In this document: positions 1 through 36,329 of the stretch, one piece after another | Position numbering within the stretch: position 1 is the first letter of the stretch | How the letters are laid out: each line of letters starts with the position of its first letter | Virus record (IMG/VR): IMGVR_UViG_3300017766_004476 | Location: 76,413-112,741 of that record | Origin: a virus | Lineage: Duplodnaviria > Heunggongvirae > Uroviricota > Caudoviricetes | Reading direction: 5' to 3' (one strand) | Length of the DNA: 36,329 nt | Position numbers and translations under genes: made by a program | The notes under the pieces: generated by a model | Seen by the model: the letters and a program-made list of their open reading frames with translations, nothing else | Database searches by the model: none | What the model was told of the DNA's origin: nothing

Positions 1-65
1 AAATGCTGTAAATAGTAGAGTATATCTAATAATCTTGAGCTCTATCGCATTATAATTGTATTTCC

Positions 66-326
66 TCATATTCTCGATGTTGTCTTAGTTACTACATGAA
101 CTCCAGATCCCCGTCCTGCATTACGATGAGTAGGGTTTAAACGTTTAAAGTCTCGAAAGCATTCCGGAGACATAATATTCACCTCTCCTGCAGTCTTATG
201 ACTATAAACCATAACCCCCTTATAGGGTGCAGGCTGCGCAATACCCTTCTTTGCACAAGAAAGGCACACCGTAAGACCTAATTCAGCCCGCTCAGTTTCG
301 ACTTCTTTTTTACATCTACAGATCAT
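66..326 (-). CDS. TraR/DksA-like C4 zinc-finger protein
   Basis: CRC...ERAELGLTVCLSCA resembles the DksA/TraR zinc-finger pattern (C..C...ER......C..C). Confidence 0.55.
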   Translation of the reverse strand: MICRCKKEVETERAELGLTVCLSCAKKGIAQPAPYKGVMVYSHKTAGEVNIMSPECFRDFKRLNPTHRNAGRGSGVHVVTKTTSRI

Positions 327-1312
327 ACTATTTTATGTTTGTTTGCGATAATAACATTACGTGCAAATGTATCAATAAAATACTTTGAATAGTACTCACA
401 ATAATCAGAAACTTTTCTAATATGATCTGCTCTCAGGTCAAGAGGATTCACTGCAGCCTTAAGCCCTACCTTTCTACCGCTCTCTTCTGAATTTTCTAAT
501 TCCCTTATATCTATACCTCTTATGTGGGTAAAGTAATTTCCTATAAAACTTGTGAGACACTTATTATTATCATTGAACGATAAAACATTAAAGATCGATT
601 TATTGAGAATATGTCCAGTATTATGATATAAATCTAAAACTTTATCAATCCAAATGAATTTATCATGAATCGTTTTACATTTATGTGCGGATGCTAAAAA
701 TTCTGCACCATCACCCCACAATGGCCCCCCATATTCACTTTCCCATAATTCATCAATCTTGAAAAGTGTCTCTATATCTGTATATGAAAAATTCTTCTTT
801 AATGTTTCTTTGGAAGAAAACTTCACTTTACAAATTTTCTTTCTCAGATGAAGGGGTATATGCATTACAATTTCATTATAATCAATTCCATCATTGTAAC
901 ACTCTTCTTGATTATGTATATAACCAAACTCATGATAACAATTAGCCTCTAGAACTTTAAAGATATAGGTAAAGAGTTTATCACAGTAATGCTCATACTT
1001 ATCTCTAATTTTATTCTCAAGACTTTCATTTACAAAGACTTTCCTCTCATACTTCAACTCTTCCATTCCTTTACCTAAACTAAAGTCTAAGAGGTTATAG
1101 CAATAGAGATTAAAGAAATCAACTAATACATAGTATGCTACACACTGTTCAGTTATTTCAGACATGAGATGATCTGTTACATCATCTTCATTTATCTTTA
1201 ATTTCTGCGCTATTATCTTCGGATAAATTTCAGGCCACTCGATATTCTCAAAGTGGACCTCACGCGCACCAGTTTCATCAATCTTGTCAAAGAAACCCTT
1301 TATAGAATACAT
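323..1312 (-). CDS. hypothetical protein (329 aa)
   Basis: Long ORF tightly packed with its neighbours; no function recognised. Confidence 0.75.
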   Translation of the reverse strand: MYSIKGFFDKIDETGAREVHFENIEWPEIYPKIIAQKLKINEDDVTDHLMSEITEQCVAYYVLVDFFNLYCYNLLDFSLGKGMEELKYERKVFVNESLENKIRDKYEHYCDKLFTYIFKVLEANCYHEFGYIHNQEECYNDGIDYNEIVMHIPLHLRKKICKVKFSSKETLKKNFSYTDIETLFKIDELWESEYGGPLWGDGAEFLASAHKCKTIHDKFIWIDKVLDLYHNTGHILNKSIFNVLSFNDNNKCLTSFIGNYFTHIRGIDIRELENSEESGRKVGLKAAVNPLDLRADHIRKVSDYCEYYSKYFIDTFARNVIIANKHKIV

Positions 1313-1318
1313 GTTAAT

Positions 1319-1696
1319 TTATATGTTTTGAATTGTGGATACTTTACTTGCAACCTTTAGAAAGTGTTCTAAAGAAGGAATCTGCGAGAATGCAGAACGT
1401 TGCATATTATCTCTTATAGGAGGGGGAATAAATTCTGGTATACTCGTATAGTGGTTTATATCAATACCCCAAAACTGAAACAGATTAGGATTTGTTGAAT
1501 GCTCAATAACCATGATAGCTAACCGATTGCTAAACATCCAAATTATATACTTTTTTGAATCTACCTTTTGAGGTGATATTTCAATGTACTTTACTTTAGA
1601 CTTATGAAAGATCTTAAGTACCTCATCTTTAATATCACTTAACATAGAGTAAGTTTTACTCTGTAGGTTCTTCGAGATAGGTACCAGTATGAACAC
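1319..1696 (-). CDS. hypothetical protein
   Basis: 125-aa ORF in the minus-strand gene run. Confidence 0.6.
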   Translation of the reverse strand: MFILVPISKNLQSKTYSMLSDIKDEVLKIFHKSKVKYIEISPQKVDSKKYIIWMFSNRLAIMVIEHSTNPNLFQFWGIDINHYTSIPEFIPPPIRDNMQRSAFSQIPSLEHFLKVASKVSTIQNI

Positions 1697-1859
1697 AACC
1701 TGCTCTCAAGATATTGAGAAGCTTGTCATATTCAGTATTAGTCAGAGAGAGCATACCTAGTTCACTCATCTTCTTTCCTCCAAGGGAAAGCTCGATTTGT
1801 ACATGCTGCCCAGTCTTAAAAGAAGATATAGGGGTGACCTTTAGAACATCTTGTGCCAT
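1656..1859 (-). CDS. hypothetical protein
   Basis: 67-aa ORF, co-oriented, short overlap with the next gene. Confidence 0.55.
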   Translation of the reverse strand: MAQDVLKVTPISSFKTGQHVQIELSLGGKKMSELGMLSLTNTEYDKLLNILRAGCVHTGTYLEEPTE

Positions 1860-1964
1860 ATGTATATATTATTCGTATTTTTTGTATTGTTGACGATTTG
1901 CATTATTAATATAATCAATAATCTAGATATATCAATGATAATTCTAAATCTCTATGAGATTTAA

Positions 1965-4208
1965 TTAAGAGAATGTCCAATTCATTTGGGTATTTTCAAC
2001 TGGTGCGCTAGCAGACCCTAAAACTGCAGGAGTAACAATAACACCCTCTCGTAAGAAGGCATAATCACCTGATGATGCATCTAACACAGTTGAAGTACAA
2101 GAGAAATCATCCCAATATACGCTACTGGTCGTACCGCCATATGCATCAACATAGAATTCTACAAATCCTGTTTGAGTCGGTGTGATTGCTAAAGTAAGCT
2201 TTTCCCATACGCCTGATGCAGCTGTCATTAAGACAGACTGATTTACATTAACACCTGATAATTGATCAACCGGACATTTAAATCTTCCAGTAATATTCGT
2301 ATTATTGCGGTACATCCATACACTTGCAGAAAGAGGTAAATTAGCCTGACAAAGGACATGTCCAATTCTTTGAGTAAGAGGATATAGATCATCTCGTATA
2401 GTTGATGTTGGAGACAGCTTCCACGAAATACCTGTAGTGCCATGAATAATAGTTGAATCTGTAGTTATCAGACCATTATCAGTATATATAAAATGGCTAT
2501 CAGGCACTCCTTGTTCATTAATAGAAATGATTCGAGCATGCTCATAATCTGTATAAGTATTGACAATGGTTGCTTCTCCTCTTCTAAAATTATACAAATA
2601 TATTTCTGAAGGACCAGCACCTAATGTAAAGCATCCAACAGTATTTGAATATGTCGAGAGATTATACATCAAGGTGTTGTATGAATTAATAGGTGCAAAG
2701 GCCACATTAGAATTTAAAGCTATAACAGGATCATAGAATGTATTATTTGAGCATGTGGTAAATGCAAGACCTCTTGATGTATTACGAGTAAATTTTACAT
2801 TATACAAAGCACAGTCTCTCATTGCTGTTGCATCAAGACCATCAGAAGCATTATTACTAAAATCGACTGCAGAAAAGGTAGAAGCCCAGTTCACGTTTGA
2901 ATTCCAGCCGTCTGCGACATTCGAATAGAGTAGCATATTATTAACCTCCCACCCTACACCTCGTGTAAACGTTGTACCGGCACCGCTGGTATTCGCCCAA
3001 CACTTTACAAATTTAAGACGGCGGCCATGCGTTGCAGCCATGTTTAAGCTGTAAGCAGCACCAGTATGAGAGGTCCCACCATCATTATATATTTCAAGAA
3101 AATTGCAATTATTATTGCTGGTGTAATAACTGCAATTTGCCCGAGAGGTTATAAATCTTGAAAACTTCAAATAATTTGTATTAGACAGGAAGAACACATT
3201 ACCATATGCATTTAATGGTGAAAAGAATGTAACAGCACCTGCAGGCTGTGTTGTCATATCTGTCTTATTCCATCCCCCGCTAATATTAATGTAGTTATTG
3301 GCAGACCCATTAGCCATAAACGTAAAGATATTGTTAAGGGCAACAATTTGCATTCCTAATGGGATTGGATCTCTATAATATACTGGGGCAGTTTCTGTAG
3401 TCCCAACATACCCTCTACTTGCAGTACCAGCAGAGGAATTCGGTTGACCTTCAATCAAGATTTTTGTATTTTCAACTGCACGAATTGCCCACCAAGTCGG
3501 ATCTGCTTCAGTATTTTTACCTATAATTCCTTGAAGGTTGATATTATTTGTTGCAAAGACATTATCAATATGAAACGTAAATGCACCAGGGTCAACCGAT
3601 GAAGTTATAGCAATAGAACTTATGTTTGTACCAAACGTTCCTCTAATTGTTATAGGGATCCAGGTGTTAGCTGCTACGGTACCGGGCGGTTTACCTGCTG
3701 ATACATAGAGTGTATTAACTGGTACAGCACCTAAGCCGTCAGAACACAAATTAACTCTGAGTGCATCGATATTAATAGATGCAGTAACAAAGTATAACCA
3801 GAAGCTTATTGCACTGTAAGGTGAGAGGTCACGTACTGCAGTTAATGGATAATACCCTAAATTAGTATCTGCAGCCCATCCTGCTGCAACAGTAAACACA
3901 GACGAATTAGCTCCTTGTTTACGGGTAGTGCTCGTAGAGGCGGTTACACCAGACCCTGCAGTCCATGCACCATCATAATAGAGATGCTGTACAGGGTTTG
4001 CAGTTAATGTGACGAATGTACCTAAATTTGTCCAGGCACCATTATCTAAATTAATAGGATTATCAGACTGCATTACTCTAATTTCATCACCGGCAGATGC
4101 AACAGATGTTAAACTTGCACCGCTCAAAGTCTTCTTTCGAGTTGCAAAAGTTAATCCGTTATTAGCATCATTTCCGCTGAGATAGTCTACGTAAATTGTT
4201 GAAGGCAT
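1965..4208 (-). CDS. putative virion/tailspike-like protein with a central parallel beta-helix region
   Basis: 747 aa, rich in G/S/T/N; repeated short beta-strand/Asn-ladder segments (e.g. LYSNVADG, FSNNASDG, FTRNTSRG); clustered with other structural-type genes. Confidence 0.6.
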   Translation of the reverse strand: MPSTIYVDYLSGNDANNGLTFATRKKTLSGASLTSVASAGDEIRVMQSDNPINLDNGAWTNLGTFVTLTANPVQHLYYDGAWTAGSGVTASTSTTRKQGANSSVFTVAAGWAADTNLGYYPLTAVRDLSPYSAISFWLYFVTASINIDALRVNLCSDGLGAVPVNTLYVSAGKPPGTVAANTWIPITIRGTFGTNISSIAITSSVDPGAFTFHIDNVFATNNINLQGIIGKNTEADPTWWAIRAVENTKILIEGQPNSSAGTASRGYVGTTETAPVYYRDPIPLGMQIVALNNIFTFMANGSANNYINISGGWNKTDMTTQPAGAVTFFSPLNAYGNVFFLSNTNYLKFSRFITSRANCSYYTSNNNCNFLEIYNDGGTSHTGAAYSLNMAATHGRRLKFVKCWANTSGAGTTFTRGVGWEVNNMLLYSNVADGWNSNVNWASTFSAVDFSNNASDGLDATAMRDCALYNVKFTRNTSRGLAFTTCSNNTFYDPVIALNSNVAFAPINSYNTLMYNLSTYSNTVGCFTLGAGPSEIYLYNFRRGEATIVNTYTDYEHARIISINEQGVPDSHFIYTDNGLITTDSTIIHGTTGISWKLSPTSTIRDDLYPLTQRIGHVLCQANLPLSASVWMYRNNTNITGRFKCPVDQLSGVNVNQSVLMTAASGVWEKLTLAITPTQTGFVEFYVDAYGGTTSSVYWDDFSCTSTVLDASSGDYAFLREGVIVTPAVLGSASAPVENTQMNWTFS

Positions 4209-4210
4209 AT

Positions 4211-4411
4211 TTATCCGTTAGCAGATATTGTATTGATGTTAGTAATGTACCGATTCGCTTCAGTAATTATCTGTGCTTCTGTAGGCATTTCTGAAAAATA
4301 AAACATTACTGTTTTATCTCCATATACATTATGCCATACACAAACTCGGGCAATATAATCATCAGATACTCCATGTTGTTGTGTGTCTATTATATATTTG
4401 TAAGAAAGCAT
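4211..4411 (-). CDS. small hypothetical protein, possibly an accessory/chaperone of the adjacent fibre genes
   Basis: 66-aa ORF with 2-nt gaps to both neighbours; the function is inference from position only. Confidence 0.5.
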   Translation of the reverse strand: MLSYKYIIDTQQHGVSDDYIARVCVWHNVYGDKTVMFYFSEMPTEAQIITEANRYITNINTISANG

Positions 4412-4413
4412 AA

Positions 4414-5388
4414 TTAAACCTTTACCACCTTTAAAATTAAATGAGCACGAGCTAGTGTTGCAGCCGTTAATACATTAAACCGTAAAATATCTCCTTCAAC
4501 AATATTTACCGTCCAACTCGTAAGCGTTGTGTCTTGATATTTATTAGTTCCGGATAATGTTGGATAATTTCCTCCTGTAATAGAGTCTGCAGAAGTAGGA
4601 GGGAAATTGTTATAGGTATCTTTCCAGATATCTACCACTAATGTTCCTGATACGTCACCTAAAAGAGTAACCCTCTGAATGGTACAAGCATATGGTATTT
4701 CAACATCACCTTTAATTCCTGTCGTGATAGATTGAACACCTGCAAGAGTTATACCAATCGAATGATAATCAGTATTCCAGAATGCGCTATTACTTCTTAC
4801 TGTGGTTTCTGTATTCTCCCAATCACCGCTGTTATTTCTAACAGTAGTATAAACAGAAGACCAGTTTGCACTATTTGCCACTAAATCACTTGAGTCAAAC
4901 CCTGCACCACCGACCCAGCTAGCAGAATTAGCTCTTACAGTAATCGTAGTACTAACCCAATCTGCACTATTCGAATTGACTAATGAGTAAGTATTTTGCC
5001 AATTTCCAGAATTTGCAACTAAATCGATAGAGTTAAAGTTATTGTCTAATAACCAGCTTGCGCTATTATCATGAACAAATGTAGTAATATATTGCCAGTC
5101 ACCACTATATACTGAAACAATAGTAAAGGTGTTATTCCAATTTGCAGAATTTGCAGCAATCTCACTTGAATTAAAGCTGCTTCCATTACCTCCACTTAAA
5201 ATCCATATAGAGCTATTACTTTGAACTGTAGTAAATACACTATCTATATTTGCAAATAAGAGAGCAATACTCCGGTCATTTAAGTTAATACCTGAGAGTA
5301 GAGGACTATAAACATAGACATTCGCACTCAGTGTGTTTGCGTAAACACCATCAAGAAAATATTGCGGTAAATTGTAATAATTATTCAT
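4414..5388 (-). CDS. fibre-like virion protein with 14-residue W-x2-T-x3-V-x2-NS repeats and a C-terminal beta domain
   Basis: Repeats visible in the translation (NSANW, NSGNW, NSADW, NSASW, NSGDW, NSAFW). Confidence 0.6.
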   Translation of the reverse strand: MNNYYNLPQYFLDGVYANTLSANVYVYSPLLSGINLNDRSIALLFANIDSVFTTVQSNSSIWILSGGNGSSFNSSEIAANSANWNNTFTIVSVYSGDWQYITTFVHDNSASWLLDNNFNSIDLVANSGNWQNTYSLVNSNSADWVSTTITVRANSASWVGGAGFDSSDLVANSANWSSVYTTVRNNSGDWENTETTVRSNSAFWNTDYHSIGITLAGVQSITTGIKGDVEIPYACTIQRVTLLGDVSGTLVVDIWKDTYNNFPPTSADSITGGNYPTLSGTNKYQDTTLTSWTVNIVEGDILRFNVLTAATLARAHLILKVVKV

Positions 5389-5401
5389 CTACTATGATTA
5401 T

Positions 5402-7126
5402 TTATGAGGTGTAGACATCCCAGAGCCTGATATATTTGGTAATACCATTAACGGTTATCTGTAAGAATTCACCGTTAGTGACCATTGATCCTGAGACTAA
5501 TGTAGTATTAGTTAGGTTTATGTTTGCTGCAGAAAGATTAGTAATTTTTGCACCAACAGATTGAATGCCTTGAATAGATGAGTTATAAGTAGTATTAGGC
5601 ATACCCCCAAACGCACCATTATCATTAAACTGTAATTCGAGATTATTACCACCAGGCACTGTACTTCCGCTTCCTCCTGATATAACGGTAGTAGTATTAG
5701 GAGCTCCCGAACCACCACCAGAATCAGAAGCACGAGCAATTTGCTGTCTTAACCGATTTACATTCTTATCAACATACTGCTGTAAGTCTTTAAAGATTTG
5801 ATCAGAATCCTTTTGCGGTAAGCTCTTTGATCCGTTTACTTTCTTTTCAACAACTAAAGAAGATATTTGATTATCAAGGTTTGACTTTAAAAGATTAACA
5901 CACTCATTTATGATTGTATTAATGCGTTGTTCAGAACTCTTAATTAGCCCATCAACCTTTAGAGTAACTGTATTGTCTAGTTGGTTGAATTTATCAGTAA
6001 TACGTGATTCAAGATATAGGTTACATTCATTTTGAATGTGAGGTATTGAGATCTCATTTACTTGTGTGGTAAGTAGTGTTACTTGAGATGAAATATCTTG
6101 CTTAAGGATAAATACTTGTTCATCAATGTGCTGAGAAATCTCATCATTTAATTCATCAAATTGCTGATTAAGTGGTTGTGATAATCCTGTGAAAAGGTTT
6201 GTAGAAAGAGTCTCTATATTAGATGAAACCTTTTCATCGACACTATAAAGCATCTGATGTAAAATTTCATCACGAGCCTCATTTAAAGTCGTAATACTAC
6301 CATCAGTAAATTCTTCTACAATTTGCTGAACTCTCTCAGTCAACTCTTGCTGTGATTTTTCTGCATTATGAGCTATCGTAGTAGTTGTAGTGAGTGCTTC
6401 CTGGGTAAGAGAGTCTTTAAATTGTGCAAACTCTTTTAAAAGATTTGACTTTAACGAATCAGTACTCTGCTTAAAGAGCTCCTTATTATTCTGGTCGATG
6501 GTCTTTAAAAAGTTATCTACAGCAGTAGATTTGTAATTCTCAAATACATTATTAAGATCGACTTTAAACTTTTCTGACTCCTGTATAATTTTTTGAGTAA
6601 CTGAGAAATACTCCTGTAAGAGTGTAGATTTATATTCCTGGAGATCACTCTCTATTATTTGTGAATCTCGAGACTCTAACTCTTCTTCCTTCTCAACAAG
6701 TTGATTCTTAAGCTCTTGACACTCTTTAATTAATTCAACCTTTTCAACATCTGGTTGAATTTCAGGCACTGAAACTACTGGTGCAGGAGGTGGAGGAATT
6801 ACTGCTTCTTCAACTAATACGGGAGGTAAATTAGTAATAGAGTACAATGAGGTATTAGCTGATCTCTCATTAAAGAATACTCCCCAATCTTCTGAATTTT
6901 CAGAAACTACAACTTTAAAGGTATACTCCTTTAAACGATCATCTATCTCAACCGGAAGCTTAATAAACATCTGCTCCTTTTTAGTGAAATATTCACCAAA
7001 TAGAACGCTCTCATTTATTGTTATTTCTGCATGGAGAAGTTCAGTACGTATAGATGGTACAATAATAACATTCTCTTTAGAAGATATTACTGGTACTGAA
7101 ATATTATTAATGCGTATTGAACTCAT
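5402..7126 (-). CDS. long coiled-coil protein with a Gly-rich linker and C-terminal QFND motif (virion-associated)
   Basis: E/Q/K/L-rich helical core; GGNNLELQFNDNGAFGG is a motif type seen in phage fibre proteins. Confidence 0.6.
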   Translation of the reverse strand: MSSIRINNISVPVISSKENVIIVPSIRTELLHAEITINESVLFGEYFTKKEQMFIKLPVEIDDRLKEYTFKVVVSENSEDWGVFFNERSANTSLYSITNLPPVLVEEAVIPPPPAPVVSVPEIQPDVEKVELIKECQELKNQLVEKEEELESRDSQIIESDLQEYKSTLLQEYFSVTQKIIQESEKFKVDLNNVFENYKSTAVDNFLKTIDQNNKELFKQSTDSLKSNLLKEFAQFKDSLTQEALTTTTTIAHNAEKSQQELTERVQQIVEEFTDGSITTLNEARDEILHQMLYSVDEKVSSNIETLSTNLFTGLSQPLNQQFDELNDEISQHIDEQVFILKQDISSQVTLLTTQVNEISIPHIQNECNLYLESRITDKFNQLDNTVTLKVDGLIKSSEQRINTIINECVNLLKSNLDNQISSLVVEKKVNGSKSLPQKDSDQIFKDLQQYVDKNVNRLRQQIARASDSGGGSGAPNTTTVISGGSGSTVPGGNNLELQFNDNGAFGGMPNTTYNSSIQGIQSVGAKITNLSAANINLTNTTLVSGSMVTNGEFLQITVNGITKYIRLWDVYTS

Positions 7127-7151
7127 TTATTGTATTTATTAAATTACTAGA

Positions 7152-8474
7152 TTACGCAAACGGATATGTCTTACCAGATCCAGAATTATATAGGGTAACC
7201 ACTTCATTATAAGTGAGTGCTTTACCGAACCAAATACCTACTTCATCTAACATACCCCCTAAATATGCGATTTCAGTTTGATCTTTACCTATTATGAGGT
7301 CAGACGATCCTGAATTTATAGTAGAGTCGTTATATGCAACTGATTCAAACAAGCTTCCATTGACGGATATCTTTAAGAACCCATTCTCAAGGTCACATAC
7401 ACCTACTACAAAGTAACGAGTGTTAGATGAGAGAGGAATACTATAGGTTGCCTGAGAATAGGTACTTCCTGCAGGTGATACTAAGAATGCTACTTTACCC
7501 GTTGTCGTAAAGTCACTAATATAAAGAGAATAATCTCTATTTCCTGGTGCTGTAGACCATTTATTAATGATGCCTTGTATTGCTTGTGCGGAGGTTACAT
7601 TAAACCATGCTGCAACGCTCAGGCTTGCTGTATTAGGCTGAACTAGACTGCTATTAGGAGTCTTAATATAACGTGCCTGACTCCTGAGTAATGATAAACC
7701 AGTACCAACAACACCGGTAGTTGTGTCAATATCTCCATTGGTTGCAGTCATTGGAATATTATAAGTACTTGACACGCTTGAATTAAATGTTAACCCATTT
7801 GAACCTTCAAATGCATAGTACATTCTCAATCCATCAAGTAAGGTATTTTCATCAGCAATTGGATCAGTACCGCATGGTAATCTATAGAGAATATATGTAG
7901 GATTTGGATCACCATTTATATTACCTGAAAGACTATCATAGTCAGATACACCTGGAGTATCACTCAATCTTAATGAAATCTTTCCTCCGGTATGAGTAAT
8001 TGTATAATCCCAATCTCCATTAGTTACTGCATTTGCAGATGTGCTATAATTTAAGTTAGCAGGAATTTGAATATAATCAGCTCCATTGTTGTAATAGAGG
8101 AACATGTTAGTGTTTGCTGTCGCCCAGAGGTTAGTATCATATTGAAACGCACCACTGAGATATATTACTTTGTAAGTACCTGCATCTAAAGAAGTACCAC
8201 TATTAAAGTATGAAGTAATAGGTGACGTTACCGTAGTATAGGTTGCAGTTGATATGAATACTCGATCACAGCTTATAGGTGCTGCTGATAAAGTATAATC
8301 CTGCGGGTAATTTTCACCATTGGCATTTTGAGTTGATGAACGCGTAGGGCGCTTAGGTAGAGTTATGGAAGGAATAGATCTCTCGGATATATAAATCTGC
8401 TCAAGGGACGGAGAATTACCTACTGCTACCTTAACACCCGACCGTCCTGCATAATAATCATCAAATAAAGCCAT
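7152..8474 (-). CDS. LamG/concanavalin A-like jellyroll domain protein (virion/adhesion)
   Basis: C-terminal SVAAWF...YFVVGV...ISVNG...LIIGKD...GMLDEVGIWFGKALTYNEVVTLYN is a typical LamG signature. Confidence 0.8.
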   Translation of the reverse strand: MALFDDYYAGRSGVKVAVGNSPSLEQIYISERSIPSITLPKRPTRSSTQNANGENYPQDYTLSAAPISCDRVFISTATYTTVTSPITSYFNSGTSLDAGTYKVIYLSGAFQYDTNLWATANTNMFLYYNNGADYIQIPANLNYSTSANAVTNGDWDYTITHTGGKISLRLSDTPGVSDYDSLSGNINGDPNPTYILYRLPCGTDPIADENTLLDGLRMYYAFEGSNGLTFNSSVSSTYNIPMTATNGDIDTTTGVVGTGLSLLRSQARYIKTPNSSLVQPNTASLSVAAWFNVTSAQAIQGIINKWSTAPGNRDYSLYISDFTTTGKVAFLVSPAGSTYSQATYSIPLSSNTRYFVVGVCDLENGFLKISVNGSLFESVAYNDSTINSGSSDLIIGKDQTEIAYLGGMLDEVGIWFGKALTYNEVVTLYNSGSGKTYPFA

Positions 8475-8477
8475 GTA

Positions 8478-8485
8478 ATTATTTA
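8478..8485 (-). promoter_or_regulatory. TAAATA(AT) element, possible T4-type late-promoter-like motif
   Basis: The same element precedes the LamG gene (8478-8485), coiled-coil gene (7133-7138), tmRNA (20928-20935), ORF 20949-21548 (21553-21560) and the large ncRNA (22525-22530); the AT-rich background weakens this. Confidence 0.35.
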
Positions 8486-8498
8486 ACTAAAAACATGG

Positions 8499-8528
8499 AA
8501 AAGGCTATAGGTTTGACCCTATAGCCTT
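8499..8528 (-). terminator. intrinsic terminator-like hairpin
   Basis: AAGGCTATAGG/CCTATAGCCTT inverted repeat followed by a short T run on the minus strand, just downstream of the HNH gene. Confidence 0.6.
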
Positions 8529-8543
8529 AATAGTAAGTAACTC

Positions 8544-9158
8544 TTAGAGATACAAGAAGTGCTTCCAATCAGGATGCTTTACTTCTTTAAAGCGCGCGCA
8601 TGCAGGAATAGGTAAAGGCGCTCTAGGTTTTCTAATTAACTTCAATCCTACTTCGTGATTGTACCTATTACCCTTTTTAGTATTAACATCTTTATGACAT
8701 AATACCAGATTCTCGAAGGTATCTTTACCTCCTTTATCTCGAGGAATAACATGGTCAAGATTACCTGTTGCCTTAGTGAGAGGGACGTTGGTGTATTGAC
8801 AAATACCTCCATCTCGTTCCCAAATACGTTTATTAGTGACGCTGACCTTCATCTGTGGCATTCTATTGAAGTTACAGCATACCGTAATTGTAGGTACTCG
8901 AATCTGCTGACGCGCAGATTGAATATATAGATGATGCTCTTCAACAGGTAAAGTAATCCACTCTTCCCAAGTACATGCATTAAACTGTGGATCTCGATCA
9001 AAATCAATAGATCCATCGTCTTTCCGCAGATAGGTAATGCTCACCGGCTTTACTGAGCCTCTCCAAATATCATTGAGAGCTTCAGCTACAGTACATGAGT
9101 CAATAGCCTGCCATGCTGCATTTAGCTTTAATGTTACTTTGCGGTTTAAGATGTTCAT
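8544..9158 (-). CDS. HNH endonuclease (McrA-like)
   Basis: IWERDGGICQY...NLDHVIPRDKGGKDTFENLVLCHKDVNTKKGN. Confidence 0.85.
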   Translation of the reverse strand: MNILNRKVTLKLNAAWQAIDSCTVAEALNDIWRGSVKPVSITYLRKDDGSIDFDRDPQFNACTWEEWITLPVEEHHLYIQSARQQIRVPTITVCCNFNRMPQMKVSVTNKRIWERDGGICQYTNVPLTKATGNLDHVIPRDKGGKDTFENLVLCHKDVNTKKGNRYNHEVGLKLIRKPRAPLPIPACARFKEVKHPDWKHFLYL

Positions 9159-9159
9159 A

Positions 9160-9408
9160 TTATTTCCTTAATCCACCACTGACAGTAGAGAGGAGCATTC
9201 TTTTAGTGAATTCAGCCTTTGAAATTGGATCGTTCCAATTCTTCTTATCCTCTCTCCAGCCATCTGGATCGAGCACTCGAATATCAAGAATTTTACACCA
9301 TTCATCTGGTGTCTTTAATTCAACTTTATTTCCCCATTCAATTTCGTCATAATGTGAACGAAAGTTCTGTGAGAAACAATTTCTCGGTTTATCGCCTTTT
9401 CCTGCCAT
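9160..9408 (-). CDS. hypothetical protein
   Basis: 82-aa ORF abutting the HNH gene. Confidence 0.6.
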   Translation of the reverse strand: MAGKGDKPRNCFSQNFRSHYDEIEWGNKVELKTPDEWCKILDIRVLDPDGWREDKKNWNDPISKAEFTKRMLLSTVSGGLRK

Positions 9409-9416
9409 AATGTTAA

Positions 9417-9454
9417 TAAAAAATTGCTGTAATAACGATTTGTATTACAGCAAT
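9417..9454 (-). terminator. intrinsic terminator-like hairpin
   Basis: 12-bp inverted repeat ATTGCTGTAATA/TATTACAGCAAT followed by a T run on the minus strand. Confidence 0.65.
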
Positions 9455-9486
9455 GATATTATATGATTTTTATGTTAAATCAATTA

Positions 9487-9813
9487 TTATTTCTGATGTT
9501 GGTGAGCGTCCTTAATCTTACACCCTTCTACACCGCAAACCGGATTAACCTTCTTTTTATCAACAGATGCAAGAGCTTCTTTCTTACCGATTTCAATACC
9601 TCGGGTAAGAGCATTGTTTAAATGTGCTTCAAAAGCTTTATGGAGACGGAAGTCAATTTTACCTTCTCCGAGAAGTTCACGTTCCTTACCGTCATCTTCA
9701 AAGAAGATTCCAACTAAGTCCCCACCATCTTTGAATTTTGGATGTATTTTGTATTGTGGCATATTTTTGCGGAGCCTATAATCGGTTTCGCGCCGATGAT
9801 TCAACTTTACCAA
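9487..9813 (-). CDS. hypothetical protein
   Basis: 108-aa ORF; the true start may be the internal MPQYK. Confidence 0.55.
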   Translation of the reverse strand: MVKLNHRRETDYRLRKNMPQYKIHPKFKDGGDLVGIFFEDDGKERELLGEGKIDFRLHKAFEAHLNNALTRGIEIGKKEALASVDKKKVNPVCGVEGCKIKDAHQHQK

Positions 9814-9880
9814 AGTCGTAGTTTACTATTAGCTTATACAGGCAATTGTAATTATTTATTGTGTTCTAAAGGGTTGCAAC

Positions 9881-10597
9881 TCATTCTCCTAGATATTCTT
9901 CAATTACTCCATTATCATGATCAAGGAAACAGTCTAATAATTGGTTTCTTAGAGCTTTATATTGCTTCTGATGTTCAAGACATTCTGGGAACCTATCAAA
10001 GAACTCTTCCTTACTATCTGTTATAAGGTAGGCATTTAGTTCATCAGGAAATACATCAGGATGATAGAGACCGTCAGACTTAAATGCTTTATATGCAATC
10101 TCGGTAATCGGAGAATTTTGATCAAGACAGTCTATAACAATTTTATCTACTGCTTTCCGATACTTAGGGAGCAGGTAATACATCCCATGTATTAACTCAT
10201 GAGCTCTTACCATATCTCGTCGTGCTTTATCAATATCATCAGGAAATCCAATTATGTAATGACTTCTATGAGGAGTTACGCGATCATTAAAGAGCTGTAA
10301 AAATTCAAATTCTTTAGGTTTCAAATTACCTAATTTGAAATTCTTGTCTTTAAGAATTTTAGCAGGAAAGTTGTACCCATGAATGACTTCATAATATTTG
10401 CAACCCGGCATAATACTCTTCCACCATTTATTAATCTGCTCATGAGTAATATCGTACTTACCTCTTAAGAGAGGATTTTCATACAGCTCTTGAAAGAACA
10501 TAAGCATCTCACTTAATTCTTTACAGGAAGAGGAAACCATTAATATGGTTTTATTACCTTTAAGCTTGATGCGCTCGAAAGAGAGCTTATTAATCAT
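9881..10597 (-). CDS. putative HEXXH zinc metalloprotein
   Basis: RAHELIHG motif plus downstream DELNAY (candidate third ligand Glu). Confidence 0.55.
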   Translation of the reverse strand: MINKLSFERIKLKGNKTILMVSSSCKELSEMLMFFQELYENPLLRGKYDITHEQINKWWKSIMPGCKYYEVIHGYNFPAKILKDKNFKLGNLKPKEFEFLQLFNDRVTPHRSHYIIGFPDDIDKARRDMVRAHELIHGMYYLLPKYRKAVDKIVIDCLDQNSPITEIAYKAFKSDGLYHPDVFPDELNAYLITDSKEEFFDRFPECLEHQKQYKALRNQLLDCFLDHDNGVIEEYLGE

Positions 10598-10629
10598 ATT
10601 AAATATAATAATTGAAATTCTATAAAATG

Positions 10630-11049
10630 CTAGGACCTATTAGGAATGCGGACTTCTGCTTTTCGGTTACCAACTGAGATATGAAAGTCCCATTTAGGTA
10701 ATGGAGTAAGCCCCATTTCTGTTCTTAACGATTCAAGCTTAGGAGATTTGACTACAATCCAGAAAGTGCAATCATCCCAGCTGTTAAAGAGTGTGTGTGA
10801 GTAATTGAATTCAACTAATTCACCTTCAAACTTCTTCCAGTACTTGATATTGTTATCTACAATATGTCCTTCATGTTTACCAGAAATGATAGTGACATGA
10901 GTACCATACTTCGGGGGATGAAGCTTGAGAGCTCTCTCCTTAAAGACCCACCAACGGTAGTATGCAGAGAAATCCGGAGAGACATTAAGCACTAACTGAT
11001 GAGTGCGTAAATGAATACGACCAAGACCGCGATATTTTTTGATAATCAT
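10630..11049 (-). CDS. 2H phosphoesterase family protein
   Basis: Two H-x-T/S motifs (THVTI, FHISV) about 70 aa apart in a 139-aa protein. Confidence 0.7.
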   Translation of the reverse strand: MIIKKYRGLGRIHLRTHQLVLNVSPDFSAYYRWWVFKERALKLHPPKYGTHVTIISGKHEGHIVDNNIKYWKKFEGELVEFNYSHTLFNSWDDCTFWIVVKSPKLESLRTEMGLTPLPKWDFHISVGNRKAEVRIPNRS

Positions 11050-11064
11050 AGTTCGGGTTCATAT

Positions 11065-11143
11065 TGGTGCTCAAGATAGGATTCGAACCTACATTTATCC
11101 ACTTACGGTTAGACTGTTTAGGAAACAGTACCGATACAAGAGC
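11065..11143 (-). tRNA. D-armless tRNA-like gene (nominal anticodon CCT) with a long variable region
   Basis: Canonical T arm GTAGG-TTCGAAT-CCTAT, encoded ACCA, stem-loop ACTGT-TTCCTAA-ACAGT; acceptor stem has two T-T mismatches; only 7 nt between acceptor and anticodon stems. Confidence 0.5.
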
Positions 11144-11351
11144 AGTGTGTTATTATTTATTGAGTTCTTTATGCATCTCAAAAAGAGCTTCTTTGACCGC
11201 TTCTTCACCATGAAAGGTTTGAAGCTTTTGAAGAGTCTCAGTAGAGATACTGACCTGTTTTATTGTCTCACCTCTTAGACTCTTTGTCATTATAATCTTT
11301 ATGTCATCCATAGTGTGTTTATAATAATAGATTCTCTAAAGAGTGCAATTA

Positions 11352-11777
11352 TTATTGTGGAGGATCTGCAGGGTTGTGGCAAAATATGCAACATGGGTCG
11401 CAATCATATTCTTGATATTCAATAGGTGCAGGCAACTTAAAGTGGCTACCATCTAGTAACTTAACTGTATCAGAGGTGAAATATTTGTTATGACCAACGG
11501 TATCAGTAAGTGTAGAGTTTACTAAGTCATCTGCATATTTGCAGATACCATCAGGTGATGCAGGATTACCGGTGCAAATATACCCTAATGGTGATTTACA
11601 CTTTTTGCAAGTTGACCGAGAATAAGGCCATGCTGACTTTATATCTCTTCCACTTCTATATAAATTAGCTTCATGAACACAGAAAGCTTTTATATGAGAA
11701 ACTCTCTGTGCAATTTTTTTATACAACTCTTCGAGCTGATCAAGAGTTAGAGTATCTATATCATTCATAATTAACAA
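11352..11777 (-). CDS. hypothetical Cys-rich protein
   Basis: CKKC, C/C and CDPCCIFC clusters suggest metal binding. Confidence 0.6.
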   Translation of the reverse strand: MLIMNDIDTLTLDQLEELYKKIAQRVSHIKAFCVHEANLYRSGRDIKSAWPYSRSTCKKCKSPLGYICTGNPASPDGICKYADDLVNSTLTDTVGHNKYFTSDTVKLLDGSHFKLPAPIEYQEYDCDPCCIFCHNPADPPQ

Positions 11778-12147
11778 GAGGTCTAAATTCTACAGATTTG
11801 AAAATATGCTCCCAAAGTGCTTCTTCATATTTCTTATAATCATCAGATGTTACCACATTATTGTTAATGTCAGAGTAGTAACCATATGATTCAAAGCGGA
11901 ATTGACTACTCATGATGTTTTTGACGAAATGATTTAGATGGCAGCGAAGTGCATTGCGTGCAGGCCCAGTACCATTCCAAATCCGCTTTCTTCCACTTGA
12001 TGTAGAAATCATGCGATCTTTATAGAACATTTGAACAGGTTGAGGTCGCTTCCGAGATGCTACAGGCTCTTTTGCTACTCTTGTTAACAAGACGTCAACT
12101 TGAGCGATTACAACATTTGGTAGTTCTTTCATAACTCTACTTCTCAC
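11761..12147 (-). CDS. hypothetical protein
   Basis: 128-aa ORF in the minus-strand run. Confidence 0.6.
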   Translation of the reverse strand: MRSRVMKELPNVVIAQVDVLLTRVAKEPVASRKRPQPVQMFYKDRMISTSSGRKRIWNGTGPARNALRCHLNHFVKNIMSSQFRFESYGYYSDINNNVVTSDDYKKYEEALWEHIFKSVEFRPLVNYE

Positions 12148-12595
12148 TTATATTAGCAAAGCGAATCTTATTAGGTGCAAGAGTTGCGAGAAAATCAAAT
12201 GCCGACATCCGCTGTAACTCTTCAGGTTTAAATCCGATACCTCCTGCTGCACGGATTACTGTATTCATGTTGTGATACATTTCCATGAGAGCAGTAACAT
12301 GCTGAATGTTTATTTTGCGATCAGTAGGGTTGCATCCCGGTATTGCAGTTGTAAAGGTTGGCTTATCCGAAGGCAGCTCCTCTGCAATTAACGCAATATA
12401 GAATCCATTAGCTTCTTTTTCAAGATGCTGCTTAGTCCATGCGCTAGTCGCTCCCTTTAGATGATCACGTACTGAAACCCAATATCCAAAGTCGACAACA
12501 TGATCATTCATGATTATGTACAACGCTTTATCCTTTAACTGCACTAAGTTAAATTTTGTAAATTTTATTCCATTTACTACTATTGTATCACTCAT
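12137..12595 (-). CDS. hypothetical protein
   Basis: 152-aa ORF in the minus-strand run. Confidence 0.65.
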   Translation of the reverse strand: MSDTIVVNGIKFTKFNLVQLKDKALYIIMNDHVVDFGYWVSVRDHLKGATSAWTKQHLEKEANGFYIALIAEELPSDKPTFTTAIPGCNPTDRKINIQHVTALMEMYHNMNTVIRAAGGIGFKPEELQRMSAFDFLATLAPNKIRFANISEK

Positions 12596-12680
12596 ATTAA
12601 TTTATTGTTCTTAATGTGTAGCTCTTGTTCTAATCGATTTTTATTTCAAATATGTAACTTGTTATCACTTTTAAATTATG

Positions 12681-12941
12681 TTATTTAGAACGAACGCTAG
12701 AGGTTAAAAATTTCTTAAGCTTTGCAATTAGATGAGTGTCCTTTGTTTCATCACATTCGTCATAGAGTGTACAAAAAACACATACTGTCGCGATAATTCC
12801 CAGTACACCCCATTGAAATACATCACCCCAAGTCGTTACACCACCCGCAGGGTCACATCCATGTTTACCGGCATAATACATAGAGATGCACCCAATTATA
12901 TACCAGACTGCTAACCCCAATAGAATATACAAGAGTATCAT
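12681..12941 (-). CDS. small membrane protein
   Basis: Two hydrophobic segments. Confidence 0.6.
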   Translation of the reverse strand: MILLYILLGLAVWYIIGCISMYYAGKHGCDPAGGVTTWGDVFQWGVLGIIATVCVFCTLYDECDETKDTHLIAKLKKFLTSSVRSK

Positions 12942-13243
12942 ATTTTACGATCCTTTGTGAAGAATTCATATACAATGCGGATCGGCTTTAAAGATAGTAA
13001 GAACTTACTCATCTTCTCTCCGCACTCAGTTCTGAATGTTTGATAAGGGCTTTTGCGCCATCTACCATCATTCTCGAAGCAAATATTAAACGCTATTAAG
13101 ATTGCAAGTATTCCACCTGCAGTGCCAGTCTTAAATACGTCCCAGAGAGAAATGCTCTTTACTGCACGCACTTTACAATCTATATAGAATGCTGCCATTC
13201 CGATGGCTTGCCAAGTGAATAAAAATAATGCTAATTTTATCAT
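12938..13243 (-). CDS. small membrane protein
   Basis: Two hydrophobic segments; 4-nt overlap with its neighbour. Confidence 0.6.
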   Translation of the reverse strand: MIKLALFLFTWQAIGMAAFYIDCKVRAVKSISLWDVFKTGTAGGILAILIAFNICFENDGRWRKSPYQTFRTECGEKMSKFLLSLKPIRIVYEFFTKDRKI

Positions 13244-13246
13244 AAA

Positions 13247-13669
13247 TTATCTTGAATAGCAAATGCACGTTTCAGGTAACCAACTCTTACAATGGTGACA
13301 CCATACATCATTCTCTTCCGACCATTTGTAGAATGGTGTGGAGTTCTCGTAGAGATTATATTGTTGCGTTTTAGTTCTCAATTCCCACTCAACATAAGTT
13401 TCACCGTCACGCATTTCAAACTCTGATACTTTGTGAGGTGGGTCTTCAACTATTGTAGTAAAGATCTCTACATGAACATCACCAGCATGATATACTGACT
13501 TAAAGCCCGGCTGAAAGTTCGGAGGTATATAGCTTACAACAAATCCTATCGATTTTGCATAATCAAGAGCCTGCTGTGAGTCAGTAAAGACTTTAATCTG
13601 CTCATTGAAGGGAGCAAAGTCCATATTCTTCGATTTATTAAAGACAATATATACAACTGAATTACTCAT
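13247..13669 (-). CDS. hypothetical protein
   Basis: 140 aa with C-terminal CHHC..C.C. Confidence 0.6.
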   Translation of the reverse strand: MSNSVVYIVFNKSKNMDFAPFNEQIKVFTDSQQALDYAKSIGFVVSYIPPNFQPGFKSVYHAGDVHVEIFTTIVEDPPHKVSEFEMRDGETYVEWELRTKTQQYNLYENSTPFYKWSEENDVWCHHCKSWLPETCICYSR

Positions 13670-13785
13670 ACACGTTTATTAGTTTTTAATTTCTGATCTG
13701 AGTTTATTCTCATCTAGTCGTCCTTTGCTGTAGCCTATGTTGTAAGAGCACGGAATACAGACAAGTAGTAGTGCAATGATACCAA

Positions 13786-15069
13786 TCATAATTGATATCC
13801 TCCGGTTTTCTTATTCAAATAGAAGTTACGATTGATAAATTCAATAACCTCTTGAGGATCGATATCTTTACTAAACACAATGTTAGGTCCATGCTGATCA
13901 AGCATTACAGCTTTAAGGTTACCAAATTGTTTCAACCCATCGCTCGTGTTTTTACCGCATTGATGACTCCCGCACTCCACCTCACGTTGAGACCTAATCG
14001 GAATCTCATCAGGATGATTCTCTCTCAATGGACAGTGAAAGTGTACAATACAATCCATACCGGGATGATCTCTGAATACAATTCTCTGAGACTGTCCCCC
14101 TACAGAAGGCTTTGCTCCATATGCAATAACCGTATCAGGCCCATCAGTCTTTACATACACCATTCCCGTATTCATGATGTCGTTAAAGTTGCTTTTTCTG
14201 ATGCTGGTTAAGAATTCAGTATCAGACAATTTGACTGCAAAGTGCCCTACCGTTGCATTTGCAAAAGGTTTATAAGCATTACCGCGAATGCAATGCTCTA
14301 CTACTGCCTTTACTGAAGCAGGAATTCTCTCATCGGACCATTTAACTGGTTTACCCTCAACGACCGTCGATTGGGTGAAGGTAAGATGACTCCGATAATA
14401 AGCCATATCAACCAGATTCTCTAATACTTCTACTCTATTATTAGTTTCGTGATATGCTGCTTCTTCAGGAGTGACAATCATATTCCATCTCGTCTTAGTG
14501 TCGTTGACTAAAACTAAGTTAACTGAGCCTTCTTTGCAGAGTCTCAGACCCTTCTCAAACATTTCCTGCTTAGATGCACCGCAAGTAGTCTTAAATCCAA
14601 CAAGGAAGATGTCTTTACGACCCTCACGTATATAAGGAATAATCTTCTTCGATTTACCAATCCAAAGATTTACCTCTTCAGTTTGATGAGTATCGAGACG
14701 GGGTTCATATTTCCCGAATTTATCGAGCTCTATATCATCATCATTATCTACAGGTATATGAGCCTCTGTAGGTTCCCAATCTACTAATGCACAGTTAAAG
14801 AATATAATCTTCGTGTTCAGATCTGCCTTAAGGAGTTCAACTCTCTTTAAAACATCTTCGTTTGTCTCAAGAGGAGGACCATAAAATGATACTTCACGTC
14901 CAGACATCTTTGTAAGATGAAGGCAAACATCCATTTCAGAAAATCGCTTTGATGCAAACCTATACAATAATCCTGCAGTTGTACCATATGCAGGTGCACA
15001 GAGAGCTAGATGATTAGCAATGTGTGCAATCGTACCACCACCGAAAATGTGAATCTTTTTGACGTTCAT
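13786..15069 (-). CDS. divergent CoaB/DFP (phosphopantothenate-cysteine ligase-like) domain fused to a class II aldolase/adducin domain
   Basis: N-half: FGGGT..HI, FNCALVDW, LVGFKTT, NLVLVND follow the CoaB pattern. C-half: GHFAV..SD.EFLTS, KPS, IVHFH, QHG follow the class II aldolase pattern with three Zn-ligand His. Confidence 0.7.
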   Translation of the reverse strand: MNVKKIHIFGGGTIAHIANHLALCAPAYGTTAGLLYRFASKRFSEMDVCLHLTKMSGREVSFYGPPLETNEDVLKRVELLKADLNTKIIFFNCALVDWEPTEAHIPVDNDDDIELDKFGKYEPRLDTHQTEEVNLWIGKSKKIIPYIREGRKDIFLVGFKTTCGASKQEMFEKGLRLCKEGSVNLVLVNDTKTRWNMIVTPEEAAYHETNNRVEVLENLVDMAYYRSHLTFTQSTVVEGKPVKWSDERIPASVKAVVEHCIRGNAYKPFANATVGHFAVKLSDTEFLTSIRKSNFNDIMNTGMVYVKTDGPDTVIAYGAKPSVGGQSQRIVFRDHPGMDCIVHFHCPLRENHPDEIPIRSQREVECGSHQCGKNTSDGLKQFGNLKAVMLDQHGPNIVFSKDIDPQEVIEFINRNFYLNKKTGGYQL

Positions 15070-15108
15070 ATTACAATGATATAATATTCGCTTATCTAGT
15101 TAATGCTC

Positions 15109-16278
15109 TTACATTCTCTGACAAACATTTCGCTTTGATACATACAAATGCATACAAATTCGTTCATAGTCCGGATCTCTGTAATACTCACCTTCTTGAA
15201 ACGTATTACTATATTCATAGAGTTGACCGCATCCAGCTTGAGAGATGCTCTGATTAATTTGAGCCCGTTTTGATACTGTTGAGAGTTGAGACTCAAAACG
15301 CTTATCGATTTGATGTTGAGTATATCCCCGCTTTTTGAGACGCTCAACCTGTAACTCGGGGCTGGTAGTAATCAGAATTATGTTATTATTACAGATTGGT
15401 AACATATTTGCCTCTACTAAGAGGGCACCATTTAATAAAATAATCTGATTATAGAGAGCTTGTGTTTGAATAGTTTTCCGAACTCGAGTAAGTATCGGTA
15501 TTCTCATTAAATCATTAAGGTGAGTTAGTTCATCCTTATTATTAAATACAACTTCTCCTAATTCTTTACGGTCAATAGTAATACCATCAAGACCTCCGGT
15601 AAGCATAAAGTCTTTAATTATCTTACGGCGCAATTCAATATACACCTCTTCTGTGCGAGTGTGTAGAATATCATAGGCAACTTTATCAAGATCGAGATTA
15701 TATGCACTAAGACGTTCAGCAGAGTAGTAAGAATTACAAAGTTTATCAGTTATGTATGATTTACCAGATCCAATAGTACCAGTAACTCCATAAATGTCTT
15801 TATGCCAAATCTTTCTCTCTAATTCACGCTTAACTAAAAGAGGTACATATTCATCTACAAATCCAAAGTTTTCACACACTGCTTTTGCTGCACTTGAGCT
15901 TACATGATTAAGCCCTGGTTTTGCGAAGATAGTAAAGGTCTCAATACCTCTTTGCTGGGTAGCCCCTACTTCATGAAGAAGCCTCTCATAGTCATAATCC
16001 TGAGGATTGCGAATCCCTTTAATAATGACTTTACTTCCTAATTCATAAACATAGTCTGCAAGTAATCCTGAAAATGTATCAACTATAACATTAGGAATGT
16101 TTTGAGTACATTTCTTAATCATCTGAATCCGCTCTTCTTCAGTAAAGAGATACTTCTTAGATGAATTCTTACCTACTGCAATTACTACTTTATCGAACAT
16201 TTCAGATGCACGTCTAATAACATCTAAATGTCCCAGTGTGAAGGGATCAAAGCTGCCGGGGTATACGCAAGTTTTCAT
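15109..16278 (-). CDS. coaD-coaE: bifunctional phosphopantetheine adenylyltransferase / dephospho-CoA kinase
   Basis: YPGSFDPFTLGHLDVI, KGIRNPQDYDYE and VSSS (CoaD); GVTGTIGSGKS, DLDKVAYDIL, IDRKELGEVVF, QVERL..R and SQL (CoaE). Confidence 0.9.
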   Translation of the reverse strand: MKTCVYPGSFDPFTLGHLDVIRRASEMFDKVVIAVGKNSSKKYLFTEEERIQMIKKCTQNIPNVIVDTFSGLLADYVYELGSKVIIKGIRNPQDYDYERLLHEVGATQQRGIETFTIFAKPGLNHVSSSAAKAVCENFGFVDEYVPLLVKRELERKIWHKDIYGVTGTIGSGKSYITDKLCNSYYSAERLSAYNLDLDKVAYDILHTRTEEVYIELRRKIIKDFMLTGGLDGITIDRKELGEVVFNNKDELTHLNDLMRIPILTRVRKTIQTQALYNQIILLNGALLVEANMLPICNNNIILITTSPELQVERLKKRGYTQHQIDKRFESQLSTVSKRAQINQSISQAGCGQLYEYSNTFQEGEYYRDPDYERICMHLYVSKRNVCQRM

Positions 16279-16511
16279 TTATCTCCTCTAAAAAATTTAT
16301 CAACCTTCTCTTTGTGGATATCATATATGTCTGCTATCAAATTAATTATTACAGGTATAAGTATTGCAGGGCCTAAAATGCTAATTGCTAATGCATCAGA
16401 AATACCACACTTACCCATCGACTTAATATTACACCTGTTTATTATAAAGATAATAATTACCCCAGATATATACCACAGTATAAGTATCCCAATAAAGCTG
16501 ATAAAGTTCAT
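16275..16511 (-). CDS. small membrane protein
   Basis: Two hydrophobic helices; 4-nt overlap with the start of coaD-coaE. Confidence 0.6.
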   Translation of the reverse strand: MNFISFIGILILWYISGVIIIFIINRCNIKSMGKCGISDALAISILGPAILIPVIINLIADIYDIHKEKVDKFFRGDK

Positions 16512-16513
16512 AA

Positions 16514-17107
16514 TTAAATTGTATCTAATTCGTATTGAATGTTGATTCGAGCTTGATCTTCAAAATCAGTTAAAATAGAGAATAATTTAGGACGAGCTAA
16601 AGCTTGCTGAAGAAACGCTATCCTTCCTTTATTAAACTCCTTATTCGCTATATGTACCCATTCTCTGCGAATTGCAGCACGGTAGAGAGAATATGCGCTG
16701 GGTGATGAGCCTAAAATTGCTAAATCTAAATCACACATTGCATTAGATACTTCATTCTCTGTAGGTAAATGGTGCTGAGTTGCAAGAATAATTTCAGTAA
16801 CAGCATCTATATCTTTTGGAGACACTCCAATTATAGAGAGATCTAATGCTGCACGATGAGCGCTCAACTCTTCATTAACTCTATATCCTGGATTGTCTGT
16901 TGAATACACAAAGTCATGATACCAGATAGCCCATCTGAGAATAGGAGTATTTAACTCCTTCAGCTTAGGATGAGTATAGAGGATATCAAAGCAATTGTTA
17001 AGGTGCTGGATATTGTGATATGGTCGATTAACCATGCTCATTTTCTCAATGAGATTTATGAACAAGTTAGAATGCATCCACTTTTTATACTGCTGACTAA
17101 TACTCAT
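16514..17107 (-). CDS. HD-superfamily metal-dependent phosphohydrolase (COG4339-like)
   Basis: RPYHNIQH, AIWYHDFVY, NEELSA, ILATQHH, DLDLAILG, IRREW, GR..FL. Confidence 0.85.
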   Translation of the reverse strand: MSISQQYKKWMHSNLFINLIEKMSMVNRPYHNIQHLNNCFDILYTHPKLKELNTPILRWAIWYHDFVYSTDNPGYRVNEELSAHRAALDLSIIGVSPKDIDAVTEIILATQHHLPTENEVSNAMCDLDLAILGSSPSAYSLYRAAIRREWVHIANKEFNKGRIAFLQQALARPKLFSILTDFEDQARINIQYELDTI

Positions 17108-17400
17108 AATTCAATTCGATTTAATTTTATAAGCTTTTCTAGTTGAATCAAACTTTTATTCGCGAATGCTCCCATCTTTCCGGTATGAATACTATGTAAA
17201 TAATTACACACTGTACTTATATGAACCCTATCTGCACTATCACCTTTAAGGGTGGCGATGCCGCTAATTATCTCTTCTTCAGACCTGTATCCAAACCTGA
17301 TATCATTCGCTTTATTAATAGGTAATGATGTAGTGTCATAGACATATCTTACACAGCGATTAATTTCCTCTCGAGGAATGCCATATATAGATTGACTCAT
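17104..17400 (-). CDS. hypothetical protein
   Basis: 98-aa ORF packed between the Thg1-like and HD genes. Confidence 0.6.
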   Translation of the reverse strand: MSQSIYGIPREEINRCVRYVYDTTSLPINKANDIRFGYRSEEEIISGIATLKGDSADRVHISTVCNYLHSIHTGKMGAFANKSLIQLEKLIKLNRIEL

Positions 17401-17401
17401 A

Positions 17402-18232
17402 TTAAGGTGTATAGTTAGGAATCATTAAGAGTAATTGATCTTTGTTTTCAGTAAACTTCCATGCAGGCCATGATATCCATCTCGTTCTTGCAGGTGGTGC
17501 GATGTTTGTAGGTGTTATTTCGTCTAAATCAAAAAATTTCTCTTTGATAATCAACCGACCATTCTTCAAACTTGGATCATACTCAGCCCAATTGATTCCC
17601 TTCTGAAAAATCAACTTTTGCAATTCAGTGGAATTCTTAGATTGTAATTCTTTGTGACTATAGAGACTCTGAGCGACCATAGAAACAGAATTACGGGCGC
17701 AATCTTGATTTCTCCAAATAAAGTAGTTCATCACTTCAGTACGGTCAGGAATGGTGAATACACGGGAATCGAACGCAGCCGGACGAAACTCTTCTACTCC
17801 CACCACTTGCCCGTCTGAAAATGTATGTAAATCCGATTCAGATAATGCCTTGGAATACTCTTTAACCCAAGTCTTGAACCTGTATTGGTTAAACTCAGCA
17901 GTCATCAAACTTGCTGACACAGAACAGATTTTCTGAATATTACCATCAAACCATGCATCTGTATTCTCCTTTTCAAAATCCGTTAAAAGGATAGAAATTT
18001 CATCGCTTTGGACATATGCGAATACTGCTCCTTGAATTTGAGGAAGGATTGCTTTTACAGCATCGTCTAAATCATCAATCAATTCTTTATCAAATGGTTT
18101 TTTCAACCCTCTTGTGTAAGTGTGAAAAGCTTTACCGTCTAAGCGTATGATGGTATAGGTTCTACGGGGTAGTGAATAGCGAGTGCGGCTCTCGTATTGA
18201 GCCTTCATTCTATCTCCAAGTGTATCTTTCAT
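17402..18232 (-). CDS. thg1: tRNA(His) guanylyltransferase Thg1-like protein (3'-5' polymerase)
   Basis: LGDRMK.YE, IRLDGKAFHTYT, YVQSDEISILL, WFDGNIQKI.S, FDSRVF, YFIWRNQD..RNS. Confidence 0.92.
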   Translation of the reverse strand: MKDTLGDRMKAQYESRTRYSLPRRTYTIIRLDGKAFHTYTRGLKKPFDKELIDDLDDAVKAILPQIQGAVFAYVQSDEISILLTDFEKENTDAWFDGNIQKICSVSASLMTAEFNQYRFKTWVKEYSKALSESDLHTFSDGQVVGVEEFRPAAFDSRVFTIPDRTEVMNYFIWRNQDCARNSVSMVAQSLYSHKELQSKNSTELQKLIFQKGINWAEYDPSLKNGRLIIKEKFFDLDEITPTNIAPPARTRWISWPAWKFTENKDQLLLMIPNYTP

Positions 18233-18252
18233 ATCAATTTAAATATTCCAAT

Positions 18253-18510
18253 CTAAGATGTTAACAGTTCTACAAAGAGATACGTAATAGTGAAGAGCAT
18301 CAAAATTAAGGCTCCTACGCAGAGCCAGCAAAAGTATCCCATAAATTTCGCAGCTTTTTCTCTCAATTGTTCAGTTGGTGTAATGTTTAAATTAAATTTT
18401 TTAAATAATTCACCTGGGGTTACTTCTTTTTTATTTTCATCGTTAAAAGCTTCTTCAAGTTGTTTTACTAATTCAGCTTTAGATTTTTTTGATTCAGGGT
18501 GTATTAGCAT
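18253..18510 (-). CDS. small membrane-anchored protein
   Basis: C-terminal hydrophobic helix. Confidence 0.6.
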   Translation of the reverse strand: MLIHPESKKSKAELVKQLEEAFNDENKKEVTPGELFKKFNLNITPTEQLREKAAKFMGYFCWLCVGALILMLFTITYLFVELLTS

Positions 18511-18514
18511 AATA

Positions 18515-19150
18515 TTAAATTGGGTAAATTCGTTTAAGTAACCTCATGAGGTAGTCATGAGTCATAAGCTGATACATTCCACTATCATCAAACTTAGTCA
18601 AGTCTGTATTAGAATAGCAAATTGGTTGATATTCTGAATCTTCTTTACCTTCGTAGACTACCCATGCTGCAGTTTCATGAAGATTTACAAATACGGTATG
18701 GAGCTCCGATGCATCTAGATGTATCCTTGAAGGGTTATATGCATAAACTCTGTCTACTGCAAATGCATATAAAGGCGCATCTCCGAGATACTCGAATTTG
18801 CATTCATTTTCTTTAATCTTTGACTTATAGAGATACTTTTTATATTGTCTACCTGTAAGATAGTGTTCTTCTTTGCTGGCTGTAAATTTTCTATTGTGAA
18901 TGCAGCCATGTATTACATCAATATCTAGTTCACAGTGATGAGGATGAATAGCAACTGAAAGTTCATCACTATCTCTATGATTTTTCCACAGCTCGTGATT
19001 TTCATGAGCAATAAACATTCTGATACGTGCACCCGGAGTGTCATCAAACAGAATAGAATCTACTCCTCGAGCATGACAATTTATCAGAGACTTCTGAAGC
19101 ATCACGTCAAGGTTAGTCTTGAGAAAATGTTTAACTAGGTTTAAGTGCAT
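18515..19150 (-). CDS. hypothetical protein, possibly a cupin-like metal-binding fold
   Basis: CH, HPHH and LHTV His clusters within beta-rich sequence. Confidence 0.5.
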   Translation of the reverse strand: MHLNLVKHFLKTNLDVMLQKSLINCHARGVDSILFDDTPGARIRMFIAHENHELWKNHRDSDELSVAIHPHHCELDIDVIHGCIHNRKFTASKEEHYLTGRQYKKYLYKSKIKENECKFEYLGDAPLYAFAVDRVYAYNPSRIHLDASELHTVFVNLHETAAWVVYEGKEDSEYQPICYSNTDLTKFDDSGMYQLMTHDYLMRLLKRIYPI

Positions 19151-19565
19151 TGAGCTTCTCTTTCACATAGGTGCTGATATATTTGACATCAATCCGAGTA
19201 TCATACTTCACCTTGATAAAATTAATAACTTTACCCATATCACGTGGTGATGCTGCGCCTGCTTCAACAATTGCCTGATCAACGATTTCAGGATACTTGT
19301 TGAGTTCAATCTTTTCAGGGAGAAGCCTTTCAAGAACTTCAATCATGAGATGTTCATTGTCGTGTGCGATTTTATTCTCAATCATCTCCTTGAGAACTTT
19401 AATTTCCTTTGCAGTTATTGCTTGACATTCATCAAAGGTAAGTTCACGAGCTTCACGCCCTTCAACTGCTTGAATGGCAGAGAGGACATATTGATAGGCT
19501 TTAACTCGAGTGGGATTGCGATCCTTACGAGCATTCTGAATATGAGTAAGAAGTTGTGTCTTCAT
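19131..19565 (-). CDS. GatB/YqeY domain protein
   Basis: A.K.R....  pattern at the N-terminus, VLERLLP, EAGAASPRDMGKVI...K...D...S..VKEKL. Confidence 0.85.
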   Translation of the reverse strand: MKTQLLTHIQNARKDRNPTRVKAYQYVLSAIQAVEGREARELTFDECQAITAKEIKVLKEMIENKIAHDNEHLMIEVLERLLPEKIELNKYPEIVDQAIVEAGAASPRDMGKVINFIKVKYDTRIDVKYISTYVKEKLNALKPS

Positions 19566-19774
19566 TTGTTGTAAATATGAATCGGATTAGAGCAGTTCCC
19601 TTTGTGAGTTACGGTTTGACTATAATTTCCACCCGTTGAGAGATATTCACATCCCTGATATTTAAATTGCGTTACCTCCCAACTGTTGATATATTCATTA
19701 GGTGAAGGCTTTACACGATCAGCTGGTTCACAACCCGTTAAACAGAGAGCGCACAAAATAAGAAATCGTTTCAT
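19562..19774 (-). CDS. small putative lipoprotein
   Basis: MKRFLILCALCLTGC lipobox-like signal. Confidence 0.65.
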   Translation of the reverse strand: MKRFLILCALCLTGCEPADRVKPSPNEYINSWEVTQFKYQGCEYLSTGGNYSQTVTHKGNCSNPIHIYNK

Positions 19775-19824
19775 ACAATGAATATATGAAACGATTGCTG
19801 TTAAATCAAATAGATTCTTAGATA

Positions 19825-20241
19825 TTATATACTATTAACCCCATATTTAGCATAAAGACCTCTATACTCCATAGCAGAGGGACCATTATCTCTATAGATG
19901 CCCTCCCAGTACACTAAATATGTATCTTTTCCAATGTATTTTTCGTATTCATTTTCTATATTCGTACCCCAAAGTATACCTCTATCTCGATCTTCTTTTA
20001 AAAACGCAATAGTAGCAAATGGTGTTAAAATTTCAAAAAATCTAACAATACCATTATTCCAATCTCTATACTCTATAGCTTCATCTCTTGTATAAAAGAT
20101 ATAACCATCAGCGAACTTAAAGGGTTGCCTACTAAGCTTGAATGGCGGTACTTCTCTATACGGGAGTGCCTGGAGAGCAGATGCAAAGGGTACGGTAGCA
20201 ATTGCGCCTATAAGAGTTTTGAGGAATGATTTGCGATTCAT
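19825..20241 (-). CDS. hypothetical exported protein with a Tat-like signal
   Basis: MNRKSFLKTLIGAIATVPFASALQA (R-K variant of the twin-arginine motif). Confidence 0.55.
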   Translation of the reverse strand: MNRKSFLKTLIGAIATVPFASALQALPYREVPPFKLSRQPFKFADGYIFYTRDEAIEYRDWNNGIVRFFEILTPFATIAFLKEDRDRGILWGTNIENEYEKYIGKDTYLVYWEGIYRDNGPSAMEYRGLYAKYGVNSI

Positions 20242-20432
20242 AGTGGAGAGTATTTTCCGAGAACATCAGGATCAGGAAGACTCGGTGCTTCAAGCATCCG
20301 ATTTAACTCTGCACATGTAGATTCGAGATCTTTAGGCGGGTTATTAGGATCAACAGAGATGTGGACAATGCGTCCTCCATCTTTTGCTAATTCTGTAACA
20401 TGTTGTTTAAACTTTTCTACTTCTGTGAGCAT
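20238..20432 (-). CDS. hypothetical protein
   Basis: 64-aa ORF directly downstream of the tmRNA. Confidence 0.55.
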   Translation of the reverse strand: MLTEVEKFKQHVTELAKDGGRIVHISVDPNNPPKDLESTCAELNRMLEAPSLPDPDVLGKYSPL

Positions 20433-20448
20433 ATGTAACTTGTGAAAT

Positions 20449-20874
20449 TGGTGGACCCGGCGAGAGTTGAACTCGCGTGCTAAACTTAATTCTACCTTAC
20501 ATTGTACAAGCTTATTCTGTTATTATACAATCACTGACTAGAACAGACACCACCCAGTAATCGTTTCCTAAAATTGGATAGAAAGAAACCAAATTAGTAA
20601 AGTGTTTCTAGCTTTCTAATGTTACAAGATTTACTTTATTAGAATCAAGTAGTCCCGGCGAAACAGCACTAGGCCATTACGACTTGAGGTTGAGCAACGA
20701 ATGCGCCCTTGATGCTGCGGACGAATCCTGCAACAGAGTTTGCAACGGTGACACCTGCATTATTTGCATTTTTAGCATTTAATTTTTTACCACGAGAGTT
20801 TTAACGAGGCCAACGTAGTCTCCTCGGCTTGTGGTCACGATATAATTACCTTTAGTCGAAACCAGTACGAGCCC
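20449..20874 (-). ncRNA. ssrA: transfer-messenger RNA
   Basis: 5' GGGCTCGTACTGGTTTCGAC; 3' GCGAG-TTCAACT-CTCGC-CGGGTCC-ACCA; G3-U70 alanine determinant; internal tag frame 20669-20776 after AAAAAATTAAAT. Confidence 0.93.
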
Positions 20875-20948
20875 ATAAATTGTAAAAGATCAAAATAAGA
20901 TAAATCTTATTAATGTGTGTAATATATATTATTTATCTAGGTATGCAA

Positions 20949-21548
20949 TTACTTTTTTAGTGAGAGTATGAACTGAATATTACTCTTGTTAGCAGTAGAG
21001 TCTTTTAGGGTGTCTTTACTGTTGGAGTAGTATGAGTCATACTTCTTAATAGAGAAAGGTTCAACCACGTTATCATGAAATATCTGGAGAGTATACTTAT
21101 TAGGCTCTTTTAATGCTGCATCTATAATTTTCTTCCAGAATGCTTTACCTTCGGTACTTTGATGCTGATCTGAAAAGATCTTCTTATATGCTGGTAAGAT
21201 ATGAGTGAACATAATATATCTCACTATACCGGGTACCTTATCAGGATCATTCCACACATACAAAGAAGTAAAGCCTATATTATTTTTAGGTACCCTTCCT
21301 TCAGTATATGCAACAATTTTTCTAGTTTCTCTATCAACTGCAAGATACCGCACTAAAGTATGATCACTCTTACGACTTAAATGCTGTAGAATTTCAATGG
21401 TGCGGTTGTTATATGTCAAATGTTCTATTGAACTAGAATATCGGAGAAGATCTTTATTTTGATCGTGGAGAACCTGCTTAGGAAAGCTAAAGTCTACAGA
21501 AAGCACGTGAGGCATTTCAGTAAGAAGATATTGTTTAAAGGATTCCAT
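20949..21548 (-). CDS. hypothetical protein, possibly GNAT-like
   Basis: 199 aa; N-terminal MESFKQYLLTE; C-terminal SDQHQSTEGKAFW; fold call is tentative. Confidence 0.55.
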   Translation of the reverse strand: MESFKQYLLTEMPHVLSVDFSFPKQVLHDQNKDLLRYSSSIEHLTYNNRTIEILQHLSRKSDHTLVRYLAVDRETRKIVAYTEGRVPKNNIGFTSLYVWNDPDKVPGIVRYIMFTHILPAYKKIFSDQHQSTEGKAFWKKIIDAALKEPNKYTLQIFHDNVVEPFSIKKYDSYYSNSKDTLKDSTANKSNIQFILSLKK

Positions 21549-21568
21549 TAATATTATTTATGGAATAG

Positions 21569-21640
21569 TGGCACGACGTGAGAGTGCTGCCCTCTCTAAG
21601 ACAAGTTTTGGAGACTCGTCAGTCTGCTGAGACCCGTCGT
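21569..21640 (-). tRNA. tRNA-Trp(CCA), short D arm, atypical T loop
   Basis: ACGACG/CGTCGT acceptor, CGAGT-CTCCAAA-ACTTG anticodon arm, GAGAG-GGCAGCA-CTCTC T arm, GCCA end. Confidence 0.75.
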
Positions 21641-21644
21641 ATTA

Positions 21645-22500
21645 TCGGCGTGAGAATACCGCTTGTTAGTTAGGTCTTTTATTCGATTATTACCTCCTTG
21701 CGAGAGGCTTTCCGAACTTTTCCACGCTTCACAGCGTATCCTAACAGTGCTGCCTTTTTTAGAGTGAGGCTTTAACACTCTTCATCATAACACCTTCAAC
21801 CGTCATTCTACCGCCAACCTTGCGAGCTGTTCGAGGGAATTACCCCCTACGTGCGAACTCAGATTAATCATCTCAGACCTTGCGAGTCTTCGACAACCTC
21901 AGTTACCCTTGCGAGCCTAAGGCTTAAGCACCTTCATGCTATGATAGGAACCGGCTTTGCGTTTTTGCTATTAGATTAATACAATTTAATTTTTTTGCAC
22001 TATACAGTGATGTGCGATTCCCTGCGTTTCATAACCTTTTGGATTACAAAATGCGCAACACCACATAACTTTCCCTTACGGGTACTCATCGATACTTTGA
22101 AATTCAGGGTATTGTAAAGCAGCACCCCTCTTTTCGCGTAATGATCGTAAGCTCTTACTTGTTATCGTTCGAACCCACTATCTGTGCTTTAGTCTTTAAC
22201 TTGCGATGTTTGGCATAAACTAGTGTTCTCGGCGCTACCGTTAGAAGTCTTATGGCACCAGCGTTGCCCATGCCTTAAAACCGTTTCTAATTCCATCTTC
22301 GAGTATAGCTCAACCTTTTGAGTTAAACTTACAAGACTTACACTTTGTATAAATGTCCTATTCGTTAAATAGGCGCGGAACTGTATAGAGTTCACGCTTT
22401 AAATACCCTTACGGATATCTATCTTATCCCTTGCTAAGCTACCACCTACCAAGAAACCCTCCTGCGAGGTAAGGATGTCATACCACCCTTAATATTTGAC
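21645..22500 (-). ncRNA. large structured ncRNA, GOLLD-like (boundaries approximate)
   Basis: About 850 nt without a credible ORF, higher GC than the genes; four exact CTCGCAAGG GNRA-hairpin cores (21696, 21818, 21878, 21907) plus CCGTAAGG hairpins near 22075 and 22408; runs straight into tRNA-Trp. Confidence 0.6.
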
Positions 22501-22600
22501 TTTCAATGATCGTTTTGTATCAATTATTTATGTTTAATCATATTTAATTGATGTGAATAATATAAATGATACCGAAAAGAATGCAACGGTCATTTATACT

Positions 22601-23725
22601 TTATTTGGCAAACCCGATTTGCTTTACATTACTGTTGTCATACCCATTATCATCGTGGGCACCATAAATTTCTGCAAGACTCATAGGCTGAGTAACGTTT
22701 ATACCCTCGATCTTATCATGATCAATCTTCCGCTGAGCATCCTCAATAGAGAGCTTGTCAAAGCGGTGTGTGTACTTCAACCGACCTTTACGGAAGATGG
22801 CTTGGTCTACATCTTTCACTTCTGCATTATAGGTGATAATGATAGACACATTTAATACTGATCCTAAGAATCCATCTGAAAGACTCAGAATCGTTGATAC
22901 AAATGACTGATTATCAGTAGCCCTTCTTAATACGGCCTTTTCTGCATCTTCGAATATTAACACTGCATTAGGCTTCTGAATAAGAAGCTTAATGAGCTGA
23001 GGGCTATCTAACTGCTCGATAATAGAATTCTGAATAAAGATAAAATCACGCTTAACATACTTGATAAGGTTCTTTATATAGGTAGTCTTACCGGTACCCG
23101 GAGGGCCTTCAAATATATAAATTCCTGATTGCTCTGTAGTAAGCTTCTTAACTATTGATTCATGTACAGTTGTGAAGCTTTTACCATAATTTATTTCTAT
23201 ATTAGTATCAGGAATTATCAGATCAAAATCCGCAAAATAGAGACTTTGATCTGATACAATCGTCGATACTTTAAACTCATACTTACAAGACTCACTTTGA
23301 ATCTTACGTAAGGTGTCTATTAAATCAGTGATGCCACTGTCATTAGCGAGAGATGTAGGGTAATAGATAGTAACTATCGAGACATATTTTTTATCGTCAG
23401 TATATGAGTGTATGTGTATAAACACTTTTACAGGGGTTAATTCTTCAATAGAAAGAATACCATACATTTGTTTGTTTGATGACTTTTCGGATGAGTGATA
23501 CCCTACATCTTTCCATATAATGTTTACGTTTAGACTTTTTAAGAAGTCTTGTACCTTCTGTTCATCTAATTTAGACACTGTAGTAGAAGAATATTCAACT
23601 CCTTCAGGCACTATGTGCTTTATAAAGAAATAATATTGAGCGTCTGCTATCTTATCAGGTAATGTAATCATGGTTTGTTGCTTGTGTTCTTTATGGTAAT
23701 CTCTTAAACGATATTGGTTAGCCAT
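22601..23725 (-). CDS. AAA+ family ATPase
   Basis: Walker A GPPGTGKT, Walker B LIFEDAE, ITYN sensor, RKGRL arginine finger. Confidence 0.9.
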   Translation of the reverse strand: MANQYRLRDYHKEHKQQTMITLPDKIADAQYYFFIKHIVPEGVEYSSTTVSKLDEQKVQDFLKSLNVNIIWKDVGYHSSEKSSNKQMYGILSIEELTPVKVFIHIHSYTDDKKYVSIVTIYYPTSLANDSGITDLIDTLRKIQSESCKYEFKVSTIVSDQSLYFADFDLIIPDTNIEINYGKSFTTVHESIVKKLTTEQSGIYIFEGPPGTGKTTYIKNLIKYVKRDFIFIQNSIIEQLDSPQLIKLLIQKPNAVLIFEDAEKAVLRRATDNQSFVSTILSLSDGFLGSVLNVSIIITYNAEVKDVDQAIFRKGRLKYTHRFDKLSIEDAQRKIDHDKIEGINVTQPMSLAEIYGAHDDNGYDNSNVKQIGFAK

Positions 23726-24024
23726 ATATTAAAATTTTTATCATACTCTCCTAATTGCTTCACGCCTAGCTCTTCTTTAGTGAGAGGTTTGTTGTGTTGT
23801 AGCCTAAAATGTATTTCTTCAAAGAATGCAGCTCCAAATGTTGTTGAAAATACGTAAGGTGCTTGAAATTTATTAAAGAAGTCTTGTTTCAAGTCTACAT
23901 ATGTCTGTGCAAAGTTTGAGGAGCGTTCCAATGCTTTACATGCTTCTGCACAGTATGCAACAATTGATTCTTTAGGGTATTTATTCATTTTGAAAAGGCA
24001 TTTCTTGTAATGTTTTCCATGCAT
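23704..24024 (-). CDS. hypothetical protein
   Basis: ORF in the run; the true start is probably the internal MNKYP. Confidence 0.55.
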   Translation of the reverse strand: MHGKHYKKCLFKMNKYPKESIVAYCAEACKALERSSNFAQTYVDLKQDFFNKFQAPYVFSTTFGAAFFEEIHFRLQHNKPLTKEELGVKQLGEYDKNFNIWLTNIV

Positions 24025-24268
24025 CGATTATTTGCTGAAGCTCTGTAAGACTAAAGTTACTAACACCTATAAAATTTAACACTGGTTCATCTGCTTTATA
24101 ATGAATAATGGGTGCATTATTGTTTAATGCAATATATCCAATAAATGATGCACCTCTAAAAATTTCGACCATGTGACGAACATGTTTTTTATTTTTGTAG
24201 TATTCAAATCGCAATGGATAACAAACTACATCGTCACCAAACACATTCCGCTTAATTTCAATACTCAT
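23981..24268 (-). CDS. hypothetical protein
   Basis: 95-aa ORF in the run. Confidence 0.6.
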   Translation of the reverse strand: MSIEIKRNVFGDDVVCYPLRFEYYKNKKHVRHMVEIFRGASFIGYIALNNNAPIIHYKADEPVLNFIGVSNFSLTELQQIIDAWKTLQEMPFQNE

Positions 24269-24269
24269 T

Positions 24270-24893
24270 TTAAAATGATGTTAGATGAGTACCTATAATT
24301 GCACCATCATAGCGCATTAGAACGTCTCGTTTATGTTTGATGTTTGATGCGAGATAAAGTTGTGGACGCTCTATATTTCTCCATTTTGTAAACAGTTCAT
24401 CTAGGGTAGTATATTCTACAGGATATTTGGATAAAAATAATTCAAAGAAGTCTGTTGTATTTCTGTTCTCTCCAGAGAGAAGGTTGCGTTGATTGATTAC
24501 CACAGCATCAACAGCACTAATAAGAGGCATTTTAAGATTTTCCTTAAACTCATCTAAAAAGAGCGGTTCATACCATACTTTACTAAGTGTAAGCCCTATA
24601 GGTACTCTTCCTACTGTTAATACATAATCTGCACCATACTCAGTAGCTTTCCAAAATTCCCAATCATTTAAGTGTAATCCTTTTGCAAGTATAGGCTTTT
24701 TTGTCTTTTTTCGAGCCTTTTCGAGCAATTTAAAGTCACCACCCCATATTGGGTTAGTATGTATCGAGATTATATCTCCCTTCTCTATAGCAATATCTAA
24801 AAGCTCATCAAATGACTTCTCACTCTTATATCCATAAGGTGACTGAGTCTTAACTTCTGCAATTAATTTGATACACTCGACGTAATTTTTCAT
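24270..24893 (-). CDS. TrpC-like (indole-3-glycerol phosphate synthase-like) TIM barrel, N-terminally shortened
   Basis: IAEVKTQSP, ISIHT, PILAK, GADYVL, WYEP, INQRNL, AIIG line up with the IGPS motifs. Confidence 0.7.
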   Translation of the reverse strand: MKNYVECIKLIAEVKTQSPYGYKSEKSFDELLDIAIEKGDIISIHTNPIWGGDFKLLEKARKKTKKPILAKGLHLNDWEFWKATEYGADYVLTVGRVPIGLTLSKVWYEPLFLDEFKENLKMPLISAVDAVVINQRNLLSGENRNTTDFFELFLSKYPVEYTTLDELFTKWRNIERPQLYLASNIKHKRDVLMRYDGAIIGTHLTSF

Positions 24894-24895
24894 AC

Positions 24896-25738
24896 TTAAC
24901 TATAGATTTCCCATTGTTGAGTGAACCCTGCAAAGCCATCACTCTTAGGATTAAAGAGTGTATAATTATCTCCATAATGATACAAGTACATTTTTTGTTT
25001 TAAATCATTAGGTAAAGTCTTAAGCTGATCATATGTTGCATGAACTGATCCCGGATTGAATAATTGAGTATCGTGGAACACTGCATCGAGATTCTTATTA
25101 CCCACATCATCAAAGAGACTTAAATCAAACCGTGTATCTCCGCTTACCATAATTCTACTATCAATTAACACTCCATTGCACCAGAATGATTTTTCCCAGC
25201 TCTCAGTAAATCCCGGAATGTGTGCAGTCCGGAAGATAGTCATCTGCATATCCATATCGAGAATATCAAATGTAAACATCTCACGCGGAGCTTTTTTAAC
25301 CCACTCAGGACGAATCACCTCAAAGTAATCAGTAAATTTGAGAAGACCTTCTTCAGTATATGCCATACTGCCTGCAAGAGAACTATCCCACAGCTGTCTC
25401 TGATATGTTTCAGTTATGAGCATCTTCGGCTTTGTTTTATGAACATAGCGTCCCATAAAGCCGAGTTCCTCAACTCCACCCATATGATCTGCATGGCTGT
25501 GGGTAATATGATAGTAGTCAAACTCATGCAATCCAATTCCCTTACTATGAAGAGCCATAGGAATTGTCGTACCTATATCTACTAGAAGAGATTTGCCATT
25601 CTTGCAGATGAAGAATGAGGATTGATTATTCTTCTTTGCAAAGGCTGAGCCTACACCAATAAAGGTGATATTCGGTTTCTTCTCATTCACTGAGAGTTGT
25701 TTTGCAAATGCAAGAGGGTTGCAGGTTGAGATATTCAT
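24896..25738 (-). CDS. metallo-beta-lactamase-fold phosphodiesterase, Apyc1 (anti-Pycsar)-like
   Basis: GVGSAFAKK, THSHADHMGGVEE, LWDSSL.G, DYF, GDTRFD, VFHDTQ, VHA, LYHYGDN. Confidence 0.75.
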   Translation of the reverse strand: MNISTCNPLAFAKQLSVNEKKPNITFIGVGSAFAKKNNQSSFFICKNGKSLLVDIGTTIPMALHSKGIGLHEFDYYHITHSHADHMGGVEELGFMGRYVHKTKPKMLITETYQRQLWDSSLAGSMAYTEEGLLKFTDYFEVIRPEWVKKAPREMFTFDILDMDMQMTIFRTAHIPGFTESWEKSFWCNGVLIDSRIMVSGDTRFDLSLFDDVGNKNLDAVFHDTQLFNPGSVHATYDQLKTLPNDLKQKMYLYHYGDNYTLFNPKSDGFAGFTQQWEIYS

Positions 25739-25741
25739 ATA

Positions 25742-26146
25742 TTATTTGGGAGAGGGGTAGTAACAATAAACTTTTTGAATTAATTTCACTTGAGGCTTAG
25801 TGATGGTAATGAGGGATATTTGCTCTCGAGGAATATAAACACCATTATCCATATTTAGAATAGGATCCTTAAGCCAGTTTCTAAAATAGTCAATAGCCTC
25901 GTAGCGTCTGATGTTAAGTTCAAAATCACCACCAAATATACCGGTACTATCTACACATATAGGTTTATTCCCATCTCTTACCCAAGACTCGAAGGTTCGA
26001 GTAAAGTGATCAACTGTTTTGGTTTGATGGTTCCAAACTTGAACAGTAGCAATTACATTAAAGGTCTCCCAGACTTCATCTTCTATGACATAATCAGATT
26101 TAAAGGGTCCGAATGCCCATATGCGTAATTGTTTAAGCCAGCTCAT
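25742..26146 (-). CDS. hypothetical protein
   Basis: 134-aa ORF upstream of the MBL gene. Confidence 0.6.
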   Translation of the reverse strand: MSWLKQLRIWAFGPFKSDYVIEDEVWETFNVIATVQVWNHQTKTVDHFTRTFESWVRDGNKPICVDSTGIFGGDFELNIRRYEAIDYFRNWLKDPILNMDNGVYIPREQISLITITKPQVKLIQKVYCYYPSPK

Positions 26147-26282
26147 ATATCATTGAATGTATGATATATTACCAATAAGTGCAACAGGTTTTATCTTTGT
26201 TCTAAATAAGTTTTAATTAATACACTGTGTTATTATTAAAACTCTATTAGGCCCGTTTAGAACAAGGGATACACAGGGAGAA

Positions 26283-26801
26283 TTAAGGGCTCTTTTGTGA
26301 TTTGACAAACGCATCAACTACTTTGTTAATGTGCTCAACAACTTTATCATCGCAAATTTGCTGTACTTGGGGGTGGTGGAGGTCATGATGAAGATGCAGC
26401 CATTCATGAGCAACGGTGGTACCGAAGAGAACTATAGGTATATAATTATTGGTATTTACGGGATAGACACTCGGACTAACAAGTACTGTACGGAAGTGCT
26501 TACTCTTATCCATATTAATAGTAATAGCGGCTAGATCTGAAGGAAGATTAGTAGCCCAATAATAATAGGTAAAATCGACATTGAAATCCATGTCGGTAAT
26601 AGTTGATACGTAGGATAAGCCTATGAGGGCTATTTGTGTTTGTTCTTTTGTAAACTGAGGACCTAAGACTATCTTATTGGTGTAAGATATGCCATCTACT
26701 TCGAGCTGCCGGGATATGAATTTGACGGGGCTATTAGAAATGCACGAAAATAATAGAGTTGCGCAGATAAGATAAAGGAATACTCGCGTTGCAACTCTCA
26801 T
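26283..26801 (-). CDS. putative lipoprotein with an HEXXH metallopeptidase motif
   Basis: Signal ending LLFSC; TTVAHEWLHLHHDLHH. Confidence 0.6.
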   Translation of the reverse strand: MRVATRVFLYLICATLLFSCISNSPVKFISRQLEVDGISYTNKIVLGPQFTKEQTQIALIGLSYVSTITDMDFNVDFTYYYWATNLPSDLAAITINMDKSKHFRTVLVSPSVYPVNTNNYIPIVLFGTTVAHEWLHLHHDLHHPQVQQICDDKVVEHINKVVDAFVKSQKSP

Positions 26802-26802
26802 G

Positions 26803-26878
26803 GGTACCCGAGAGAGGATTTGAACCTCTAACCGTTTCGTTCGTAGCGAAGTGCTCTATCCAGTTGAGCTACACGGGC
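26803..26878 (-). tRNA. tRNA-Arg(ACG)
   Basis: Full cloverleaf, loop CTACGAA, TTCAAAT T loop. Confidence 0.9.
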
Positions 26879-26885
26879 AATGTGT

Positions 26886-27239
26886 TTAATTTCCTTGTAA
26901 ATAACTATTTACTAACTCAATACCTTTAGTATTTGACCATTCTAATACTTCAGGAAAGCTGTTGAAGGTTTTTCCGATATTATATGCATTACCAGAATTA
27001 CCAATATCGAGATACCAAACGTATTTTTGAGTAAACTTATCTGCAAACAGAATATGAATTGTAGGCCAAGTAGTATTTTCGATATTTTTGCTATATACTT
27101 TACCATTTTCAAGCTGATAACCTAAATCGAGAAGTGTGGTATGCTCTTTATAGTCAAGAGCATGTCCATGCTTAAAGTATTGAAGTACTAATGCACTAAT
27201 ATTACTAACTTCATCCGCTATTGAAATAGACTTATCCAT
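26886..27239 (-). CDS. hypothetical protein
   Basis: 117-aa ORF between tRNA genes. Confidence 0.6.
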   Translation of the reverse strand: MDKSISIADEVSNISALVLQYFKHGHALDYKEHTTLLDLGYQLENGKVYSKNIENTTWPTIHILFADKFTQKYVWYLDIGNSGNAYNIGKTFNSFPEVLEWSNTKGIELVNSYLQGN

Positions 27240-27246
27240 ATTATTC

Positions 27247-27317
27247 GGTAGCTGCCCTGAGTTACGCTCTCAGCTCAAAATCCTTATGAGAGATTCCGGT
27301 TCACTAGAACTGCAGCC
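27247..27317 (-). tRNA. tRNA(CAT) (Met or Ile2), short D arm, overlapping the 3' end of the upstream CDS
   Basis: GGCTGC/GCAGCT acceptor, GTTC/GAAC D stem, AATCT-CTCATAA-GGATT, CTGAG-AGCGTAA-CTCAG, ACC end. Confidence 0.65.
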
Positions 27318-27815
27318 ATTCTGTTCATTATTATTTATGTAATTGAATAAATTGTAAACAGGTATTTTTAAAGATTCAGCAATCCGTATTGCTTGTCCCG
27401 TACCGCCTGATGCTTTACCATCTTTAGTATAGCATACTACAAACTTTACCGGAGTATTTAAATCTCTACCTAAAACTTGATAAACATTACGCGTATGCAG
27501 TTTACGTGCTGCATGAGTTAAATAGTTCCAATGTGGGTGATGTTGCTCTGCAATTTGTTCTGCATCAGCTACATTCCCTAGATTATCAAGATATAAGGAC
27601 GATGGATTTTTATTAAATCCTCTCCAAGGAAGGTAGATTTCTTTTAATCCAGCATGCTCTATACAGTGTGTTTCAAAAACTTTATCACATCCATCTGCAC
27701 CGCCTGATCTAAGCGTCCATCCTTTAGTTGCAAGTACCTTTGCGATACCTTCAATCATAATAAAGACCTTTTTGTGGTCAATATCACGAGTACCTATACC
27801 TGCATAATAGTTCAT
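27270..27815 (-). CDS. SLOG/DprA-like Rossmann-fold protein
   Basis: YAGIGTR, LRSGGADGCD, EIYLPW, RNVYQVLG, GGTGQAIRIA....IPVYNL. Confidence 0.8.
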   Translation of the reverse strand: MNYYAGIGTRDIDHKKVFIMIEGIAKVLATKGWTLRSGGADGCDKVFETHCIEHAGLKEIYLPWRGFNKNPSSLYLDNLGNVADAEQIAEQHHPHWNYLTHAARKLHTRNVYQVLGRDLNTPVKFVVCYTKDGKASGGTGQAIRIAESLKIPVYNLFNYINNNEQNGCSSSEPESLIRILS

Positions 27816-27816
27816 T

Positions 27817-28062
27817 TTAAAATGCTTCGAGTTTACCTACAGATGTTTTGACAATTTCATCAATAAATTCTTTAGAAAAGATGCATCCACAATTTGTTTT
27901 AATGAGGTTATTTTTTCTATCAATCTCAGTAATATTGAATATACGCTTTACAAGAGTGATTTTACCTTCATTAAACTCAGCACAATTAATAATAATCCGA
28001 TATACTAAGGGTTCAAAATTAAAGGTTGAGAACTTTTCATTGGTTGTGTTATTTTTAAACAT
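27817..28062 (-). CDS. hypothetical protein
   Basis: Start moved to MFKNN because the longer frame begins inside a tRNA. Confidence 0.5.
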   Translation of the reverse strand: MFKNNTTNEKFSTFNFEPLVYRIIINCAEFNEGKITLVKRIFNITEIDRKNNLIKTNCGCIFSKEFIDEIVKTSVGKLEAF

Positions 28063-28065
28063 ATC

Positions 28066-28142
28066 GGTGGGACTAGTGGGATTTGCACCCACACTGCCGA
28101 GCTTCTCAGACTCGTGACTCCTTCTAGTTGGTCTATAGTCCC
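28066..28142 (-). tRNA. tRNA-Leu(GAG), short variable loop
   Basis: GGGACTA/TAGTCCC, CGAGT-CTGAGAA-GCTCG, GTGGG-TGCAAAT-CCCAC. Confidence 0.8.
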
Positions 28143-28146
28143 ATTT

Positions 28147-28371
28147 AACACAGCCGTAGCCAGAATTTTGTTTTATCCTATCATTTGACTAAGCACCAAC
28201 CCGGACCTACCATAACGAGAAGCACTACTCATCGGTCCTGTTTGGCTTGCATCTACTATTTGTGGTATTAACGAGTAAATTTCATTCGCCACTACTTTAT
28301 ACTCTCCCATCAGCTGCTTTGATGTTCTGAACTTCCTCAGATATTTCTATCCGCGATAGGTCGCTTATGTT
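28147..28371 (-). ncRNA. rnpB: compact RNase P RNA
   Basis: CR-I GAGGAAGTTCAGAA and CR-V ACAAAATTCTGGCTA form a complete 8-bp P4 with the bulged U; P2 CCTATC/GATAGG; P3 CGGATA-GAAA-TATCTG; P5 CATC/GATG; P6 AAGCA/TGCTT; GCAAGCCAAA and GGTCCGGGTTGGTGCTT match the P15 region. Confidence 0.85.
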
Positions 28372-29134
28372 AAATTTTCTTTAAGCCGCATTCATGACAA
28401 ATATATCCATCCCATGCAGGAAAGCCACATTGTTCACAACTTTTAAGTACTTCCTGAGATTCGTTAATGTCCTTTTCTCTAGTTGAGACTCCTGGTGACT
28501 TTCGAGGTTCTCTAATATCTACCCCAGCCGCACGTAAATGCAAATTGACTTCTGAATCATGCAGAGTTGGGTCATTTGTTTCTGCATCATTACACATCTT
28601 ATCTAAACCAGCTTGTTGAAGCCTGCGAGTCTGCTCTTCACCTAAACTCACTAATGCAGCTCTGAGTTCTTCTTTAGGAACTTCTGCTACTTCACATCCC
28701 GGATCAGGATATCCTGGATGCTTTTGAACGTTTGTATAATCTAAATTGTATCCTGTTCTAGATTCTTTAATACGAGGAAAGATACAATTAATAGTGTCTT
28801 TCCATTTTTTCTTACATTCTTCTACATTTATATTACCGTAAATGTGTTGTGCTTCAGTTATATATTCCTCACCTATCTCAAGTAGGGAGTTATATAGATC
28901 TTCTCGAGGTATTGGTATGAGATGGTGGCTACTCACCATTACTTTAGCATCGCATGATTCATCTGCTGGTTGCTCTACCCTTTTCATGAAAAGATCATGA
29001 GCAATCTGACTATAACAGCTATTGCAAATATGATACTTCCAAACACTTCCGGTAATCTTATCAGGTGGAGAAAATAACAAACCACCTGGTTCGTTTATCT
29101 CTTTATGACACACATCACAATTAACTTTTAACAT
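28370..29134 (-). CDS. hypothetical protein with N- and C-terminal zinc-ribbon motifs
   Basis: CDVC...CNSC and CEQC...CHEC; start moved to MLKVNC because the longer frame begins in a tRNA. Confidence 0.65.
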   Translation of the reverse strand: MLKVNCDVCHKEINEPGGLLFSPPDKITGSVWKYHICNSCYSQIAHDLFMKRVEQPADESCDAKVMVSSHHLIPIPREDLYNSLLEIGEEYITEAQHIYGNINVEECKKKWKDTINCIFPRIKESRTGYNLDYTNVQKHPGYPDPGCEVAEVPKEELRAALVSLGEEQTRRLQQAGLDKMCNDAETNDPTLHDSEVNLHLRAAGVDIREPRKSPGVSTREKDINESQEVLKSCEQCGFPAWDGYICHECGLKKI

Positions 29135-29177
29135 AATCGTAATATAAATGTTCTCTCTCAGATTGCAATTTATTAAT

Positions 29178-29255
29178 TGGTACTTCCAGTGAGATTTGCA
29201 CTCACACATCCATGTTTTTGAGACAAGTGACTCCTGCTAATTGGTCTATGGAAGC
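29178..29255 (-). tRNA. tRNA-Leu(CAA), short variable loop
   Basis: GCTTCCA/TGGAAGT, loop CTCAAAA, ACCA end. Confidence 0.8.
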
Positions 29256-29293
29256 ATCGACGGGATTTCACTATTGTTCCACCTATTCTTCTT

Positions 29294-29364
29294 TGAGCGT
29301 GCGCCATACACTTCCAGCCCAAGTTATCTGGTGGGCTAGGTTGGAGTCGAACCAACTCTTCTCA
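29294..29364 (-). ncRNA. circularly permuted tRNA-like element
   Basis: Order on the minus strand: TGAG, T arm (GTTGG-TTCGACT-CCAAC), CTAGCCC-ACCA, 8-nt linker, GGGCTGG, D-like arm (GTG-TATGGCG-CAC), CTCA. Confidence 0.65.
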
Positions 29365-29431
29365 GTATACAAATAGAATGTCTATCCTATATTCTATTAT
29401 GCAGATAGCAAGTCTGCTGTGTAGAATACTT

Positions 29432-29506
29432 TGGCTCCTCCGGCTGGTAACGCTCCAGCAACTCTTGTTTCAGAGACAAGCGTAGTGACTTCTATACTAC
29501 AGAGGA
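29432..29506 (-). tRNA. tRNA-Gln(CTG)
   Basis: TCCTCTG/CGGAGGA, CTTGT-CTCTGAA-ACAAG, GCCA end. Confidence 0.85.
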
Positions 29507-29550
29507 ATTAAATTTGTATCGCTAACAGTGAGTTTATAACTCTCACTGTT

Positions 29551-29626
29551 TGGTACTGAATATTGGAATCGAACCAATCTTCTAATGCGCGTCGTGCATT
29601 TGCATAAGCCAATATGCTAATTCAGC
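29551..29626 (-). tRNA. tRNA-Val(GAC) with an atypical anticodon loop
   Basis: Well-paired cloverleaf; loop ACGACGC lacks U33. Confidence 0.75.
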
Positions 29627-29628
29627 AT

Positions 29629-29853
29629 TTATCTATATATTTTCTTTCTTAAACTGTACTCAATTAATCCTGCAAATCTTTCATATACAACCTTAATAAC
29701 TGGGTTGGTAAGGTTATAATGTTTACCATCTTGTGCTCTACCACAAAAATAAATATCACCTGCTTGATATATGTTATCAGAGTCTGTGATAGTACCCATC
29801 TGCTTATCTAGCGGTTTTGAATTTACAATTGTCCAATGCGTATGGTCGTACAT
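29629..29853 (-). CDS. hypothetical protein
   Basis: 74-aa ORF in the run. Confidence 0.55.
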   Translation of the reverse strand: MYDHTHWTIVNSKPLDKQMGTITDSDNIYQAGDIYFCGRAQDGKHYNLTNPVIKVVYERFAGLIEYSLRKKIYR

Positions 29854-29856
29854 ATT

Positions 29857-30360
29857 TTAGCTTTCATCACAAGCGGGGTGTCCATACTTATGGAAGTATT
29901 TCATCGGGCGTTTTAATTTTCCATCAACCCAAAATCCCCAATCTCTCTTTGCAGGCCCTGTTAAGAGCAATGTCCAAGTATTTGGAATTACTACTTCTAC
30001 ATAATGTTTATGCTTTGCAGGTCGAAATCTCAAAATACCTGCTTTCATGTGCTCGATATTAGTCTCAGATGCAAAAAGAGTATCTGGCTTGTCGAACTCA
30101 GCATTATGTGAAACATCAACATAATGACCCTTCAATACCAATGTCCAAAACCAATAAGGGTGGTCGTGCATATACCGCTTATCATCACTTCTAATCCAGT
30201 GATGCAATCTAATTGCAAATAATCCAAAATTTAAGACATACCGATAAGCATAAGGACATTCAGGCTTACCTAATGCCTCTTTCCATCGTAATTGAAAGAG
30301 TTTAAAGCGTTTCCGCTCTGGTTTTAAATCTTCTCTATGTTCCTCACTCATACCGGTCAA
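29857..30360 (-). CDS. cupin-like protein
   Basis: LHHW..SD....HDHP.....LVLKG.Y, R.A...H.VE, TWTL..TG....WGF. Confidence 0.65.
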   Translation of the reverse strand: MTGMSEEHREDLKPERKRFKLFQLRWKEALGKPECPYAYRYVLNFGLFAIRLHHWIRSDDKRYMHDHPYWFWTLVLKGHYVDVSHNAEFDKPDTLFASETNIEHMKAGILRFRPAKHKHYVEVVIPNTWTLLLTGPAKRDWGFWVDGKLKRPMKYFHKYGHPACDES

Positions 30361-30874
30361 TTACAATAAGAGTTGCTGAGACTACATTATTAAACCACAC
30401 TTTATCGAGACTAATTATTTGATGTGTTTTTCCTTTAAGCCATTTACGGAATGCAATATAGCGCGGGGTATAAGAACGCTTAAAAGTATTATGTATTAGA
30501 CATACAACTCGACCTTCAGGCTTGAGCAATGAATGCATATGCATCAGATGCTCTACATCTTGTTTATGAGGAGGATTCATTATAATCCGATCGTATTTCT
30601 GATGCTCGATTTTCAAGCAATCTATCATTGGATTTACTTGATATTTCTCTCGGAGACCGTTTCTCAATGCTTCATTGAGTTCACATACATCAAACTTTGC
30701 AATTCCATGTTCAATAAGCGCATCAAGTAATACTCCAGTACCTGCACTTGGTTCTAATACTTTTAGATAGGTTTGATTGGGATGGATTTGAAGCCAATTA
30801 ACCATTAAAGAGGCAACATCTCGAGGAGTGCCTTTAATGTGCTTACCATCTTGACTTTGTATATCTGCGTACAT
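30344..30874 (-). CDS. small class I SAM-dependent (probably DNA amino-) methyltransferase
   Basis: VLEPSAGTG motif I and IIMNPPH motif IV; start moved to MYADI. Confidence 0.8.
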   Translation of the reverse strand: MYADIQSQDGKHIKGTPRDVASLMVNWLQIHPNQTYLKVLEPSAGTGVLLDALIEHGIAKFDVCELNEALRNGLREKYQVNPMIDCLKIEHQKYDRIIMNPPHKQDVEHLMHMHSLLKPEGRVVCLIHNTFKRSYTPRYIAFRKWLKGKTHQIISLDKVWFNNVVSATLIVIDRYE

Positions 30875-30880
30875 TTTATA

Positions 30881-31029
30881 TGGTCCTGCCCCAGGGATTC
30901 GAACCCCAGACCTCTCAGTTTTCACATGAGTGCTCTGTTAACCTTCGCGAGGGGTCAACTAAGTGGATTTACGAGATTACGATCGTTACAGGTAAATCAG
31001 ACTTATTTATACCGCTGAGCTAGAGCAGG
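30881..31029 (-). tRNA. tRNA-Phe(GAA) with a 74-nt insertion in the D loop
   Basis: CCTGCTC/GGGCAGG, GCTC...GAGC D stem split by the insert, loop GTGAAAA, TTCGAAT, ACCA. Confidence 0.7.
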
Positions 31030-31093
31030 TTTAACTTATACAAATAATATAATAGCGCCTACGAAGATGTTCAAATGTTAATTTAGATATATT

Positions 31094-31168
31094 TGGAGCC
31101 CTCTAAGTGACTTGCACACTTCTCATCTGTTTACGAAACAGGGCTCTCGCTATCTAGAGGTAGAGGGC
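31094..31168 (-). tRNA. tRNA-Thr(CGT)
   Basis: GCCCTCT/AGAGGGC, loop TTCGTAA, TCCA end. Confidence 0.8.
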
Positions 31169-31172
31169 TTAT

Positions 31173-31265
31173 TGGCGGATAGCAGAGGGCACGATCCTCA
31201 TGGCCTTTATGGGGCTCACGCTCGGTTTAGCAAACCGGTGACATCACCCGATGCCGTTACTATCC
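31173..31265 (-). tRNA. tRNA-Ser(GCT)
   Basis: GGATAGT/GCTATCC, loop TTGCTAA, long variable arm, GCCA end. Confidence 0.8.
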
Positions 31266-31270
31266 ATTTG

Positions 31271-31344
31271 TGCAGTATAAGGGAATCGAACCCTTCTCCC
31301 AGCATTGGCAATGCCGCATAATCCAACCAATATACTAATACTGC
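31271..31344 (-). tRNA. tRNA-Gly(GCC)
   Basis: GCAGTAT/ATACTGC, CGGCA-TTGCCAA-TGCTG, TTCGATT. Confidence 0.85.
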
Positions 31345-31347
31345 TTC

Positions 31348-31421
31348 GGTAGTCCTTGTCGGTAACGCTCCGACATCCTTAGATTGAGAATCTAATGTAT
31401 TTACTTCTATACGAAAGGACC
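31348..31421 (-). tRNA. tRNA-Glu(CTC)
   Basis: GGTCCTT/AAGGACT, TTAGA-TTCTCAA-TCTAA. Confidence 0.85.
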
Positions 31422-31426
31422 ATTTA

Positions 31427-31930
31427 TTATTTGATATTTCTTCCACAAAATGTATCTAACTGTGAATCACAATTAGGACATACTAATCTTAAATTAGAGG
31501 GATTATTGTCATTGTTAATGCCGTTAATGTGATCAACTCTATGACGAATTGGCTTTTCATTCCAATTATTTTCTAGATTACATATGCTACACTTATTACC
31601 ATCTCTTGCGACTAATTGAAAATAAATACGAGCTCTACTCTTTAATTTTCCACTCTTAAAAAGGTTAGTGTCATTAGTAAAACACATCTTTTTATTATAT
31701 GCACCGTAACAATTCATATTACAAAATTGAGATACTTTAGAACGCTGAACTGTTGCAGTGTATTGAGAATTACAGAATTTACAAATTAAAGTTTCAGTTT
31801 TATAATCATCTAATGTTTTACATTTCTTTTTCACTCTTTGTTTATTATTGTATATAGCAGAACATGACGATGAGCAAAATATTTTACCATCTCTTGTTAG
31901 AATTGTTTCGTTACACTGCTTACATTGCAT
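31427..31930 (-). CDS. HNH homing endonuclease-like protein within the tRNA array
   Basis: CSIC...VDHINGINNDNNPSNLRLVCPNC; N-terminal CxxC...FCSSSC zinc-ribbon repeats. Confidence 0.85.
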   Translation of the reverse strand: MQCKQCNETILTRDGKIFCSSSCSAIYNNKQRVKKKCKTLDDYKTETLICKFCNSQYTATVQRSKVSQFCNMNCYGAYNKKMCFTNDTNLFKSGKLKSRARIYFQLVARDGNKCSICNLENNWNEKPIRHRVDHINGINNDNNPSNLRLVCPNCDSQLDTFCGRNIK

Positions 31931-31933
31931 AAT

Positions 31934-32019
31934 TGGTACCAGCGAGGAGACTTGCACTCCTAAGGACAGACACTCTTAAGGCGTTCGCTTCTTCTAATTT
32001 CGCTCTCGTCCACGCTGGC
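31934..32019 (-). tRNA. tRNA-Leu(TAA)-like with a non-canonical expanded D region
   Basis: GCCAGCG/CGCTGGT, loop CTTAAGA, T arm AGGAG-TGCAAGT-CTCCT, ACCA. Confidence 0.65.
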
Positions 32020-32023
32020 AATA

Positions 32024-32108
32024 GGTACCTGAGAAGGGACTTGCACCCCTAAGGACAAATGGTTCTAAGCCAATCGCTTCTTCTAATTTCGCTCTCGTCC
32101 ACTCAGGC
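32024..32108 (-). tRNA. tRNA-Leu(TAG)-like with the same expanded D region
   Basis: GCCTGAG/CTCAGGT, loop CTTAGAA, T arm AGGGG-TGCAAGT-CCCTT. Confidence 0.65.
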
Positions 32109-32201
32109 ATTTTCTTTTAAAGAATAAGTTAGGATTTCACACCATCTTATTTCAAATAGGATAATTACTCCTTTAAGAAAATCAATGTATGTTCCGCTAA
32201 T

Positions 32202-32278
32202 GTATTAGGGTGGGAATTCGAAAACCCACATTGCCGCGCTTAGTGCGCGGAGTTCTGACCATATTAAACTACCACAAC
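32202..32278 (-). pseudogene. degenerate tRNA with a nominal CTA anticodon
   Basis: D arm GTTT/GAAC, CCGCG-CACTAAG-CGCGG, 10-nt T loop, weak acceptor, no CCA. Confidence 0.5.
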
Positions 32279-32373
32279 ATTTACGTACCGCGTCTCTCTA
32301 ACATTAAATGATCACCACCCTCTGACACCAGAGGTATTATAAATCAGAGCGATATCTGATATGGTTAAATTTA

Positions 32374-32447
32374 TGGTAGGAAATGAAGGTAATGCTCCCT
32401 CGTCCACAGAGTGTAAATCTGGTGTTCTGCTTTTGAACTAATTTCCC
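32374..32447 (-). tRNA. tRNA-Val(TAC)
   Basis: GGGAAAT/ATTTCCT, loop TTTACAC, ACCA. Confidence 0.85.
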
Positions 32448-32713
32448 AATAAATCCACGTTACTCAAGAGATTTCACCTTATCGAAGCCACAAGTACTTC
32501 GCATCGTTCTGACTGGCGACAGTCATCTATTCTCTTTCACGTGCAGGTTCGCCTACGATTCGATAGGATTTCACAAACGTTCTGAGAGCTACTCATCTAT
32601 CTATTTCATCGCCTTCCCGGGTACAAATTATTTTATTACGTTTGTTCTAAGTAATTACTATACTTAGTATCATAACTCTCTGATACATTGTTTAGAACAA
32701 AAGCTTATATGTT

Positions 32714-32923
32714 CTAAACATATTTTAAATAGCCGACATCACTCGATGGCTCCATCGGACATACCTCTATTAATTCAGCAGGTATCATCGCTGGCTCAAC
32801 TCTTTGAAACTTAACACCAAGAACTTTTTCAAGCACTTCTATATCGTCATCACTCGCATCTAGATGAATACCTGTAATTAGTCTACTATCTTCAATCATA
32901 TGGTGGATCTTAGAGTTACCCAT
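32714..32923 (-). CDS. hypothetical protein
   Basis: 69-aa ORF between RNA genes. Confidence 0.5.
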   Translation of the reverse strand: MGNSKIHHMIEDSRLITGIHLDASDDDIEVLEKVLGVKFQRVEPAMIPAELIEVCPMEPSSDVGYLKYV

Positions 32924-32981
32924 TCTCTATAGCTGCGTAGGGCTTCTACGTCTATGCTTTGGTTTTGCAGACCCAAAAATA

Positions 32982-33060
32982 TGGTGGACACAGGCGGAGA
33001 TTCGAACCCGCAATTTTCTCAATGCAAATGAGACGCATTACCAATTGATGCTACTGGCCC
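32982..33060 (-). tRNA. tRNA-Ala(TGC), slightly irregular stems
   Basis: G3-U70, TCTCA-TTTGCAT-TGAGA, TTCGAAT, ACCA; single-nt bulges in the acceptor and T stems. Confidence 0.75.
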
Positions 33061-33073
33061 ATTGTAAATAAAA

Positions 33074-33345
33074 GGTGCTGTTGAGTGATTTACACACTCG
33101 TCTTCTTCCGTTTCACTACAACCAAGGTATCGGCTCATTGTAGCTTACCGGACTTGAAGCAACAGTTATTCCCGCCTTAGAAAAGGTTGATACCACCTTT
33201 TTCATATATGCTCTCGATTGGTTACGAGATGCCGTAAAGGCTCAGAAAAATAACTCACAGCATAAAGTTTACTGTTCTCATTCTATGCCATACTTCCCTT
33301 CTAGATAAGATTAAAGGTGAGAAAGTATTAAAATCACCTAACAGC
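33074..33345 (-). ncRNA. tRNA-like shell enclosing an approximately 200-nt structured insert
   Basis: 5' GCTGTT pairs with 3' AACAGC-ACC; T-like arm GAGTG-TGTAAAT-CACTC; starts immediately after the CCA of tRNA-Ala. Confidence 0.45.
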
Positions 33346-33423
33346 TGGTGGAGAGAGTGGGAATCGAACCCACAACACGAACATTGCAAGTGTTCATCGC
33401 TAAGCCTTAGTACATGTCCCCCC
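33346..33423 (-). tRNA. tRNA-Ala(TGC)
   Basis: GGGGGGA/TCTCTCC with G3-U70, GAACA-CTTGCAA-TGTTC, TTCGATT, ACCA. Confidence 0.85.
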
Positions 33424-33675
33424 AGGACAAAAAATTATATCACCTTAAACAGCTTTTTTACTTTCATTCCATCATCCTCATCCGGATTTAGTATTCCTAT
33501 CTAGCCGGAGTCTTTTAAGTAGTTTCGATGCAGCAAGGGGAATACATTCTGCACCCCGTTAACCTACCACATTCTTACAATACGCGTCGGGAGTTACCCG
33601 ATATTGGTGAATTGAACGCGCGATTAGTAAAACTTGTAATTACTCGTATCTGTCTCACCTCAGAGGGTGATATAA

Positions 33676-33751
33676 TGGCGGCTCCTACTGGTTCTGCCCC
33701 AGTGTCTCAAGGCTTCAAAGGCCCGCGAAATAACTGTTATTCTAAGGAGCT
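33676..33751 (-). tRNA. tRNA-Gln(TTG)
   Basis: GCTCCT/AGGAGC, loop CTTTGAA, GCCA. Confidence 0.8.
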
Positions 33752-33757
33752 ACAAAA

Positions 33758-34072
33758 TTATCTTTTTTTCTCTCGTTTGGGATATTCTTTATATCCACAG
33801 TATGGTTTAATATGTCTAAATTCTGGCTTTCTGATATCGAAAGGCTTTTCAGGATCTAAAACATCGGTAACATCTAAATACTCATCATATAACTTTTCTA
33901 AGTCTTCATCATGATGAACTAACCGTAGACTACATCCATAATGGTTACTGAGAAATGTATCAATTATATCAGAATCCTCTTCTAAATATGTAAATGAGCA
34001 AATAGGATTATTTACCATTACATGACACATTTCTTTATGTGTATCACAAACTGCTCTATACCAAGTTTTCAT
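33758..34072 (-). CDS. hypothetical protein
   Basis: 104-aa ORF between tRNA-like genes. Confidence 0.6.
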   Translation of the reverse strand: MKTWYRAVCDTHKEMCHVMVNNPICSFTYLEEDSDIIDTFLSNHYGCSLRLVHHDEDLEKLYDEYLDVTDVLDPEKPFDIRKPEFRHIKPYCGYKEYPKREKKR

Positions 34073-34075
34073 TTC

Positions 34076-34153
34076 GGTCTATACATTGAGAGTCGCGCTC
34101 AATCTTCACAGCCTCTTAGCCGTGCGTGCTTATTTATCTCACACCTTATATAG
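34076..34153 (-). pseudogene. tRNA-like element with an irregular anticodon loop
   Basis: CTATATA/TGTATAG-ACC, TTGAG-CGCGACT-CTCAA, CACGG-CTAAGAGG-CTGTG. Confidence 0.5.
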
Positions 34154-34411
34154 AATAGGGTTCATTAACAAATCAAAATAATTCGTACATATCTGTCTAA
34201 ACTCTAAAAGAATCTCATCTTTACTAAAGGCAGTTTGATAGGCCATATCATGAAGTATCTCAAAATTGATATGTTGACCAGTATCTATACCATCTTTTTT
34301 GACTTTAAATTTTACACCTTCAAACCACTCAATATCAGTCATTCTTTCAATTGAGAGTCGCGGGTAATCTTTTAAGAGATCTTCTGCGATTTTAACTGCT
34401 TCAGTAATCAT
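34139..34411 (-). CDS. hypothetical protein
   Basis: 90-aa ORF flanked by two related tRNA-like elements. Confidence 0.6.
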   Translation of the reverse strand: MITEAVKIAEDLLKDYPRLSIERMTDIEWFEGVKFKVKKDGIDTGQHINFEILHDMAYQTAFSKDEILLEFRQICTNYFDLLMNPILYKV

Positions 34412-34412
34412 T

Positions 34413-34488
34413 TGGTCTATACAATCGGATTTACACCGATACTCCCAGGCACAACTGCCAAGGGTCTGAAAGTTGAACTTATGTATAG
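34413..34488 (-). pseudogene. tRNA-like element with an irregular anticodon loop
   Basis: CTATACA/TGTATAG-ACCA, ATCGG-TGTAAAT-CCGAT; no 7-nt anticodon loop can be drawn. Confidence 0.55.
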
Positions 34489-34576
34489 TGGCTCCAGGGG
34501 CTGGATTTGAACCAGCAGTGCTTTTTACGGCTGCGGATTAACAGTCCGCTGAGTTTACCAATTCTTCTACCCTGGA
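34489..34576 (-). tRNA. tRNA-Asn(GTT) with a long variable region
   Basis: TCCAGGG/CCCTGGA, GCGGA-CTGTTAA-TCCGC, 16-nt variable region, GCCA. Confidence 0.8.
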
Positions 34577-34583
34577 ATGTGAT

Positions 34584-34943
34584 TTACTTACTTTCTTTTA
34601 TAGCTGCTTTAAAGTTAGCACCTATTTCATTTAATCTAACATAGACACCGCGCATTATAATGTCAATACGTGGCGGTGTTTCGTGCATACCACCTAAATA
34701 CTCTTCACAGTAAAAGATTTTACCGACATTAAGAGCACCACCGTTTGCGGGGTCTTTTATGGACGACAATTGCTTTTCAAAATCCAGTTCATTATTCACC
34801 CAAAAGCAGAGAGCTGTAAGCTTTGTTAACTTAGCAGACTTTTCTTTGTAGAGCCTATCTCTCTCTGAGTATGAGATTATACTCGAAAAGTATTCTCTTA
34901 ACTCTGCTTCTGTTCCGACTATAATTTCGTCTTTTTTAACCAT
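34584..34943 (-). CDS. hypothetical protein
   Basis: 119-aa ORF in the tRNA array. Confidence 0.6.
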   Translation of the reverse strand: MVKKDEIIVGTEAELREYFSSIISYSERDRLYKEKSAKLTKLTALCFWVNNELDFEKQLSSIKDPANGGALNVGKIFYCEEYLGGMHETPPRIDIIMRGVYVRLNEIGANFKAAIKESK

Positions 34944-34986
34944 ATAAATATTATGAATTCATTTATAAGATTGCAATATTTGAATT

Positions 34987-35064
34987 TGGTCTCCCTAGCT
35001 GGATTTGAACCAGCATTATTCTTCACCCCAAATGAAGTGCCATACCAAGTTAGGCGATAGAGAG
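34987..35064 (-). tRNA. tRNA-Pro(TGG)
   Basis: CTCTCTA/TAGGGAG, CTTCA-TTTGGGG-TGAAG, ACCA. Confidence 0.9.
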
Positions 35065-35071
35065 ATAATTA

Positions 35072-35145
35072 ACAATATTAAAGGATTCGCACCTTTGACT
35101 CCGGCTTTGACGGCGCCGGCTGAGTTACTGTTACACCAAATACCA
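35072..35145 (-). pseudogene. degenerate tRNA (Asp-like, GTC in a 9-nt loop)
   Basis: CCGGC-GCCGTCAAA-GCCGG, AAAGG-TGCGAAT-CCTTT, weak acceptor, no CCA. Confidence 0.5.
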
Positions 35146-35154
35146 TTAATCGAA

Positions 35155-35225
35155 ACACATCAGCGGGATTTGAACCCACATCTCCTTCTTCTTGCGAAGG
35201 TGTAATTCCATTATACTATATATGC
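35155..35225 (-). pseudogene. degenerate tRNA (Gly-like body, loop GCAAGAA)
   Basis: CCTTC/GAAGG anticodon stem, TTCAAAT T loop, bulged acceptor, no CCA. Confidence 0.5.
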
Positions 35226-35230
35226 GCTTT

Positions 35231-35306
35231 TGGCGGGCTAGATGGGTATCGCGCCCACTATACACCGGTAGACAGCCGGTCGAATCGACTTTCCTTCTCC
35301 TAGCCC
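35231..35306 (-). tRNA. tRNA-Asp(GTC)
   Basis: GGGCTAG/CTAGCCC, ACCGG-CTGTCTA-CCGGT, GCCA. Confidence 0.8.
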
Positions 35307-35413
35307 AAAAATATTATCGGATTTCACATTATTGTTCCAACATCATATCCCTTCGAAGGTTTCCAATTATTAGATATGAGAGGTTGTCTCTCGATGTCGT
35401 TGTGAGTATTATA

Positions 35414-35483
35414 ATGAACCGAAAGGACTCGAACCTCTTACAACCCTTAAATAGGGCTATGTTACCGCTTACACTACGGGTTA
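35414..35483 (-). pseudogene. degenerate tRNA-Lys(TTT)-like
   Basis: AGCCC-TATTTAA-GGGTT (A at position 33), TTCGAGT T loop, mismatched acceptor. Confidence 0.5.
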
Positions 35484-35499
35484 TACCTCTTCAACATAT

Positions 35500-35573
35500 T
35501 GGCGGAGCCGATTGGATTTGCACCAATATTTCTACCTGCATGTGGTAGCGACCTAGAATTAGTCGACAGCTCC
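35500..35573 (-). tRNA. tRNA with nominal anticodon ATG in an atypical loop (Asp-like body)
   Basis: GGAGCTG/CGGCTCC, CTACC-ACATGCA-GGTAG, G73, CCA; all four stems intact. Confidence 0.65.
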
Positions 35574-35656
35574 ATTTTCGCTCCTGCAGCCCGTTACCTC
35601 TGCACCTTGGTCATCATAGTACCCTGTTCACGGACGTTAAAACTTTCAAGCGAATC

Positions 35657-35731
35657 GGTCGGAATAGAGAGACTTGCACTCTCAGCCTCCTGTCTCCAAA
35701 ACAGGCCGTCTACTATTGACATTATATTCCG
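35657..35731 (-). tRNA. tRNA-Pro(TGG)
   Basis: CGGAATA/TATTCCG, CCTGT-TTTGGAG-ACAGG. Confidence 0.8.
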
Positions 35732-35735
35732 AATC

Positions 35736-35827
35736 GGTGGGAAATGCTGGTAACGCTCCAGTTGCCCGACTTCTCATTTATTATTAAAAGGCAACGGTTT
35801 TACAGACCGCCAATGAGAACATTTCCC
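35736..35827 (-). tRNA. tRNA-Tyr(GTA)-like lacking a D stem, with an enlarged variable arm
   Basis: GGGAAAT/ATTTCCC, GCGGT-CTGTAAA-ACCGT, CTGG-AGCGTTA-CCAG. Confidence 0.6.
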
Positions 35828-35891
35828 CTCTACGTTGAATTTCTTCAACGTATCGAACTATCTTGAATAATTTCTTATTCTCAATTCGAGC

Positions 35892-35977
35892 GGTGGTACA
35901 TGAAGGTAACGCTCCTTCTCAGTCGTTGGACAACCGGGTTACAGCCGGTGCAGCGTACTTTAGCTGTATAATGTACC
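35892..35977 (-). tRNA. tRNA-Tyr(GTA)
   Basis: GGTACAT/ATGTACC, ACCGG-CTGTAAC-CCGGT, long variable arm. Confidence 0.8.
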
Positions 35978-35978
35978 A

Positions 35979-36053
35979 TGGCTCCAGAGGCTGGTTCTGC
36001 CCCAGCACCTTTCGTCTTAACAGGACGGAGGACTACTGTTATCCCACTCTGGA
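35979..36053 (-). tRNA. tRNA-Asn(GTT)
   Basis: TCCAGAG/CTCTGGA, loop CTGTTAA, GCCA. Confidence 0.85.
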
Positions 36054-36134
36054 ATTAAAGACAAGCTCGGAGTTTTACCGCTCTTACAAGCCCTACTGAT
36101 CGCGCTAGGGAAGACCTTTCTTTCGTACAAAATT

Positions 36135-36252
36135 TGGTGGGTAGAGGACGATTCGAACATCCGAAGAGCTCCGCCTGAGTAGGCTTTGGGGTACCAACTC
36201 CCCGTATTAGGAGTAATATTAACTCTCCCAACTCATACTGCTCCATCCACCC
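36135..36252 (-). ncRNA. tRNA-like RNA with D and anticodon arms replaced by a multi-hairpin domain
   Basis: GGGTGGA/TCTACCC-ACCA, GGATG-TTCGAAT-CGTCC, internal helix GAGC/GCTC enclosing about 75 nt. Confidence 0.6.
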
Positions 36253-36329
36253 AAAAAAGTGGTTGCAGATATTTTCAGAAGCTTCAATCTTTCGGTCATG
36301 ACTCCGAAAGTCCGGTATCTGCGGTAACT

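Follow-up and report, generated by a model that had tools for sequence, protein, structure and literature searches.

In phages and in CPR bacteria, the gene for an HD-superfamily hydrolase is linked to the genes for CoaD and CoaE, the enzymes of the last two steps of coenzyme A (CoA) synthesis, and this linkage is the new result of the present analysis. The sequence examined was a stretch of 36,329 nucleotides, referred to here as the window, from a viral IMG/VR record of 112,741 bp that is 65% complete by CheckV. Our preferred reading, to which we assign a probability of roughly one half, is that the HD protein and a CoaD-CoaE fusion are one inherited unit that both runs and supports the final two CoA steps inside the infected cell.

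Four open reading frames were found at positions 13786-17107 of the window, all co-oriented on the minus strand and tightly spaced:

16514..17107, minus strand: HD-like hydrolase (P0001), 197 aa
16275..16511, minus strand: putative small hydrophobic ORF with two helices (P0002), 78 aa
15109..16278, minus strand: predicted CoaD-CoaE fusion (P0003), 389 aa
15805..16278, minus strand: CoaD (phosphopantetheine adenylyltransferase, PPAT) domain of P0003, residues 1-158
15109..15801, minus strand: CoaE (dephospho-CoA kinase, DPCK) domain of P0003, residues 160-350, plus a C-terminal tail of about 40 aa
13786..15069, minus strand: CoaB-like/aldolase protein (P0004), 427 aa, with a ligase-like domain at residues 1-230 and a class II aldolase-fold metal domain at residues 245-420

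A gap of 2 nt separates the stop codon of the HD gene from the ATG of the small ORF, the end of which is joined to the start of the CoaD-CoaE gene by an ATGA overlap that is preceded by GAGGAG. A 39-nt spacer, in which no terminator-like site was found, lies between the CoaD-CoaE gene and the CoaB-like gene. The earlier note on this DNA had described four co-oriented, closely spaced genes, and the reading frames, their strand, and the three junctions agree with that description. The phage record also encodes 15 tRNAs, a tmRNA, a GOLLD RNA, and an Apyc1 homologue, and contains one match to a virion-protein PHROG. The Apyc1 (anti-Pycsar) homologue is located within the window, as are Thg1-like and YqeY genes, and NAMPT and Nudix-type NAD salvage genes are encoded by the same phage. 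In relatives, CoaDE is found near genes for NADAR, NAMPT, a CCA-adding enzyme, PTH2, and RNA/DNA ligase.

The P0003 protein is a bona fide CoaD-CoaE fusion that is predicted to cover the last two CoA steps. Its CoaD domain scored 160.4 bits against TIGR01510 over residues 3-156 (equivalog cut-off 103.3), and its CoaE domain scored 89.3 bits against TIGR00152 (equivalog cut-off 65.55) and matched PF01121 at 2.5e-22, so that the fusion proposed earlier is upheld by both equivalog models. The CoaD domain matched 34 solved PPATs with E values from 1e-21 to 1e-34, and the CoaE domain matched four solved DPCKs (2if2, 2grj, 4zo4, and 1jjv). The HxGH motif of CoaD and the P-loop of CoaE, which had been described as intact, both fall on columns that are invariant in 42 homologues. 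The PPAT motif PGSFDP..LGH is located at residues 7-17 and the SSS motif, in the form VSSS, at residues 126-129; the invariant columns of the CoaD domain are S9, D11, P12, G16, H17, K41, R90, D94, E98, S127, and S128, and the residues of the PPAT motifs presumably have the roles that are assigned from established PPAT structures. In the CoaE domain, the P-loop GTIGSGKS occupies residues 167-174, and G167, G172, and K173 are invariant among the 42 homologues, as is Asp198 of the LDLD sequence, the Asp after strand 2.

More than 230 fused CoaD-CoaE homologues were found, some of them named in Gracilibacteria, Pacebacteria, and Woesearchaeota, and more than 100 such fusions show 40-56% identity to P0003. 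The family is large and is common to phage contigs, CPR bacteria, and DPANN archaea, and because it is common in the latter two groups, the fusion is not rare in prokaryotes. When CPR MAGs were searched with P0003, the sole CoaD/CoaE match was the same CoaD-CoaE fusion.

As judged from family searches and a structural model, the HD protein belongs to an HD-superfamily phosphohydrolase family that is barely covered by Pfam and that has a predicted PDE-like fold. It gave no match at E 0.1 or better against Pfam and NCBIfam, and it matched phrog_19425, annotated as a phosphohydrolase, at 2e-26. The family has 9250 representative relatives. The HD signature H..H...HD...D is present (H31, H35, H64, D65, D126, and D128) and is invariant in 60 relatives, just 4 of which gave a weak match to the Pfam HD model PF01966. 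The family profile matched the structure of E. coli YedJ at 1e-6. The AF2 model (pLDDT 95) has a confident, all-helical fold of the HD/PDE type, for which the nearest solved folds were the catalytic domains of class I PDEs (Z 13-14 over about 190 of the 197 residues), followed by YpgQ (Z 11.5), a nucleotide pyrophosphohydrolase, and YedJ (Z 10.2). The previous identification of this protein as an HD hydrolase is in line with the PHROG match, the signature residues, and the modelled fold. With respect to YqeK, no NCBIfam match was obtained at E 0.1, and the solved YqeK structures scored Z 6.2-6.5, far under the PDEs. The AcpH model PF04336 (ACP_PD) had no match in the HD protein or in the whole phage record, while a control search found the AcpH of E. 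coli, and the 30 best Swiss-Prot fold matches of the HD protein did not include AcpH.

Of 80 IMG/VR CoaD loci, 16 (12 distinct) have the HD gene next to CoaD or CoaD-CoaE or fused with it, whereas a single one of 80 control loci has an HD gene at a distance of 10 kb or less (Fisher p = 1.3e-4; 9e-4 with duplicates collapsed). The HD gene is absent nearby in the majority of the viral CoaD loci (64/80). In all 16 linked loci, the HD gene overlaps CoaD(E), shares its ORF, or is located at most 116 bp away, and four architectures were observed: HD-CoaDE; CoaDE-HD; CoaD-HD in a single ORF; and CoaD, HD, and CoaE in a row. In the closest phage contigs, the HD gene overlaps the start of CoaD-CoaE. 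Both fusion orders are found in bacterial chromosomes, CoaD-HD (P0299) and HD-CoaD (P0327), and the two proteins are true CoaD since each scored 139 bits against TIGR01510, over the cut-off. Triple fusions of CoaD, CoaE, and HD include P0087, P0096, P0113, and P0122; such fusions occur in Gracilibacteria and Absconditabacterales, and a 593-aa code-25 ORF of an Absconditabacterales MAG has this triple arrangement. Atlas clusters contained 105 members with CoaD and HD and 63 members with CoaD, CoaE, and HD, and the HD signature residues were retained in every fused form.

Because the HD gene is adjacent to CoaD(E) and occurs in double and triple fusions with it, the HD protein, the PPAT, and the DPCK constitute a real functional unit, and the gene arrangements show the HD protein to be a dedicated partner of CoaD/CoaE. 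This linkage is stronger than the earlier note had seen, and since it is genuine, it is reasonable to suggest that the HD protein acts in that pathway too, one way being the release of 4'-phosphopantetheine. The HD gene was never located within 1.5 kb of coaD or coaE in 16 sampled Pseudomonadota, where the main function of the HD family may be wider or of another kind. Other fusion partners of the family include GNAT, DUF7079, DUF4031, and DUF1653.

The small ORF between the HD and CoaD-CoaE genes encodes two hydrophobic helices and had no match in Pfam or PHROG. The reading frame that had been taken for a small membrane protein gene does read through; the protein itself is putative, as no homologue was found in related loci, where the HD gene directly overlaps the start of CoaD-CoaE. 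It appears to be a lineage-specific putative membrane ORF.

Co-occurrence of the three enzyme genes in phages and MAGs, which had been proposed as a check, held for HD and CoaD-CoaE but not for the CoaB-like/aldolase gene. The P0004 family was found within 10 kb of 0 of 80 viral CoaD loci and anywhere in 1 of 20 whole viral records that bear a CoaD unit, and it was missing even from such records of 89-98% completeness. Starting from the P0004 family, CoaD was located within 10 kb in 1 of 80 viral loci and 0 of 11 genome loci. P0004 thus adjoins the conserved HD-CoaD-CoaE unit and lies outside it; it is an enzyme in its own right that is widespread among phages and CPR bacteria, and a chance neighbour in this phage. 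Overall, what the earlier note had observed was confirmed, and its interpretation is supported for the CoaD-CoaE fusion and its link to the HD gene but not for the membership of the CoaB-like/aldolase gene in a CoA module.

At the level of fold, P0004 is predicted to be composed of a CoaB-fold NTP-dependent ligase-like domain and a class II aldolase-fold domain. The N-terminal domain superimposed on S. pneumoniae CoaB (2gk4) with VIA Z 22.0 and an rmsd of 3.1 over 203 residues (Foldseek 5e-14) and on five other CoaB/PPCS structures with Z 17-20, and the nucleotide-site motifs GGT, A..DY.P, GFK, and (V/A)ND are kept. The C-terminal domain scored 27.4 bits against Aldolase_II PF00596 (cut-off 22.2) and matched the class II aldolase structures 1pvt, 2fk5, 2opi, and 1gt7 (Z 11-12, about 160 residues); H343, H345, and H393 (HxH and a third His) are invariant in 49 homologues and are probably Zn ligands. 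A weak match to OtnC and a structural match to 2z7b were also obtained, and the family includes 3457 homologues at 64-71% identity. The folds and the PF00596 match therefore support the CoaB-like/aldolase identity given earlier, but the CoaB models do not: P0004 scored under every cut-off (PF04127, 16.8 bits against 22; NF005231, 25 against 265; TIGR02114, 19.7 against 217; TIGR00521, 15.2 against 219.7). In a profile alignment, TNHSTG of 2gk4 aligned with CAPAYG of the P0004 family, so that the NxS(S/T)G motif of CoaB is not kept; the conserved Asn of this motif (N210 in E. coli) is needed for the cysteine-transfer half reaction. P0004 was rejected as a true CoaB because it fails the model cut-offs and does not have this Asn motif. 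No match to the CoaC flavoprotein (PF02441) was found in P0004, and the TIGR00521 match covers model positions 290-353 alone, in the CoaB half.

From family membership and intact motifs, the CoaD domain is predicted to adenylylate 4'-phosphopantetheine to dephospho-CoA and the CoaE domain to phosphorylate dephospho-CoA to CoA. In the preferred reading, the HD protein would be a metal-dependent phosphodiesterase or diphosphatase acting in the CoA pathway. Its substrate is probably a small molecule, as its modelled fold is close to the PDEs and YpgQ, and as the Absconditabacterales triple-fusion MAG, which may be incomplete, yielded neither a PP-binding carrier nor a PPTase. Most likely, it would cleave wrong, damaged, or spent CoA-type dinucleotides to 4'-phosphopantetheine, which would then be re-used by the fusion enzyme. 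Dephospho-CoA analogues built with the wrong NTP would be one such substrate, by analogy with YqeK, which is fused to or clustered with NadD and hydrolyses the mis-made dinucleotides NaCD and NaUD (PMC9426524). Because of the missing YqeK model match and the low Z scores, this precedent is an analogy and not a family-level homology. Canonical CoaBC, pantothenate kinase (including type III PanK), ACP, PPTase, and AcpH were not found in the phage record, and since the record is about 65% complete, the upstream CoA genes are reported as not found rather than absent. As no earlier CoA step was found in the 112 kb, the phage would tap host phosphopantetheine and thereby sustain or enlarge the CoA pool while it infects the cell.

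Several other roles were weighed against this one. The unit could be a cofactor-recovery pathway in which a CoA-derived conjugate is cleaved to 4'-phosphopantetheine by a previously undescribed HD step, after which CoA is rebuilt by the fusion, although we regard this as unlikely. The conjugate could have been modified by a defence, damaged, or imported. Such a pathway would be the phage CoA counterpart of NARP, implying host immune effectors that target CoA, and would give CPR bacteria a route to CoA without any early pathway. A counter-defence role like that of NARP for NAD, in which a host immune effector destroys or modifies CoA and the cofactor is restored by CoaD-CoaE once the HD protein has cut the product back to 4'-phosphopantetheine, is considered quite improbable. 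It is consistent with the location of the unit in an auxiliary/counter-defence region alongside the Apyc1 homologue, with the NAD salvage genes of the same phage, with the NADAR, NAMPT, CCA-adding enzyme, and RNA ligase genes near CoaDE in relatives, and with the presence of the last CoA steps alone, which suits rebuilding from a breakdown product. However, no report of a defence that depletes CoA emerged from our literature search, and CPR and other bacteria carry HD-CoaD(E) on their chromosomes, in some cases as a triple fusion, and there it resembles a housekeeping function. It is also quite unlikely that the HD protein resembles AcpH and cuts 4'-phosphopantetheine off holo-ACP or another carrier for CoaD-CoaE to convert to CoA, so that host fatty-acid synthesis would be halted and the CoA pool supplied at the same time. 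AcpH, too, is a phosphodiesterase of the HD family, although an atypical one, and it releases the substrate of CoaD; the HD protein of the phage has phosphodiesterases as its nearest folds, and HD-CoaD fusion fits product-to-substrate channelling. References on the turnover of the ACP prosthetic group are among those given in PMC8721197. The substrate holo-ACP, put forward in the earlier note, is nevertheless weakened by the lack of any AcpH match to the model or among the 30 best Swiss-Prot folds and by the carrier and PPTase that were not found in the triple-fusion MAG. In addition, the HD gene and AcpH occurred together in 3 of 151 Pseudomonadota genomes compared to 2.1 expected, which is the chance rate, and therefore there is no sign that one replaces the other.

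The possibility that P0004 replaces both CoaB and CoaC, as a ligase and a non-flavin decarboxylase, to give four of the five CoA steps or a CoA analogue, is judged very unlikely. The class II aldolase family includes decarboxylases, and the OtnC and 2z7b matches, the CoaB fold with its nucleotide-site motifs, the short spacer without a terminator-like site, and the failure to find canonical CoaBC in four CPR MAGs with the P0004 family all point in this direction. These observations are opposed by the failed cut-offs, the altered Asn motif, and the separation of the P0004 family from CoaD described above, by the pantothenate kinase that was not found in the phage record, and by Sphingomonas, in which the P0004 family is present alongside canonical CoaBC. 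We give least credence, and very little, to a role in RNA metabolism, in which the enzymes would, for example, make or remove dephospho-CoA caps, or would repair tRNA as a set made up of a kinase, a nucleotidyltransferase, and a phosphoesterase. The RNA-centred neighbours in the window (Thg1-like, YqeY, tmRNA, GOLLD, and 15 tRNAs) and in relatives (CCA-adding enzyme, PTH2, and RNA/DNA ligase) would fit such a role, but these neighbourhoods are generic for early/auxiliary regions of large phages, both P0003 domains score above cofactor-enzyme equivalog cut-offs, and a P0003-type fusion is the only CoaD/CoaE match in the searched CPR MAGs.

Among known systems, CoaB/PPCS is similar to P0004 alone, with which it shares the fold and the nucleotide-site motifs; P0004 differs in its sub-threshold scores, in CAPAYG at the position of the Asn motif, in a partner domain that has the class II aldolase fold instead of the CoaC flavoprotein of CoaBC, and in a family that is unlinked to CoA genes in phages. 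AcpH is similar to the HD protein in superfamily, in size (about 190-200 aa), and in a product that CoaD uses, whereas the HD protein has neither a match to the AcpH sequence model nor phyletic complementarity with AcpH, and its family occurs in a genome without a detectable carrier protein. In NadD-YqeK, as in the present unit, a (T/H)xGH-superfamily adenylyltransferase is clustered with or fused to an HD-superfamily hydrolase, which in that case removes mis-made dinucleotides, but the cofactor pathway and the HD family are different. NARP1 and NARP2 are similar in that late steps of cofactor synthesis are encoded in a phage auxiliary region, and NAMPT and Nudix genes are present in the same phage; unlike the case of NAD+, we know of no defence that consumes CoA. 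The coaD and coaE genes are abundant viral AMGs, alongside NAMPT and nadM (PMC11097641), and an HD partner is not described in the reports on these AMGs or on NARP. The bifunctional PPAT-DPCK enzymes, animal COASY and the CPR/DPANN fusions, have the same two domains as P0003 in the same order on one polypeptide. P0003 differs in being phage-encoded, and its CoaD domain is of the bacterial type (TIGR01510) and not of the eukaryotic PPAT type. No HD hydrolase partner is known for COASY, whereas P0003 is accompanied by one and is fused to it in relatives.

The four co-oriented genes that the earlier note had grouped into one cluster were found to be real open reading frames. They lie on the minus strand, which carries nearly all of the genes in the window:

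16514-17107, minus strand: HD-like hydrolase P0001 (197 aa)
16275-16511, minus strand: P0002, a 78-aa ORF with two hydrophobic helices
15109-16278, minus strand: CoaD-CoaE fusion P0003 (389 aa)
13786-15069, minus strand: CoaB-like/aldolase fusion P0004 (427 aa)

The four genes are tightly packed: the HD gene and P0002 are 2 nt apart, the start of P0003 shows an ATGA overlap and a GAGGAG ribosome site, and a 39-nt spacer lies 5′ of P0004. A scan of positions 13400-18600 returned promoter-like and terminator-like sites in numbers no greater than those in shuffled sequences, and no terminator-like site between P0003 and P0004. The remaining annotated features of the window are as follows:

7152-8474, minus strand: 440-aa protein with a C-terminal Laminin_G_3 lectin-like domain
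8544-9158, minus strand: HNH endonuclease, adjoining the gene for the Laminin_G_3 protein
17402-18232, minus strand: Thg1-like tRNA-His guanylyltransferase (phrog_4717 at 1e-76)
19131-19565, minus strand: YqeY-like protein
20449-20874, minus strand: tmRNA (RF00023; 122 bits, gathering score 47)
21647-22064, minus strand: full-length GOLLD RNA (RF02032, model positions 1-416; 184.7 bits, gathering score 150)
24270-24893, minus strand: 207-aa protein with a borderline IGPS match (PF00218)
24896-25738, minus strand: Apyc1 (anti-Pycsar protein) homologue, matching PF23023 with 132.6 bits (cut-off 50)
26805-35731, minus strand: array of 15 tRNA genes among small ORFs

The source record in IMG/VR is 112,741 bp long, with a completeness of 65% by CheckV, and the window forms its final 36 kb. 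No match to the region was found by Megablast in the phage collection. The earlier note had allowed that the genes might come from a host chromosome rather than a phage. The record is instead viral, as indicated by the tRNA, tmRNA and GOLLD RNA genes, the Apyc1 homologue, a match to a virion-protein PHROG, and relatives located on viral contigs of 54-304 kb. The phage-encoded tmRNA was also called by ARAGORN, with a 32-residue tag. The GOLLD RNA is placed between the tmRNA and an AAA ATPase gene, the Thg1-like and YqeY-like genes are found a short way upstream of the HD gene, and a borderline tRNA match was seen at 11068-11143. Two large ORFs (1965-4208 and 5402-7126) had no PHROG match and no convincing family match; the sole Pfam match of the latter, Apolipoprotein, was far below its cut-off. 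Apyc1 is a known type of counter-defence gene. In two related contigs (L006 and L007), a homologue of the 207-aa IGPS-like protein is encoded directly downstream of CoaD-CoaE. The CoA unit therefore has a second neighbour, which is lineage-limited. The whole phage record also contains, at 64356-65777 and 66206-67153 and thus beyond the window, NAMPT-like and Nudix-type genes that correspond to NAMPT and NUDIX in the related phage locus L008; the present phage therefore carries NAD salvage as well.

The assignment of P0003 as a fusion of CoaD (PPAT) and CoaE (dephospho-CoA kinase) was confirmed. Both halves scored above the NCBIfam equivalog cut-offs (TIGR01510, 160 bits against 103; TIGR00152, 89 bits against 65.6), and the protein matched 34 solved PPATs and four solved dephospho-CoA kinases. 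In an alignment of 42 homologues, the HxGH-type and SSS motifs of the PPAT and the P-loop and Asp of the kinase were invariant columns. More than 230 homologues were found, with the same two-domain architecture in 116 of the best 120; some are named as Gracilibacteria, Pacebacteria or Woesearchaeota, and the nearest relatives (50-56% identity) are on viral contigs. Judged from sequence, the fusion type is already known and not rare, and P0003 is a further member of it. An earlier study (PMC11097641) reported coaD and coaE to be abundant among the auxiliary genes of viruses, and coaD is annotated in cultivable phages of Brevundimonas, Caulobacter and Campylobacter and in Myxococcus phage Mx1. 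Canonical CoaBC, type III pantothenate kinase, a carrier protein, a PPTase and AcpH were not found in the 112-kb phage record; as far as these 112 kb show, the phage encodes only the last two steps of CoA synthesis.

The linkage of the HD gene was scanned using HMMs built from our own alignments on 80 IMG/VR loci that had been found by a CoaD-CoaE profile, each taken with 10 kb of flank. In 16 of these loci (12 distinct), a member of the HD family was located next to the CoaD gene or within it, and the two always overlapped, shared an ORF, or were separated by 116 bp or less. In 80 control loci of similar size, one HD gene occurred within 10 kb (Fisher p = 1.3e-4; 9e-4 with duplicates collapsed). 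Four architectures were observed in the viral loci: HD followed by CoaD-CoaE, CoaD-CoaE followed by HD, CoaD-HD as a single ORF, and CoaD, HD and CoaE in a row. Fusions are not confined to viruses. Three of the long relatives within the best 150 HD matches are CoaD-HD fusions, in both domain orders, whose CoaD part passes or approaches the CoaD equivalog cut-off; for two of the three, the surroundings are those of an ordinary bacterial chromosome. CoaD-CoaE-HD triple fusions were seen in four proteins of 583-598 aa, two of them named Gracilibacteria by NCBI. In an Absconditabacterales MAG (L022, 814-2595, minus strand), all three domains form one ORF of 593 aa under code 25, which requires 14 TGA codons to be read as Gly; under code 11 the gene appears as fragments. 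Independently, the ESM Atlas listed a 105-member CoaD+HD cluster and a 63-member CoaD+CoaE+HD cluster among the nearest structures, and the HD signature residues are retained in each of these forms.

This combination of fusion and neighbourhood is evidence of the classic kind, and it indicates that the HD enzyme probably works in the same pathway as CoaD and CoaE. The partnership proposed in the earlier note was upheld, and it appears to be undescribed so far; a literature search for HD-CoaD fusions returned nothing on point. A predicted complex of the CoaD domain with the HD protein scored 0.09 against a mark of 0.32 and was counted neither for nor against the partnership. The HD family may have a remit wider than CoA, since no coaD or coaE was located within 1.5 kb of the HD gene in 16 sampled Pseudomonadota, and since GNAT, DUF4031, DUF1653 and DUF7079 also occur as fusion partners. 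A further ESM Atlas cluster, from ciliates (Ciliophora; 538 aa, 232 members), joins a cytidylyltransferase-like domain to a P0001-like structure (TM 0.85 by query), which suggests that the pairing of a nucleotidyltransferase with an HD protein may extend to eukaryotes.

P0001 itself matched no Pfam or NCBIfam model. Its family, which may correspond to COG4339 (a literature search on this name gave nothing on point), comprises 9250 clusters at 50% identity and has the invariant signature H31, H35, H64-D65 and D126/D128. The predicted structure is all-helical and confident (pLDDT 95). The nearest solved folds are the catalytic domains of class I cyclic-nucleotide phosphodiesterases (Z 13-14, with about 190 of the 197 residues covered), followed by the uncharacterised HD hydrolase 2pq7, by YpgQ at Z 11.5 and by YedJ of E. 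coli at Z 10.2. Foldseek searches of the model against PDB and the Swiss-Prot AFDB gave generic phosphodiesterase matches only, at E values of 4e-3 or weaker, and AcpH was not in the top 30 Swiss-Prot rows.

The inclusion of P0004 in the same module was not supported. P0004 is a genuine two-domain protein: residues 2-230 have a CoaB fold (Z 22.0 to 2gk4; Foldseek 5e-14), and residues 245-420 have a class II aldolase fold (Z of about 12) with H343, H345 and H393 invariant. As a CoaB it was rejected on the tests applied, being below the cut-off of every CoaB model and having, in a profile alignment, CAPAYG opposite the CoaB TNHSTG motif. The family is very large and highly conserved (3457 matches; 64-71% identity in the best 120). 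No member was located within 10 kb of CoaD in the 80 viral CoaD loci, and among 20 viral records that carry the CoaD unit and were taken whole, only one had a member anywhere, records 89-98% complete being among those that lack it. Conversely, in 80 viral P0004 loci, CoaD was within 10 kb in one and an HD gene in one; neither was within that distance of P0004 in 11 genome loci. Clustering of the neighbours in the 80 viral P0004 loci revealed no conserved partner, the top families (HNH endonuclease and ADP-ribosylglycohydrolase) occurring in 13 and others being ligases, Thg1 and HD_4. In two related phages, one of 206 kb, P0004 is 6.5 kb and 20 kb, respectively, from CoaD-CoaE, and Caulobacter phage CcrSC has the CoaB-like half only, with no gene for the aldolase half beside it. 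Pseudomonas phages of the phiPsa374 type likewise have just the N-terminal domain. The failure to find canonical CoaBC in four CPR MAGs carrying the P0004 family favours the earlier reading; in Sphingomonas, the P0004 family and canonical CoaBC are both present. P0004 homologues on contigs L012 and L021, binned as Peribacteria and Absconditabacterales, have identical scores, and another copy comes from a contig of 171 kb assigned to a Methanobacterium bin. Some of the 'cellular' copies may be phage contigs that were mis-binned into MAGs. A literature search for CoaB/aldolase fusions gave nothing on point. Judged by these neighbourhoods, P0004 is a separate, very widespread enzyme outside the CoA unit. 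To read a module into its position next to CoaD-CoaE is a tempting over-reading, and the protein merits a study of its own. Of the earlier interpretation, the CoaD-CoaE fusion and its HD partner stand, and the membership of P0004 does not.

CoA synthesis is treated in textbooks as a closed pathway of five steps. The linkage described here ties an HD family of more than 9000 sequence clusters, which has no Pfam model of its own, to the last two enzymes of that pathway, through adjacency and through double and triple fusions in phages, CPR bacteria and ordinary bacteria. It predicts that an accessory step is missing from this picture, be it proofreading, recycling or the release of a precursor. 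It also bears on how CoA is maintained in the smallest bacteria, in which the early steps are missing, and on why large phages carry coaD and coaE, auxiliary genes that are seen in viromes.

The logic of fusion suggests that a product or substrate of the HD enzyme would be shared with CoaD, and 4′-phosphopantetheine is the obvious candidate. The earlier note had offered holo-ACP as its source, with the HD protein acting like AcpH to free the 4′-phosphopantetheine arm. No support was found for this: the AcpH model matched neither P0001 nor anything in the phage record, and among 151 Pseudomonadota the HD family and AcpH showed no phyletic complementarity and co-occurred at the chance rate (three genomes with both against 2.1 expected). 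A carrier protein and PPTase were also undetected in a CPR genome with the triple fusion, with the incompleteness of MAGs as a caveat. It is conceivable but rather unlikely that the unit rebuilds CoA as a counter-defence, in the manner of NARP. The location of the unit in an auxiliary region with the Apyc1 homologue, and the NAD salvage genes of the same phage, make such a role conceivable; against it, no report of a defence that depletes or consumes CoA was found in the literature, and in CPR and other bacteria the unit has a housekeeping-like character.

We favour, with modest confidence, a role in which the HD enzyme would be a small-molecule diphosphatase or phosphodiesterase that recycles wrong, damaged or spent CoA-type dinucleotides to 4′-phosphopantetheine. 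This role is drawn by analogy with YqeK, and the YqeK and P0001 families are not close (Z 6.2-6.5). The experimental precedent comes from a sister pathway, where NadD, an adenylyltransferase related to CoaD, likewise has an HD partner: YqeK is fused or clustered with NadD and hydrolyses the products that NadD mis-makes (PMC9426524).

Follow-up and report, generated by a model that had tools for sequence, protein, structure and literature searches.

A GOLLD RNA with an unusual 5' half on the minus strand of a large phage

The gene-free stretch that we describe here is very probably a single non-coding gene encoding a GOLLD RNA of ~850 nt on the minus strand of a large phage. A known RNA family gains a new member, and this member has an unusual 5' half. 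The match to the GOLLD family in Rfam (RF02032) runs from 22064 to 21647 on the minus strand, covers the whole model (positions 1 to 416; the model spans about 416 nt), and scores 184.7 bits against a gathering cut-off of 150. The first-pass annotation of this DNA had proposed that the RNA either belonged to GOLLD or represented a new class of large ornate RNA; a full-length GOLLD 3' domain above the curated Rfam cut-off upholds the first option and refutes the second. GOLLD RNAs, often longer than 800 nt, combine a universally conserved 3' region with a less conserved 5' region, and they occur in phages near tRNA islands, where their function is unknown (PMC12286853). The family is defined by its 3' domain, and its 5' end is known to vary (PMC12286853).

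The locus and its conserved 3' domain

The source is a virus record of 112,741 nt, from which we analyzed a 36-kb stretch (36,329 nt; hereafter the window). The region 22500-21645 lies on a gene-dense minus strand between an AAA ATPase gene (23725-22601, assigned by Pfam AAA) and a 199-amino-acid open reading frame (ORF; 21548-20949). The region had been described as a long gap in the gene-dense strand, and gene calling on an independent contig left the space between the flanking ORFs empty. Folding of the 856-nt region on the minus strand gave a z score of −5.0, and none of 20 shuffled sequences folded equally well. The four identical cores reported previously are also real: exact copies of CTCGCAAGG lie on the minus strand at 21915-21907, 21886-21878, 21826-21818, and 21704-21696, with no further copy in the window, compared with a mean of 0.11 copies in shuffled sequences (0 of 100 shuffles reached four).

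The GOLLD match is the only copy in the 112,741-nt record, and between 20900 and 22700 nothing else scored meaningfully in an Rfam scan. ROOL and the other large-RNA families gave no score up to E = 10, and we rejected a ROOL identity on that basis. Measured from 22490 to 21647, the RNA is ~845 nt long, within the 700- to 850-nt GOLLD range. Its context is typical of a phage GOLLD: the window contains 16 Rfam tRNA matches, and a tRNA-Trp follows the RNA after 6 nt. The tmRNA (20874-20449), which the first-pass annotation had placed next to the RNA, is separated from it by the 199-amino-acid ORF and has a promoter-like site of its own (20948). This tmRNA (minus strand) has an unusually long tag frame of about 35 codons and a 72-nt insert relative to the Rfam model.

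The main elements of the 3' half are as follows:

21647-22064, minus strand: conserved GOLLD 3' domain (Rfam RF02032, 184.7 bits)
21963-22003, minus strand: short A/U-rich variable linker with no embedded tRNA
21648-21662, minus strand: terminal hairpin P27 (Rfam alignment)

In the closest homologues the linker contains a tRNA; here it is short and tRNA free, so any "tRNA storage" could not be covalent in this copy. Homologues were assembled from pattern and genome searches into a set of ~50 nonredundant GOLLD-like RNAs, a subset of which was confirmed with Rfam, and covariation among them is present in both halves of the RNA. BLAST against phage and plasmid records returned a 54-nt match to Streptococcus phages or nothing, the neighboring AAA ATPase used as bait recovered only distant proteins and no related viral loci, and the matches to several of the homologue-search patterns were mostly due to chance. 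In one viral contig of 58,992 nt (loci L025 and L066), the GOLLD 3'-end pattern occurs at two separate places, which suggests two different GOLLD copies in one phage.

A conserved subtype of the 5' domain

The 5' half was divided as follows:

22427-22490, minus strand: three leading hairpins, the probable 5' start of the folded RNA (folding)
22357-22419, minus strand: P3-like (GUAA loop), P4-like, and P5-like stems (collinear with L164, L217, and L218)
22174-22358, minus strand: conserved core of the 5' domain (R1 match, covariation)
22065-22173, minus strand: remainder of the 5' domain, with a GUAA hairpin (22082-22073) as its last element

A profile built from 33 5' domains of the env-38 type did not match the 5' half. 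R1, a covariance model of 13 homologues from which this sequence was left out, matched the window over its full length at 22358-22174 (minus strand; 42.3 bits; E = 1.3e-12), and its next best match in the window scored 11 bits. It found no match at the GOLLD positions of env-38-type loci, and it gave weak but correctly placed matches to the 5' domain of Streptococcus phage Javan565 (14.7 bits; E = 3e-4) and to locus L003 (11.6 bits).

Three GC-rich GOLLDs (L164, L217, and L218) are alignable with this RNA across both halves. The 5' half keeps 72 of the 108 pairs in a consensus structure derived from those three alone, compared with a mean of 41 for shuffled sequences (maximum, 57) and 45 for env-38-type domains. 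The count of two-sided changes in the 5' half was high at 28, but one shuffle reached that level (shuffle maximum, 29). In a joint alignment of the 5' core, 26 of 42 predicted pairs have two-sided changes, and the P3-, P4-, and P5-like stems show paired changes on both sides relative to the same three GOLLDs. The same core is present in the GOLLDs of 14 of the 134 genomes of a Verrucomicrobiales family; the last 5' hairpin matches that of the GOLLD of Caulobacter phage Ccr34, and homologues have one or two hairpins at the position of the three leading hairpins.

Because R1, pair retention, and the homologue matches all point the same way, we conclude from comparative sequence analysis that the 5' domain is a real, conserved subtype. 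It also occurs in GOLLDs of Verrucomicrobiales tRNA arrays, may be distantly and weakly related to the Streptococcus type, and is unlike the env-38 cap. A GGGCAAC loop in the core (about 22270-22260) resembles the bridge-B2 loop of env-38. The env-38 5' kissing loop B4 (L10-L12) has no evident counterpart: where env-38 has a kissing-loop stem, the last 5' hairpin of this RNA (22082-22073) has a GUAA loop.

Repeated loops and predicted cage contacts

The label "GNRA rich" attached to this region is right only in part. The GTAA-loop hairpins that supported it do exist, as GUAA tetraloops at 22412-22409 and 22079-22076, and there is a GUGA loop at 21732-21729. The repeated CTCGCAAGG loops, however, are in the Rfam consensus five-base CGCAA loops with a U-G closing pair, and a GNRA reading of them requires a bulged base. 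We mapped these and other loops onto the contacts, or bridges, of the solved env-38 cage with our own combination of the Rfam alignment, the env-38 bridge table, and the machine-read env-38 sequence:

22037-22041, minus strand: L14 loop CAAAA, putative A-minor donor in bridge B6 (Rfam alignment, bridge table)
21959-21960, minus strand: J13/15 dinucleotide GC, predicted partner of L20 in bridge B7
21907-21915, minus strand: CTCGCAAGG copy 1, loop of a variable hairpin in the P18 region
21878-21886, minus strand: CTCGCAAGG copy 2, loop L20 (CGCAA), predicted kissing partner in bridge B7
21835-21846, minus strand: P21a hairpin with palindromic AAUU loop L21a, predicted self-kissing bridge B8
21818-21826, minus strand: CTCGCAAGG copy 3, loop L21b with self-complementary GC, predicted bridge B9
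21725-21736, minus strand: hairpin with GUGA tetraloop, candidate donor in bridge B10 (our mapping)

Two of the four CTCGCAAGG copies thus map to known cage contacts (L20 and L21b). Homologues have GC, CC, UC, or GA as the L20 dinucleotide, and in 45 of 48 of them the linker carries the complementary dinucleotide at the corresponding position; here, B7 would pair GC with GC. L21a reads UCGA, AGCU, GGCC, or GAUC in homologues and AAUU here, and a self-complementary dinucleotide was present in all 51 of the L21a loops scored, a count to be read knowing that the sequences are related and that short loops often contain one by chance. A GC/CG switch at L21a has been described (PMC12286853). With B7 and B8 checked by covariation and B6, B9, and B10 by the Rfam alignment against the bridge table, all five 3'-domain bridges (B6 to B10) are compatible with the sequence, which makes cage assembly likely. 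The env-38 GOLLD cage is a 14-mer (PDB 9MEE; PMC12286853), and the S. agalactiae GOLLD is a 12-mer (PDB 9L0R), while its 3' domain alone forms mainly a 10-mer (PMC12990946). The solved env-38 cage is hollow and, apart from a disordered loop, empty (PMC12286853).

A natural variant of the P26 arm

The fourth CTCGCAAGG copy lies in the only part of the RNA for which we found a natural variant:

21674-21717, minus strand: P26 with an inserted hairpin (CTCGCAAGG copy 4, 21704-21696); polymorphic 44-nt patch

The inserted L26 hairpin is also present in the Verrucomicrobiales and L164 RNAs. Over 14,289 nt, a second contig (L216, run SRR10520205) departs from the window at 19 positions only, every one a substitution within 21717-21674. 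P26 and the inserted hairpin are exchanged on both arms, with four and five pairs, respectively, retained; one G-C becomes G-U, and the GAA and UAAU loop bases on the flanks stay as they were. When these sites were changed at random, both helices survived in 1.4% of trials, and the variant still scores 179 bits as a GOLLD in Rfam. A search of viral contigs found no donor of the variant patch. The patch is either recombined or the product of an assembly that switched between two phages present together and identical in the flanks; under either origin, a second, structure-preserving allele exists.

Promoters, RNA ends, and an atypical tRNA-Trp

Three features bound the RNA:

22559-22586, minus strand: candidate sigma-70-type phage promoter (TTGCAT, 16 nt, TATATT)
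22525-22532, minus strand: candidate T4-type late promoter, CATAAATA
21569-21640, minus strand: atypical tRNA-Trp with anticodon CCA at 21611-21609 and an encoded 3' CCA (covarying cloverleaf)

A generic sigma-70 scan alone did not rise above chance. The TTGCAT-16-TATATT arrangement also precedes the tmRNA (20948) and recurs at 29168 and elsewhere in the genome. This phage promoter class, TTG...TATATTAC, frequently has ACAC behind it and occurs at 22586, 20948, 29168, 31074, and three sites outside the window. ATAAATA, the core of the late-promoter-like site, lies 8 to 50 nt ahead of an ORF start in 13 cases, where 1.8 would be expected, a ratio that AT-rich gaps inflate. The 5' end of the RNA should fall between about 22552 and 22457. 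No terminator was found between GOLLD and the tRNA-Trp, which starts 6 nt after the end of the GOLLD Rfam match.

The downstream tRNA-Trp had been noted previously and is real but atypical, and both ARAGORN and Rfam miss it. It has A1-U72 and G73, which we take to be identity elements of bacterial tRNA-Trp, along with a CCA anticodon and 3' CCA. It lacks the canonical D-loop GG and T-loop TTC; its 4-nt D loop, 6-bp anticodon stem, and GGCAGCA T loop explain why standard finders overlook it. The unusual D and T loops are conserved in homologues, and across 10 of these, 96% of the cells of the cloverleaf are paired and 17 of 21 pairs have two-sided changes. This tRNA-Trp type is widespread in phage tRNA arrays (L118, L138, L147, L164, L187, L195, L201, L207, and L465), with a D loop of 4 to 6 nt, an extended anticodon stem, a short variable loop, and a GGCAGYA T loop, a layout that recalls that of tRNA-Pyl. 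Among the titles returned by a literature search, none describes it. The pattern matched in only 5 of 201 Verrucomicrobiota genomes, so we rejected the idea that this is the normal tRNA-Trp of that phylum, and the RNA's relatives give only a hint of a Verrucomicrobia host.

The adjacency of GOLLD and this tRNA-Trp is not conserved. L164 is the sole other locus with both, about 2.7 kb apart rather than adjacent; 15 other loci with this tRNA-Trp type had no GOLLD above the cut-off in the DNA retrieved; and what follows other GOLLDs is a terminator or a different tRNA.

Several other features of the neighborhood, all on the minus strand where a strand is given, merit record. A small RNase P-like RNA (28145-28373; RNaseP_arch, 44.3 bits, E = 1e-11, below the cut-off) lies directly before a tRNA-Leu. 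Several other tRNAs, at 29432-29506, 31350-31421, 32377-32447, 28066-28142, 29178-29255, and 35659-35731, have nonstandard T loops (AGCGTTA, AGCATTA, and TGCAAAT); ARAGORN and Rfam differ on which of them they detect. Two adjacent 90-nt copies, about 81% identical, lie inside the tRNA region at 31931-32109. Close to the RNA cluster are genes for an Apyc1-like anti-Pycsar protein (24896-25738), Thg1 (tRNA-His guanylyltransferase; 17402-18232), and a YqeY-like protein (19131-19565).

Proposed mechanism, role, and alternatives

Reading these features together, we consider it likely that the RNA is transcribed with the tRNA-Trp, trimmed, and assembled into a hollow cage similar to those already solved. 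One or both of the phage promoters at 22586-22525 would transcribe a precursor that runs on into the tRNA-Trp. RNase P cleaves precursors at the first base of the tRNA, and a cut at that base here (21640) would both free the tRNA-Trp and define the GOLLD 3' end. The RNA would then fold into two domains, and copies of it would assemble into a hollow dihedral cage of about 10 to 14 chains, as in the solved GOLLDs, held together by L14 (CAAAA), the L20-linker GC pair, the self-kissing AAUU and CGCAA loops, and the GNRA loops. The different 5' cap, we propose, probably sets a chain number other than the 14 of env-38. As to what such a cage would do, our guess from context, which is tentative, is an abundant, nuclease-resistant particle that serves during infection as a shelter or decoy for phage translation RNAs. 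GOLLD would in that role join the toolkit that surrounds it: the tRNA array, tmRNA, RNase P-like RNA, Thg1, and Apyc1.

A somewhat unlikely alternative keeps the same RNA and fold and makes the cage secondary to a job in binding host ribosomes or another ribonucleoprotein, thereby tuning translation. Pull-down binding of GOLLD to ribosomes is cited in PMC12286853, and the locus sits among translation-related RNAs, yet no feature of the sequence points to ribosome contact, and the conserved loops map instead to RNA-RNA cage bridges.

It is doubtful that two further propositions hold jointly: that the RNA represents an uncharacterized GOLLD subtype whose cap, without the env-38 kissing loop, gives a different cage size, and that P26 is a swapped module under diversifying pressure, the whole arm having been exchanged by recombination between otherwise identical phages. 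If both were true, the P26 arm would mark a surface that meets a host factor.

The organization of the locus invites the idea that GOLLD serves the odd tRNA-Trp behind it in cis, as a folded leader or a platform for its processing: the spacer is only 6 nt, no terminator was found, the upstream promoters would be shared, the tRNA-Trp lacks the usual elbow bases, and the phage encodes an RNase P-like RNA. The lack of conserved adjacency, with other GOLLDs running into terminators or different tRNAs and this tRNA-Trp type occurring without an adjacent GOLLD, renders that idea improbable. Large ribozymes are comparable to GOLLD in size and complexity, and the RNA might on those grounds be a ribozyme awaiting its substrate. 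This is more improbable still, given that Rfam finds no ribozyme family match and that the solved structure is a hollow cage, empty bar a disordered loop. A possible hammerhead ribozyme near 22090 was rejected on inspection, the required core bases being absent.

A large ornate RNA class unrelated to GOLLD could be argued from the failure of the env-38-type profile in the 5' half and the almost empty BLAST results in phage and plasmid records, but the full-length 3' domain above the cut-off, in a family whose 5' end is known to vary, makes it extremely improbable. Equally remote is the notion that the structure is incidental to protein genes in the short ORFs at 21778-21596 (60 amino acids) and 22395-22189 (68 amino acids): both frames are open with GTG starts, but neither has a Pfam match at the cut-off, was called as a gene, or gains tblastn support in homologous loci, and 9 of the 60 residues of the shorter differ in L216 while base pairs are kept, which argues against coding. 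An alternative genetic code was likewise rejected, as all three stops are used.

Although this copy does not reveal what GOLLD does, it supplies material for further work: a third kind of 5' cap with which to ask how the cap determines cage size, a natural allele pair that differs in one arm only, an empty-linker version to set against tRNA-carrying relatives, and a new palindrome, AAUU, that supports the self-kissing bridge. Direct genetic tests are limited, since the phage is uncultured. Useful as they are, the 5' subtype, the swapped P26 patch, and the atypical tRNA leave the class of the RNA unchanged.

Comparison with known systems

ROOL, like this RNA, is a large, ornate, cage-forming phage RNA found near tRNAs; it has no Rfam match here, and its sequence and structure are unrelated. 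The env-38 GOLLD (PDB 9MEE) has the full 3' domain in common with this RNA and is of similar length (833 nt versus about 850 nt). Both are phage encoded beside tRNAs and have two domains with a variable linker, and this RNA also has sequences compatible with B6 to B10, P3- to P5-like stems, and a B2-like loop. In contrast to env-38, its 5' domain is dissimilar by both the profile hidden Markov model and R1, it has no evident B4 kissing loop, its L26 contains an extra hairpin, and the palindrome in its L21a is AAUU instead of GC or CG. The Streptococcus type, tested on phage Javan565, has the same 3' domain (256 bits), whereas R1 scores its 5' domain at 14.7 bits in Javan565 against 42 bits here; the S. 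agalactiae GOLLD is shorter (700 nt), and likeness to this type was scored on Javan565.

Fourteen of the 134 genomes of the Verrucomicrobiales family (L447 to L460) carry a GOLLD, at 83 to 153 bits; only one passes the Rfam cut-off, and standard annotation therefore misses most of them. The GOLLDs of this family and of provirus L164 have the same 5' core and inserted L26 hairpin as this RNA, but they are GC rich and carry a tRNA in the linker where examined, whereas this copy is AT rich and its linker is empty.

Follow-up and report, generated by a model that had tools for sequence, protein, structure and literature searches.

A strongly reduced RNase P RNA encoded within a phage tRNA array, with covarying relatives in other viral genomes

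The final 36.3 kb of a 112.7-kb IMG/VR viral contig (IMGVR_UViG_3300017766_004476, positions 76,413 to 112,741; CheckV completeness 65 %), hereafter the window (36,329 nt in its entirety), harbours on its minus strand a miniature, phage-encoded RNase P RNA of 233 nt (28143–28375, with RNA position 1 corresponding to 28375). RNase P RNA, the RNA enzyme by which newly made tRNAs are trimmed, belongs to the small number of ribozymes that are universal; to our knowledge, published descriptions of it concern cells and organelles only, and not viruses. No description of a phage RNase P RNA was found in the literature searched, including the huge-phage paper whose genomes carry the RNA. That this stretch is a real RNase P RNA, albeit a strongly reduced one, is borne out by a full-length covariance-model match, by the presence of core motifs, by compensatory variation in about 60 relatives and by a setting amongst tRNA genes of the same strand, whilst its catalytic activity is an inference. 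The original prediction, of a phage-encoded minimal RNase P RNA at 28147–28371, is upheld on these grounds; its location was correct, and only its limits require revision, as helix P1 can be extended by 4 nt on either side. All window coordinates given below are on the minus strand.

Amongst Rfam families, the archaeal model RF00373 (RNaseP_arch) matches the RNA end to end (28145–28373, model positions 1–288) in a scan by E-value, with 44.3 bits and E-values of 3 × 10−11 in the 701 nt searched and 1.1 × 10−12 in the whole contig. This score is below the curated (gathering) cut-off of 84, and at Rfam gathering thresholds no match is returned at 28143–28375. Comparison with the Rfam covariance models does not, therefore, refute the prediction, though the match it provides is sub-threshold. 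The alignment to RF00373 spans P1, P2, P3, GAGGAA with the 5′ strand of P4, P5, GCAAG, P15/P16, GCUUAGUCAAAU and ACAAAAUUCUGGCUAC, and leaves the specificity-domain block unaligned. The models for bacterial A, bacterial B and Pyrobaculum type T RNAs (RF00010, RF00011 and RF02357, respectively) have no match in the window at E-values up to 10. A model constructed from 29 relatives, with the window excluded (R1), recovers the RNA at full length (28142–28375, model positions 1–205) with 144.3 bits and an E-value of 7 × 10−39, this being its sole match within the window. Taken with the Rfam E-values, this result from a model blind to the window excludes chance resemblance. Under R1, E. coli M1 RNA yields only a weak local match (9.2 bits), and the minimum-free-energy fold of the window RNA is not unusual (z = −1.33).

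Relatives were found by scanning three degenerate DNA patterns over IMG/VR, the last of which fixed only L15, CR-IV and part of CR-V, with no constraint on the inner bases of P4 or on any position 5′ of L15. This last pattern returned 70 stretches in viral contigs, many of them on contigs of 200–494 kb, and the removal of duplicates and chance matches left 53–62 distinct RNAs (about 60) of 180–369 nt. Rejected as chance matches in coding DNA were loci L005, L008, L009, L011, L012, L014, L016, L018, L022 and L023, as well as L025–L029, L032–L034 and eight of the 11 matches obtained from 185,579 cellular genomes (one per prokaryote species). The three real cellular matches are all on MAG contigs. 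The RNase P RNA stretch of JBAZIW010000001.1 (L097), a 362,763-bp contig in a Candidatus Paceibacterota MAG, is identical to that of L004, the IMG/VR huge-phage contig IMGVR_UViG_3300029288_000055, which is likewise 362,763 bp in length; L097 probably represents a phage genome that was assigned to a bacterial bin. A stricter pattern, with GGCTWC and the window's own CR-IV fixed, proved too strict and found no relatives, and nothing was returned by BLAST of the window RNA, or of 16 kb around it, against GenBank phages, by BLAST of L061 against phages, or by a related-locus search of viral contigs with two flanking proteins.

Other members of the family score 54–201 bits under R1, with matches in the 735-kb phage LR756501.1 (153.8 bits), the 635-kb phage LR745206.1 (148.6 bits) and the cultured Stenotrophomonas phage vB_SmaS-DLP_6 (102.4 bits). 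The DLP_6 copy (L104; KU682439.2, 105771–106021) occupies an unannotated gap between the hypothetical CDS AAY80_165 and tRNA-Arg-CCG and, in scans of wider stretches, matches the bacterial model RF00010 over its full length (54.7 bits, E-value 5 × 10−14). When the 291 nt of L104:2280–2570 are scanned alone against Rfam, no match is obtained for the same RNA, which is probably an edge effect. One family thus spans copies best fit by the bacterial model and copies best fit by the archaeal one.

Pairing is maintained across these RNAs despite extensive sequence change. The P4 5′ strand, which the search left unconstrained, is complementary to the 3′ strand at 8 of 8 positions in 50 of the 55 candidates; amongst relatives, P4 occurs in more than 20 sequence versions, with 99–100 % of cells forming pairs. 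Unguided RNAalifold analysis of 30 sequences recovers P1, P3, P4, P5, a helix within the specificity domain (S-helix), a P12-like stem, P15, P16 and P17, with double (compensatory) changes in 30 of the 41 pairs. For a type A structure drawn by hand, with the crossing helices P2, P4 and P6 included (1750 cells counted), 87.3 % of cells pair, compared to 61.0 % in column shuffles (none of 500 reaches the real value) and 35–45 % when partners are slid by 1–3 columns. The covariation score is similarly distinct, at 0.695 versus 0.205 for shuffles and at most 0.146 for slid partners. In a covariance-model alignment of 62 unique sequences, the paired fraction is 95 % for P2, 93 % for P3, 99 % for P4, 99 % for P5, 88 % for P6, 93 % for the S-helix, 93 % for the P12-like stem, 99 % for P15 and 84 % for P16. 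As MAFFT misaligns the P15 region of E. coli M1 with respect to the phage RNAs, only identities in CR-I, CR-IV and CR-V were used.

Judged by motif and covariation, the RNA retains the complete catalytic domain of bacterial type A architecture, namely P1–P5, with a bulged U in P4, J5/15, P15–P17 with the GGU, and the P6 pseudoknot. P1 pairs 28362–28375 with 28143–28156 (RNA positions 1–14 with 220–233), as delimited by pair counts; its inner pairs covary (GC/AU/UA/CG), and its outer part is paired in 74–75 % of cells. The P2 5′ strand, CCUAU (28356–28360), pairs with AUAGG at 28177–28181 (RNA 16–20 with 195–199), and is 98–100 % paired in 30 sequences, with CG/UA/AU/GC exchanges. The P3 hairpin (28338–28353; RNA 23–38), placed by the Rfam alignment, has 5 bp and a 6-nt loop; amongst relatives it ranges from 10 to 57 nt and is 89–93 % paired, with compensatory changes. 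CR-I (28325–28338; GAGGAAGUUCAGAA) comprises GAGGAA (J3/4) and the P4 5′ strand, AGU-U-CAGAA, in which GAGGAA, the bulged U and the next C are invariant in relatives and correspond to E. coli G63, G64, A65, A66, U69 and C70. The opposing strand lies in CR-V (28157–28171), which consists of ACAAAA, the P4 3′ strand UUCUGGCU and a final A, and which is defined by P4 pairing in relatives; here ACA.AA..GG.UA is invariant, equivalent to E. coli A347–A349, A351, A352, G357, U360 and A361. P4 itself (RNA 43–51 with 211–218, bulged U46) is fully paired in the window, as had been predicted, and its outer pairs differ from those of E. coli M1 in a compensatory manner (A-U to G-C, and G-C to U-G).

CR-IV, the J18/2 equivalent (UAGUCAAAUGA, 28181–28191), is aligned together with CR-V by the Rfam model, and its invariant AG..AAAUG corresponds to E. 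coli A328, G329, A333, A334, U335 and G336. P5 is formed by GAUG (28250–28253) and CAUC (28321–28324; RNA 52–55 with 123–126), is 99–100 % paired, and displays UA/AU/GC/CG exchanges. The region 28195–28249, defined by covariation and the invariant GGUU, then contains J5/15, P15, P16, P17 and the loop L15. J5/15 (GCAA) is invariant in relatives, as is the GGUU of L15 (GGGUU, 28198–28202; RNA 174–178), the GGU of which binds the 3′-CCA end of tRNA. P15 (RNA 130–132 with 179–181) is 98–99 % paired, and P16 connects RNA 138–142 with 169–173. The 3′ strand of P6 (28220–28224) lies in the P17 loop and pairs with 28315–28319 (RNA 57–61 with 152–156); its core pairs read GC/AU, CG and UA/CG/AU, and it is 88–93 % paired. 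P1, P2, P3, P5, the P6 pseudoknot and P15/P16, all of which had been proposed, are therefore present and covary in relatives. The accompanying P17 is a more qualified case: by inspection it forms six pairs in the window (RNA 143–148 with 157–162), but it is poorly aligned across relatives.

As anticipated, there is no P18, and 2 nt occupy the position where it would lie, immediately upstream of CR-IV; the same position holds 25–29 nt in L007 and L013, about 33 nt in the DLP_6 copy and a long insert in the 735-kb phage LR756501. P8/P9 and P13/P14 are also absent. The specificity domain, estimated beforehand at about 60 nt, consists of 67 nt between the P5 strands (28254–28320), within a family in which this insert varies from 40 to 153 nt (median 47). 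It contains the P6 5′ strand, a short P7-like stem, a P10/11-like stem (UGG/CCA), a P12-like hairpin and the joints GGGAG and CGUUAAUACC. The S-helix (87–93 % paired) and the P12-like stem (90–93 %) both display compensatory changes, and G69, A110 and C111 (RNA numbering) are invariant. In full-size RNAs, CR-II and CR-III of the specificity domain make contact with the tRNA elbow. No model aligns the GGGAG and CGUUAAUACC joints to either region; these conserved joints flank the covarying P12-like stem, sited as in full-size RNAs, and are by inference the CR-II and CR-III equivalents. In type A RNAs, tertiary contacts between the domains are made by P8, P9, P14 and P18, all of which are missing here, and because of this loss folding and activity of the RNA alone may be weak.

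The genomic setting is one of tRNA genes. tRNA-Leu(GAG) (28066–28142; identified by ARAGORN and Rfam) begins at the base after the extended P1, the final base of which is its position −1, so that the RNase P RNA forms its 5′ leader; this tRNA has U at −1 and G at +1. Adjacency to tRNA-Leu(GAG) had been foreseen, with an intervening gap of 4 nt that does not exist once P1 is extended. At least 16 tRNA genes are found on the minus strand of the window, the same strand as the RNase P RNA. Across the family, tRNAs are present at 42 of 53 loci, all on the strand of the RNase P RNA; a tRNA starts no more than 40 nt from the P4 3′ strand (right after P1) in 15 of the 53, and one ends just before P1 in 11. 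In 38 of the 53 relatives no tRNA abuts the RNA, and at 11 loci the stretch examined contains none whatsoever. A U at −1 and the CCA end are the tRNA features read by J5/15 and L15; their occurrence in the window tRNAs (U at −1 in 13 of 16, CCA encoded in 10 of 16) fits the retention of these two elements. CCA is encoded by nearly all tRNAs beside L031, L040, L061, L048, L067 and L078, the window's closest relatives, and is not encoded at most other family loci (overall, 125 of 393 tRNAs encode it); the L15 GGU is invariant in both groups.

It had also been suggested that a small specificity domain might suit tRNAs with unusual elbows. Non-canonical T-loops do occur in six of the 16 window tRNAs, and are of two kinds, UGCAAAU/UGCAAGU (with G at position 55) and AGCGUUA/AGCAUUA (28068–28142, 29181–29255 and 35659–35731; 29435–29506, 31350–31421 and 32377–32447); the other ten have the usual UUCRA T-loop. 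Canonical T-loops nevertheless predominate beside family members (343 of 393 distinct tRNAs, and 32 of 33 beside the closest relatives L031, L040 and L061), and the suggestion is consequently unsupported as a general explanation. The small specificity domain is a family trait, rather than an adaptation specific to odd elbows.

Upstream of the RNA is a Cys-rich ORF of 279 aa (28370–29209), the stop codon of which (UAA, 28370–28372) lies inside the P1 5′ strand, in agreement with the prediction that the RNA starts at this codon. The encoded protein has several CxxC pairs and a zinc-ribbon-like end (CEQCG...CHECG). It belongs to no Pfam or PHROG family, and no relative was found in viral contigs or, by tblastn, in the family loci; as it has no counterpart at any other locus, it was rejected as a conserved protein partner. 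Flanking ORFs in general are not conserved beside the RNA at other loci, most ORFs of the contig have no known family, and PHROG scans of six large ORFs gave no taxonomic placement of the phage. No promoter-like or terminator-like site was found on the minus strand between the ORF, the RNA and the tRNA, nor was a promoter-like site found directly upstream. RnpA (PF00825) is absent from all six frames of the whole 112.7-kb contig, which extends an absence previously noted for the window, and was not found in five RNA-carrying huge-phage genomes, each at least 98 % complete.

Other structured RNAs accompany the array. A GOLLD RNA (21647–22064) scores 184.7 bits, which exceeds its cut-off, and a tmRNA (20449–20874) has an unusual tag of 32 residues; both share the strand of the RNase P RNA and are located upstream of the tRNA array to which it belongs. 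In L015 and L031, too, tmRNAs occur near the RNase P RNA. In L091, a phage that likewise has a miniature RNase P RNA, a match to an HDV-like ribozyme (RF02682; 1366–1434, plus strand; 40 bits versus a cut-off of 44) begins at the base following a tRNA (1282–1365).

With regard to known systems, the phage RNA resembles bacterial type A RNAs (RF00010; E. coli M1 RNA, rnpB, 377 nt) in P1–P5, P15–P16–P17, the P6 pseudoknot, the L15 GGU and the J5/15 GCAA, in the identity of CR-I, CR-IV and CR-V bases to those of M1, and in that its DLP_6 relative matches RF00010 over the whole length. It differs in being 233 nt long rather than 340–420, in lacking P18, P8, P9, P13 and P14, in its 67-nt specificity domain, in having no RF00010 match of its own, and in its location in a phage tRNA array without an adjacent rnpA. 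Archaeal type A RNAs do not possess P13/P14 and P18, and retain P15–P17 and P6 (PMC4919922). The window RNA shares each of these traits, which accounts for RF00373 being the best-scoring Rfam model; unlike the archaeal RNAs, it also has no P8/P9, scores under 84 and is carried by a bacteriophage. The RF00373 match is best explained as model fit, and not as archaeal ancestry. That the carrier is an archaeal virus was considered and rejected, given the presence of tmRNA and GOLLD on the contig and the bacterial host (Stenotrophomonas) of a relative.

A naturally small RNA of about 200 nt, with the specificity domain nearly gone, is known from Pyrobaculum (type T, or type P; RF02357; Lai et al. 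2010 as cited in PMC4919922). That RNA consists of the C-domain only (PMC4919922); it is archaeal and chromosomal, and works with several archaeal proteins. The window RNA is similarly small by nature, but keeps a structured 67-nt specificity-domain stalk and bacterial-style L15, P16, P17 and P6, and has no RF02357 match. Pre-tRNA is cleaved by the isolated bacterial C-domain whether RnpA is present or not, at lower rate and affinity (PMC4919922). The same set of helices suffices for pre-tRNA cleavage in this isolated domain and in engineered minimal P RNAs; these are laboratory truncations, whereas the phage RNA represents a natural gene family under selection. Minimal P RNAs based on Mycoplasma fermentans were reportedly engineered by Siegel et al. 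in 1996.

The best explanation of these observations, and one that is probably correct, is that this is a real miniature RNase P RNA gene of a large phage, working with host RnpA on phage pre-tRNAs by a mechanism that is itself inferred. The RNA would be co-transcribed with the same-strand tRNA array, and its 3′ end would arise when RNase P cuts at G+1, where tRNA-Leu(GAG) begins. The freed RNA would assemble with host RnpA, which is proposed as the partner because the phage encodes none; the host is unknown, and use of its RnpA is inferred only. The complex would then remove the 5′ leaders of many phage pre-tRNAs, supplementing or replacing host RNase P during infection. Published findings on the isolated C-domain, on the Pyrobaculum RNA and on the exchange of subunits between species lend this mechanism support (PMC4919922). 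Sequence comparison demonstrates that the phage tRNA array contains an RNase P catalytic domain that is conserved and covaries; cleavage, expression and the use of RnpA are inferences from it. Weighing against this explanation are the sub-threshold Rfam score, the lack of any match to RF00010, RF00011 and RF02357, the loss of all interdomain tertiary contacts, the ordinary folding energy, the weak match of R1 to M1 and the lack of a promoter-like site directly upstream.

In a different, though unlikely, reading, the RNA is a catalytically active RNase P that is independent of host RnpA. It would act by itself, or together with a phage protein, so far unrecognised, that substitutes for the missing RNA–RNA contacts in the manner of archaeal and eukaryal proteins. 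Consistent with this, no RnpA is found in six phage records, most of the contig's ORFs have no known family, and the interdomain contacts are all lost, for which archaea and eukaryotes compensate with extra proteins (PMC4919922). The regions bound by RnpA in bacterial holoenzymes (P2–P3, J3/4, CR-IV and CR-V) are, however, the best-conserved parts of the RNA, no flanking ORF is conserved beside it elsewhere, and RNA and protein subunits can be exchanged from one bacterial species to another (PMC4919922). A conserved protein-binding face in a phage without RnpA would also suit a non-catalytic mimic, which titrates host RnpA or pre-tRNA and so shuts down or retunes host tRNA maturation without cutting, and for which the lack of stabilising tertiary contacts speaks as well. 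We regard this as somewhat more doubtful again, given that elements serving only substrate or chemistry (the bulged U of P4, the J5/15 GCAA, the L15 GGU and the specificity-domain joints) are invariant or covarying, and that the genes sit in tRNA arrays that themselves require RNase P.

The start of tRNA-Leu at the base next to P1, and the 15 of 53 relatives with a tRNA within 40 nt, might suggest a cis-acting leader that acts only on the attached tRNA, as a self-cleaving conjugate or folding chaperone, and not as a general enzyme. This is very improbable, as the majority of relatives have no abutting tRNA, some loci have none in the stretch examined, and the absence of a linker would hold the cleavage site at the end of P1, away from P4. 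Finally, the sub-threshold Rfam score and ordinary folding energy might point to the decay of an rnpB captured from a host, or to fortuitous similarity; this reading is refuted computationally by the independent-model score (7 × 10−39) and by covariation, with about 60 diverged copies keeping every helix by compensatory change and the core motifs invariant.

Beyond the preferred reading of a miniature RNase P RNA working with host RnpA, a more far-reaching proposal can be entertained only tentatively. Under it, the phage ribozyme takes over tRNA maturation, either capturing host RnpA or needing no protein, and prioritises phage pre-tRNA arrays as host RNA synthesis collapses; it may also tolerate altered elbows. 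Should this be true, it would constitute the first RNase P encoded by a virus, as well as a bacterial-type ribozyme minimised by nature. The existing copies point to a blind spot in annotation, as all of them fall under Rfam cut-offs and in unannotated gaps, including in the genomes of DLP_6 and the 735-kb phage. As DLP_6 is a cultured phage, the question is directly testable. The family would supply dozens of natural answers to the question of how far a bacterial-type RNase P can be reduced in size, of use for work on structure and mechanism. More broadly, a conserved half-sized family in big phages would show that, with their tRNAs, viruses also bring in a part of the machinery that processes them.

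What the first reader, a model, noticed from the sequence alone, without database searches (positions are those of the whole stretch)
29256..29430. Circularly permuted tRNA-like RNA (3' half precedes 5' half)
Seen: a perfect T arm, CTAGCCC-ACCA, an 8-nt linker (GATAACTT), then GGGCTGG, which pairs with CTAGCCC, a GG-containing D-like arm, and CTCA closing on the upstream TGAG. The anticodon-stem analogue opens into flanks that can pair further (TATTCT/AGAATA) around two extra hairpins. There is no anticodon loop. Known: this topology occurs in two-piece tmRNAs, bacterial YrlA Y RNAs and algal permuted tRNAs. G3-C70 and the lack of a tag frame argue against tmRNA, and no Ro60/Rsr gene is in the window. 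Inference: a tRNA-mimic or decoy RNA, possibly opened by RNase P into a chargeable two-piece molecule.
Basis: partly seen in the sequence, partly recalled or inferred. Interest (0 to 1): 0.78.

Follow-up and report, generated by a model that had tools for sequence, protein, structure and literature searches.

The report
Permuted tRNA-Tyr-like gene in phage
Inside the tRNA gene cluster of an uncultured T4-like freshwater phage lies a complete tyrosine-type tRNA whose two parts are encoded in swapped order; it most likely makes a tRNA look-alike rather than a working tRNA, a layout known from bacterial and phage Y RNAs but here without their usual handle or partner protein.

Summary
On the minus strand, between tRNA-Gln and tRNA-Leu, lie a canonical T arm, acceptor 3' strand, ACCA, an 8-nt linker, acceptor 5' strand, D arm and a 4-bp anticodon-stem closure. 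The unconstrained fold gives this cloverleaf, and my chance estimate is about 3e-4 per genome.

One correction: the 7 nt before the stem (UUGUAUA) are an anticodon loop. Joining only natural bases, 1-31 to 32-76, gives a 72-nt sequence that ARAGORN calls tRNA-Tyr(GUA). The gene is therefore an exact permutation, [32-76]-linker-[1-31].

A covariance model built from 21 permuted tRNA-like modules found beside Ro60-like (DUF2828) genes of other phages ranks this element first in the window (30.5 bits). However:
- Rfam's YrlA, tmRNA and tRNA models do not match it.
- It lacks the conserved UAGG...CAGCA...CCUG handle.
- No Ro60, DUF2828 or RtcB gene is in the 112.7-kb record, which is about 65% complete.
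- The only other copy is 100% identical, so covariation cannot be tested.

Best reading (0.45): a non-decoding tRNA mimic, opened by RNase P into a CCA-ended two-piece RNA. Rivals: neutral rearrangement relic (0.25), Y RNA with an unseen partner (0.12), true permuted tRNA-Tyr (0.08). This scan has noted similar permuted phage tRNA mimics on other DNA.

The parts
29389..29429 (-). 5' hairpin directly after tRNA-Gln: an 8-bp stem GUAUUCUA/UAGAAUAU enclosing ACAGCAG (29420-29414) and an inner 5-bp hairpin. Whether it belongs to the element is uncertain.
   Evidence: MFE fold. The CAGCA core resembles the handle motif of DUF2828-linked phage RNAs, but the flanking invariant positions do not fit: PWM score -14.4 against 1.8 to 14.8 for the family.
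29373..29388 (-). Spacer AGGAUAGACAUUCUAU(U). It has no detectable remnant of tRNA positions 1-31.
   Evidence: Local alignment of the 5' flank to positions 1-31 is no better than shuffles (4831 of 5000 shuffles score as high).
29366..29372 (-). Anticodon-loop equivalent U32-A38 (UUGUAUA). The anticodon GUA (Tyr) lies at 29370-29368. Position 37 is U instead of the usual purine.
   Evidence: ARAGORN cloverleaf of the natural-base join.
29357..29365 (-). C39 (29365), the 3' strand of the anticodon stem UGAG (29364-29361), and the 4-nt variable region AAGA (29360-29357).
29340..29356 (-). T arm GUUGG-UUCGACU-CCAAC with a canonical loop. It is 17/17 identical to the T arm of a gut-phage tRNA-Tyr (L013).
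29329..29339 (-). Acceptor 3' strand CUAGCCC, discriminator A73 and the encoded CCA (A76 = 29329).
   Evidence: Most tRNAs of this array also encode CCA.
29321..29328 (-). 8-nt linker GAUAACUU joining A76 to G1. The predicted RNase P site is 29321|29320.
   Evidence: Sequence. ACCA or GCCA followed by a 4-11-nt linker recurs in six modules of other phages. Cleavage itself is inferred.
29293..29320 (-). tRNA positions 1-31: acceptor 5' strand GGGCUGG, A8 A9, D arm GUGU-AUGGC-GCAC, G26, anticodon-stem 5' strand CUCA, A31.
29256..29292 (-). 3' flank. It is a copy of a motif (AGRUG, RGAAC, GUGAA-AUCY) that recurs in front of tRNA genes in this phage, and it runs up to the 5' end of tRNA-Leu(CAA). 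It is probably a separate element.
   Evidence: Five minus-strand copies in the tRNA region. The closing helix differs between copies yet stays paired. The motif was not found in about 0.7 Mb of other phage loci.

Best explanation
The element is an exact circular permutation of a tRNA-Tyr(GUA)-type gene, laid out as positions 32-76, then 8 nt, then positions 1-31. It lies inside a phage tRNA operon.

Proposed mechanism:
1. It is transcribed with the neighbouring tRNAs and folds into a tRNA L-shape. The acceptor end is closed by ACCA plus an 8-nt loop. The anticodon end is open between A31 and U32.
2. RNase P cuts 5' of G1 (29321|29320). This could be the host enzyme or the RNase P-like RNA the phage encodes 0.9 kb downstream.
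3. 3' exonucleases trim the 8-nt tail back to CCA.
4. The two pieces stay paired.

The product is a CCA-ended, nicked, tRNA-shaped RNA that cannot decode. It would act as a tRNA mimic: a competitor or decoy for proteins that bind tRNA(Tyr), or a nuclease-resistant scaffold like the tRNA-like domain of Y RNAs.

Shown here: the sequence, the fold, the exactness of the permutation, and the likeness to permuted modules of other phages. Inferred: transcription, every processing step, and the function.
For: - All tRNA helices are intact and in tRNA register, and the unconstrained MFE recovers them.
- A chance origin is about 3e-4 per genome.
- The natural-base join is called tRNA-Tyr(gta) by ARAGORN. 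Eight joins with artificial loops are also called tRNA.
- The flanks carry no significant remnant of the missing halves, so the permutation is exact to within about 1 nt. By my reasoning, two independent deletions would give that in only about 4% of cases.
- The same module order exists beside DUF2828 genes in many phages: T arm, acceptor 3' strand, loop or NCCA-linker, acceptor 5' strand, D arm. Twenty modules have 18 different acceptor helices, all 7/7 paired, against 3.3/7 when partners are shuffled.
- Six of those modules carry ACCA or GCCA plus a 4-11-nt linker, as here.
- Model R1, built from 21 of them without this element, ranks it first in the window at 30.5 bits, E about 1e-6.
- Published precedent: YrlA tRNA-like domains occur in bacteria and 22 phages, and M. 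smegmatis YrlA is cut by RNase P and receives CCA (PMC4201824).
- After a cut at G1 the two pieces gain 12.6-14.2 kcal/mol by staying together.
- An RNase P-like RNA lies at 28145-28373 (Rfam RNaseP_arch, 44.3 bits, E 3.6e-10, below the gathering score of 84).
- No terminator-like site lies inside the element on its strand.
- The element is identical in a second metagenome contig that differs elsewhere, so it is not an assembly artefact.
Against: - No diverged orthologue was found, so conservation and covariation of this element are untested. The one other copy is 100% identical against a background divergence of only 0.1-0.2%.
- 30.5 bits lies in the range where junctions of tandem tRNAs also score.
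- Rfam YrlA does not match, although it does match the comparison modules.
- There is no conserved handle, no second handle RNA and no Ro60-like gene in 112.7 kb.
- The encoded CCA is not specific evidence, since nearly all tRNAs of this array encode it.
- The tRNA cluster holds several other irregular tRNA-like sequences, so debris is plausible here.
Confidence: 0.45

Rival explanations
1. Neutral relic. A tandem duplication of a phage tRNA-Tyr gene was followed by loss of the outer parts. The remnant is transcribed passively and has no function of its own.
For: - Duplication followed by loss is the standard route to permuted genes.
- The cluster contains tandem near-duplicate tRNA-like genes and several irregular tRNA-like sequences.
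- A8, U37 and a 5-nt D loop are departures from working tRNAs.
- No orthologue, partner or handle was found.
- The encoded CCA and the short spacer come automatically with tandem tRNAs.
Against: - Both breakpoints fall at 31|32 to within about 1 nt, with nothing lost or duplicated, and the flanks show no decayed remnant. That would be a coincidence of a few percent.
- All 20 stem pairs are intact.
- Relative to the nearest tRNA-Tyr, the acceptor 5:68 pair changed on both sides, C-G to U-A. That change could predate the rearrangement.
Confidence: 0.25
2. Y-RNA type: the tRNA-like module of an RNA bound by a Ro60-like protein. The protein would be encoded in the unsequenced third or so of the phage genome, or be the host's Rsr. 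UAUUCU/AGAAUA would serve as a degenerate handle and ACAGCAG as the CAGCA box.
For: - The order of parts matches the DUF2828-linked family: 5' strand, 1-2 nt, CAGCA, spacer, T arm, acceptor hairpin, D arm, short spacer, 3' strand.
- Nearly all of the 21 permuted modules examined there sit in such a handle.
- Phage TROVE proteins with a tRNA-like partner are in print (PMC4201824; PMC7824862).
- The record is only about 65% complete.
Against: - Positions invariant in the family are not met here: U two nt before CAGCA, G3 and U1 of UAGG, A/U after CAGCA, and the CCUG end.
- The long-range 6-bp helix loses to the local hairpin by about 4.7 kcal/mol.
- No TROVE or DUF2828 gene was found, even with a custom HMM built from 63 phage proteins.
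- No other handle RNA is in the genome.
- There is no GNCGAA motif and no RF02553 hit.
Confidence: 0.12
3. Genuine permuted tRNA-Tyr gene. The flanks are cut away, A31 is joined to U32 by an RNA ligase (the phage encodes Rnl1-like and Rnl2-like enzymes), RNase P and 3' trimming open the acceptor end, and a 72-nt decoding tRNA-Tyr(GUA) results.
For: - The permutation is exact and the join is called tRNA-Tyr(gta).
- U33 and GUA are in register, and the loop matches the CUGUAAA/CUGUAAC loops of the nearest phage tRNA-Tyr genes at 5 of 7 positions.
- The T arm and acceptor are closest to phage tRNA-Tyr.
- ARAGORN finds no other tRNA-Tyr in the 112.7-kb record.
- The record encodes a T4 Rnl1-like and an Rnl2-like ligase. 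From established knowledge, Rnl1 seals breaks in tRNA anticodon loops.
Against: - U at position 37, A at position 8 and an A31.C39 mismatch are very unusual in working tRNAs.
- Bacterial tRNA-Tyr normally has a long variable arm, and this one has 4 nt.
- The flanks form no bulge-helix-bulge or other recognisable cut signal, and no ribozyme family matches.
- No polynucleotide kinase-phosphatase or RtcB was found.
- No bacterial or phage pathway for maturing permuted tRNAs is known.
Confidence: 0.08
4. Processing punctuation. The tRNA-shaped fold only serves to direct RNase P and 3' processing so that the upstream hairpin RNA and the downstream leader motif plus tRNA-Leu are separated, like t-elements in plant mitochondria.
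For: - It sits between two tRNAs in an apparently terminator-free stretch.
- It is flanked by a 5' hairpin and by a recurrent structured leader motif.
Against: - Both neighbouring tRNAs already supply RNase P and 3'-end sites.
- A minimal acceptor/T-arm hairpin would be enough, whereas the D arm, anticodon stem and loop are all kept.
Confidence: 0.08

Closest known systems
YrlA-type Y RNAs of bacteria and mycobacteriophages (Rfam RF02553; Chen et al. 2014, PMC4201824)
   Same: Both have a circularly permuted tRNA-like domain: variable region, T arm, an acceptor stem closed by a loop, then the D arm, with the RNA ends on the anticodon side. M. smegmatis YrlA is cut by RNase P in that loop and receives CCA.
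   Different: - Here there is no RF02553 match.
- There is no GNCGAA Ro-binding motif and no rsr gene.
- CCA is encoded rather than added.
- The anticodon stem and a full 7-nt anticodon loop are kept, so the gene is a complete tRNA in permuted order.
- The D-arm sequence differs from the nearly invariant YrlA D arm.
Handle-bearing permuted tRNA-like RNAs beside DUF2828 (Ro60-like) genes in phages. Examples: Synechococcus phage BUCT-ZZ01 ON615601.1 and 80 IMG/VR loci, L055-L134. I found no paper that names this family.
   Same: The module order is the same. Some members have ACCA or GCCA plus a 4-11-nt linker, for example L106 1100-1160, whose T arm differs at 2 of 17 positions. They lie in or next to phage tRNA clusters. 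The model built from them scores this element at 30.5 bits.
   Different: Those RNAs are clamped by a conserved 8-9-bp helix, UAGG...CCUG, with U-N-CAGCA-W, and they lie next to the protein gene. Rfam YrlA detects them weakly. This element has none of these features, but it does have a tRNA-register anticodon stem and loop.
Circularly permuted tRNA genes of Cyanidioschyzon merolae and other algae (Soma et al. 2007, from my own knowledge; reviewed in PMC3400036 and PMC4090602, listed, not read)
   Same: The 3' part is encoded before the 5' part, a short linker joins the CCA-side end to position 1, and the permutation is an exact one of a complete tRNA.
   Different: In algae the flanks form a bulge-helix-bulge motif. 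The splicing endonuclease cuts it and the ends are ligated through a circular intermediate. Here there is no such motif and no such enzyme is known in bacteria or phages. Position 37 is U.
Two-piece (permuted) tmRNA. One example turned up here in cyanophage BUCT-ZZ01, where ARAGORN reports tmRNA*.
   Same: The T arm, acceptor 3' strand and CCA are encoded upstream of the acceptor 5' strand. The mature form is two base-paired pieces.
   Different: - This element has a true D stem.
- It has no room for pseudoknots or a tag reading frame before tRNA-Leu.
- G3-C70 replaces G3.U70.
- Neither ARAGORN nor Rfam calls a tmRNA here.
- The phage already has a one-piece tmRNA.
Phage T4 stable RNAs rnaC and rnaD (species 1 and 2 RNAs), encoded in the T4 tRNA cluster, function unknown
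   Same: They are small non-tRNA RNAs encoded directly after a tRNA in a T4-type tRNA cluster. rnaD has an invariant block containing CACAGCAGA, a 9-mer also present in the 5' hairpin here.
   Different: There is no permuted tRNA module in rnaC or rnaD. In rnaD the CAGCAG box lies on the 3' side of its helix, whereas here it lies on the 5' side. A shared 9-mer is expected by chance at about 0.08 (my estimate).

Membership tests
YrlA (Rfam RF02553) | Match to the family covariance model | tested here: not met
   There is no RF02553 hit at E <= 10 in a 281-nt search or at E <= 5 over 8.3 kb. As a positive control, five DUF2828-linked phage modules score 33-46 bits.
YrlA (Rfam RF02553) | GNCGAAN0-1G Ro-binding motif near the 5' end (PMC4201824) | tested here: not met
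   The motif is absent from 29431-29256 by inspection. The nearest string is GUCGAU at the 3' end.
YrlA (Rfam RF02553) | Encoded within about 4 kb of a Ro60/TROVE gene on the same strand | tested here: not met
   PF05731 has no match in the 112.7-kb record. The record is about 65% complete, so a distant gene cannot be excluded.
YrlA (Rfam RF02553) | Permuted tRNA-like domain: V, T arm, loop-closed acceptor stem, D arm | tested here: met
DUF2828-linked handle RNAs of phages | Terminal 8-9-bp helix UAGGNNNN...NNNNCCUG with U-N-CAGCA-W after the 5' strand | tested here: not met
   The CAGCA core is present, but the flanking invariant positions fail. The PWM score is -14.4 against a family range of 1.8 to 14.8, ranking 42nd of 66 ACAGCA sites in the phage's own genome.
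DUF2828-linked handle RNAs of phages | Adjacent DUF2828 gene | tested here: not met
   Pfam PF11443 gives no match. A custom HMM from 63 phage proteins, run with --max against six-frame ORFs, has a best E-value of 0.39.
DUF2828-linked handle RNAs of phages | Permuted tRNA-like module matching the family's module model | tested here: met
   R1 scores 30.5 bits, E about 1e-6, the top hit in the window. Training sequences score 40-73 bits, and tandem-tRNA junctions also reach 24-35 bits.
Permuted tRNA gene (algal/archaeal type) | Exact permutation of a complete tRNA, with a linker between the CCA-side end and position 1 | tested here: met
   Joining 1-31 to 32-76 gives tRNA-Tyr(gta) by ARAGORN. 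The flanks are unrelated to the missing parts.
Permuted tRNA gene (algal/archaeal type) | Bulge-helix-bulge motif formed by leader and trailer at the junction | tested here: not met
   The folds show only a 5-bp AUUCU:AGAAU or G.U-rich helix, with the anticodon loop as a roughly 10-nt one-sided bulge.
Permuted tRNA gene (algal/archaeal type) | Circular intermediate and a mature joined tRNA | not testable with these tools
Two-piece tmRNA | tRNA-Ala-like acceptor (G3.U70), tag reading frame and pseudoknots after the acceptor 5' strand | tested here: not met
   The pair is G3-C70. Only 65 nt separate G1 from tRNA-Leu. ARAGORN and Rfam give no tmRNA call.
Canonical tRNA (Rfam RF00005) | Contiguous cloverleaf | tested here: not met
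   There is no RF00005 or ARAGORN call on the native sequence. It is recognised only after in-silico un-permutation.

The most novel reading that the evidence does not exclude
This is a working circularly permuted tRNA-Tyr(GUA) gene in a bacterial virus. The transcript would be trimmed at both flanks and A31 sealed to U32 by the phage's own Rnl1- or Rnl2-type ligase. RNase P, possibly the phage-encoded one, would open the CCA-linker-G1 loop, giving a decoding tRNA. It would be the first permuted tRNA gene outside algae and archaea, and it would give phage RNA ligases a biosynthetic role alongside their repair role.
Probability: 0.07. Interest if true: 0.9.

Novelty: new variant of a known kind. 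Interest (0 to 1): 0.55.

Why it matters
Permuted tRNA-like domains are known as parts of Ro60-bound Y RNAs, and complete permuted tRNA genes are known only from a few algae and an archaeon. This element sits between the two. It is a complete, exactly permuted tRNA-Tyr body with an encoded CCA, inside a T4-like phage tRNA operon. It has no Y-RNA handle and no Ro60-like gene in reach, and a phage-encoded RNase P-like RNA lies next door.

If it is expressed, it would show that phages use free-standing tRNA mimics. That could mean a decoy for tRNA-directed host defences, although this role is inferred and not shown. Less likely, it would show that a bacterial virus can mature a permuted tRNA.

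It also gives a concrete test substrate for the neighbouring mini RNase P candidate.

Tried and rejected
**Searches for orthologues**
- An exact 25-mer in IMG/VR found nothing.
- An acceptor-junction pattern in IMG/VR gave 34 hits, all terminator-like hairpins or coding sequence with no T arm.
- A lineage-specific tRNA-Leu D-arm pattern in IMG/VR found nothing.
- Megablast and blastn against GenBank phages matched only T arm and acceptor regions of ordinary phage tRNAs and one permuted tmRNA.
- Neighbouring proteins used as anchors found no relatives in IMG/VR. The adjacent 254-aa protein is alone among 5.8 billion proteins.
- The RNR gene found only a 25-kb fragment of the same phage, which lacks the tRNA region. 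The nearest GenBank phages are below 40% identity.
- My first metagenome pattern was wrong: I wrote four Ns where the sequence has three. Its empty result says nothing.
- The corrected T-loop plus D-arm pattern found one true relative, L135, which is 100% identical in the element. The three other matches are a coding-region hit and two ordinary tRNA arrays.
- A D-arm-plus-UGUA pattern over 185,579 prokaryote genomes gave five random hits and no tRNA.

**Readings considered and rejected**
- Membership of the ACAGCA-handle family.
- Direct repeats flanking the module, and decayed remnants of the missing tRNA parts in the flanks. Neither is significant.
- A known ribozyme or riboswitch in the flanks. 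No Rfam match.
- A promoter or terminator inside the element. Nothing above shuffles.

**Steps that failed or were not done**
- One simulation timed out and was replaced.
- A covariance model of whole handle-plus-module elements was not built, because MAFFT misaligned the acceptor and the 3' handle.
Full report
**Setting**

The window is the last 36.3 kb of a 112,741-bp IMG/VR virus record, estimated at about 65% complete. Almost all genes lie on the minus strand. The window holds:
- a one-piece tmRNA at 20449-20874 and a GOLLD RNA at 21647-22064;
- an Apyc1-like gene and a CoaD-CoaE fusion;
- a long tRNA cluster from about 26.8 kb to the end.

Elsewhere the record encodes T4 Rnl1-like and Rnl2-like RNA ligases. 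Earlier notes of this scan call it a T4-like freshwater phage. The finding lies in the 176-nt gap between tRNA-Gln(CUG), 29506-29432, and tRNA-Leu(CAA), 29255-29178, both on the minus strand.

**The observation**

Read on the minus strand, the gap contains in order:
- a 5' hairpin (29429-29389) and a 16-nt spacer;
- UUGUAUA-C (29372-29365) and UGAG (29364-29361);
- AAGA, then a canonical T arm (29356-29340);
- CUAGCCC-ACCA (29339-29329) and the linker GAUAACUU (29328-29321);
- GGGCUGG (29320-29314), AA, and the D arm GUGU-AUGGC-GCAC (29311-29299);
- G, CUCA-A (29297-29293), and a 37-nt 3' flank.

The unconstrained MFE of the 176 nt contains all four tRNA helices in permuted order. I estimate 1e-5 as the chance that random sequence after a tRNA 3' half supplies the acceptor partner, a GG-bearing D arm and the closing stem in register. 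That is about 3e-4 for the whole genome. A strict structural scan of both strands of the record finds only this instance. Most tRNAs of the cluster encode CCA, so the CCA alone is not special.

The 7 nt before C39-UGAG have a pyrimidine at 32, U33, GUA at 34-36 and A38. I joined 29320..29293 directly to 29372..29329 without adding a base. ARAGORN calls the resulting 72-mer tRNA-Tyr(gta), with a full cloverleaf, a 7-nt loop and a 4-bp anticodon stem plus an A31.C39 mismatch.

- Joins with four arbitrary loops are also called tRNA. The body is therefore tRNA-grade whatever the loop.
- Among 167 distinct tRNAs in the loci I held, the nearest is a gut-phage tRNA-Tyr (L013). Its T arm is identical at 17/17 positions. 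Acceptor pairs 1-4 and 7 are the same, pair 5:68 has changed on both sides, and A73 is shared.
- The flanks show no significant similarity to the 'missing' parts and form no significant direct repeat.
- The gene is therefore an exact permutation, [32-76]-8 nt-[1-31].
- ARAGORN finds no other tRNA-Tyr in the record.
- Departures from working tRNAs are U37, A8 (every other tRNA in the cluster has U8), a 5-nt D loop, and a 4-nt variable region where bacterial tRNA-Tyr has a long arm.

**Known families**

Rfam gives no hit on the element for YrlA, tmRNA, tRNA or any ribozyme, even at E <= 10. The Ro-binding motif GNCGAA described for YrlA (PMC4201824) is absent. The record has no TROVE gene, no DUF2828 gene and no RtcB.

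Following a lead from earlier notes of this scan, I looked for the phage RNA family that carries a 'stem plus ACAGCA' handle and confirmed it independently.
- Synechococcus phage BUCT-ZZ01 has a DUF2828 gene preceded by such RNAs.
- The protein has 259 relatives in IMG/VR. I fetched 80 of these loci.
- The handle consensus is UAGG-N4-5, Y-U, then A/U/G-CAGCA-A/U, and it ends in CCUG.
- Many of these RNAs enclose permuted tRNA-like modules. Twenty modules carry 18 different acceptor helices, all 7/7 paired, against 3.3/7 when the partners are shuffled.
- Nearly all of the 21 modules examined sit in the handle.
- Six modules have ACCA or GCCA followed by a 4-11-nt linker, as here.
- Rfam's YrlA model detects these modules weakly, at 33-46 bits. 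They are therefore YrlA-like.

A covariance model built from 21 modules, with this element left out, ranks this element first in the window: 30.5 bits, E about 1e-6, full length. That score is below the training set (40-73 bits) and in the range where tandem-tRNA junctions also appear. Here, however, no complete tRNA lies on either side.

The handle test fails. Only the CAGCA core matches, the invariant flanking positions do not, and the PWM score ranks 42nd of 66 ACAGCA sites in the phage's own genome. No other handle RNA exists in the record. This element is therefore like the tRNA-like module of YrlA-type RNAs but is not a member of either family.

**The flanks**

The 3' flank is one of five minus-strand copies of a motif made of AGRUG, RGAAC and GUGAA-AUCY. 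Four of the copies lie just upstream of tRNAs. The closing helix differs between copies yet stays paired: GAUAGAU with AU-C-CUAUC, AAGAGA with UCUCUU, and GGAU with AUCC. I did not find the motif in about 0.7 Mb of other phage loci, and Rfam does not know it.

In the MFE, the closing helix of this copy uses GGAU at 29386-29383, upstream of the tRNA-like module. I cannot say whether that is meaningful.

**Relatives**

I found no diverged orthologue; the searches are listed under Tried and rejected. One metagenome contig, L135 (4,213 nt), is a strain variant.
- It is 99.8-100% identical over most of its length.
- Thirty-six differences are packed into the RNase P-like RNA.
- ORF254 carries 24 differences and a deletion.
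- The element and its three neighbouring tRNAs are identical.

This shows the element is not an assembly artefact. It gives no signal of selection, because the expected number of differences in 176 nt is about 0.3.

**Mechanism**

Rfam's archaeal RNase P model matches 28145-28373 on the same strand at 44.3 bits, E 3.6e-10, below the gathering score.

The acceptor and T-arm stack with RCCA is the classical RNase P substrate, and YrlA of M. smegmatis is cut in the equivalent loop (PMC4201824). After such a cut the two pieces would stay together, gaining 12.6-14.2 kcal/mol over the separate monomers. No terminator-like site lies on the element's strand. All processing steps are inferred.

**Weighing the readings**

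The exactness of the permutation, the intact stems and the existence of a large class of permuted tRNA-like modules in phages argue for a functional RNA. U37, A8 and the lack of any cut-and-join signal argue against a decoding tRNA. The absence of a handle and a partner argues against a Ro60-type particle.

| Reading | Confidence |
|---|---|
| Free-standing, non-decoding tRNA(Tyr) mimic opened by RNase P | 0.45 |
| Neutral relic | 0.25 |
| Y RNA with an unseen partner | 0.12 |
| True permuted tRNA-Tyr | 0.08 |
| Processing punctuation | 0.08 |

**Novelty**

Permuted tRNA-like domains in phage and bacterial Y RNAs are published (PMC4201824; PMC7824862), and this scan has noted several phage examples on other DNA. 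I found no paper on permuted tRNA genes in phages. This case is a new variant: complete, exactly permuted, CCA-encoding, and without a handle or a partner gene.

Noticed in passing
window 28145-28373 (-): An RNase P-like RNA lies directly upstream of tRNA-Leu(GAG). Rfam RNaseP_arch scores 44.3 bits, E 3.6e-10, over the full model length but below the gathering score of 84. Compared with strain variant L135 it carries 36 differences in about 229 nt, while the surrounding DNA is about 99.9% identical. That pair could be used for a covariation check.
   Followed up: partly
window, minus strand, GUGAAAUC at 29271-29264, 32140-32133, 32477-32470, 32574-32567, 35327-35320: A recurrent structured motif: a closing helix of variable sequence, then AGRUG, an optional hairpin, RGAAC, an optional hairpin, and GUGAA-AUCY. 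The closing helix differs between copies but stays paired. Four copies lie 8-24 nt before a tRNA 5' end. It has no Rfam match and was not found in about 0.7 Mb of other phage loci.
   Followed up: partly
window 35305-35230 (-): A 76-nt tRNA-like sequence that ARAGORN and Rfam both miss. Its acceptor stem GGGCUAG/CUAGCCC-GCCA has the same 3' strand as the permuted element. It also has a tmRNA-like GUCGAUUCGAC segment, a 4-bp stem with loop CUGUCUA, and a non-canonical T loop.
   Followed up: no
window about 35570-35495, 34485-34410 and 32110-31940 (-): Further tRNA-shaped genes that neither ARAGORN nor Rfam calls. Several have UGCAAAU- or UGUAAAU-type T loops, and two are tandem near-duplicates with odd D arms. 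The real tRNA count of this phage is higher than the tools report.
   Followed up: no
window about 32290-32200 (-): A D arm, an anticodon-like hairpin and a T-arm-like hairpin with a 10-nt loop are followed by a short hairpin (CUAAU/AUUAG) instead of an acceptor 3' strand. This sits just before a leader-motif copy. It may be another rearranged tRNA-like piece.
   Followed up: no
L020 (Synechococcus phage BUCT-ZZ01, ON615601.1 108000-120000): This T4-like cyanophage has an unannotated DUF2828 (Ro60-like) gene preceded by handle RNAs. It also has tRNA-like genes with an insertion in the anticodon arm, and a circularly permuted two-piece tmRNA (ARAGORN tmRNA*). All lie within about 6 kb and several are annotated as hypothetical proteins.
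   Followed up: partly
L137 (Ga0172380_10036750), reverse strand about 1146-1262: A normal-order tRNA-shaped RNA whose D arm (GUGUAUGGCGCAC) is identical to that of the permuted element. Its anticodon stem encloses a roughly 55-nt insert ending in UUCAGCAAA. It lies directly after tRNA-Gln in a tRNA array.
   Followed up: partly
L017 (phage T4, NC_000866) 3054-3172 (-), with L139-L142: In five Tevenvirinae the T4 species 2 RNA (rnaD) keeps invariant 5' and 3' blocks around a variable middle hairpin. The 3' block is AUCACAGCAGAAACGGCGCAC. The CACAGCAGA 9-mer also occurs in the 5' hairpin of this element. It may be chance.
   Followed up: partly
window 28374-28940, compared with L135: In the strain variant, the orphan 254-aa zinc-ribbon-like ORF (28370-29134) is largely deleted and what remains has diverged. 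The gene appears dispensable or rapidly replaced.
   Followed up: no
G000 C1:43806-44975 (-): The phage encodes an SPFH/Band-7 (stomatin-like) protein. Here the gene lies about 60 kb from the element.
   Followed up: no
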